Source: Acidimicrobiia bacterium (GTDB lineage Bacteria > Actinomycetota > Acidimicrobiia > Spongiisociales > UBA5794). From it: a stretch of 27,271 nucleotides of DNA. Positions 1 to 27,271 of this stretch are shown here, piece after piece. Made by a program: the position numbers and the translations under genes. The stretch spans positions 1 to 27,271 of the forward strand of contig JBFFFX010000001.1 in the NCBI GenBank assembly GCA_041557775.1. Reading direction: 5' to 3'. The notes under the pieces were generated by a model that was not told the origin of the DNA, ran no database searches, and saw nothing but the letters and a program-made list of their open reading frames with translations. How positions within the stretch are numbered: position 1 is the first letter of the stretch; each line of letters starts with the position of its first letter.

Positions 1-2
1 AC

Positions 3-911
3 GGCAGCGATGCGCTCAGCCCGCTCGCCTGGTGGGGTGCCGCGACGTCGAGCATCCGCCTCGGTACGGCGATCATGCAGATGTCGGCCCGGACTCCGGC
101 GGCGACGGCCATGGCCGCGATATCGATGGACCACCTGTCCAACGGTCGCTTCATCCTGGGGCTGGGCGTCTCGGGTCCTCAGGTCGTCGAGGGGTGGTAC
201 GGGCAGCCCTACGCCAAGCCGCTCGGGCGCACCCGGGAGTACGTCGAGATCGTGCGCCGGATCCTCGCCCGCGAAGCTCCGGTCCAGTTCGACGGAGCCC
301 ATTACCAGCTTCCGTTGCCCGGTGGCACGGGCCTCGGCAAGGCGCTCAAGCCGACGGTGCACCCGCTGCGCGCCGACTTGCCGATCATGATCGCCGCCGA
401 GGGGCCGAAGAACGTGGCGCTCAGCGCCGAGATCGCCGATGGCTGGATCCCGTTCTGGTTCTCGCCGAAGAGCGACCAGTTCTATCGAGACGCGCTGGCC
501 GAGGGTTTCGGGCGGGAGGGGGCGCGCCACAGCCTCGACACCTTCGAGGTTCCGTGCCCCGTGCCGTTGGTCATCGCCGAAGATGCCGAGACCGCAGCAG
601 ACGTCATCCGCCCGATGCTCGCGTTGTACGTCGGCGGCATGGGGGCCAAGGGGGCGAACTTCCACTACGAGGTGATTGCGCGTTTGGGCTACGAGGACGT
701 TTGCGCCCAGATTCAGGATCTCTACCTCGACGGCAAGAAGAAGGAGGCCATCGCCGCGGTACCGCTCGAGATGGTCGAGGACGTGGCCTTGGTCGGACCT
801 CCGGGAAAGATCAAGGACGAGCTGCCGCGTTGGGAGGCGACGGTGATCACGACCATGCTCGTGTCCGGGCCGGCGCCGATGCTGCACCTGATTGCCGACT
901 TGGTGGGCTGA
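3..911 (+). CDS. LLM-class, probably F420-dependent, oxidoreductase (5' end lies outside the window)
   Basis: The frame is open from base 3 (GSDALSPLAWWGAATSSIRLGTAIMQMSARTP...). Motifs LDHLSNGRFILGLGVSGPQVVEGW and IAAEGPKNVALSAEIADGW are typical of actinobacterial luciferase-like F420-dependent enzymes. Confidence 0.88.
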   Translation, partial: GSDALSPLAWWGAATSSIRLGTAIMQMSARTPAATAMAAISMDHLSNGRFILGLGVSGPQVVEGWYGQPYAKPLGRTREYVEIVRRILAREAPVQFDGAHYQLPLPGGTGLGKALKPTVHPLRADLPIMIAAEGPKNVALSAEIADGWIPFWFSPKSDQFYRDALAEGFGREGARHSLDTFEVPCPVPLVIAEDAETAADVIRPMLALYVGGMGAKGANFHYEVIARLGYEDVCAQIQDLYLDGKKKEAIAAVPLEMVEDVALVGPPGKIKDELPRWEATVITTMLVSGPAPMLHLIADLVG

Positions 912-931
912 GCGCCGGGCCTTGGGGGCAG

Positions 932-959
932 TGGGCGTCCCGGAGCGGCCGGACGCCCA
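932..959 (+). terminator. GC-rich hairpin, possible intrinsic terminator without a U-tract
   Basis: TGGGCGTCC (932-940) pairs perfectly with GGACGCCCA (951-959), 20 nt after the LLM stop codon. Confidence 0.35.
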
Positions 960-1094
960 TCTGGTGGGCCCATTGTGCCCGGCTCCGGTCTGCCAGGACC
1001 GGCGCGATTCGGGCGATTCGACCCTGGTCGGCAGCTCGCGCCAGGACGCACGCTTCGCGGAGGAGGCCGCGAGCATCCGCGCGCGGAGATCGTC

Positions 1095-1250
1095 ATGTCA
1101 CAGGAGGCGGAGGTGAATCGGGCGGCTGCCGTGCGATTCGTCGAAGCGCTCACCGCGGGTTCATGCGACTTCCGCCGACGGGGAGGAGGTCGGGTTCACC
1201 GGGTCACCATGTGTCGCCTCGCGGGGGCGGATCACCGAGATCAGGAGTCC
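1095..1250 (+). pseudogene. Possible degraded SnoaL/NTF2-like gene remnant
   Basis: GGAG 6 nt before an ATG, then MSQEAEVNRAAAVRFVEALTAG, which resembles an NTF2/SnoaL N-terminal helix. A +1 shift at the G-run 1223-1227 gives RLAG-RITEIR, similar to the 'dGrIteireY' C-terminal strand. The core of the domain is missing. Confidence 0.3.
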
Positions 1251-1371
1251 CCGCAACAGCTTGGGCAGCATGCTCGAGCCGAGGCCCGACCTCGCTGCCG
1301 GCGGCCATCACCATTGATCGTCCGACGAGCCTGCCGGTGCGTCGGATACGACGAACGAAGGCGAGGTCACG

Positions 1372-1719
1372 ATGACGAAGGTTCAAGAGGTCCTGACCCA
1401 AGCTCGGGATTCTCTCTCGGTGACCCGTGTGTACGGCGAGCCATGTGAGAGGAACGGAGTGACGGTCATCCCTGCGGCCGCGGTGCGCGGCGGCGGTGGA
1501 GGCGGCGAGAGCGAGGGCGACTCGGCACAACCGACCGGAAGCGGTGGCGGCTTCGGGATGATGGCCCGTCCCGTTGGTGCGTTCCGCATCGACGGCGACG
1601 ACGTGGCGTGGATTCCCGCCGCCGATACGACGCGTGTGATCGTCATCGCCGAAGTGGCGGCGATCGTCGCCATGCTCGTGATGCGATCGATTCTTCGAGC
1701 CCGCGGCAGGAAGCACTGA
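1372..1719 (+). CDS. GerW/YtfJ (sporulation protein YtfJ) family protein
   Basis: VYGEP...GVTVIP, Gly-rich GGGGGG and GSGGGFG..ARPVG motifs, and a C-terminal hydrophobic helix. GAGG RBS upstream. Confidence 0.8.
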   Translation: MTKVQEVLTQARDSLSVTRVYGEPCERNGVTVIPAAAVRGGGGGGESEGDSAQPTGSGGGFGMMARPVGAFRIDGDDVAWIPAADTTRVIVIAEVAAIVAMLVMRSILRARGRKH

Positions 1720-1720
1720 G

Positions 1721-2623
1721 GTGACGCCGGTCGTCGAGGTCCGCCATCTCGAAAAACGGTACGGCACGTTCACGGCCGTCGCCGACGTGTCGCTGTCGGT
1801 TGCGGAAGGTGAGATCTTCGGAATCCTCGGTCCCAATGGGGCGGGAAAGACCACCACGGTCGAGTGTCTCCAGGGTCTCCGCAAGGCCGACGGCGGGGAG
1901 TTGCGCGTGCTCGGCTACGACCCCCGTCACCAAGCGCAGTCGCTGCGGCGCCTGATCGGCTCTCAGCTCCAGGAGTCGGCGCTGCCTGATCGCCTCAAGG
2001 TGTGGGAGGCGCTGAAGCTGTTCTCGCAACGGATTGCCGGGGGTCCGCACTGGGAAGAGATCCTCGAGCAGTGGGGGCTCGCCGACAAGCGCGACGCCAC
2101 CTTCGGGAGCTTGTCCGGTGGCCAGCAGCAGCGGCTCTTCATCGCACTCGCGCTGGTCAACGCACCGCAGCTCGTGTTCTTGGACGAGATGACGACGGGC
2201 CTGGATCCGATGTCGCGCCGCGTCACGTGGGATCTGATTCGCCGCGTGCGGGACAGCGGAACGACCGTCGTGTTGGTCACCCACTTCATGGACGAGGCGG
2301 AGGAGCTCTGCGACCGCATCGCGGTCATCGACCAGAAGCAGGTCGTCGCCCTGGACACGCCGACCGGGCTGATCGATCGCTATTCCGGAGGGACGGAGGT
2401 GACGTTCACGACCGAGCCAGTCGATCTCGGGTTCCTCGAACGGCTCGACGAGGTCGAGAGCATCGAGCGACGCGGGCGGCGGGTCACGGTCGTCGGCGCG
2501 GGGGCGGTGCTGGCACGGGTAGCGCTGGCCCTGGGCCGCCACGGCATCTTTCCCGAGGACCTCGCGACGAAGCGCGCCGGGTTGGAGGACGTGTTTCTCG
2601 CGATCACCGGCGGGGAGGTCTGA
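1721..2623 (+). CDS. ABC-2 type exporter, ATP-binding subunit (DrrA-like)
   Basis: Walker A GPNGAGKTT, signature LSGGQQQR, Walker B VFLDE, H-loop VTH. GTG start 1 nt after the upstream stop. Confidence 0.93.
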   Translation: MTPVVEVRHLEKRYGTFTAVADVSLSVAEGEIFGILGPNGAGKTTTVECLQGLRKADGGELRVLGYDPRHQAQSLRRLIGSQLQESALPDRLKVWEALKLFSQRIAGGPHWEEILEQWGLADKRDATFGSLSGGQQQRLFIALALVNAPQLVFLDEMTTGLDPMSRRVTWDLIRRVRDSGTTVVLVTHFMDEAEELCDRIAVIDQKQVVALDTPTGLIDRYSGGTEVTFTTEPVDLGFLERLDEVESIERRGRRVTVVGAGAVLARVALALGRHGIFPEDLATKRAGLEDVFLAITGGEV

Positions 2624-2624
2624 C

Positions 2625-3371
2625 GTGCAAACGGTGCAGCTTGCCTGGGTCGAGCTGAAGTTGTTCCTGCGGGAGCCGCTGACCGTCGTGTTCTCGCTGG
2701 CGCTGCCGCTGATCATCCTGTTCGTGCTCGGCGGCGTCTTCGGGAACGAGCCGTCGGCGCCGGGGGAGCAAGTCGTGTACCGCGGAGTGGGACCGATGAG
2801 CTACTACGTTCCTGCCTACCTGGCTCTGGTCGTCGCGTCGGTGTGCGTGATCAGCATTCCGACGCACCTCGCCGGTAACAGAGAGCGCGGAGTGCTCAAG
2901 CGCTTTCACGCCTCGTCGATCGCGGCGTGGGAGGTCGCCGGCGCCCAGATCGCCGTCGCATTCGTGCTCTCGATCGTGAGCAGCGTGCTCTTGGTGCTGG
3001 CCGCCACCATGGCCTACGACTTCGATGCCGCGGCCTATCCGGCCGGCGTAGTCGGGGTGTTCGCCCTCCTGGTCGTCGGCTTCGCCGCCTTCGGGATCTT
3101 CCTCGGTGCGGTCCTCCCGACTGCACGGGCGGCCCAGGCGGTGGGCATGCTGGTGTGGTTCGTCATGCTGTTCCTCGGCGGCGCAGGACCTCCACCGGAG
3201 GTATTGACCACGGGAATGCAGCTCGTCTCCGAGTTCACGCCGCTGTGGCACGGGGTGCAGATCATGCAGACGGCCTGGCTCGGTCTCGACGCCGGGCTCT
3301 CGTGGCTGGTCTTCGGCGGCATTGGAGCGGCGAGCGCGGTGCTGGCGTTGCGCTTCTTCCGCTGGGAGTGA
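2625..3371 (+). CDS. ABC-2 type exporter, permease subunit
   Basis: About six hydrophobic segments and the 'RERGVLKRF' loop motif. Starts 1 nt after the ATPase gene. Confidence 0.9.
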   Translation: MQTVQLAWVELKLFLREPLTVVFSLALPLIILFVLGGVFGNEPSAPGEQVVYRGVGPMSYYVPAYLALVVASVCVISIPTHLAGNRERGVLKRFHASSIAAWEVAGAQIAVAFVLSIVSSVLLVLAATMAYDFDAAAYPAGVVGVFALLVVGFAAFGIFLGAVLPTARAAQAVGMLVWFVMLFLGGAGPPPEVLTTGMQLVSEFTPLWHGVQIMQTAWLGLDAGLSWLVFGGIGAASAVLALRFFRWE

Positions 3372-3444
3372 GCTTCGGTCTCGCCGTCGAGTGATTCGCT
3401 CGACCCATCACCAGGCCGGCGCTGAGGTCGTACGATGCCTCACC

Positions 3445-4575
3445 ATGCCCCGCATCTTCCTCTCCCCACCCGACGTGGGTCCCGCCGAACGGGACGCGCT
3501 CACCCGCGCGTTCGACGGGGGATGGATCGCCCCGCTCGGCCCCGAAGTCGACGGGTTCGAAGCCGAATTGGCGATCGCAACCGGCCGCGGTCATGGCGTG
3601 GCGCTGTCGTCCGGCACCGCAGCTCTCCACCTGGCGCTCGTGAATGCGGGCCTCGGCACGGGAGACCGCGTGGCCGTCCAGAGCCTCACGTTTGCGGCGA
3701 GCGCGAACGCGGTGAAGTACGTTGGCGCCGAGCCGGTCTTCATCGACAGCGAGGAGGCGTCGTGGAACATGGATCCCGACCTTCTCGCCGAAGCGCTGCA
3801 AGCCGCCCAGGACGAAGGAAGGCCAATCGCCGCGGTGATGACGGTGGACATCTACGGTCAGTGTGCCGACTACGACCGGATCGTGCCGCTGTGCGAGACC
3901 TACGGCGCCGTCTTGATCGAGGACGCCGCCGAAGCGCTTGGCGCCCGCTACGCGGGCAAGCCGGCGGGATCCTTCGGGCACGCCGCGGCGCTCTCCTTCA
4001 ACGGGAACAAGATCATCACCACGAGCGGCGGCGGTGCCCTGGTGACCGACGATGAGGACTGGGCGGCGAGATCGCGGTTCCTCGCCACGCAGGCGCGGGA
4101 CCCGGCTCCGCACTATCAGCACTCGGAGCTGGGTTACAACTACCGGCTCAGCAACATCCTGGCGGCAATGGGACGAGCGCAGCTCGCCGACCTGGAGCGG
4201 CGGGTGATGAGGCGGCGCGACCACAACCGCTTCTACCGGGACGCGCTGGGGGACATTCCGGGTGTCGGCTTCATGCCGGAAGGACCCAAGTGCGAGTCCA
4301 CGTTCTGGCTCACTGTGATGACGATCGACGCCGCTGCAGCCGGAGCTTCTCGGGAAGACGTTCGCCTTCATCTCGGCTCCCTCGATGTGGAAGCAAGGCC
4401 CGTGTGGAAGCCGATGCACCTCCAGCCGTACTACGAGGAATGCCAGATGTTTGGCGGCAAAGCCACCGAGGGCTTCTTCGCGGCGGGGCTGTGTTTGCCG
4501 AGTGGGTCGACGCTCACCGACGACCAGCGGTCGTGGATCGCATCGGAGATCCGCAAGACGCTCCCGGCGGCCTAG
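3445..4575 (+). CDS. DegT/DnrJ/EryC1/StrS family PLP aminotransferase (PglE/EpsN-like nucleotide-sugar aminotransferase)
   Basis: MPRIFLSPPD N-terminus, SSGTAALHLAL, IEDAAEALG, SFNGNKIITTSGGG (PLP lysine), GYNYRLSNI, RPVWKPMHLQP, GLCLPSG. Start placed at ATG 3445 by family N-terminus. Confidence 0.92.
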   Translation: MPRIFLSPPDVGPAERDALTRAFDGGWIAPLGPEVDGFEAELAIATGRGHGVALSSGTAALHLALVNAGLGTGDRVAVQSLTFAASANAVKYVGAEPVFIDSEEASWNMDPDLLAEALQAAQDEGRPIAAVMTVDIYGQCADYDRIVPLCETYGAVLIEDAAEALGARYAGKPAGSFGHAAALSFNGNKIITTSGGGALVTDDEDWAARSRFLATQARDPAPHYQHSELGYNYRLSNILAAMGRAQLADLERRVMRRRDHNRFYRDALGDIPGVGFMPEGPKCESTFWLTVMTIDAAAAGASREDVRLHLGSLDVEARPVWKPMHLQPYYEECQMFGGKATEGFFAAGLCLPSGSTLTDDQRSWIASEIRKTLPAA

Positions 4576-4626
4576 CCCGACCAACCGAGTTCCGGCGCGG
4601 GCGGCGGAGCTGTTTGACTGTCACCC

Positions 4627-5865
4627 ATGGCATTCGACCGCGACGCACCGCTGCTGATCGTTCTGGCGGTCACCTTCACCGCTGCGGTGTTCCTCGCCGC
4701 CGCTGAAGCAGCGTTGCTGCGCATTCCGCCCGTGCGGGTGGCTTCGCTCGGTGCGGACGGAAGCCGGCGGGGACGACGCCTGGTGCAATTGCTCGACCAT
4801 CTTCCCCGGGTGCTGGCGGCGATTCTGCTGGGAGCGCTCCTGACGCAGATCGGCGCAGCGACGGTCACGGGCATCCTGGCCGACCGCTGGTTCGGCTCCC
4901 TCGGAGTGACGCTCGCATCGATCGTGCTGACCGTCGTCTTGTTCATCTACGGCGAAGCGATCCCAAAGACGTACGCCGTACGCCACGCGGACCGCGTCGC
5001 GCTGACCCTGGCGCCGGTCATCGCTGCGCTGGAGTTGGTGCTGCGGCCGGTGGTCAGCGTTCTCGTCTGGCTCGCCGATCTCCAGGCCCCGGGGCGGGGC
5101 GTGGAGACCGCTCCTACGGTCACCGAGGACGAGCTGCGGCGTCTTGCCGCCCACGCCGCAGTCGAGGGTGAGATCACGAAGACCGACCTGGCGCTGATCG
5201 AACGTGCGTTTCGCTTCGGGGATCGCCGCGTAGACGACGTGATGGTGCCGCGGCCGGACATCGTCGCTGTTTCGAGAACGGTATCGGCTGCCGAGGCGAT
5301 GGATGTCGCGCTCGAGGCGGGCCATCGACGAGTGCCGGTCTACGACAAGACGATTGAGGACATCACCGGATTGGTGCGGCTCCGGGACTTGGTCCAGGTG
5401 CCTCCGGAGCGGCGGGCGCAGGTCGAGGCGGGGGCCATTGCAGAGTCCCCGCTCGTGGTACCCGAATCGAAGCGTATCTTTGCGCTCCTGACCGAGATGC
5501 AGGAGACGAAGACCCACCTCGCCGTGGTTGTGGACGAGTTCGGTGGTACTGCGGGAATCGTCACTCTCGAGGACATCGCCGAGGAGCTGCTGGGAACGTT
5601 GAGCGAGGAAGCGGCCGGCGAGCCCGTCGTGTCGCTCGCACCCGGGCGATGGAGCGTCGACGCCGGTCTTCCGGTCGAGGACCTGGAAGTCATCACCGGT
5701 GCTCGCCCGCCGGACGGTGACTGGAACACGGTCGCGGGACTGGTGCTCGGTCTCGCCGGTCACGTACCGGCGCTCGGACAGGTCGTCGAGACAAAGGCGC
5801 TCAGCCTCCGCGTTGCCGGACTCCGGCGTCGGCGGATCACGCGCGTTGAAGTCACTCTGCGCTGA
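4627..5865 (+). CDS. Hemolysin/CNNM family (DUF21-CBS-CorC) membrane protein
   Basis: N-terminal TM bundle with AAEAA and GEAIPKT, paired CBS domains (VMVPR..IVAV; HRRVPVY; VVDEFGGTAGIVTLEDIAEEL) and a C-terminal CorC domain (DWNTVAGLV). Confidence 0.92.
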   Translation: MAFDRDAPLLIVLAVTFTAAVFLAAAEAALLRIPPVRVASLGADGSRRGRRLVQLLDHLPRVLAAILLGALLTQIGAATVTGILADRWFGSLGVTLASIVLTVVLFIYGEAIPKTYAVRHADRVALTLAPVIAALELVLRPVVSVLVWLADLQAPGRGVETAPTVTEDELRRLAAHAAVEGEITKTDLALIERAFRFGDRRVDDVMVPRPDIVAVSRTVSAAEAMDVALEAGHRRVPVYDKTIEDITGLVRLRDLVQVPPERRAQVEAGAIAESPLVVPESKRIFALLTEMQETKTHLAVVVDEFGGTAGIVTLEDIAEELLGTLSEEAAGEPVVSLAPGRWSVDAGLPVEDLEVITGARPPDGDWNTVAGLVLGLAGHVPALGQVVETKALSLRVAGLRRRRITRVEVTLR

Positions 5866-5886
5866 GGTCTGGCACACCGCAGCGCG

Positions 5887-7233
5887 TTACGCCGAGCGCG
5901 GACGCCGCCTTCCCGGCCTCGTGGCCCGGGGCCGCGTTGGTGTGCGCTTGGTGCGGGCGCGGTCGATGGCGAGCACGCCGAGCGACAACGACGCGGCGGC
6001 TGCGAAGACCACGATCGCTCCGCCGACGGACTCCATCAGATGCGGTGCCAGCATCAGCACCCCGGCCAGTGTCACCATGACCATGCCACCGACGAGCTTC
6101 AACACCCTCCCATGGCGCTCCTGGAGCTTCGTCACCCGCATCGCTACGACGGCGGCGCCGAGGACGGCCAGCTCGTCGATGAGAAACACCGCCATGTAGA
6201 CGGCGAACAGCGCCGCGGCGACCCCGAACTCGACCCCGGACTCAGCGACGAGGTCCGCCCACAGGATCGGGAAGCCCGCGGTGCACGGAGTCTCGATCAG
6301 CGACACCCCGACCGCCAAAGCTGCGGTCCCGCCAAGCACCTCCGGCAGCGGCCGATCGGCGTCGGCGGCGCGGCGCATCTTGGCGAGCAGGCCGGCCTTC
6401 TTGGTTTCGGCGATCATCAGTGATGGGCCACGGCCGAACCAGATGAAGTCTTTCAAGTTGATCAAACCGAAGGTCAGGGCGAGCAGGGCGACGGCGATCC
6501 GTATCCAGGTGACGTAGGAGACGTAATCGAGGACCTTGTATGCACCGGCGATGTAGAGCCCGTACATCGCCGTCGTGACGACGAGGAACACCACGCCGAC
6601 CGCCAGGACCCTTCGCCGCGACCGGGTGTGCAAGACCAGGGCCAGGAGCATCGACAACACCCACAACGAGCAGGGGTTGAAGCCGTCGACGAAACCGATC
6701 GCCAAGGTGCTCACGAGGAGAGAATCGGTTCCGACGGCGATATCCCCGACGAGCGGAACGTCGACGACGTCGTCCGGCTCCGCATCGGGCGCGTCATCGC
6801 TCCCGTCGGATGCATCGCCGCCGGCAGCCATCGCTGCGGCCACGACCGAGCGGATCTCCGTCCCGATACCTTCGTTGTAGCCGACCCACATGCGCCCGCC
6901 GAAGAGTGTCGTCGGCACGCTGCCCCGGAAGTCCTCGCCCTGGGCCCGCACCGTGGCTTCGAAAAGGGTCCGGTTGTCCTCGTCGTGCCAGACCTCGTAC
7001 TCGACGATGTCGAGGCTGGGGAACTCCTTGATCAGATCCTCGAGGAAGGCCCGCTCCCGTTCGCAGTGCGGACACCCGTCGCCCCAGAACAAGGTGAGCG
7101 CATCGCCGTCAACGAGGGCAGAAGGCGTCGCGTGCTCGTCGTCGCCGCCGCCGCTGCATGCAGCGAACACGCCCATGACAAGAGCAAGCGCCAGGAGGGC
7201 TCGGGCAACTCGGAAGAGCGGCAAACGAGACAT
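5887..7233 (-). CDS. Lipoprotein-anchored thioredoxin/glutaredoxin-like domain fused to a CcdA/DsbD-type transmembrane domain
   Basis: Signal peptide with lipobox-like FAAC, FWGDGCPHC redox motif (7063-7074) and VPT cis-Pro loop. An acidic linker precedes a TM domain with DGFNPCSLWVL and ETPCTAG cysteines. Start at ATG 7233 chosen from the signal peptide. Confidence 0.75.
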   Translation of the reverse strand: MSRLPLFRVARALLALALVMGVFAACSGGGDDEHATPSALVDGDALTLFWGDGCPHCERERAFLEDLIKEFPSLDIVEYEVWHDEDNRTLFEATVRAQGEDFRGSVPTTLFGGRMWVGYNEGIGTEIRSVVAAAMAAGGDASDGSDDAPDAEPDDVVDVPLVGDIAVGTDSLLVSTLAIGFVDGFNPCSLWVLSMLLALVLHTRSRRRVLAVGVVFLVVTTAMYGLYIAGAYKVLDYVSYVTWIRIAVALLALTFGLINLKDFIWFGRGPSLMIAETKKAGLLAKMRRAADADRPLPEVLGGTAALAVGVSLIETPCTAGFPILWADLVAESGVEFGVAAALFAVYMAVFLIDELAVLGAAVVAMRVTKLQERHGRVLKLVGGMVMVTLAGVLMLAPHLMESVGGAIVVFAAAASLSLGVLAIDRARTKRTPTRPRATRPGRRRPRSA

Positions 7234-7370
7234 CGGTTCCACGTCGAGCCTGCGCCTAGGGAATCGGCGCTGCCAGTACCGGAAGTCCCGGTGGAGGGGA
7301 CCCGAGAGCAGCGTTCTTCGAGTGACTTTCGCCCCCTGTGCCGCCGGGGCACCCGAACAGATCCTGGGGC

Positions 7371-8051
7371 ATGGGAACGACAACATCTCTCGATACCGTT
7401 CGGATACCCCTCGAGGGTGCGCACCTGGTGGGCGACCTCGGGGTCCCACGCACGGCGAGCGCGCTCATCGTCTTCGCACACGGCAGCGGGAGCAGCCGGC
7501 ACAGCACCCGCAATCTATGGGTGGCCGACCAGCTGCGGCGCCATGGGTTGGCGACGTTGCTGCTGGATCTGCTCACGGCGGACGAGGACCGTCGCGACCA
7601 GATCACCCGAGAGCTGCGGTTCGACATCCCGCTGCTGGCGCGTCGGCTGACGGGCGCGACCGAGTGGGTGGCGCAGAACGAGCAGACGTGTGACATGACG
7701 GTCGGCTTCTTCGGTGCATCCACCGGAGCCGCCGCGGCGCTCATCGCCGCGGCTCGCATGCCGGAACGAGTAGGCGCCGTCGTCTCCCGCGGCGGGAGAC
7801 CGGACCTGGCGCGCCGCGACCTCGGAGCGGTCCGCGCCCCGACGCTGCTGATCGTCGGTGGCCGCGACGAGGTCGTGCTGGGCATGAACGAGGAGGCGAA
7901 GGCGCTGATGATGTGTCCGGTGGAGCTCGCCGTGGTCCCGGGAGCCACGCACCTCTTCGAGGAACCGGGCGCGCTCGATCGCGTTGCAGCCTTGGCCGCC
8001 GACTGGTTCTGCGCCCATCTCGGCTGCGCTCACGACGAAGTTGGGCCCTGA
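7371..8051 (+). CDS. Alpha/beta-hydrolase, dienelactone-hydrolase-like family
   Basis: FAHGSGSSRHS, GFFGASTG nucleophile elbow, VSRGGRPDLA, PTLLIVGGRD, GATHLFEEPG. Confidence 0.88.
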   Translation: MGTTTSLDTVRIPLEGAHLVGDLGVPRTASALIVFAHGSGSSRHSTRNLWVADQLRRHGLATLLLDLLTADEDRRDQITRELRFDIPLLARRLTGATEWVAQNEQTCDMTVGFFGASTGAAAALIAAARMPERVGAVVSRGGRPDLARRDLGAVRAPTLLIVGGRDEVVLGMNEEAKALMMCPVELAVVPGATHLFEEPGALDRVAALAADWFCAHLGCAHDEVGP

Positions 8052-8105
8052 GGTTCCTTCGCCGGGGTCTTCCTGCCCGAGCAGGTCCCCGCGAAGGGCG
8101 ATAGC

Positions 8106-8885
8106 GTGCACAGGATGAAATCTGCGGCCTTCTTCGACCTCGACCGGACGCTGATCTCGGGGGCCTCGATCTTCCCCTTTGCGGTCGAGGCCTGGCGGGC
8201 CGGGCTCGTGCGCAACGCCGAGTTGGCGCGGTGGGGCCTGAGCGCCCTCAGCTTCAAGCTCATGGGCGACCGCGGCGACGGTGCGACCGATGAGGCGCGA
8301 TCGCAGTTCTTGGACAAGATCGCCGGCGTCGCCGTCGACCAGATCGCAGAGATCGGGCGGGGAATGCTGCCGGGCCTCGTCAACGAGGTTCGGCCGGAGT
8401 CCAAGAAGCTCGTCCGCATGCACCACGAGGCCAGCCGCGACTCGTGGATCGTGTCCGCGGCCCCCCACGGCATCGTGGAGGCACTGGCCGATGCGCTCGG
8501 CATGACCGGGGCGATCGGCACGAAGGGGAAGATCGTCGACGGGCACTTCACCGACCAGCTCGATGGTCCTTTCGTGTACGGCCCCGGGAAGGCCGAAGCG
8601 ATCCGCTTGCTCGCGGAAGAGCGCGGCTACGACCTGGACTCCTGCTACGCCTACAGCGACTCGATCTCCGATCTGCCCATGCTGGAGACCGTCGGCCACC
8701 CGGTTGCGGTGAATCCCGACAATGCACTCGAGGCCATCGCATACGATCGGGCCTGGCCGATCGTCATCTTCTCGCGACGCACCAAACGAGTAGTCGCCAT
8801 GACCTCGACGGCGGGTTCCGCTGCGGCGTTGATAGTGGCGGCGTACGTGCTGGGTCGGCGCCACGGCCGCACCGCGGGGCGCTGA
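8106..8885 (+). CDS. HAD-superfamily subfamily IB hydrolase (SerB-like)
   Basis: Motif I FFDLDRT, motif II IVSA, motif III G.GK, motif IV AYSDSISDLPML; C-terminal hydrophobic anchor. Alternative start at ATG 8115. Confidence 0.88.
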   Translation: MHRMKSAAFFDLDRTLISGASIFPFAVEAWRAGLVRNAELARWGLSALSFKLMGDRGDGATDEARSQFLDKIAGVAVDQIAEIGRGMLPGLVNEVRPESKKLVRMHHEASRDSWIVSAAPHGIVEALADALGMTGAIGTKGKIVDGHFTDQLDGPFVYGPGKAEAIRLLAEERGYDLDSCYAYSDSISDLPMLETVGHPVAVNPDNALEAIAYDRAWPIVIFSRRTKRVVAMTSTAGSAAALIVAAYVLGRRHGRTAGR

Positions 8886-8937
8886 ACCAGACGTCATCTC
8901 GGTGTAGCCTCGGCCGTGCCGACGACGGGAGCCGACA

Positions 8938-9300
8938 ATGGAGATCGCCAAGCCGTCCGCCGCCGACCGCGCCTGGTTTCACAGTCTGCTCCCGGACGAT
9001 CCCCGCGTGGAGGCGAAGCCCATGTTCGGGAACCTGGGTGCCTTCGTGAACGGCAACATGTTCATGGGGCTCTTCGGTCCGGATGTCGGCCTCCGTCTCG
9101 ACCCGGCCGGAAGGGAGCAGCTCGAGGCGGTGGAAGGCAGCGGACCTTTCGGCCCGGAAGAGCGTCCGATGCGGGAGTACGTGGCGATCCCGCGAGCCTG
9201 GCGGGGCGACCCCGAGAAGGCAGATCCGTGGGTCCTACGTGCGCTCGAGCACACAGCCGCGATGCCGCCGAAGCGCCGCAAGCAGCGCAAGCGGAGCTGA
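8938..9300 (+). CDS. TfoX/Sxy N-terminal domain protein
   Basis: KPMFG..GAFVNGNMFMG and PMREYV motifs, 120 aa, basic C-terminal tail. Confidence 0.85.
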   Translation: MEIAKPSAADRAWFHSLLPDDPRVEAKPMFGNLGAFVNGNMFMGLFGPDVGLRLDPAGREQLEAVEGSGPFGPEERPMREYVAIPRAWRGDPEKADPWVLRALEHTAAMPPKRRKQRKRS

Positions 9301-9321
9301 GCTGCGAATCACCTGGCCGGC

Positions 9322-9810
9322 TCAGTCCGCGGACCGTGTGACGTCGGCCACGGTGGCCTCGAGCCAGGACAGCGCTGCGCCCGCGTCCATCGTCACGGAC
9401 ACGCCGTGCGCTCCACCGCCGATCGAGAGCACATCGAGATCGGCGACCGCGGCATCCGCGACCACCGGCAGCGGCCGGCGACAGCCGAAGGGGGTGATGG
9501 TGCCTCGCTCGTAGCCCGTGACGTTCTGCGCCTCGTCGGCATCGGGCAGCGAGAGGCGCCGCTCGCCGAGGACGGTGCGGAGCTTCGGCCAGTCGATCGC
9601 CCTGTCGCCCGGCACCAGCACGAGGACGTGATCGCCCGCCCTCCGTCGCACCACGAGGGTCTTGATCAATGCGCGGACCGGAACCCCGCGAAGTGCGGCT
9701 GCCTCCTCCGCGCTCCGGGCACGGCCGGTACGCACGACGCGGTGCTCCAGGCCGGATGCGGCGACGGCCCGCAGCGCCGGCGTGTCGGGCGCTGCACTGT
9801 CAGCCGTCAG
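9322..9810 (-). CDS. YbaK/EbsC (aminoacyl-tRNA deacylase) family protein; start uncertain, CTG proposed
   Basis: IKTLVV (conserved Lys), LVLVPGD, A..VTGYERGTITPFG, SIGGGAHG. There is no in-frame ATG or GTG near the family N-terminus; CTG at 9810 has AGGAG 7 nt upstream. Confidence 0.8.
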   Translation of the reverse strand: MTADSAAPDTPALRAVAASGLEHRVVRTGRARSAEEAAALRGVPVRALIKTLVVRRRAGDHVLVLVPGDRAIDWPKLRTVLGERRLSLPDADEAQNVTGYERGTITPFGCRRPLPVVADAAVADLDVLSIGGGAHGVSVTMDAGAALSWLEATVADVTRSAD

Positions 9811-11368
9811 CCTGCTGCTCCTGGTCTCGCAGCAGACGGCGGAGGATCTTGCCTGAAGCCGACTTCGGGATCTCCGCAACGAGGTCGAGCATGCGTATCT
9901 GCTTGTAGTGGGCGACGTGCTCGGCCACGAACTCCATGAGTGCTCGCGGGGCAGCGTCGTGGCCGGGCTTGAGCACCACGAACGCCTTGGGAAGCTCGCC
10001 GGCCTCGAGGTCCGGCACTCCGATGACGGCGGCGTCGGCGACGTCGGGGTGGGTCAGCAGCAGCGCCTCCAACTCGGCCGGTGGCACCTGGAATCCCTTG
10101 TACTTGATGAGCTCCTTGAGCCGGTCGACGACATAGAGGTGATCGTCGGCGTCGAGGTGTCCGATGTCGCCCGTGTGAAGCCAACCGTCCTCGTCGATGG
10201 TGATCGAGGTCGCCTGTGGACGGTTCAGGTAGCCCATCATCACTTGGGGACCACGAATCCAGATCTCGCCGTCCTCGTCGACGCCGAGATCAGCTCCAGT
10301 CTCGTTGTCGACCACGCGAACCTCGGTGTTCGAGATGGTCACGCCTGAGGAGCCGGGCTTGTAACCGCCGGGTGGTGTGGCATGTGTCACCGGGCTCGTC
10401 TCCGTGAGGCCGTAGCCCTGGACCACTTCGACGCCGAGCCGGGTAGCGGCCTCCTCAGCCAGCTCCGAGCTCAGCGGTGCCGCACCTGAGAAGACGATCC
10501 GCAGCGACGACAGGTCGTAGCGTTCGACGACCGGGTGCTTGGCGAGGGCCAGAACGATTGGCGGGACTGCATAGACCCGCGTGACGGCATGGTCCTGGAT
10601 GAGCTGGAGAAACTGCTCGAGGTCGAAGCGCGGCATGGTCACCGCCGTCGCCCCCCAACGCAGCACGCCGTTCATCAGGACCTGCATGCCGTAGATGTGG
10701 AAGAAGGGCAGCACGGCGAGCACGACCTCGTCACCCTCGAGACCAATCACGTGTTCACACTGGGCGAGGTTGGAGGCCAGATTGCGATGACTCAGCATGA
10801 CGCCCTTGGCGAGGCCCGTGGTGCCGGAGGAGTAGGGGAGCACGGCGATGTCCGCCGCCGGGTCGACGGGCTCCTGACCTGCCACCGGATCGGCTTCCAG
10901 CAAGGCGGCGAACGGCGTTGCGCCTTCGACTTCTCCGAACACGAAGATCTCCTCGACCGAGCTCGCCGCGGTAGCTTCTCGCGCGGTTGCCAGGAACATC
11001 GGAATGGTCAGCAAGAAGCGGGCACCGGCGTCGTTGAGCTGGTACTCGACCTCTTCTGCGGTGTACGTGGGGTTGATCGTCGTGACGATGCCACCGAGGA
11101 GCACGACGGCGTGAAAGGCGATCGCGTACTCCGGGAGGTTCGGCGCCATGATGGCGAACACGTCGTCCTTGCCGAAGCCGCGTGCCCTGAGGCCTCCGGC
11201 GACCTTGTGGATCGCCCCATGGATCTGCGCGTAGGTGTAGCTTCGCCCGGTTGGTCCATCGATGAGCGCGACCCTGTCGCTGTGCTCGTCTACGCCTTCG
11301 AAGACATAGGGAGTGATCGGTTGGTCGGGCAGGTCGACATGCGGTAGCGGACTGGTGAAGACGGTCAT
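9800..11368 (-). CDS. 4-coumarate--CoA ligase-like AMP-dependent acyl-CoA synthetase
   Basis: PYSSGTTGLAKGV AMP-binding loop, LPFFHIYG, QGYGLTETSP, WLHTGDIG, DRLKELIKYKGFQVPPAELE, GELPKAFVV, PKSASGKILRR. AGGAG RBS before ATG 11368. Confidence 0.92.
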   Translation of the reverse strand: MTVFTSPLPHVDLPDQPITPYVFEGVDEHSDRVALIDGPTGRSYTYAQIHGAIHKVAGGLRARGFGKDDVFAIMAPNLPEYAIAFHAVVLLGGIVTTINPTYTAEEVEYQLNDAGARFLLTIPMFLATAREATAASSVEEIFVFGEVEGATPFAALLEADPVAGQEPVDPAADIAVLPYSSGTTGLAKGVMLSHRNLASNLAQCEHVIGLEGDEVVLAVLPFFHIYGMQVLMNGVLRWGATAVTMPRFDLEQFLQLIQDHAVTRVYAVPPIVLALAKHPVVERYDLSSLRIVFSGAAPLSSELAEEAATRLGVEVVQGYGLTETSPVTHATPPGGYKPGSSGVTISNTEVRVVDNETGADLGVDEDGEIWIRGPQVMMGYLNRPQATSITIDEDGWLHTGDIGHLDADDHLYVVDRLKELIKYKGFQVPPAELEALLLTHPDVADAAVIGVPDLEAGELPKAFVVLKPGHDAAPRALMEFVAEHVAHYKQIRMLDLVAEIPKSASGKILRRLLRDQEQQADG

Positions 11369-11495
11369 GGCGGGCAACTCCTGATGTCGGCGCATCGAGC
11401 CTACAGGTGACGACCGCCTCGGGTCCGGCGTGGGAGCAGTGGGTCTCTCTCGGCCGGCACGCGATAATCGGTGGGTGACCGAGGGAGGGTCTGTG

Positions 11496-12794
11496 GTGCA
11501 TCACGCCGTCGAGACGTTGCCGACCGAGGAGCTGCGCACACTCCAGGACCAGCGCCTGGCCGCGACCATGGCGCGTGTCCGTGGCGCGGATGCGCCGTTT
11601 TGGCGCGAGAAGCTGGCCGGATTCCCGGAGGATGGCTCGCTCGACCGGATCGCCGAGCTTCCGTTCACGACGAAGCCCGAATTCCGTAGTGCCTACCCGT
11701 ACGGCATGTTCGCCGTCGACACCGATGCGGTGGTCCGCGTGCACGCCTCGTCGGGCACTTCGGGCAAGCCGACCATCGTCGGCTACACGGCGGGCGACGT
11801 GGCGATCTTTGCCGAGGTGAACGCCCGCGCCCTCGCCATGGCGGGGGCACGTCCCGACGACATCGTCCACGTCGCCTACGGGTACGGGTTGTTCACCGGC
11901 GGGCTCGGGCTCCACTACGGCGTCGAAGCCGTGGGGGCGGTGGCGGTGCCGGCGTCGGGCGGCAACGTGGGCTTCCAGATCGGGCTGCTCGCCGATCTGG
12001 GCGCAACGGGTCTGGCCTGTACGCCCTCGTTCTCGTTGCTGCTGGCGGAGCGTGCCGCCGAGGCGGGGTTGCTGGATGGGATTCGCCTTCGGTGGGGGAT
12101 TCACGGTGCGGAGCCCTGGTCGGAAGGTCTTCGGGAGAAGATCGAGGCTGCCTGGGGCGGCGGGTTCGATGCGTGCGACATCTACGGGCTCTCCGAGATC
12201 ATCGGCCCGGGGGTGGCTCAAGAATGCCGGGAGAACAAGGGCGGCATGCACGTCATGGAGGATCATTTCTATCCCGAGATCGTCGAACCCCTGTCCGGCG
12301 AGCCGGTGCCAGATGGTGAATCGGGAGAGCTCGTGCTGACGACCTTGACCAAGGAGGCACAGCCCGTGATCCGGTACCGCACCGGAGACATCACGCGCTT
12401 CCTCCCGGGCGGATGTCCCTGCGGGCGGACGTTGCGGCGCATCGCACGGCTGGAGGGTCGGGCGGACGACATGCTCATCATCCGCGGCATCAATGTGTAT
12501 CCGCGGGAGATCGAAACCGTCTTGATGTCCGACCCCGATGTGGGCGGGCAGTTCGCCATCGTGGTGGACCGTCGCGGCACGCTGGTCGAGGTAGAGGCGC
12601 GCGTGGAGCTCGCCGATGCCGACCGGGCGCCGCTCCGACAGACCATCGCACACCGGCTCCAGCGGCAGCTCGCCGCGACCGTGCGGCTCCGAATCACCGT
12701 CTCGGTCGGGGATCCCGGAAGCATCCCACGCGCCGAGTTGGGCAAGGCGAAGCGAGTCTTCGATCGCTATGACGACGCGGACCCGGTGAGCTGA
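11496..12794 (+). CDS. paaK: Phenylacetate--CoA ligase family protein
   Basis: YPYGMFAV..VVRVHASSGTSGKPT, YGYGLFTGGLG, GAEPWSE, DIYGLSE, EDHFYPEI, TTLTKEAQPVIRYRTGD, GRADDMLIIRGINVYP. GGAGG RBS 7 nt before GTG 11496. The true substrate is not established. Confidence 0.85.
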   Translation: MHHAVETLPTEELRTLQDQRLAATMARVRGADAPFWREKLAGFPEDGSLDRIAELPFTTKPEFRSAYPYGMFAVDTDAVVRVHASSGTSGKPTIVGYTAGDVAIFAEVNARALAMAGARPDDIVHVAYGYGLFTGGLGLHYGVEAVGAVAVPASGGNVGFQIGLLADLGATGLACTPSFSLLLAERAAEAGLLDGIRLRWGIHGAEPWSEGLREKIEAAWGGGFDACDIYGLSEIIGPGVAQECRENKGGMHVMEDHFYPEIVEPLSGEPVPDGESGELVLTTLTKEAQPVIRYRTGDITRFLPGGCPCGRTLRRIARLEGRADDMLIIRGINVYPREIETVLMSDPDVGGQFAIVVDRRGTLVEVEARVELADADRAPLRQTIAHRLQRQLAATVRLRITVSVGDPGSIPRAELGKAKRVFDRYDDADPVS

Positions 12795-13082
12795 GACCAT
12801 ATTCAAGGACGCACCTGTCGGCAGTTGGGCCCTGCCGTTCGGGGCAACGTCCCTCGCTGCCACTTCGGACTGGAAGTTCGCGAGAGAGGTGTGTGCGGCA
12901 AGAACGAGGTCGTGTGTTTACATTACGGAGGTCGCGACCGAGGCGGCAGGCATCGCTCCGGCCGATACGTCCGCACCACCACCGACCGAAGGGCCGGCGG
13001 AGAGCGAGACGACGGACAGGATCTCGATGAGCCGGTACGGTCGAGACCGTATGCCATTGCGCAGCCGACGAGGAGGAGAGAG

Positions 13083-14588
13083 ATGCACCGAAACCCGCAT
13101 GGCGGACTGTGGCGTCCGTTGCTGATGCTGACGATGGTGTTCGCGTTGATCGCCGCGGCGTGCGGCGGCGATGCGGAGCCCGAAGGCGAGATCGTGATCG
13201 CCATCGGCTCGGAGCCGTCGACGCTCGACCCGCATCTGCGCGACGACGGTGGCGAGCGCGCCGTCAACGACAACATCTATGAGACGTTGCTCTCGCGTGA
13301 CTCGAACGGTGAGCTGCAGCCGCTCCTGGCGGCCGCGCTGCCCACCCAGCTCGATGACACCACGTGGGAAGTCGAGATTCGTGACGGCATATCCTTCACG
13401 AACGGGAATGCCCTCGACGCGGCTGCAGTGAAGGCCTCCTTCGACCGGCTGGTCGGTCTCGGTGACGAATCGGAGCAATCCGGGTTCTTCGGTTCCATCG
13501 CCGGTGTCGAGGTCGTCGACGACATGACCGTGCGGTTCACGACCGACGGCCCCGATCCCATCCTGCCGGCGAAGCTGTACTGGCTGAAGGTCATCGACGC
13601 GTCCGAGGTCGGCGAGGGGTACGACGAGAACCCCGTCGGCACGGGCCCGTACCAGTTCGTGTCGTGGAACCGAGGCAGCAGCGTCGTCCTCGAGGCCAAC
13701 CCGGGCTACTGGGGTGATGCGCCTGCGATCCAGCAGGTGACGTTCCGCTTCATCGAGGAATCGGGCACACGCTTGTCCGGTCTGCTCTCCGGAGAGTTCG
13801 ATCTGATCACGAACCTGTCGCCTGACGACGCCGACACGGCGCCGAAGTCGGTCAGCGTGGTCGGACTCGAGCATCCGATCATGATTCTGAGCACGATCGA
13901 CGGTCCGACCGCCGATGTCCGTGTGCGCCAGGCCATGAACTATGCCATCGACAAGGAAGCCCTGGCCGATTCGCTGTACGGCGGCGCCGCCGCGGTGGAT
14001 CAATGCCAGATCCTCAGCTCGACCGTGTTCGGGTTCAACGCCGACCTCGATGCGTACGACTACGACCCCGATCGTGCTCGTGAGCTGCTTGCGGACGCCG
14101 GCGCCGAAGGCGCCACGATCGACCTGGTCGGCGAGTCCGGCCGCTGGCTCAAGGACCGCGAGTTGATCGAGGCCGTGGCCAACTACTGGGACGACGTGGG
14201 TCTCGACACCAACGTCCAGATCTTCGAGTTCGGTGAGTACCTGAACCGGCTCTTCGATCGGGAGACGAGGGCCTCGGCGATCTTCGTGTCGAGCTCCAAC
14301 GACATCCTGGATCCGAGCCGCCAGCTCGGGACGTATTACTCGCCGGAGGGCATCGGCTCGTCGAACCAGGACGCCGAGATGCTGGACTGGGTCACCCGGG
14401 CCGCGGTCGAGACGGACGTCGACGCCCGCGAGGACCTGTACCTCCAGGCGACGGAGCGGGCCTGCGACGACGCCTACTTCGCGTTCTTGTTGAACATCGA
14501 AGACAGCTACGGGACGAGCGAGCGCCTCGATTGGGCGCCGCGGGTCGACGCCAAGCTGCTGGTGAGCGAGATGTCGCTCTCCGGCTGA
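13083..14588 (+). CDS. ABC transporter family-5 (Dpp/Opp-like) substrate-binding lipoprotein
   Basis: GAGGAGG RBS, lipobox IAAAC, EPSTLDP, IYETL, PVGTGPYQF, DVRVRQAMNYAID. Confidence 0.92.
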   Translation: MHRNPHGGLWRPLLMLTMVFALIAAACGGDAEPEGEIVIAIGSEPSTLDPHLRDDGGERAVNDNIYETLLSRDSNGELQPLLAAALPTQLDDTTWEVEIRDGISFTNGNALDAAAVKASFDRLVGLGDESEQSGFFGSIAGVEVVDDMTVRFTTDGPDPILPAKLYWLKVIDASEVGEGYDENPVGTGPYQFVSWNRGSSVVLEANPGYWGDAPAIQQVTFRFIEESGTRLSGLLSGEFDLITNLSPDDADTAPKSVSVVGLEHPIMILSTIDGPTADVRVRQAMNYAIDKEALADSLYGGAAAVDQCQILSSTVFGFNADLDAYDYDPDRARELLADAGAEGATIDLVGESGRWLKDRELIEAVANYWDDVGLDTNVQIFEFGEYLNRLFDRETRASAIFVSSSNDILDPSRQLGTYYSPEGIGSSNQDAEMLDWVTRAAVETDVDAREDLYLQATERACDDAYFAFLLNIEDSYGTSERLDWAPRVDAKLLVSEMSLSG

Positions 14589-14606
14589 CGAAAGGCTGAA
14601 TGAAGA

Positions 14607-15527
14607 GTGGGCCGGTTTGCCCTCCAGCGGGCGCTTCAGGGCCTGGTCGTCATCGTCGGAGTGACCATCGTGGTGTTCGTGGTCACCCGGTTGATCGGCG
14701 ATCCGGTGTCCCTGATGCTCCCGCTGGAGGCGACGGCCGAGGAGCGGGCGGCGTTTGCCGCGTCCCTCGGCCTCGACCGGTCCATTCCGGTGCAGTTCTG
14801 GGACTTCGTCCGGGGTGCCGTTCGCTTCGACTTCGGGGACTCGCTGTGGCAAGGAAGACCCGCCTTCGAGATCATCCTCGAGGTGCTGCCCCGCACGGTC
14901 ATGCTGGTCCTGGCGGGTCTCGGGCTGGCCATCGTTCTGGCGGTCCCGGTCGGGATCTTCGCCGCGCTGCGTCCTGGCTCGTGGACGGATCGCAGCCTCG
15001 TGGCGGGGAGCCTGTTCGGTCTGTCGGTTCCTCAGTTCTGGCTCGGTTTGATGTTGATCTTGTTCTTCGGCGTGACGCTGCGGCTGTTGCCGACGTCGGG
15101 TTCGGGGACCTTCCGCCATCTCATCCTGCCGGCGATCACGCTGGCGCTGCCCGCCTTCGGCCGGCTGACGATGATGGTGCGCTCGTCGATGATCGATGAG
15201 TTGGAGGCCGGCTATGTGGACACCGCCCGGGCCAAGGGCATGCCGGAATGGCGGACCGTGTTCGTGCACGCGTTCCGCAACGCCTCCAACCCGGTGGTCA
15301 CCTTGGCGGGGTGGGAGCTCATCCGAGCGATCGCCGGATACTCCGTAGTCGTGGAGACCGTGTTCGCCTGGCCGGGCATCGGCTTCATGGCGATCCAGGC
15401 GATTCAGCAGCAGGATCTGATTCTGTTGCAGGCGATCGTGTTCGTGGTGGCGGTCATCGTGGTGATCGTGAACCTGCTCTTGGACTTCGCTTACAAGCTC
15501 ATCGATCCCCGGATTCAGTTCGCATGA
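14607..15527 (+). CDS. ABC importer permease (DppB/OppB-like)
   Basis: GDP in the N-terminal region, SVPQFWLG, HLILPAITL and EAA loop YVDTARAKG. Confidence 0.92.
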   Translation: MGRFALQRALQGLVVIVGVTIVVFVVTRLIGDPVSLMLPLEATAEERAAFAASLGLDRSIPVQFWDFVRGAVRFDFGDSLWQGRPAFEIILEVLPRTVMLVLAGLGLAIVLAVPVGIFAALRPGSWTDRSLVAGSLFGLSVPQFWLGLMLILFFGVTLRLLPTSGSGTFRHLILPAITLALPAFGRLTMMVRSSMIDELEAGYVDTARAKGMPEWRTVFVHAFRNASNPVVTLAGWELIRAIAGYSVVVETVFAWPGIGFMAIQAIQQQDLILLQAIVFVVAVIVVIVNLLLDFAYKLIDPRIQFA

Positions 15528-16474
15528 CCGCATCGACCGACGCCCTCGATCCGACGGCGACCCTCGACCAGGACGCCAGTCATGTGTCGGCCGGCTTCTT
15601 CGCCGACCTGTGGCGGGACAAAGCCGGATTCATCGGTTTGGCGTTTCTGGTGATGCTCGTCGTGATCGCGGTGTTCGCTCCTGTGTTCGCTCCCCACGAT
15701 CCGGCGGCGCAACAACTCACGGAGCGTCTTCAACCCCCGGCGTGGGCGGACGGCGGGACCAGCACCCACCTGCTCGGCACGGACAACCTGGGCCGGGACG
15801 TGTTGTCGCGGCTCATCTACGGTGCGCGCATCTCGATCATGGTCGGTTTCGCGGTCGTCGCCGTCGCCGGGTCCGTAGGCGTCGTGGCCGGGCTCTTCGC
15901 CGGCTACAAGGGGGGCAGGGTCGATGCCACCATCATGCGGATCGTGGACACCCAGGTCGCGTTCCCGGGTCTCCTGCTGGCGCTGATCATCCTCACGGTC
16001 GTCGGTCCCAGTGCAACCACCGTGATCATCGTGCTCTCGATCAACGGCTGGATGGTGTACGCAAGGGTCACGAGAGGCGCGGTGCTCTCCCTCAAGGAGC
16101 GTGACTACGTGGAGGCGGCGGAATTGATCGGTGCGCCGTCGCGCCGGGTGATCTTCCGCCACATCTTGCCGGGTCTCACCGCCCCGCTGCTGACCCTGCT
16201 GATCCTCGAGTTTGCCCGCATCATCCTCGCCGAGGCCGCCCTTTCGTTCCTCGGCCTTGGGATCCAGCCGCCGCAGACGTCGTGGGGTCTCGATGTCGCC
16301 ATCGGCCGCGACTACATCTTCAACTCGTGGTGGCTGGTGACCTTCCCGGGCATCGCGATCGCTTTCACGGTGCTCAGCGCCAACATGGTGGCGAGTTGGT
16401 TCAGGATCCGCACCAATCCGCTGGCTCGCGCCAAGCGGTTCGCCGCCTACAGCGTGCGCGACGGAGATGTGTGA
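15524..16474 (+). CDS. ABC importer permease (DppC/OppC-like)
   Basis: ATGA overlap with the upstream stop. HLLGTDNLGRDVLSRLIYGARISI, EAA loop YVEAAELIGA, AEAALSFLGLGIQPP. Confidence 0.92.
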   Translation: MTASTDALDPTATLDQDASHVSAGFFADLWRDKAGFIGLAFLVMLVVIAVFAPVFAPHDPAAQQLTERLQPPAWADGGTSTHLLGTDNLGRDVLSRLIYGARISIMVGFAVVAVAGSVGVVAGLFAGYKGGRVDATIMRIVDTQVAFPGLLLALIILTVVGPSATTVIIVLSINGWMVYARVTRGAVLSLKERDYVEAAELIGAPSRRVIFRHILPGLTAPLLTLLILEFARIILAEAALSFLGLGIQPPQTSWGLDVAIGRDYIFNSWWLVTFPGIAIAFTVLSANMVASWFRIRTNPLARAKRFAAYSVRDGDV

Positions 16475-17492
16475 CGTGGCCCGCACCGATGCCCCGCTTC
16501 TCGAGGTCAAGGATCTCTCCGTGTCGTTCTTCACGCCCCGGGGGACGGTGCGCGCGGTCCGTGGCGTGAACCTCGCGCTGGGCGCAGGTGAGACGCTCGG
16601 GATCGTCGGCGAGTCGGGATCGGGTAAGACCGTGACGGCGCGGGCCATCCTCGGGCTGGTCGAGCTGCCGGGGAAGATCACCGGCGGCGATGTGATGTGG
16701 AAGGGCAAGTCGGTCGTCAACGGCTCACGGGCCCGCTCCCGGGCCCGGACGATGCGCGGCAAGGAAGCGTCGATGGTGTTCCAGAATCCCATGACGTCGC
16801 TCAACCCGCTCATCTCCATCGGCGATCAGATCGGCGAAGTACTGCGACACCATCTCGGTATGAAGAAGCCGGAGGCGCGGGAGCGGGCAATCGATCTGCT
16901 CGCGATCGTGGGCATGTCGAACCCCCAACGCCGGGTCGATCAGTACCCGCACGAGTTCTCCGGCGGGATGCGGCAGCGGGCGATGATCGCCATGGCGCTG
17001 GCCTGCGAGCCGGAGTTGCTCATCGCCGACGAGCCGACGACGGCGCTGGACGTCACGATCCAGGCGCAGATCCTCGAGCTGATCGCCGACCTCCAGCAGC
17101 GGCTCGGCCTGGCGGTCATCTTGATCACGCATGACCTGGCCGTGGTCGCCGGGGTCTGCCATCGCATCGAGGTGATGTACGCCGGGCGGTTCATCGAAGA
17201 GGGCTCTGCGCGGGACATGTTTCGCCGGCCGCGCCACCCGTACACGGCAGGCCTGCTGCGCTCCACGCCGCGCCTCGACGTCATCGTGCCGCGGCTGCAT
17301 GCGATCGACGGGGCGCCGCCGGACCTGCGCCTCCCCGTCCGGGGGTGTGCCTTCCATGCCCGATGCGAATACGGCCGCGCCGAATGCTTGACCGAGGAAC
17401 CGGTCCTGTTCGGCGCACCCGGCGAGCCGTCGGTGGCGTGCCGATTCCCGCTCGACACGGCCGTCGAGTTCACAAAGGCGCCGCATGAGTGA
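16467..17492 (+). CDS. ABC importer ATP-binding subunit (DppD/OppD-like)
   Basis: GESGSGKT, YPHEFSGGMRQR, LIADEPTTALDV, ITHD, HPYT and a C-terminal Cys cluster. Alternative start at GTG 16476. Confidence 0.92.
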   Translation: MCDVARTDAPLLEVKDLSVSFFTPRGTVRAVRGVNLALGAGETLGIVGESGSGKTVTARAILGLVELPGKITGGDVMWKGKSVVNGSRARSRARTMRGKEASMVFQNPMTSLNPLISIGDQIGEVLRHHLGMKKPEARERAIDLLAIVGMSNPQRRVDQYPHEFSGGMRQRAMIAMALACEPELLIADEPTTALDVTIQAQILELIADLQQRLGLAVILITHDLAVVAGVCHRIEVMYAGRFIEEGSARDMFRRPRHPYTAGLLRSTPRLDVIVPRLHAIDGAPPDLRLPVRGCAFHARCEYGRAECLTEEPVLFGAPGEPSVACRFPLDTAVEFTKAPHE

Positions 17493-18498
17493 GCCCCTCG
17501 TCCAAGTCGCCGATCTCAGCGTCCACTTCGACATGGGCCGCAAGGGTTTCTGGGGGTCGGAACGGCAGCACCTCTCGGCCGTCGACCACATCAGCTTTGC
17601 GATTGCGCCCGGTGAGGTGCTGGGGCTCGTCGGGGAATCGGGTTCAGGAAAGACCACGACGGGTCGCGCCATCTTGCGCCGCGTCCCCGCCGCCACGGGG
17701 TCGGTGCGTTTCGACGGTGCCGACATCACCACGCTGGACGGGGAGGAGCTGCGCCGGCTGCGGCGTCACATGCAGCCCGTCCACCAGGACCCGTATGGCA
17801 GCCTCAACCCGCGGCACTCGGTCCTGCAGATCATCGCCGAGCCGCTGCTCGTCCACGGGCTGATCGACAGGATCGAGGATGCTCGCGAGGAGGTGGGTGC
17901 CTTCTTGGACATGGTGGGCATGCCGCCCGACTCGCTCGACCGCTACCCGCATGCCTTCAGCGGCGGGCAGTTGCAGCGCATCGGGATCGCCCGGGCACTG
18001 GTGCTCAAGCCGCGGTTCATCGTGGCCGACGAGCCCGTGTCGGCGCTCGACGTCTCGATCCAGGCGCAGATCGTCAACCTCATGCAGGATCTGCGGTCAG
18101 AGCTCACCCTCACCTACCTGTTCATTGCGCACGATCTCTCCGTGGTGCGCCACATCTCGGACCGGATTGCGATCATGTATGCCGGGCAGCTCGTCGAGGT
18201 CGCCGGCAAGGACGCCGTGTACGACCGGCCCGCCCACCCCTACACGCAGGCGTTGCTCTCCGCGGTGCCGATCCCGGACCCGGAGATCGAGGCGAGACGG
18301 AAGCGCGTGCGGGTCGAGGGTGAGGTGCCCAATCTGATCGATCCCCCGCCGGGATGCCGCTTTGCCTCGCGCTGTCCGTTCGTGCAGGAGAGGTGCCGCG
18401 AGGAATCGCCTGTGCTGAGGGCGATCGGTGAGGGACACGAGGCGGCATGCCACTTCGTGGAGGACATCCCGCCGATCGAGCTGGCGGCGAGGACGTGA
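17485..18498 (+). CDS. ABC importer ATP-binding subunit (DppF/OppF-like)
   Basis: GESGSGKTT, YPHAFSGGQLQR, VADEPVSALDVS, IAHDL, HPYTQALLSAVP, PPPGCRFASRCP. Confidence 0.92.
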   Translation: MSEPLVQVADLSVHFDMGRKGFWGSERQHLSAVDHISFAIAPGEVLGLVGESGSGKTTTGRAILRRVPAATGSVRFDGADITTLDGEELRRLRRHMQPVHQDPYGSLNPRHSVLQIIAEPLLVHGLIDRIEDAREEVGAFLDMVGMPPDSLDRYPHAFSGGQLQRIGIARALVLKPRFIVADEPVSALDVSIQAQIVNLMQDLRSELTLTYLFIAHDLSVVRHISDRIAIMYAGQLVEVAGKDAVYDRPAHPYTQALLSAVPIPDPEIEARRKRVRVEGEVPNLIDPPPGCRFASRCPFVQERCREESPVLRAIGEGHEAACHFVEDIPPIELAART

Positions 18499-19268
18499 TG
18501 GATCTCGGACTGGCCGGCAAGCGGGCGCTCGTGCTCGGGTCGTCGTCGGGGATGGGGCGCGCCATTGCCGGGGGACTCGCCGCCGAAGGAGCGCGGGTTG
18601 TCGTGACTGGTCGGGACGAGGAGCGCCTGAGCGCGGTCGCAGGGTCTATGGGCGCCGCCGGGTCGATCGCGGCCGACCTGACGACCGACGATGGTGCGGC
18701 GCGCGTGGTCGCCGGAGCGCTCGACGCGCTGGGCGGACTCGACATCTTCGTGGGGAACACGGGGGGTGGGAAGCCAGGGGGCCTGGTCGATGGAGGCTTC
18801 GAGGCAGTGGAGGGCGGCTATCGCGCGATGCTGCTGCCGCAGCTGCGTGCGGCGCAGGCGGCGATCCCCGCCCTGCGCCGAACCGGTGACGGAAGGATGG
18901 TGTTCCTCACGGCCCGTTCGGTTCTGGAGGCCTCGCCCGATCTGGCGCTGTCGTCCGTGTTCCGCAGTGGCGTCGCCGCTGCGGCTCGATCCCTCGCGAT
19001 CGAGCTGGCACCGGACGTCACCGTCAACGTGGTCGTGCCCGGACAATTCGACACGGGAGCACTCGCCCGCTTCGAGGCCGCCCGGGCGCGCGCCGAGGAC
19101 CGCACGGTCGAGGAGGTGCGGGAGGACCACGTCGCCGCGATTCCCATGGGTCGTTTGGGCCGCGCCGAGGAGATCGCCGATCTGGTGCTCTTCTTGGTCT
19201 CCGCAAGGGCGGGATACATCACCGGAGCGACGTTCCGGATCGACGGCGGCCTCACCCGCGGCTTCTGA
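18498..19268 (+). CDS. Short-chain dehydrogenase/reductase, atypical active site
   Basis: MDLGLAGKRALVLGSSSGMG Rossmann motif, GNTGG, VNVVVPG, IPMGRLGRAEEIA, YITG...IDGG. The YxxxK position reads SSVFR. Confidence 0.88.
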   Translation: MDLGLAGKRALVLGSSSGMGRAIAGGLAAEGARVVVTGRDEERLSAVAGSMGAAGSIAADLTTDDGAARVVAGALDALGGLDIFVGNTGGGKPGGLVDGGFEAVEGGYRAMLLPQLRAAQAAIPALRRTGDGRMVFLTARSVLEASPDLALSSVFRSGVAAAARSLAIELAPDVTVNVVVPGQFDTGALARFEAARARAEDRTVEEVREDHVAAIPMGRLGRAEEIADLVLFLVSARAGYITGATFRIDGGLTRGF

Positions 19269-19280
19269 GCGGCGCGGACG

Positions 19281-20438
19281 GTGGGAGCAGAGACGGACCC
19301 GGGGAGCACCGCCCCCCGCCGCCCGCAGCGCGTCGCCATCATCGCCGTCACCCTGACGTACGTTGCCGTGACGGTCGGCGAATCGATCCTGGCTCCGGTG
19401 TTGCCGCTGGCGTCTGCAGATCTTGGATTCGGTGAGTCCGAAGCCGGCCGGCTGCTGGGTTTGCTCTCCCTCTCGGCGGGGGCCGGCAACCTCGCAGGCG
19501 GAATCGTGCTGGGCAGGTTCGGCCCGCGCCTCTCCTCCCTCGTCGGCGTCGGGACGACCACGCTCGGGGCGGGCCTTGCGGCAACCGGTGCGGGCGCGGG
19601 CCGATTCACCGTGGCGCACGTGCTGATGGGTCTCGGCGCCGGGATCTTCTTCGCCGGGGGTATCTACTCGATCGGGGTGCTCGCCGGCCCGGGACGGCGC
19701 GGGCGGGCGATGGGCCTCTACGGCATCGCGTACTCGCTTGCGCTCGCGGCCGCCGCCGGCATGGTTGCGGTGGTCGGAGCGAACGCGTGGCGGGGTGTCT
19801 TCGCCACTGCCGCAGGCCTCGGCCTCGTCGCCTTCATCGCCGTTGCCGTCGCCGGATTACCACCGCGACCGGAGAGGTCCGAGCGCGCACCGGGCCGCGG
19901 ACTCCGGTTGTTGGGCGTACCCGTTGCGGTCGGCGCAGTGGCCGCCGTCGCCCAATTCGGCCTCGCGGCGTTCCTCCCGACGTTTGCCGTCGACCGGTGG
20001 GCGGTCACCGCATCCACCGCCGCCATGATCCTGTTCGCCGGACGGGTCCTCTCCATCCCGGGAAAGGCTTGGGCCGGGCGCCTTGCCGACCGCTACGGCG
20101 CCATGGGGGCGGCCCGCCGCGTGACGTGGACCCTGCTGGCCAGCGGGATCGCCTGGCTGGTCGTGCCCGTGTCGGCGGTGGGGGCGGCGGCGGCCGCGAT
20201 CTTCGCCGCGGCGGCCGGGGCGATGTTCCCGGTCGCCAACGTCGTGGCAGTGGAGCGGTTCGGCGGCCGCGGCGGGCTGCTCGGGGTCTTCCGCTCGATG
20301 CAGATGGCCGTGGCCGGTGTCTCGGCATGGCTCGTCGGTCTGGGAGCGACGGCTGCGGGCCTGCGCAACGTGCTGTTGGCGGGCGTGGTGGCGCTGGCGG
20401 CGTTGCTCGCGGTCCGCCCGGAGCGGGAAGGAAGTTGA
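19281..20438 (+). CDS. Major facilitator superfamily transporter
   Basis: About 12 hydrophobic segments; motif A-like GIVLGRFGPR and GRLADRYG in the two halves. Confidence 0.85.
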   Translation: MGAETDPGSTAPRRPQRVAIIAVTLTYVAVTVGESILAPVLPLASADLGFGESEAGRLLGLLSLSAGAGNLAGGIVLGRFGPRLSSLVGVGTTTLGAGLAATGAGAGRFTVAHVLMGLGAGIFFAGGIYSIGVLAGPGRRGRAMGLYGIAYSLALAAAAGMVAVVGANAWRGVFATAAGLGLVAFIAVAVAGLPPRPERSERAPGRGLRLLGVPVAVGAVAAVAQFGLAAFLPTFAVDRWAVTASTAAMILFAGRVLSIPGKAWAGRLADRYGAMGAARRVTWTLLASGIAWLVVPVSAVGAAAAAIFAAAAGAMFPVANVVAVERFGGRGGLLGVFRSMQMAVAGVSAWLVGLGATAAGLRNVLLAGVVALAALLAVRPEREGS

Positions 20439-20445
20439 GCGACGC

Positions 20446-21282
20446 TCAGACGTCGGGCTCGTAGAAGGTTTCGGTCGAGGACCACATCTCCTCGGTCCGG
20501 TCGAGCCGGGCGGTCGCCGCGTCGTGGTCCTGGCGAGCGACTTCCATCACGAGCATCTCGGCAAGCGCCACTGCGGGGATCGAGCTGTCGAAGGGCCCGA
20601 TCGCCGGGACATCGACGGCGCACCAGAGGTGGGCGATCTGTGCGAGGGGGGAGAGCGGGCCGTCCGTGATGGCGACGATGGTGCCTGCGGACTCGGCGAC
20701 GACCTGCGCCGCGCGAACCACGGCCGTTCGATACCTGGGGAAGTCCACCACCAGGAGGACGTCTTGGGCGCCGATGTCGGCGAGATCGCGTCCCAGGTTG
20801 CGCTCCTCCAGCAAGCGCACGCCGGTGCGCACCATGCTCAACCCGCTCACCAGGGCATGGGCACCGGCCCGGGACGTCTCGCCGGACAGCACCCAGACGC
20901 GACCGGCCTCGAGGAGCGGTTTGGCGAGATCGGCGATGTGTCCGCCCTCGATTGCGGTGAAGACGGAATCGATCGACTGCTCGATCGCGGTGCGCGCATC
21001 CGACTCCGCACCGTGGCGGATTCGCACGCTGGGCCGGCTGAGCCGGAGTGCCAGGTCGCGCCGAATGTGCTCTTGCAGCTCGGGGTACCCGTCGAATCCG
21101 AGTTTGGTGGCGAAGCGGACGATCGACGGGCGGCTCGTACCCACCTCGAGGGCGAGGTCGGAGACCGTGCCGAAGGCGAGCAGGGTGGGGTCGGCCACGA
21201 CAGCCTCGGCGATGCGCCGCTCGGTGGGTGTCAGCCGAGTTCCGGCGGCGGCGATGAGCTGGGAGAGGGACGTTGGTGACAT
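20446..21282 (-). CDS. MurR/RpiR family transcriptional regulator (HTH + SIS)
   Basis: LTPTERRIAE...GTSRPSIVRFATKLGFDGYPELQ HTH. SIS domain with DVLLVVDFPRY and VAITDGPLSPLA. Confidence 0.92.
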   Translation of the reverse strand: MSPTSLSQLIAAAGTRLTPTERRIAEAVVADPTLLAFGTVSDLALEVGTSRPSIVRFATKLGFDGYPELQEHIRRDLALRLSRPSVRIRHGAESDARTAIEQSIDSVFTAIEGGHIADLAKPLLEAGRVWVLSGETSRAGAHALVSGLSMVRTGVRLLEERNLGRDLADIGAQDVLLVVDFPRYRTAVVRAAQVVAESAGTIVAITDGPLSPLAQIAHLWCAVDVPAIGPFDSSIPAVALAEMLVMEVARQDHDAATARLDRTEEMWSSTETFYEPDV

Positions 21283-21297
21283 AGGTCGTGAGCACTA

Positions 21298-21304
21298 TGT
21301 TACA
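21298..21304. promoter_or_regulatory. Candidate RpiR operator (TGT-T-ACA dyad)
   Basis: TGTTACA lies in the only AT-rich patch of the divergent intergenic region, 4 nt upstream of the predicted -35 box and 15 nt from the rpiR start. Confidence 0.3.
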
Positions 21305-21308
21305 AGCA

Positions 21309-21337
21309 TTGCTCCGTCCTGTGCAGGGGTGTACGCT
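21309..21337 (+). promoter_or_regulatory. Sigma70/SigA-type promoter for the aminomutase operon
   Basis: TTGCTC (21309-21314), 17-nt spacer, TACGCT (21332-21337). GGAGGT RBS ahead of ATG 21372. Confidence 0.5.
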
Positions 21338-21371
21338 GGCCGGTGGCGACGTCGGTTTGGAGGTAGTCGCG

Positions 21372-22817
21372 ATGGGCAGAGCGAAGTACGTACCCTCGGC
21401 GCGCGAGCAGGCGTTCCTCGACACGGTCGAGAACCCGAAGTACGACCGGCAGATCATCAACGGTCTGAAGATGTTTCTCGAACACCGCGAGCCGGACGAC
21501 ATGCGGGGTTTCTACAGCGACGCCGAGCTCGCGGTCCTCGCCGAACTGAAGGGCACGGAGCGCGACGTCGAGGCGCGCATGCCCGTGAAGGTCACCCGCC
21601 ACTACTTCGAACTGGCCAAGCACAGCAAGCCGCTCCAGCGGCTCGTGAAGGCGAGTCCCGATGAGACGATCGATCTCGCCGGCGCCGAAGATCCCGGCTA
21701 TCAGATGGACTACAGCCCCGTCGAGGGGCTGCTGCACAAGTACGAGATGGGACTCATGTACGTCATCTCGACGTGCTCGGCGCATTGCCGCTTCTGCTAC
21801 CGCGAGGAGCTGATCGCCCGCAAGGAAGTGGAGCGCGCCGACGGAACCGTCGCTCCCAAGGGCCTTGCCCAGGTCTTGGAGGTCACCGACTACATCAAGG
21901 CGCACAACGCCATCGTGGCCGCGAACGGCGGGCTCCATCCCGAATCGGGACGCGAGAAGCTTCGTGAGATCCTGCTCTCCGGAGGCGACCCGATGGTGCT
22001 GCCCAACAGCAAGATCGCCGCGTGGTTCGCTGCGCTCGCCGAAGCGGGGATCGAGTCGATTCGCCTCGGCACCAAGGAGATGGCGTTCCACCCCGATCGC
22101 TTCGACGACGCCTTCCTCGCCATGCTGGACAACTTCCACGCCGCCTACCCCGAGGTCGGGTTCCGGCTGATGATCCACTTCAACCACCCGGACGAGTTCC
22201 TGTTGAAGGACGGCGACGGCAACTACGTCGAGAACGACAACGGGACGTTGAAGTGGCACCCGGCGACGAGGCGCGCGATGAACGCCGTTGCGGGACGCGG
22301 CTGGATCAGCGTCGAGAACCAGGCGCCGATCATCAAAGGCATCAACGACGATCCCGATGCGCTCCGGATCATGCAGCGCGCCCTCAAGCGTGTGGGCGTC
22401 GAGAACCACTACTTCTTCTGCGGCAGGGACATCGTTGCCTACCGGGCCTTCAACGTGCCGATCGAGACCGCGTGGCACATCCTCAACGAGTCGCAGAAGG
22501 GGCTCTCCGGGGTGGAGAACCATGCCCGGCTCTCGATCACGCACTACAAGGGGAAGACCGAGGTCGCTGCGGTGACCAACGAGCCGATCCCCGGTGTGCC
22601 CGGGACCGAGAACGGCGTGCTGATCTTCAAGATCTTGCGCAACGCCGCGGATGCGAAGGACCGGGGCAAGGTCTGCATCGTGGGGCGCAACCCGGAGGCG
22701 ATCTGGTTCGACGACTACGCCGATCGGGTGGTCTACGACGAGGCAGGACTCTACGACTACGACCGAGTCACGTACGCACGCGAGGTGCCGGTGAGCATCG
22801 GGGTCGCCGGCCGATGA
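21372..22817 (+). CDS. KamA-family radical-SAM/PLP 2,3-aminomutase, probably not lysine-specific
   Basis: DYSPVEGLLHKY, CSAHCRFCYR (CxxxCxxC), ILLSGGDP, IRLGTK, HFNHPDE, NQAPIIKGINDD, LSG..., GKTEV (putative PLP lysine). 481 aa from ATG 21372. Confidence 0.88.
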   Translation: MGRAKYVPSAREQAFLDTVENPKYDRQIINGLKMFLEHREPDDMRGFYSDAELAVLAELKGTERDVEARMPVKVTRHYFELAKHSKPLQRLVKASPDETIDLAGAEDPGYQMDYSPVEGLLHKYEMGLMYVISTCSAHCRFCYREELIARKEVERADGTVAPKGLAQVLEVTDYIKAHNAIVAANGGLHPESGREKLREILLSGGDPMVLPNSKIAAWFAALAEAGIESIRLGTKEMAFHPDRFDDAFLAMLDNFHAAYPEVGFRLMIHFNHPDEFLLKDGDGNYVENDNGTLKWHPATRRAMNAVAGRGWISVENQAPIIKGINDDPDALRIMQRALKRVGVENHYFFCGRDIVAYRAFNVPIETAWHILNESQKGLSGVENHARLSITHYKGKTEVAAVTNEPIPGVPGTENGVLIFKILRNAADAKDRGKVCIVGRNPEAIWFDDYADRVVYDEAGLYDYDRVTYAREVPVSIGVAGR

Positions 22818-22872
22818 AAGCGGCTTGGCGATCGAACGAGATTCGATCGCCGGCCCGAGTGGAGGTCGGGAG

Positions 22873-23583
22873 ATGATCGACAAACGAGTCGGTAGCCCGG
22901 CGGAGGCAGTAGCCGACATCCCAGATGGCGCCACAGTCATGATCGGCGGCTTCGGAGAAGCGGGCAGCCCCATCGAGCTGATCCACGCGCTCATCGACCA
23001 GGGCGCCACCGGCCTCACCGTGGTCAACAACAACACCGGTAGCGGCGAGGTCGGCCTGGCCGCGCTGATCAAGGCCGAGCGCGTGGCCAAGATGATTTGC
23101 TCGTTCCCGCGCACCGCCAACTCGACCGTCTTCCCCGAGCTGTATCGCGCCGGGAAGACGGAGCTGGAGCTCGTCCCCCAAGGCACGCTCGCCGAGCGGA
23201 TCCGCGCCGGAGGCGCCGGCATCCCGGCGTTCTTCACCGCGACCTCGGTGGGCACGCCGCTCCAGGGGGCCAAGGAGGTGCGTCGCTTCGGTGAGCGGGA
23301 CTACGTGATGGAGCACGGACTCACCGCCGACTACGCCCTCATCAAGTGCGCCCGGTCTGATCGCTACGGCAACCTGATCTACAACAAGACCGCCCGTAAC
23401 TTCAGTCCCGTGATGGCGACTGCGGCGGCGATCACGATCGTGCAGACCCGCGAGGTCGTCGAACCCGGCGACATCGATCCGGAGACGGTCGTGACACCGG
23501 GCATCTTCGTCCATCGCCTCGTGACCGTGTCCAACCCCCTGATCGAGTCCGAGCTGGTGGCAGCGGGGGCGACGTACCCATGA
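22873..23583 (+). CDS. pcaI: 3-oxoadipate (3-oxoacid) CoA-transferase subunit A
   Basis: DGATVMIGGFGEAGSP, NNNTGSGEVGLAAL, CSFPR...VFPELYRAGK.ELELVPQGTLAERIRAGG, GNLIY.KTARNF.PVMA, TPGIFV; closely matches Pseudomonas PcaI as I recall it. GGAGGT RBS 6 nt before ATG 22873. Confidence 0.85.
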   Translation: MIDKRVGSPAEAVADIPDGATVMIGGFGEAGSPIELIHALIDQGATGLTVVNNNTGSGEVGLAALIKAERVAKMICSFPRTANSTVFPELYRAGKTELELVPQGTLAERIRAGGAGIPAFFTATSVGTPLQGAKEVRRFGERDYVMEHGLTADYALIKCARSDRYGNLIYNKTARNFSPVMATAAAITIVQTREVVEPGDIDPETVVTPGIFVHRLVTVSNPLIESELVAAGATYP

Positions 23584-24242
23584 CCAGCACCTCGACCACG
23601 ATCGGCTGGACCCGCGACGAGATGGCGCAGCGCGCGGCCCTCGACATCCCCAACGGGGCCTACGTGAACCTCGGTATCGGCATTCCCGAGCGCGTGGCCA
23701 AGTACGTGCCCGCCGGTCGCGAGGTGATCTACCACACAGAGAACGGCCTGCTCGGCATGGGCCCGGCCCCCGAGACGGGACACGGTGACCCGGAGCTGAT
23801 CAATGCAGGGAAGCGCCAGGTGACCGCAATCCCGGGGGCGGCGTTCTTCCATCATGCCGACAGCTTCGTGATGATTCGCGGGGGCCACATCGACCTCTGC
23901 GTGCTCGGTGCCATGCAGGTCGCCCAGAACGGCGACCTCGCCAACTGGTCCACAGGTGCGACGGATGCGATCCCGGCGGTCGGCGGCGCGATGGATCTCG
24001 TCGCCGGCGTGCGCACGATTCACGTCATCACCCAGCACACCACCAAGACCGGCGAGCCGAAGCTGGTCGAGTCATGTACGTACCCGCTGACCGGACCGGG
24101 TGTCGTCGACCGGGTCTACACGGATCTCGCCGTCATGGACGTAGGATCGGGCGGTTTCCATGTCCGGGAGCTGGCACCCAGAGTGACCTTCGACTACCTC
24201 CAGGAGCGCACTGCCGGTGCGCTCGTCCCGAGGGGGAGATGA
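23580..24242 (+). CDS. pcaJ: 3-oxoadipate (3-oxoacid) CoA-transferase subunit B
   Basis: ATGA overlap with pcaI. GAYVNLGIG, HTENG (catalytic Glu), LINAGK, FFHHADSF, GDLANW.TG...IPAVGGAMDL, CTYPLTG, YTDLAV. Confidence 0.85.
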   Translation: MTSTSTTIGWTRDEMAQRAALDIPNGAYVNLGIGIPERVAKYVPAGREVIYHTENGLLGMGPAPETGHGDPELINAGKRQVTAIPGAAFFHHADSFVMIRGGHIDLCVLGAMQVAQNGDLANWSTGATDAIPAVGGAMDLVAGVRTIHVITQHTTKTGEPKLVESCTYPLTGPGVVDRVYTDLAVMDVGSGGFHVRELAPRVTFDYLQERTAGALVPRGR

Positions 24243-25567
24243 TGACCGCGCAACCGCAGTTTCACGTCTCGAAGAGCGAAGCCCTGTACGACCGGGCGAA
24301 GAAGGTGTTGCCCGGCGGCGTGAGCAGGAACACCGTGCTGCGCTCGCCGCACCCCGTGTACGTCGATCACGCCGAGGGCTGTCGTGTCACCGACATCGAA
24401 GGCGTCACACGTATCGACTTTGCGAACAACATGGCCTCGCTGATCCACGGCCATGCCCATCCGGTGGTCATGGATGCGGTCGCCGCCCAGCTTCGCAATG
24501 GCACCGGCTTCACGCTGGCCACGGAGATCGAAGTGCGGTACGCGGAGCATCTCGTGGCCCGGAGCGCGAGCTTCGAGAAGGTCCGCTTCGTCAACTCGGG
24601 CACCGAGGCCGTGATGGCGGCGCTCAAGGCCGCCCGAGCCTTCACGGGCCGCGCCAAGATCGCCAAGGTCGAGGGTGCCTACCACGGCGGGTACGACTAC
24701 GCCGAGGTCAGCCAGACGTCGACGCCGGCCAATTGGGGCAAGGACGACAGCCCGGTCAGCGTACCGGTGGCCTACGGCACGCCTCCCAAGGCCCTCGAAG
24801 ACGTCGTCGTCATCCCGTTCAACGACCCGGCCAAGGCGCGATCGATCCTCGACCGGCATCGAGGCGAGATCGCGTGCGTCCTCATCGACCCGCTCCCGCA
24901 CCGCGTCGGTCTCCTCCCGGCGACGCCCGCGTTTGTCGAGATGCTGGGGGAATGGACCACCGAGGATGAGGCATTGCTGATCTTCGATGAGGTCATCACG
25001 TTCCGATCCGAGTACGGCGGGGCGCAGGAGTGGTACGACGTGCATCCCGACCTCACCGCGATGGGGAAGATCGTCGGCGGCGGCTTCCCGGTCGGTGCGC
25101 TGGCGGGCAGGAGCGCGGTGATGGATGTGATGAACCCGCTGGCATCGCAGGTTCGCTTCCCGCACTCGGGCACGTTCTCCGCGAATCCGATCACGATGAC
25201 GGCAGGGCTCACGGCGATGGAACTGTTCAACCGCCCGGCCGTCCACCGAGTGAACGCGCTCGCCGCCCGGGCCCGTCGCGGTATCGAGGACGCCATCGCC
25301 GAGGCCGGTGTCGCGGCCTGCGTCTCCGGCGGCGGATCGATGCTCCGGGTCCACATGAAGCCGGAGCTGCCGGCGAATTACCGCGAAGCGTTCTCGTCGC
25401 CGGAGGAGAAGCGGCGACTCGACATCATGCTCGACCACCTCTTCGACAGCGGCTTCCTCATGATCAACACGTGCTCGCTCACGACTTCGACCGTCAGGGG
25501 TGAGGCGGAGGTGGACGGGCTGGTGGAGGCCATGCGGCACGGATTCCGCAAGATCGCCCGGCTGTAG
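24239..25567 (+). CDS. Class III PLP aminotransferase, GSAM-like fold, beta-amino-acid transaminase type
   Basis: ATGA overlap with pcaJ. PGGVSR, RFVNSGTEA, EGAYHG, FDEVITFR, DLTAMGK (PLP lysine), HSGTFSANP. Lacks the HemL PGGVNSPVRAF motif. Confidence 0.85.
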   Translation: MMTAQPQFHVSKSEALYDRAKKVLPGGVSRNTVLRSPHPVYVDHAEGCRVTDIEGVTRIDFANNMASLIHGHAHPVVMDAVAAQLRNGTGFTLATEIEVRYAEHLVARSASFEKVRFVNSGTEAVMAALKAARAFTGRAKIAKVEGAYHGGYDYAEVSQTSTPANWGKDDSPVSVPVAYGTPPKALEDVVVIPFNDPAKARSILDRHRGEIACVLIDPLPHRVGLLPATPAFVEMLGEWTTEDEALLIFDEVITFRSEYGGAQEWYDVHPDLTAMGKIVGGGFPVGALAGRSAVMDVMNPLASQVRFPHSGTFSANPITMTAGLTAMELFNRPAVHRVNALAARARRGIEDAIAEAGVAACVSGGGSMLRVHMKPELPANYREAFSSPEEKRRLDIMLDHLFDSGFLMINTCSLTTSTVRGEAEVDGLVEAMRHGFRKIARL

Positions 25568-25599
25568 CAGACTCGGGTCCGGTCAGCGCGAAGAGCCCC

Positions 25600-26871
25600 A
25601 TGTCACCATTGCCCGACCATCTCTTGCCCGACACCGCTCGCGTCGACGAGAACGGGCAGCTCGTCATCGGTGGCTGCAACACGCTCGAGCTGGCCGACCG
25701 CTTCGGAACACCGTTGTTCGTGTACGACGTCGCCCACCTGCGCGCCCGGTGCCGGGAAGCTCGGGCGGCTTTTGGCGATGGCGCGATCTATGCCGCCAAG
25801 GCCTTCATGTGCAAGGCCATGGTGCGCATCGTGGCGGAAGAAGGGCTGCGGATGGACGTCGCCACCGGGGGAGAGCTGCACACGGCCCTCGCCGCCGGCT
25901 TCCCCCCGGACCGGCTCGTGATGCACGGCAACAACAAGACGGTCGCCGAGCTGCAGCGCGCCGTCGACGCCGGCGTGGGCCGCATCGTGGTGGACAGCTT
26001 CGACGAGTTGGACCGCCTCGAGGCGCTGGCTGCGGAGCGCACCGAGCCGATTCCGATCCTGCTGCGCATCACGCCGGGCGTCGAGGCCCACACCCACGAG
26101 TACACCGCCACCGGGCACGACGACACGAAGTTCGGGTTCACCGTGTCCTCCGGACTGGCGACACAAGCGGTCGAGCGCACGCAGCGGATCGCCGGCCTCG
26201 ATCTGCACGGCGTGCACGCCCACATCGGCTCGCAGGTGTTCCGCGTCGAGTCGTTCGCCGAGGCGCTGGCCGTCGTGGCTGCGTTCGCCGAGCCGTACGG
26301 ATTCGCAGAGATCACCACCGGCGGCGGTCTCGGCGTCGCGTATGTGGTGGGGGAGCAGGCGCCGAGCCTCACCGAGTGGGCGGAGGTACTCGGAGAAGCC
26401 AAGCGTCGCGCCGGACTCACGGCACGACTTTCGGTGGAGCCGGGGCGAGCCATCGTTGCCACCGCTGCGGTCACGCTGTACACGGTCGGCACCATCAAGC
26501 CGCTCCCCGGCATCCGCACGTATGTCGCCGTCGATGGCGGGATGAGCGACAACCCTCGGCCGGTGCTGTACGACAGCGGATACGAGACGTTCCTGCCCCG
26601 GGCCGTCGCGGCCGAGCGGGACGCGACGATCCGCCTCGTCGGCAAGCACTGCGAGTCCGGCGACGTGCTGGTCCGGAGCGGCCTGGTGCCGTCCGACATG
26701 CGGATCGGCGACATCATCGCCACGCCGGTCACGGGCGCCTACGGCCATTCCATGGGCTCGAACTACAACAAGGTCCCGCGCCCCGCGGTGGTGTTCGTCG
26801 AGGCCGGCGAAGCCCGCCTCGTCGTCCGTCGCGAGACGTACGACGATCTCCTTGCCACCGACGTGGGCTGA
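25600..26871 (+). CDS. lysA: Diaminopimelate decarboxylase
   Basis: FGTPLFVYD, YAAKAF (PLP lysine), HGNNK, KFG, HAHIGSQ, GGGLG, VEPGR, VDGGMSDN.RP.LY, GKHCESGD, GAY...M.SNYN. Confidence 0.93.
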   Translation: MSPLPDHLLPDTARVDENGQLVIGGCNTLELADRFGTPLFVYDVAHLRARCREARAAFGDGAIYAAKAFMCKAMVRIVAEEGLRMDVATGGELHTALAAGFPPDRLVMHGNNKTVAELQRAVDAGVGRIVVDSFDELDRLEALAAERTEPIPILLRITPGVEAHTHEYTATGHDDTKFGFTVSSGLATQAVERTQRIAGLDLHGVHAHIGSQVFRVESFAEALAVVAAFAEPYGFAEITTGGGLGVAYVVGEQAPSLTEWAEVLGEAKRRAGLTARLSVEPGRAIVATAAVTLYTVGTIKPLPGIRTYVAVDGGMSDNPRPVLYDSGYETFLPRAVAAERDATIRLVGKHCESGDVLVRSGLVPSDMRIGDIIATPVTGAYGHSMGSNYNKVPRPAVVFVEAGEARLVVRRETYDDLLATDVG

Positions 26872-27109
26872 CACAGCGGCCGTTCGCCTCGATGCCGGTC
26901 GGAATCTCCCTGGGTGTCACGGGTCTGAATCGAGACTCGAGCGGAACGAAGGAGTTGAGTGCTGGCGTCGATCGAGAGCATCGACGGAATCGGGCCGACC
27001 TGATCCGGGTCAAAGGCTTTGGCTGCAAGTACAGCGACCCTCTCGAAGCGCCGGCGTCGACGGTTCCGGCAGCGCCTCGTTCGCCCCCGTTGTCCTGGTT
27101 GAGCGGAAG

Positions 27110-27271
27110 CTAGACGAAGTAGTAGACGTCCTCGGCTTCGAGGGTCAGCGGGTCGCGGCCGCGCTTGCGGAGCCAGGAGTAGACGGGCGGCACCCGATCG
27201 GCGATCGACTCGACCCGGACGTCGATGAGGCTCGGTCCGTTGTAGTCGAAGGCGCGTTCGAGCGCCAGCGA
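27110..27271 (-). CDS. C-terminal end of a probable thiamine-diphosphate-dependent enzyme (acetolactate-synthase-like); gene begins beyond the window
   Basis: Manual translation of the minus strand gives SLALERAFDYNGPSLIDVRVESIADRVPPVYSWLRKRGRDPLTLEAEDVYYFV*. 'ALERAF...GPSLIDV' is the usual end of the TPP-binding C domain. Confidence 0.6.
   Translation of the reverse strand, partial: SLALERAFDYNGPSLIDVRVESIADRVPPVYSWLRKRGRDPLTLEAEDVYYFV

What the first reader, a model, noticed from the sequence alone, without database searches (positions are those of the whole stretch)
20446..25567. Candidate new catabolic pathway: radical-SAM 2,3-aminomutase + beta-transaminase + 3-oxoadipate CoA-transferase under an RpiR regulator
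Seen in sequence: four co-oriented genes (KamA-like, pcaI, pcaJ, class III transaminase). pcaI/pcaJ and pcaJ/transaminase overlap by ATGA, there is one clear upstream promoter, and RpiR is divergent. Established: KamA-family enzymes move an alpha-amino group to C3, beta-transaminases turn beta-amino acids into 3-oxo acids, and PcaIJ activates 3-oxoadipate using succinyl-CoA. Inference: the three activities chain without a gap. The leading model is L-2-aminoadipate -> 3-aminoadipate -> 3-oxoadipate -> 3-oxoadipyl-CoA, then thiolysis to succinyl-CoA + acetyl-CoA by a thiolase not present in this window. This would be a redox-neutral entry from lysine-derived aminoadipate into the lower beta-ketoadipate pathway, bypassing 2-oxoadipate dehydrogenase and glutaryl-CoA dehydrogenase, and could suit low-oxygen growth. 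Alternatives are glutamate -> beta-glutamate -> 3-oxoglutarate, or another acidic amino acid. I know of no characterised aminoadipate 2,3-aminomutase, but a literature check is needed.
Basis: partly seen in the sequence, partly recalled or inferred. Interest (0 to 1): 0.9.

Follow-up and report, generated by a model that had tools for sequence, protein, structure and literature searches.

The report
Predicted 2-aminoadipate breakdown operon
This regulated four-gene operon, found almost unchanged in eight bacterial phyla, most likely breaks down the lysine product 2-aminoadipate by shifting its amino group one carbon with an uncharacterised radical enzyme and passing the product to the known beta-ketoadipate end steps; I found no description of such a route.

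Summary
A divergent RpiR gene faces four co-oriented genes: a KamA-like radical SAM protein, 3-oxoacid CoA-transferase subunits A and B, and a class III aminotransferase. Both ATGA overlaps are real.

- **Mutase:** it has the lysine 2,3-aminomutase fold, the CxxxCxxC cluster motif and the PLP lysine. It scores far below every curated KamA subfamily cut-off. Arg sits where lysine 2,3-aminomutase has Asp293.
- **Transaminase:** its nearest solved relative is a proven beta/gamma-amino-acid transaminase.
- **Conservation:** the module recurs at 75-90% mutase identity in 80 loci from eight phyla.
- **Thiolase:** 17 loci add a thiolase, and three of four tested pass NCBI's 3-oxoadipyl-CoA thiolase cut-off. 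This genome has a truncated copy on another contig.
- **Lysine link:** in one relative, piperideine-6-carboxylate dehydrogenase and a lysine-dehydrogenase-like gene sit directly upstream. In one genus of the family, an extra copy of the dehydrogenase lies 13 kb away.

Best reading (about 0.6): 2-aminoadipate -> 3-aminoadipate -> 3-oxoadipate -> 3-oxoadipyl-CoA. The substrate is inferred, not shown. No matching pathway turned up in the literature. Earlier follow-ups in this scan met the same module on other DNA and read it the same way.

The parts
20446..21282 (-). RpiR/MurR-family transcriptional regulator (HTH_6 + SIS), divergent from the operon
   Evidence: Pfam HTH_6 52.7 bits (cut-off 28.3) and SIS 36.8 bits (cut-off 25). 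An ortholog sits next to the mutase in 55 of 80 loci.
21276..21303 (.). Inverted repeat GTGACATAG-N10-CTATGTTAC in the divergent control region, overlapping the RpiR start codon. Candidate operator, not tested.
   Evidence: the repeat finder: 9-nt arms, 89% complementary. GTTACA-type motifs are kept in the intergenic regions of relatives. No sigma-70-like promoter was found.
21372..22817 (+). Divergent KamA-family radical SAM / PLP enzyme, predicted amino-acid 2,3-aminomutase (481 aa). Key residues: Cys135/139/142 cluster, GGD 204-206, Arg144, Arg352, Lys395.
   Evidence: TIGR00238 scores 87.9 bits against a cut-off of 199.2, and all equivalog models score far below cut-off. A family profile hits LAM 2A5H at E 1.8e-35. 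The AF2 model has pLDDT 92 and its best PDB hit is 2A5H at E 3.6e-18.
22873..23583 (+). 3-oxoacid CoA-transferase subunit A (PcaI/ScoA family)
   Evidence: TIGR02429 326.9 bits (cut-off 128.5). Best PDB relatives are succinyl-CoA:3-ketoacid CoA-transferases. Orthologs at 66-91% identity lie in 73 of 80 loci.
23580..24242 (+). 3-oxoacid CoA-transferase subunit B (PcaJ/ScoB family). Its start overlaps the subunit A stop (ATGA).
   Evidence: TIGR02428 295.5 bits (cut-off 243.55). Overlap read. PDB relatives.
24239..25567 (+). Class III aminotransferase of the GSAM-like beta-transaminase type (442 aa). Key residues: Arg30, Asn64, Lys277. Its start overlaps the subunit B stop (ATGA).
   Evidence: Best PDB hit is 6K8H, the Sphaerobacter thermophilus omega-transaminase, at 391.8 bits. 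HemL structures score about 245 bits or less. HemL models are below cut-off: 338.8 against 398, and 332.4 against 527.3. Residue mapping. 6K8H's activity on beta/gamma-amino acids is reported in PMC10589169.
12825..20438 (+). Possibly associated uptake block: SBP_bac_5 binding protein, two permeases and two ATPases (12825-18498), an SDR (18447-19268) and an MFS transporter (19281-20438)
   Evidence: Pfam. The same block is syntenic with the module in three genera. In genus g250 its far side carries a second piperideine-6-carboxylate dehydrogenase. The association is contextual only.

Best explanation
The operon encodes a short catabolic route that turns an alpha-amino dicarboxylate, most likely L-2-aminoadipate from lysine or pipecolate breakdown, into a 3-oxoacyl-CoA.
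1. The KamA-like radical SAM/PLP enzyme moves the amino group from C2 to C3, giving 3-aminoadipate.
2. The GSAM-like beta-transaminase converts that to 3-oxoadipate.
3. The PcaIJ-type CoA-transferase makes 3-oxoadipyl-CoA, using succinyl-CoA.
4. A PcaF-type thiolase splits it into succinyl-CoA and acetyl-CoA. It is encoded elsewhere in this genome and inside the module in other lineages.

The divergent RpiR regulator probably controls the operon.

Shown here: gene identities, family memberships, the LAM-like fold and catalytic motifs, conservation of the module, and the neighbouring genes in relatives. Inferred: every activity, the order of steps, the substrate and the regulator's ligand.
For: **Mutase**
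- Cys135/139/142 align to LAM Cys125/129/132, and Arg144 aligns to Arg134.
- Lys395 is invariant across 45 family members, including a canonical LAM-like one, and lies in the G-K motif that I recall as LAM's PLP lysine (Lys337). The HMM alignments stop before that region.
- Arg352 aligns to LAM Asp293 in a profile alignment and is invariant in the family. No acidic residue lies at the Asp330 region.
- This fits a substrate with an anionic rather than cationic far end.
- The AF2 model has pLDDT 92 and matches 2A5H 13 orders of magnitude better than any other chain.

**Transaminase**
- The nearest solved relative is a beta/gamma-amino-acid transaminase.
- Its carboxylate-binding Arg36, Asn70 and catalytic Lys282 are conserved here as Arg30, Asn64 and Lys277.

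**CoA-transferase**
- It scores well over both 3-oxoacid CoA-transferase cut-offs.

**Conservation**
- The module is in 10 of 11 family genomes, in at least three different flanks.
- It is in 80 loci of eight phyla: mutase 80, CoA-transferase A 73, B 70, transaminase 63, RpiR 55.
- The mutase orthogroup is tight, sits behind a long stem, and is mixed across phyla.

**C6 dicarboxylate**
- A thiolase lies in the module in 17 of 80 loci.
- Three of four tested pass the PcaF equivalog cut-off: 672, 603 and 680 bits against 597.
- This genome has a truncated PcaF-like gene on contig C94, scoring 420 bits over 264 of 400 positions. It is 70% identical to a module thiolase.

**Source of 2-aminoadipate**
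- In L081, a piperideine-6-carboxylate dehydrogenase equivalog (801 bits, cut-off 730) lies directly upstream of RpiR. A saccharopine/lysine-dehydrogenase-family gene overlaps its end.
- In G512 and G423, a second copy of that dehydrogenase lies 13 kb from the module. It sits in the transporter block that abuts the operon in this window.

**Expression**
- Sediment metatranscriptome contigs with 0 mismatches cover RpiR through the transaminase. The MFS flank is near zero.
Against: - No activity has been measured for any member of this mutase group.
- Arg at the Asp293 position is shared with a large radiation of uncharacterised KamA-like proteins in unrelated contexts. It is therefore not a specific aminoadipate signature.
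- PcaF-type thiolase is over its cut-off in 30 of 41 genomes of the family, and piperideine-6-carboxylate dehydrogenase in 33 of 41. The module is in only 11 of 41, so their presence does not discriminate.
- Only 1 of 80 loci has lysine-to-aminoadipate genes directly adjacent.
- No piperideine-6-carboxylate dehydrogenase was found in this 72%-complete genome.
- One module thiolase (L113) is below the PcaF cut-off.
- RpiR/SIS regulators usually sense sugar phosphates, which this pathway lacks.
- KamA-type enzymes are oxygen-sensitive, and the operon here has no ferredoxin of its own.
Confidence: 0.6

Rival explanations
1. Same three-enzyme logic, but the substrate is L-glutamate (or imported beta-glutamate). 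The route would be glutamate <-> beta-glutamate -> 3-oxoglutarate. That product would then either decarboxylate to acetoacetate, which the ScoAB-like transferase activates, or be activated to 3-oxoglutaryl-CoA.
For: The Arg at the Asp293 position also suits a shorter acidic side chain. The best solved relatives of the CoA-transferase are succinyl-CoA:acetoacetate (SCOT) enzymes. From my own knowledge, a glutamate 2,3-aminomutase exists in the KamA family.
Against: The protein scores 73.7 bits against a cut-off of 650 for the glutamate 2,3-aminomutase model. The thiolases that join the module are PcaF equivalogs, that is, the C6 dicarboxylate type. The neighbours in L081, G512 and G423 make 2-aminoadipate, not glutamate. 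By inference, glutamate already has one-step entry into central metabolism.
Confidence: 0.12
2. Same logic with another alpha-amino acid that has an anionic or zwitterionic far end. Candidates are 2-aminopimelate, meso-diaminopimelate from imported cell-wall peptides, or a phosphono/sulfo amino acid.
For: A peptide-type (SBP_bac_5) ABC transporter adjoins the module in four genomes of three genera, and an amidase sits next to RpiR in two of them. In other lineages a Liv-type amino-acid transporter and a CN-hydrolase adjoin it. From my own knowledge, PcaF/PaaJ-type thiolases also take longer dicarboxylyl-CoAs.
Against: No diaminopimelate-specific enzyme travels with the module. The adjacent lysA is the only lysA in the genus, so it is a housekeeping neighbour. 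The only amino-acid-forming enzymes found beside the module make 2-aminoadipate.
Confidence: 0.13
3. Different order of steps. The beta-amino acid is first activated by the CoA-transferase, and the class III enzyme then acts on the beta-aminoacyl-CoA. This is how the 3-aminobutyryl-CoA transaminase Kat works in the alternative lysine fermentation route.
For: The gene order mutase, CoA-transferase A/B, transaminase matches this sequence of steps. An acyl-CoA beta-transaminase exists (PMC3149608, listed).
Against: The transaminase keeps the Arg (Arg30) that binds the free carboxylate of beta-amino acids in its closest characterised relative. The transferase is a strong member of the 3-oxoacid CoA-transferase family. 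Gene order also varies between lineages.
Confidence: 0.08
4. The radical SAM protein is not an aminomutase. It carries out some other radical reaction, and the neighbouring genes serve ordinary ketone-body or acetoacetate use.
For: It fails every curated KamA cut-off. It lacks LAM's zinc cysteines: the only Cys residues are 135, 139, 142, 350 and 434. It also has extra insertions.
Against: The LAM fold, the cluster motif and the invariant lysine at the PLP-lysine motif are all kept. Linkage to a beta-type transaminase and a CoA-transferase persists across eight phyla at 75-90% identity, which would be unexplained.
Confidence: 0.07

Closest known systems
Lysine 2,3-aminomutase KamA/LAM (Clostridium subterminale, PDB 2A5H) and the KamA radical SAM family (AblA, EpmB, arginine and glutamate 2,3-aminomutases)
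   Same: Same fold: Foldseek E 3.6e-18, TM 0.68 normalised to the target. It shares the CxxxCxxC cluster motif, the GGD motif, the Arg134 equivalent and an invariant lysine at the PLP-lysine motif.
   Different: Identity in the structural alignment is only 18-19%. It falls below all curated family cut-offs. Arg replaces Asp293 and no acidic residue sits at the Asp330 region. There is no C-terminal zinc cysteine motif. It has an N-terminal extension of about 60 residues and two insertions, giving 481 aa against 416. Its context is catabolic, with a transaminase and a CoA-transferase.
Lower beta-ketoadipate pathway (PcaIJ 3-oxoadipate:succinyl-CoA transferase plus PcaF 3-oxoadipyl-CoA thiolase)
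   Same: The CoA-transferase subunits pass TIGR02429 and TIGR02428. Orthologs of these subunits sit next to PcaF-equivalog thiolases in other lineages.
   Different: No aromatic ring-cleavage (pca/cat) genes are nearby, and the thiolase is not in this window. Here 3-oxoadipate would come from an amino acid. PcaIJ was not separated from ScoAB by any test made here.
Beta-amino-acid transaminases of the GSAM-like class III group (Sphaerobacter thermophilus omega-TA 6K8H; Mesorhizobium 2YKU and Variovorax 4AO9 beta-Phe transaminases)
   Same: Full-length match to 6K8H at 391.8 bits. Arg36, Asn70 and Lys282 are conserved.
   Different: The known enzymes were studied on aromatic and aliphatic beta-amino acids. 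A dicarboxylic beta-amino acid such as 3-aminoadipate has not been tested for them or for this protein.
Lysine fermentation pathway (KamA, KamDE, Kdd, Kce, Kal or Kat, AtoAD) and known 2-aminoadipate catabolism via 2-oxoadipate (HglS/DUF1338, or glutaryl-CoA)
   Same: It combines a KamA-type mutase with a family I CoA-transferase, and it deals with lysine-derived carbon.
   Different: None of KamDE, Kdd, Kce, Kal, 2-oxoadipate dehydrogenase or DUF1338 is in the module. The predicted intermediates, 3-aminoadipate and 3-oxoadipate, are not part of either known route (literature searches).

Membership tests
KamA family radical SAM proteins (TIGR00238) | Score over the curated family cut-off | tested here: not met
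   87.9 bits against a cut-off of 199.2. It is a remote branch. A profile of the branch still finds LAM 2A5H at E 1.8e-35.
KamA family radical SAM proteins (TIGR00238) | CxxxCxxC [4Fe-4S] motif and GGD/GGE SAM-binding motif | tested here: met
   C135-x3-C139-x2-C142 aligns to LAM Cys125/129/132. GGD 204-206 is present, with G204 and G205 invariant and D206 nearly so.
KamA family radical SAM proteins (TIGR00238) | PLP-binding lysine (LAM Lys337) | tested here: inconclusive
   Lys395 in the G-K motif is invariant in 45 sequences, including a canonical LAM-like one. The HMM alignments to 2A5H end before this region, so the match to Lys337 rests on my recalled LAM sequence. PLP binding itself is not testable here.
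KamA family radical SAM proteins (TIGR00238) | LAM-type fold | tested here: met
   The AF2 model has pLDDT 92 and pTM 0.90. Its best PDB hit is 2A5H at E 3.6e-18, and the next hit is at 1.5e-05.
Lysine 2,3-aminomutase (TIGR03820) | Asp293 and Asp330, which bind the lysine epsilon-amino group, and a score over cut-off | tested here: not met
   Arg352 sits at the Asp293 position and there is no acidic residue in the Asp330 region. The score is 69.5 bits against 525.4.
Glutamate 2,3-aminomutase (TIGR04368) | Score over the equivalog cut-off | tested here: not met
   73.7 bits against 650.
3-oxoacid CoA-transferase, PcaIJ/ScoAB family (TIGR02429 / TIGR02428) | Both subunits over the curated cut-offs | tested here: met
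   326.9 bits against 128.5, and 295.5 against 243.55.
3-oxoacid CoA-transferase, PcaIJ/ScoAB family (TIGR02429 / TIGR02428) | Specificity for 3-oxoadipate (PcaIJ) rather than acetoacetate (ScoAB) | tested here: inconclusive
   Solved relatives are all SCOT-type. Orthologs at 66-74% identity lie next to PcaF-equivalog thiolases. No specificity test is possible with these tools.
Glutamate-1-semialdehyde 2,1-aminomutase HemL (TIGR00713) | Score over the equivalog cut-off | tested here: not met
   332.4 bits against 527.3, and NF000818 338.8 against 398.
GSAM-like beta-amino-acid transaminases | Closest characterised relative is a beta-transaminase, and the carboxylate-binding Arg and catalytic Lys are kept | tested here: met
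   6K8H at 391.8 bits. Arg30, Asn64 and Lys277 correspond to Arg36, Asn70 and Lys282 (PMC10589169). There is no curated model for this group.
RpiR/MurR regulators | N-terminal HTH_6 plus C-terminal SIS domain | tested here: met
   Both are over the Pfam cut-offs. No NCBIfam equivalog is reached.
Beta-ketoadipate lower pathway | PcaF 3-oxoadipyl-CoA thiolase present | tested here: inconclusive
   It is not in the window. A truncated PcaF-like gene lies at a contig end (C94): 419.6 bits over 264 of 400 positions, under the 597 cut-off as it stands. Three of four module thiolases tested from other lineages pass the cut-off.

The most novel reading that the evidence does not exclude
This is the first 2-aminoadipate 2,3-aminomutase. 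With a beta-transaminase, it forms an undescribed redox-neutral, oxygen-independent link from lysine catabolism to the beta-ketoadipate end pathway (2-aminoadipate -> succinyl-CoA + acetyl-CoA). The module has spread by gene transfer through sediment and marine bacteria of at least eight phyla.
Probability: 0.55. Interest if true: 0.8.

Novelty: new variant of a known kind. Interest (0 to 1): 0.72.

Why it matters
**New enzyme and route.** If true, it adds a new substrate class (acidic C6 amino acids) to the radical SAM aminomutases. It also adds a fourth, very short way to dispose of lysine-derived 2-aminoadipate. That route skips 2-oxoadipate dehydrogenase and glutaryl-CoA dehydrogenase, or alternatively HglS.

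**Ecology.** The module is highly conserved and widespread in uncultured sediment, soil and marine bacteria, including Acidimicrobiia, Woeseiaceae, Gemmatimonadota and Planctomycetota. It may therefore matter for amino-acid turnover in low-oxygen habitats.

**Applications.** The enzymes would be of interest for making beta-amino dicarboxylates and adipate-pathway intermediates.

**Wider family.** It gives a first functional foothold in a large radiation of KamA-like proteins that carry Arg at the Asp293 position and have no known function.

Tried and rejected
- **Phyletic correlation within the family:** a lysine 6-transaminase model found only sub-threshold paralogs (0 of 41 over cut-off).
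- **PcaF and piperideine-6-carboxylate dehydrogenase:** both are near-ubiquitous in the family, so they do not track the module.
- **Phylum-wide sample:** none of 400 other genomes carried the mutase, which showed only that the gene is patchy.
- **Contexts of 40-50% identical relatives:** P0127, P0129, P0134, P0137 and P0141 lie in unrelated neighbourhoods and say nothing about substrate.
- **TPP enzymes and amidases near some modules:** they belong to different subfamilies, and I rejected them as core parts.
- **lysA as a pathway member:** rejected, because it is the only lysA of the genus.
- **The 476-aa 'hypothetical protein' near the closest plasmid CoA-transferase (Tistrella):** it is not the mutase.
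- **Lower-identity cluster representatives P0124 and P0135:** these came from fragmented or frameshifted assemblies and added only RpiR, thiolase and CoA-transferase adjacency.
- **Sigma-70 promoter scan:** no hits.
- **Active-site geometry:** the structure tool returns no coordinates, so I could not inspect it.
- **PcaIJ versus ScoAB phylogeny:** not done, for lack of labelled reference sequences.

Full report
**1. Observation**

The window is one whole contig of a 2.4-Mb, 72%-complete, 68% G+C metagenome-assembled genome. Relatives are labelled Acidimicrobiia.

Between 20446 and 25567 lie five genes:
- an RpiR-family regulator (20446-21282, minus strand; HTH_6 plus SIS);
- a KamA-like radical SAM gene (21372-22817), with its ATG 8 nt after GGAGG;
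- 3-oxoacid CoA-transferase subunit A (22873-23583);
- 3-oxoacid CoA-transferase subunit B (23580-24242);
- a class III aminotransferase (24239-25567).

Both ATGA start/stop overlaps are in the sequence. The 'one clear promoter' was not reproduced: a sigma-70 consensus scan found none. The 89-bp divergent region holds an inverted repeat at 21276-21303 and GTTACA-type motifs that recur in relatives.

**2. The radical SAM enzyme**

*Family placement.* It reaches only 88 bits on the general KamA model (cut-off 199). It reaches 70-84 bits on the lysine, arginine, glutamate, EpmB and AblA-like models, whose cut-offs are 369-650.

*Relation to LAM.* A profile of the protein and its relatives finds lysine 2,3-aminomutase 2A5H at E 1.8e-35. 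An AlphaFold model (pLDDT 92, pTM 0.90) matches 2A5H at E 3.6e-18, and the next chain scores 1.5e-05.

*Residue mapping*:
- Cys135/139/142 correspond to LAM Cys125/129/132.
- Arg144 corresponds to Arg134.
- GGD lies at 204-206.
- Lys395 is invariant in all 45 aligned family members and lies in the G-K motif. I take it as the PLP lysine. Its match to LAM Lys337 rests on my recalled LAM sequence, because the HMM alignments end before that region.
- Arg352, invariant in the family, occupies the Asp293 position.
- The Asp330 region has no acidic residue.

In LAM those two aspartates hold the lysine epsilon-ammonium (established knowledge). The swap to Arg points to an anionic distal group.

*Caveat.* The same Arg occurs in a large radiation of uncharacterised KamA-like proteins ('QCRP...SHxxGK'). 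These pass only the general family model.

*Other differences.* The only cysteines are 135, 139, 142, 350 and 434, so LAM's zinc site is absent.

**3. The partners**

*CoA-transferase.* The subunits are strong members of the PcaI/ScoA and PcaJ/ScoB families. Their solved relatives are SCOT enzymes.

*Aminotransferase.* It is below the HemL cut-offs. Its best solved relative, at 392 bits, is the Sphaerobacter thermophilus omega-transaminase 6K8H, followed by ForI at 341 bits. HemL structures score about 245 bits or less. 6K8H is active on beta- and gamma-amino acids, and its Arg36 is described as holding the substrate carboxylate (PMC10589169). Arg36, Asn70 and Lys282 align to Arg30, Asn64 and Lys277 here.

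**4. Conservation**

*Distribution.* More than 2,000 relatives were found at E <= 0.001, and the 120 best listed are 78-91% identical. In sampled genomes the gene is patchy:
- none of 400 other genomes across the phylum;
- 12 of 401 in the class, 11 of them (with this genome) in the window's own family;
- 11 of 41 in a family sample.

*Linkage within the family.* In 10 of 11 family genomes, RpiR, mutase, CoA-transferase A/B and transaminase stay together, in at least three different flanks.

*Linkage across phyla.* A scan of species-representative genomes gave 584 relatives. The best 80 (75-90% identity) come from Actinomycetota, Pseudomonadota, Planctomycetota, Gemmatimonadota, Acidobacteriota, Chloroflexota, Myxococcota and Krumholzibacteriota. 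Counts among the 80 loci, many of them cut by contig ends, are: mutase 80, CoA-transferase A 73, B 70, transaminase 63, RpiR 55.

*Two layouts.* One is the layout seen here. The other is gammaproteobacterial: RpiR, CoA-transferase A, B, a thiolase and a second GSAM-like transaminase run divergently from the mutase.

*Tree.* The mutase tree shows a tight orthogroup behind a long stem (5.3 changes per site), with phyla interleaved. This indicates horizontal spread.

*More distant relatives.* Relatives at 40-50% identity lie in unrelated contexts.

**5. Which substrate?**

Three independent pieces of context point to a C6 dicarboxylate, and specifically to 2-aminoadipate.

(a) *Thiolase in the module.* Seventeen of 80 loci carry a thiolase in the module. 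Three of four tested exceed NCBI's equivalog cut-off for 3-oxoadipyl-CoA thiolase PcaF: 672, 603 and 680 bits against 597. One scores 477. The window's genome has a PcaF-like gene cut by the end of contig C94. It scores 420 bits over 264 of 400 positions and is 70% identical to an Acidimicrobiia module thiolase. It lies next to an AidB-like acyl-CoA dehydrogenase.

(b) *Lysine-to-aminoadipate genes in L081.* In the Acidimicrobiales locus L081, the genes directly upstream of RpiR are two. The first is a piperideine-6-carboxylate dehydrogenase equivalog (801 bits against 730). That enzyme makes 2-aminoadipate. The second overlaps its end and is a 364-aa saccharopine/lysine-dehydrogenase-family protein. 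Its PDB hits are 3IC5, 3ABI and saccharopine reductase, and its atlas clusters are named lysine or saccharopine dehydrogenase.

(c) *Extra dehydrogenase copy in G512 and G423.* These genomes each have a second copy of that dehydrogenase, 13 kb from the module. The block order is MFS, P6C dehydrogenase, GntR, SDR, Opp-like ABC transporter, GntR, TPP enzyme, amidase, RpiR, mutase. The same binding protein, permeases, ATPases, SDR and MFS abut the operon in this window. In G512 a DAO-family flavoenzyme follows the transaminase. From my own knowledge, this is the family of pipecolate oxidase.

*Limits of this evidence.*
- PcaF and the dehydrogenase are common in the family with or without the module.
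- The dehydrogenase was not found in this incomplete genome.
- Only one of 80 loci has direct adjacency.

**6. Other points**

- The lysA next to the operon is the only lysA in the genus, so it is a housekeeping neighbour.
- A conjugative Mesorhizobium plasmid carries a variant: mutase (70.5% identity), ferredoxin FdxA, GSAM-like transaminase, and a different type of CoA-transferase whose alpha subunit is unannotated. It offers a culturable test system and suggests the reductant.
- Short contigs from four sediment or soil metatranscriptome runs match RpiR through the transaminase without mismatches. The MFS flank is nearly empty. This is weak support for expression, because DNA carry-over cannot be excluded.

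**7. Literature**

Searches for aminomutase with CoA-transferase, for beta-glutamate or 3-oxoglutarate, for 3-aminoadipate, and for aminoadipate with aminomutase or 3-oxoadipate found no description of this pathway or enzyme. Known 2-aminoadipate catabolism goes through 2-oxoadipate, for example by DUF1338/HglS.

**8. Earlier notes of this scan**

The same module has been met on other DNA and read the same way. I treated these notes as leads. I re-tested the thiolase link, the lysine-gene link and the ferredoxin on my own loci.

**9. Verdict**

- The mechanism, alpha-to-beta shift followed by beta-transamination and CoA activation of a 3-oxoacid, is well supported by family and context (about 0.8).
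- 2-aminoadipate is the best-supported substrate (about 0.6).
- All activities remain unmeasured.

Noticed in passing
window 25600-26871: A diaminopimelate decarboxylase gene (lysA, 447 bits against a cut-off of 298) follows the operon after a 32-bp gap. It is the only lysA found in this genome and in the near-complete genome of the same genus. So the last gene of lysine synthesis sits beside a putative lysine-catabolite operon, apparently by chance.
   Followed up: yes
window 12825-20438; L143 and L144: An SBP_bac_5 ABC transporter, an SDR and an MFS transporter form a block that stays next to the module in three genera. In genus g250 its far side carries a second piperideine-6-carboxylate dehydrogenase and a GntR regulator. 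The transported compound is unknown. It may be a lysine-derived compound or a peptide.
   Followed up: partly
L025 (G641) 8276-15500: In the one carrier outside the family, only RpiR and the mutase remain. Downstream lie a DUF4143 AAA ATPase and an IrrE/HTH pair instead of the CoA-transferase and transaminase. This looks like an insertion or a decayed module.
   Followed up: partly
L140 (Mesorhizobium sp. 113-3-3 plasmid NZ_AP023244.1) 9986-14837: A culturable rhizobium carries a variant module on a conjugative plasmid: mutase, FdxA ferredoxin, transaminase, an unannotated and possibly truncated CoA-transferase alpha reading frame, and a 'CoA-transferase subunit beta' of another type. The mutase is annotated only as a hypothetical protein.
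   Followed up: partly
L138 (Tistrella mobilis plasmid pTM2) 599-8391: The closest plasmid-borne homolog of the CoA-transferase (71% identity) lies near three lysine-catabolism-type genes: a piperideine-6-carboxylate dehydrogenase equivalog (798 bits), a DUF1338 (HglS-type) gene and an aspartate-transaminase-like gene. No mutase is present. This clade of transferases may have a wider link to lysine catabolism.
   Followed up: partly
proteins P0187-P0269: Many KamA-family proteins of 320-480 aa share Arg at the LAM Asp293 position ('QCRP') and an 'SHxxGK' PLP-lysine motif. The five I scanned pass or approach the general family model but reach no equivalog. Their substrates are unknown.
   Followed up: no
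L087, L095, L106, L113, L117 (about 2-9 kb upstream of the mutase): In a clade of Acidimicrobiales MAGs (some labelled Microthrix or Poriferisocius), the module is preceded by a CN-hydrolase fused to DUF2848 and a Liv-type amino-acid ABC transporter. This hints at uptake of an amino acid or an amide precursor.
   Followed up: partly
window 9800-12794: Two adenylate-forming enzymes lie just upstream of the transporter block: an AMP-binding enzyme (9800-11395, minus strand) and a PaaK-like ligase (11430-12794, plus strand). An unrelated AMP-binding gene also sits next to RpiR in four other loci.
   Followed up: no
G000 contig C94 (L131) 2-8478: The truncated PcaF-like thiolase lies downstream of an AidB-like acyl-CoA dehydrogenase. 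It is also near a thioesterase, an alpha/beta hydrolase and a long (756-aa) reading frame with a class III aminotransferase domain. This is not an aromatic pca cluster.
   Followed up: partly

Follow-up and report, generated by a model that had tools for sequence, protein, structure and literature searches.

Which amino acid does the aminomutase encoded at this locus act on? The enzyme, P0001, belongs to the KamA family, in which characterisation, to our knowledge, is limited to the 2,3-aminomutases of lysine, glutamate, and arginine and to EpmB. The stretch of DNA analysed, hereafter the window, is 27,271 nt long and comes from an Acidimicrobiia bacterium (UBA5794; assembly GCA_041557775.1, contig JBFFFX010000001.1, positions 1–27,271).

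A divergent member of the KamA family

The gene starts with an ATG at 21372. The protein and its two cofactor motifs are as follows.

21372–22817, + strand: KamA-family radical SAM/PLP aminomutase gene P0001, 481 residues (open reading frame, translation, NCBIfam, relative 2A5H, AF2 model, VIA)
21774–21803, + strand: cluster motif C135-x3-C139-x2-C142, followed by Y143-R144 (alignment, hhalign)
21978–21989, + strand: SAM-binding SGGD motif S203-G204-G205-D206 (alignment)

Every NCBIfam KamA-family model that matches P0001 does so below its own cut-off. The score is 88.2 bits with TIGR00238 (KamA family; cut-off 199.2) and 20.3 with Pfam Radical_SAM (cut-off 29.5), indicating that P0001, as judged from its sequence, is a very divergent member of the family. 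Its only sequence relative in the PDB is 2A5H, the lysine 2,3-aminomutase (LAM, KamA) of Clostridium subterminale, with ~23% identity. The AlphaFold (AF2) model of P0001 has a pLDDT of 92.5, and 2A5H is its top match by both Foldseek and VIA (Z 34, next best 14; rmsd 2.2 Å over 311 residues), a match at the global level. The comparison with 2A5H suggested in the first-pass annotation thus lends global support to the fold.

P0001 shares with LAM the CxxxCxxC and SGGD motifs as well as the fold. Hhalign pairs CSAHCRFCYR of P0001 with CSMYCRHCTR of LAM. Residue R144 corresponds to LAM Arg134, which binds the α-carboxylate, and Lys395 (AAG, 22554–22556) corresponds to the PLP lysine, LAM Lys337, both by hhalign and by HMM. 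In an alignment of 49 sequences, C135, C139, C142, G204, G205, and the pair G394-K395 are invariant, and D206 is conserved in at least 90%. The first-pass annotation had taken Arg144 and Lys395 to be kept, in agreement with these alignments; the codons it gave for Arg352 (AGG, 22425–22427) and Lys395 are right, and the LAM segments it quoted are recovered by HMMER against 2A5H (C125/C129/C132, R134, YQCD293, and VVD330APGGGGK337).

P0001 differs from LAM in several respects. Some 8 residues are inserted behind the cluster motif and 16, 6, and 19 further on, GVNDC of LAM reads GINDD, the C-terminal CxCxxC (zinc site) of LAM is missing, and the C-terminal domain is a different one. Taken together, P0001 is best explained as a functional radical-SAM, PLP-dependent amino-acid 2,3-aminomutase, its activity being predicted, from a deep and uncharacterised branch of the KamA family.

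The side-chain pocket

The two aspartates that bind lysine in LAM, Asp293 and Asp330, map to the following positions.

22425–22430, + strand: Arg352 in the place of LAM Asp293, then Asp353, invariant in the family (alignments, CGRD conservation)
22527–22556, + strand: loop R386-L-S-I-T390-H-Y-K393-G-K395, with Thr390 at the LAM Asp330 site (hhalign, MAFFT)

Arg352 is placed at Asp293 by phmmer extension, by MAFFT (runs of 54 and of 21 sequences), by a family HMM against 2A5H, and by profile–profile alignment of P0001 with LAM (hhalign, probability 100). No gap interrupts the stretch NQ..NDD to ..HF/AF in any of the four, and the placement proposed in the first-pass annotation is borne out. Ahead of the PLP lysine, the loop is two residues shorter than in LAM, codons 22539–22550 encode T-H-Y-K, and RLSITHYKGK contains no acidic residue, as had also been noted. 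CGRD occurs in all 200 family members and LSITHYK in 195 of the 200, in both cases from many phyla. Therefore, on this conservation, the pocket features of P0001 are not due to chance. Cys350-Gly351, Asp353, and the loop Thr390-His391-Tyr392-Lys393 are specific to the cassette family described below.

The pocket matches neither known signature, in line with the earlier reading: lysine enzymes carry D/D, glutamate-like proteins K/S, and P0001 Arg/Thr with a shortened loop. The K/S signature is read from near-equivalogs that score 618–638 bits with the glutamate 2,3-aminomutase model TIGR04368, below its cut-off of 650 (LAM scores 424); neither two clostridial records nor 400 Actinomycetota genomes contained a protein above that cut-off (best 637.5). 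The glutamate 2,3-aminomutase of C. difficile, the enzyme of Ruzicka and Frey 2007, reportedly has a K/N pair at the two sites. P0001 resembles the glutamate type in having a cationic residue for Asp293 and a small polar residue for Asp330, and the glutamate-like proteins are a precedent for combining a cationic residue with an acidic substrate. However, P0001 scores only 74.1 bits with TIGR04368, and the glutamate-type enzymes are nested within the LAM/BlsG clade of our tree, far from P0001. BlsG, the arginine 2,3-aminomutase, resembles P0001 in that its loop ahead of the PLP lysine is short (VLTTKIGK), but both BlsG and EpmB retain Asp at site 293 and belong to the characterised clade. Scores of P0001 are 80.6 bits with the arginine model TIGR04468 (cut-off 600) and 80.0 with the EpmB model TIGR03821 (cut-off 369).

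The characterised enzymes (LAM, EpmB, BlsG, and glutamate type) form a single clade in the tree, with support of 100/100. P0001 lies in a separate deep clade within the large, unexplored remainder of the family, which answers the clustering question raised in the first-pass annotation in favour of separation.

Arg at site 293 is a common state outside the characterised clade. Of the 57 KamA-family proteins sampled, 42 carry it; they include all 27 members of the clade around P0001 and several other uncharacterised clades, so that the idea of a charge swap specific to this enzyme does not hold. Some of these have quite other surroundings, be it an archaeal locus, a proC-like or sucCD-like partner, or no partner at all, and the cassette is absent beside the Arg-site proteins P0126, P0128, P0136, P0121, P0219, P0223, and P0237. 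Therefore, the substrate is not defined by this arginine on its own, and we dropped Arg352 by itself as a marker of aminoadipate enzymes. By alignment, Arg352 is compatible with an acidic substrate and not diagnostic of one; it may have a generic role in uncharacterised KamA clades. The distribution warns against inferring substrate charge from a single position. The earlier picture of a competent enzyme tuned to an anionic side chain consequently stands in part: all cofactor and α-carboxylate motifs are kept and the pocket combines Arg with the lack of an acid, but the arginine does not by itself specify an anionic side chain. In the sister protein P0121, which has no cassette, Asn replaces Asp353, indicating that nothing ties Asp353 to an amine.

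A conserved gene cassette

The aminomutase gene is flanked by the following features.

20446–21282, − strand: RpiR/MurR-family regulator (HTH_6 and SIS), divergent (Pfam, NCBIfam)
21283–21371, no strand assigned: divergent promoter region, candidate operator (sequence and repeat scan)
22873–23583, + strand: family I CoA-transferase subunit A, PcaI/ScoA family (TIGR02429, 326.9 bits; cut-off 128.5)
23580–24242, + strand: CoA-transferase subunit B, PcaJ/ScoB family (TIGR02428, 295.5 bits; cut-off 243.55)
24239–25567, + strand: class III aminotransferase, GSAM-like/β-transaminase group (Pfam Aminotran_3; HemL models below cut-off)
25600–26871, + strand: diaminopimelate decarboxylase LysA (TIGR01048, 447 bits; cut-off 297.9)

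The components of a cassette consisting of regulator, aminomutase, CoA-transferase subunits A and B, and class III aminotransferase are found at the loci of 68–75 of 80 genomes: the regulator adjoins the aminomutase in 68, and subunit A, subunit B, and the aminotransferase are present in 75, 73, and 70, respectively. Carriers include Acidimicrobiia, Chloroflexia, Gammaproteobacteria, Planctomycetota, Acidobacteriota, and others. The start of subunit B overlaps the stop of subunit A. The best PDB match of subunit A is ScoA (3CDK), and the two NCBIfam models used for the subunits do not tell PcaIJ from ScoAB. The PDB relatives of the aminotransferase comprise 6K8H, ForI, GSAMs, and the β-transaminases 2YKU, 6IZ9, and 4AO9; we propose that it is a β-amino acid transaminase. 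In Mesorhizobium sp. 113-3-3, whose homologue lies at L108:9986–11416, the same aminomutase signature is accompanied by an adjacent ferredoxin, FdxA, an aminotransferase of the same type, and a non-orthologous CoA-transferase pair, indicating that the aminomutase, aminotransferase, and CoA-transferase functions stay together even though one component has been replaced.

A thiolase is part of the cassette at 21 of the 80 loci. Cassette thiolases from the three lineages tested score 657, 616, and 627 bits with the PcaF equivalog model TIGR02430 (cut-off 597), and thus point to a dicarboxylic C6 thioester. The window itself contains no thiolase gene. A PcaF-grade thiolase is encoded elsewhere in both closest genomes, and in the genome of the window one copy is truncated where its contig ends (420 bits, 264 positions). 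Two complete cassette-bearing genomes (G003 and G004) have no PcaF-grade thiolase. No aromatic or paa genes were recognised near the PcaF-grade thiolase of genome G001, and no aromatic-ring-cleavage genes were seen in the cassette loci examined. The PcaIJ-type CoA-transferase and PcaF-grade thiolase partners suggest, independently of the pocket, an anionic side chain.

LysA is a neighbour outside the conserved cassette. It lies downstream only here and at two related loci (L011 and L003), and we rejected its adjacency as a clue to diaminopimelate since it is confined to one lineage. A link of the cassette to genes for the conversion of lysine to 2-aminoadipate found no support either: a saccharopine-dehydrogenase-like gene is close by in just 2 of 80 loci, and no such gene was found in three Acidimicrobiia genomes (G000–G002).

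The divergent promoter region contains TGTTACA at 21298–21304 and TGTACG at 21330–21335, and an inverted repeat, GTGACATAG/CTATGTTAC, spans 21276–21303, beginning 7 bp inside the regulator reading frame. Two GTTACA/TGTACA-like words, read by eye, recur here in most of 21 loci from several phyla. A CATAG/CTATG palindrome, also considered as a conserved operator, was rejected because it is not found in other loci. The RpiR-type regulator would control the cassette.

A candidate route from 2-aminoadipate and its alternatives

The reading that we prefer, at a rough probability of 45%, is that the aminomutase opens a route from 2-aminoadipate through 3-aminoadipate and 3-oxoadipate to succinyl-CoA and acetyl-CoA, the identity of the substrate being deduced from pocket and partners. 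The cationic pocket, with Arg352 and with Thr390 in the short loop that also holds His391 and Lys393, would bind the distal carboxylate, and the enzyme would convert L-2-aminoadipate to 3-aminoadipate. The presumably co-transcribed class III (β-)transaminase would yield 3-oxoadipate, the PcaIJ-type CoA-transferase would convert this to 3-oxoadipyl-CoA with succinyl-CoA as donor, and a PcaF-type thiolase, encoded inside the cassette in many relatives and elsewhere in the genomes of the window's lineage, would release succinyl-CoA and acetyl-CoA. The last two steps would be those of the lower β-ketoadipate pathway (PcaIJ and PcaF), to which the cassette is related by its pcaI/scoA and pcaJ/scoB subfamily genes and PcaF-grade thiolases; the difference is that the 3-oxoacid would derive from an amino acid via aminomutase and transaminase. 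On the other hand, the greater length of Arg compared with Asp might favour substrates of fewer than six carbons and so counts against 2-aminoadipate.

To the wider proposal we give slightly less weight: that P0001 is the founding member of a family of 2-aminoadipate 2,3-aminomutases, and that the cassette encodes an undescribed, decarboxylation-free connection of lysine/aminoadipate catabolism with the lower β-ketoadipate pathway, which horizontal transfer seems to have carried into sediment and marine bacteria from many phyla. Our literature search found no paper on 3-aminoadipate metabolism, an aminoadipate aminomutase, or such a route. If the predicted specificity is true, 2-aminoadipate would be a fourth substrate class for radical-SAM aminomutases and 3-aminoadipate a new metabolite as a pathway intermediate, and the route would be a carbon-conserving entry of lysine-derived 2-aminoadipate into central metabolism, with relevance also to adipate-type bioproduction. 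The idea is testable, since Mesorhizobium sp. 113-3-3 is a cultured carrier and the site map names Arg352, Asp353, and Thr390–Lys393 as residues to mutate.

The alternative with most in its favour, which we regard as unlikely though a serious competitor, is that Arg352 serves a generic purpose, structural or cofactor-related, and the substrate is neutral (leucine or methionine) or zwitterionic (diaminopimelate, bound through the Arg352–Asp353 pair). It accords with the wide distribution of the arginine over many gene contexts and with the invariance of Asp353 beside it. In addition, ScoAB-type transferases take many 3-oxoacids, and the β-keto acids of leucine and methionine also enter CoA-transferase/thiolase steps. 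The C6 dicarboxylic thioester indicated by the PcaF-grade thiolases speaks against it. For the diaminopimelate variant, the LysA gene that follows the cassette in the window and at L011 is offset by its restriction to one lineage, and the zwitterion is further disfavoured by the Asn of P0121, a protein without the cassette.

Less probable still is that glutamate 2,3-aminomutase evolved a second time, independently, in the form of P0001, whose product β-glutamate would be converted to 3-oxoglutarate and, as a CoA ester, to malonyl-CoA and acetyl-CoA. 3-Oxoglutarate is very unstable and simpler catabolic routes exist for glutamate, which speaks against such a pathway. The cassette thiolases reach the cut-off of the 3-oxoadipyl-CoA thiolase equivalog, and P0001 is remote from the glutamate aminomutase model and clade. 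Conversely, placing a cationic residue at site 293 is what the glutamate type does (the TIGR04368-like proteins have Lys), the long arginine would suit a shorter acidic side chain, and glutamate aminomutase activity is reported to have arisen more than once (Tunckanat et al. 2022).

It is improbable that P0001, with its KamA fold, catalyzes some reaction other than the 2,3-amino shift or, as in the EpmB pathway, modifies a residue bound in a peptide or protein. The scores, which miss the curated cut-offs of every KamA model and of Radical_SAM, the large insertions, and the different C-terminal domain would be consistent with this, but there is no variation in the PLP lysine, the α-carboxylate arginine, or the SAM motifs, and a free β-amino acid as product agrees with the tight coupling to a β-transaminase-type enzyme and to a CoA-transferase for 3-oxoacids.

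An ordinary lysine 2,3-aminomutase, in a cassette analogous to the kamA-yodPQRST operon of B. subtilis, is very improbable: some pipelines (JGI) name homologues 'L-lysine 2,3-aminomutase', and the B. subtilis operon also encodes CoA-transferase subunits and a class III aminotransferase, but both lysine-binding aspartates are missing, the score with TIGR03820 is 69.9 bits against a cut-off of 525.4, P0001 lies outside the characterised clade, and the cassette has no acetyltransferase/deacetylase to protect the ε-amine. The preferred 2-aminoadipate route is comparable to the B. subtilis system, whose KamA and YodT are mentioned in PMC6522883, and to clostridial lysine fermentation (KamA, KamDE, Kdd, Kce, and Kat; PMC3149608): an aminomutase stands at the start, a class III aminotransferase is applied to a β-amino compound, and CoA-transferase/thiolase-type chemistry forms the end. 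It differs from these systems in that the aminomutase is not of the lysine type and that the cassette contains no β-lysine acetyltransferase/deacetylase, no B12-dependent 5,6-aminomutase, and no Kce.

Residue map of the aminomutase

The KamA-family radical SAM/PLP aminomutase studied here, P0001, is encoded by the following open reading frame.

21372-22817, + strand: aminomutase gene, 481 codons (P0001)

Homologues of 481–484 residues share the start position with ATG 21372, and the residue numbering of the first-pass annotation agrees with this start. Arg352 is the AGG codon at 22425-22427 in the window sequence, and K393-G394-K395 is encoded at 22548-22556. The AlphaFold2 model of P0001 (pLDDT 92.5, pTM 0.90) has lysine 2,3-aminomutase (LAM; PDB 2A5H) as its top structural match by a wide margin (Foldseek E 2e-17; VIA-align Z 34.0, rmsd 2.2 Å over 311 residues; next fold, Z 14).

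The LAM motifs that the first-pass annotation had quoted are reproduced by HMMER alignments to 2A5H, which fix the numbering (C125, C129, C132, and R134; D293 followed by LSLGLEHF; FVVD330APGGGGK337). Its proposal that Arg352 lies at LAM Asp293 is borne out, at the level of alignment, by four concordant approaches. Phmmer pairs ...VGVENHYFF349 of P0001 with ...VRPYYIY290 of 2A5H, and ungapped extension therefore puts R352 on D293. MAFFT places R352 in the same column as the aspartate of LAM, EpmB, and BlsG among 54 full-length relatives, as does an L-INS-i alignment of 21 sequences that include the named references. The family HMM aligned to the PDB pairs its consensus 'FqcRp' with 'YQCDL', and hhalign between alignments A3 (the P0001 clade) and A2 (the characterised clade) matches VENHYFFCGRDIVAYR to a 16-residue counterpart at probability 100. 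No gap interrupts the stretch between NQ..NDD and the HF/AF motif.

Asp330 is lost, as had been noted: both MAFFT and hhalign place T390 opposite D330, with a two-residue deletion before K393-G394-K395, and RLSITHYKGK contains no acidic residue. R134 and K337 are kept, pairing with R144 and K395. Residues C135, C139, C142, G204, G205, G394, and K395 are invariant across 49 diverse relatives.

Specificity signatures and the spread of the arginine

AblA/KamA (L094, L093) have D at site 293 and D in the site 330 region, whereas P0001 has R and T. E. coli EpmB (L096) has D at 293 and a longer 330 loop with a Glu close by; BlsG (L095) has D at 293 and a short loop with Thr at the aligned position. 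Five glutamate-aminomutase-like proteins of Actinomycetota (L099-L103; genomes G192, G139, G166, G069, and G283) carry K at 293 (FQAKP) and S at 330 (VSAPGGLGK); they score 618-638 bits on the glutamate 2,3-aminomutase model TIGR04368, just below its cut-off of 650, whereas their LAM-model score is only 424. P0001, with R at 293 and T at 330 within a short loop, thus has neither the lysine-type (D/D) nor the glutamate-type signature (K/S in these near-cut-off proteins), as first claimed. The C. difficile glutamate aminomutase reportedly has Lys and Asn at the two sites; L099-L103 have Ser, not Asn, at the second.

In a maximum-likelihood tree of 57 KamA-family proteins, LAM, EpmB, BlsG, and the glutamate-like proteins group together in a single clade (100/100), where the site is occupied by D or K. 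P0001 clusters apart from them, in another deep clade (100/100; 27 rows, all with Arg). Most other uncharacterised lineages also have Arg, which is found in 42/57 proteins of this set, biased by its selection from P0001's best hits. Even allowing for the bias, Arg352 is no private swap.

The gene neighbours of Arg-site relatives are unrelated to the cassette (the P0001 gene and its conserved partners). P0126 (L005/L006) sits after sucCD (succinyl-CoA synthetase)-like genes, P0237 (L113/L114) overlaps a P5C (pyrroline-5-carboxylate)-reductase-like gene, P0219 lies in an archaeal locus, and P0128 and P0121 are solitary, with no partner genes. The partners of P0126 and P0237 may hint at further aminomutase functions. 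Given this clade-wide distribution and these neighbours, Arg352 fits an acidic substrate without proving one.

The pocket hardly varies within P0001's family: of 200 sequences, 75-90% identical and drawn from many phyla, all 200 have CGRD and 195 have LSITHYK. The cassette family differs from cassette-free sisters (FQCR[ELP], MSTE.GK) at C350-G351, D353, and T390-H391-Y392-K393, with a net loss of Glu and gain of Lys and His beside the PLP lysine. We offer a residue-level site map, and caution that the arginine characterises the clade as a whole.

The conserved cassette

An RpiR/MurR regulator gene is divergent from the P0001 gene. On the 3' side of the latter lie family I CoA-transferase genes A and B (pcaIJ/scoAB subfamilies) with overlapping start and stop codons, followed by a class III aminotransferase with 6K8H, ForI, GSAMs, and the beta-transaminases 2YKU, 6IZ9, and 4AO9 as its relatives of solved structure. 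Relatives of P0001 are encoded in 574 stretches of a collection with one genome per species; the best 80 of the 574 were examined.

Partner genes among the best 80 loci
Regulator: 68
CoA-transferase subunit A: 75
CoA-transferase subunit B: 73
Aminotransferase: 70
Thiolase: 21

Either the genes are co-linear or they form a divergent operon, the latter in Woeseiaceae and Lysobacterales. Cassette thiolases from the three lineages tested score 657, 616, and 627 bits on the equivalog model of PcaF (3-oxoadipyl-CoA thiolase; cut-off 597). Both closest Acidimicrobiia genomes encode a PcaF-grade thiolase outside the cassette, near which no aromatic-pathway genes were recognised, and the window's own MAG (72% complete) has a PcaF-type copy cut by a contig end.

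21276-21335: divergent regulator/aminomutase promoter, with two GTTACA/TGTACA-like words about 25-30 bp apart

By eye, the pair recurs in the same region of most of 21 loci (L010-L086) from several phyla, and looks like a candidate regulator operator travelling with the cassette.

9800-12794: two divergent AMP-binding (acyl-CoA ligase type) genes, one with AMP-binding_C_2, further upstream
12825-20438: Opp-type peptide ABC transporter (SBP_bac_5, permease, two ATPases), SDR, and MFS transporter, upstream of the cassette
25600-26871: LysA, full-scoring diaminopimelate decarboxylase, directly after the cassette

The transporter/SDR/MFS set recurs in the closest relatives (L010, L011), with the transporter order inverted in L026 and L039. 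LysA follows the cassette in the 89%-identical locus L011/L003 and in none other of the best 80. A saccharopine-dehydrogenase-like gene occurs at two of these 80, including the divergent-operon cassette of a Woeseiaceae MAG (L062 3971-7675), where the genes before it encode a class III aminotransferase of a second type and the PcaF-grade thiolase. Ties of the cassette to lysine-to-aminoadipate genes are weak.

Proposed pathway and cultured relatives

P0001 combines all catalytic motifs of the KamA fold with a cationic, acid-free side-chain pocket. Its gene is linked to those for a beta-transaminase-type enzyme and a 3-oxoacid CoA-transferase, and often also to one for a thiolase of the 3-oxoadipyl-CoA type. 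In 2-aminoadipate, an isostere of lysine, a carboxylate takes the place of the epsilon-amine. We infer a route in which P0001 would turn L-2-aminoadipate into 3-aminoadipate, transamination would give 3-oxoadipate, succinyl-CoA would donate CoA to form 3-oxoadipyl-CoA, and thiolysis would release succinyl-CoA and acetyl-CoA. This whole reading is tentative, with a probability of about 0.45. Some other substrate, with Arg352 in a generic role, is rather unlikely. Glutamate is improbable: the thiolase type of the cassette and the instability of 3-oxoglutarate both argue against it. For an enzyme with all catalytic motifs, a reaction other than an amino shift is very improbable, and lysine, whose D/D signature P0001 lacks, is scarcely credible.

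The anionic side chain first suggested is supported in part, with independent backing from the gene context; the arginine agrees with it and is not diagnostic. Literature searches on 3-aminoadipate, aminoadipate aminomutase, and KamA-like families returned nothing relevant. P0001 is a divergent, uncharacterised KamA-type aminomutase whose specificity is plausibly new.

The closest CoA-transferase A subunit among cultured organisms (71% identity) is on Tistrella mobilis pTM2 (L106 2605-10397), a locus with no aminomutase. It lies near an aldehyde dehydrogenase, a PLP aminotransferase, and a DUF1338 protein, a family that includes HglS, which converts 2-oxoadipate. Plasmid MesoLj113b2 of Mesorhizobium sp. 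113-3-3 (L108 9986-14837) encodes an aminomutase, recorded as a 'hypothetical protein', that is 70% identical to P0001 and shares CSAHCRFCYRE, HYFFCGRD, and LSITHYKGK with it. After it come ferredoxin FdxA, an aminotransferase of the same class III type (60% identity), and a non-orthologous CoA_trans gene pair; aminomutase, aminotransferase, and CoA-transferase functions remain linked though one component is swapped. This cultured carrier is a ready experimental system.
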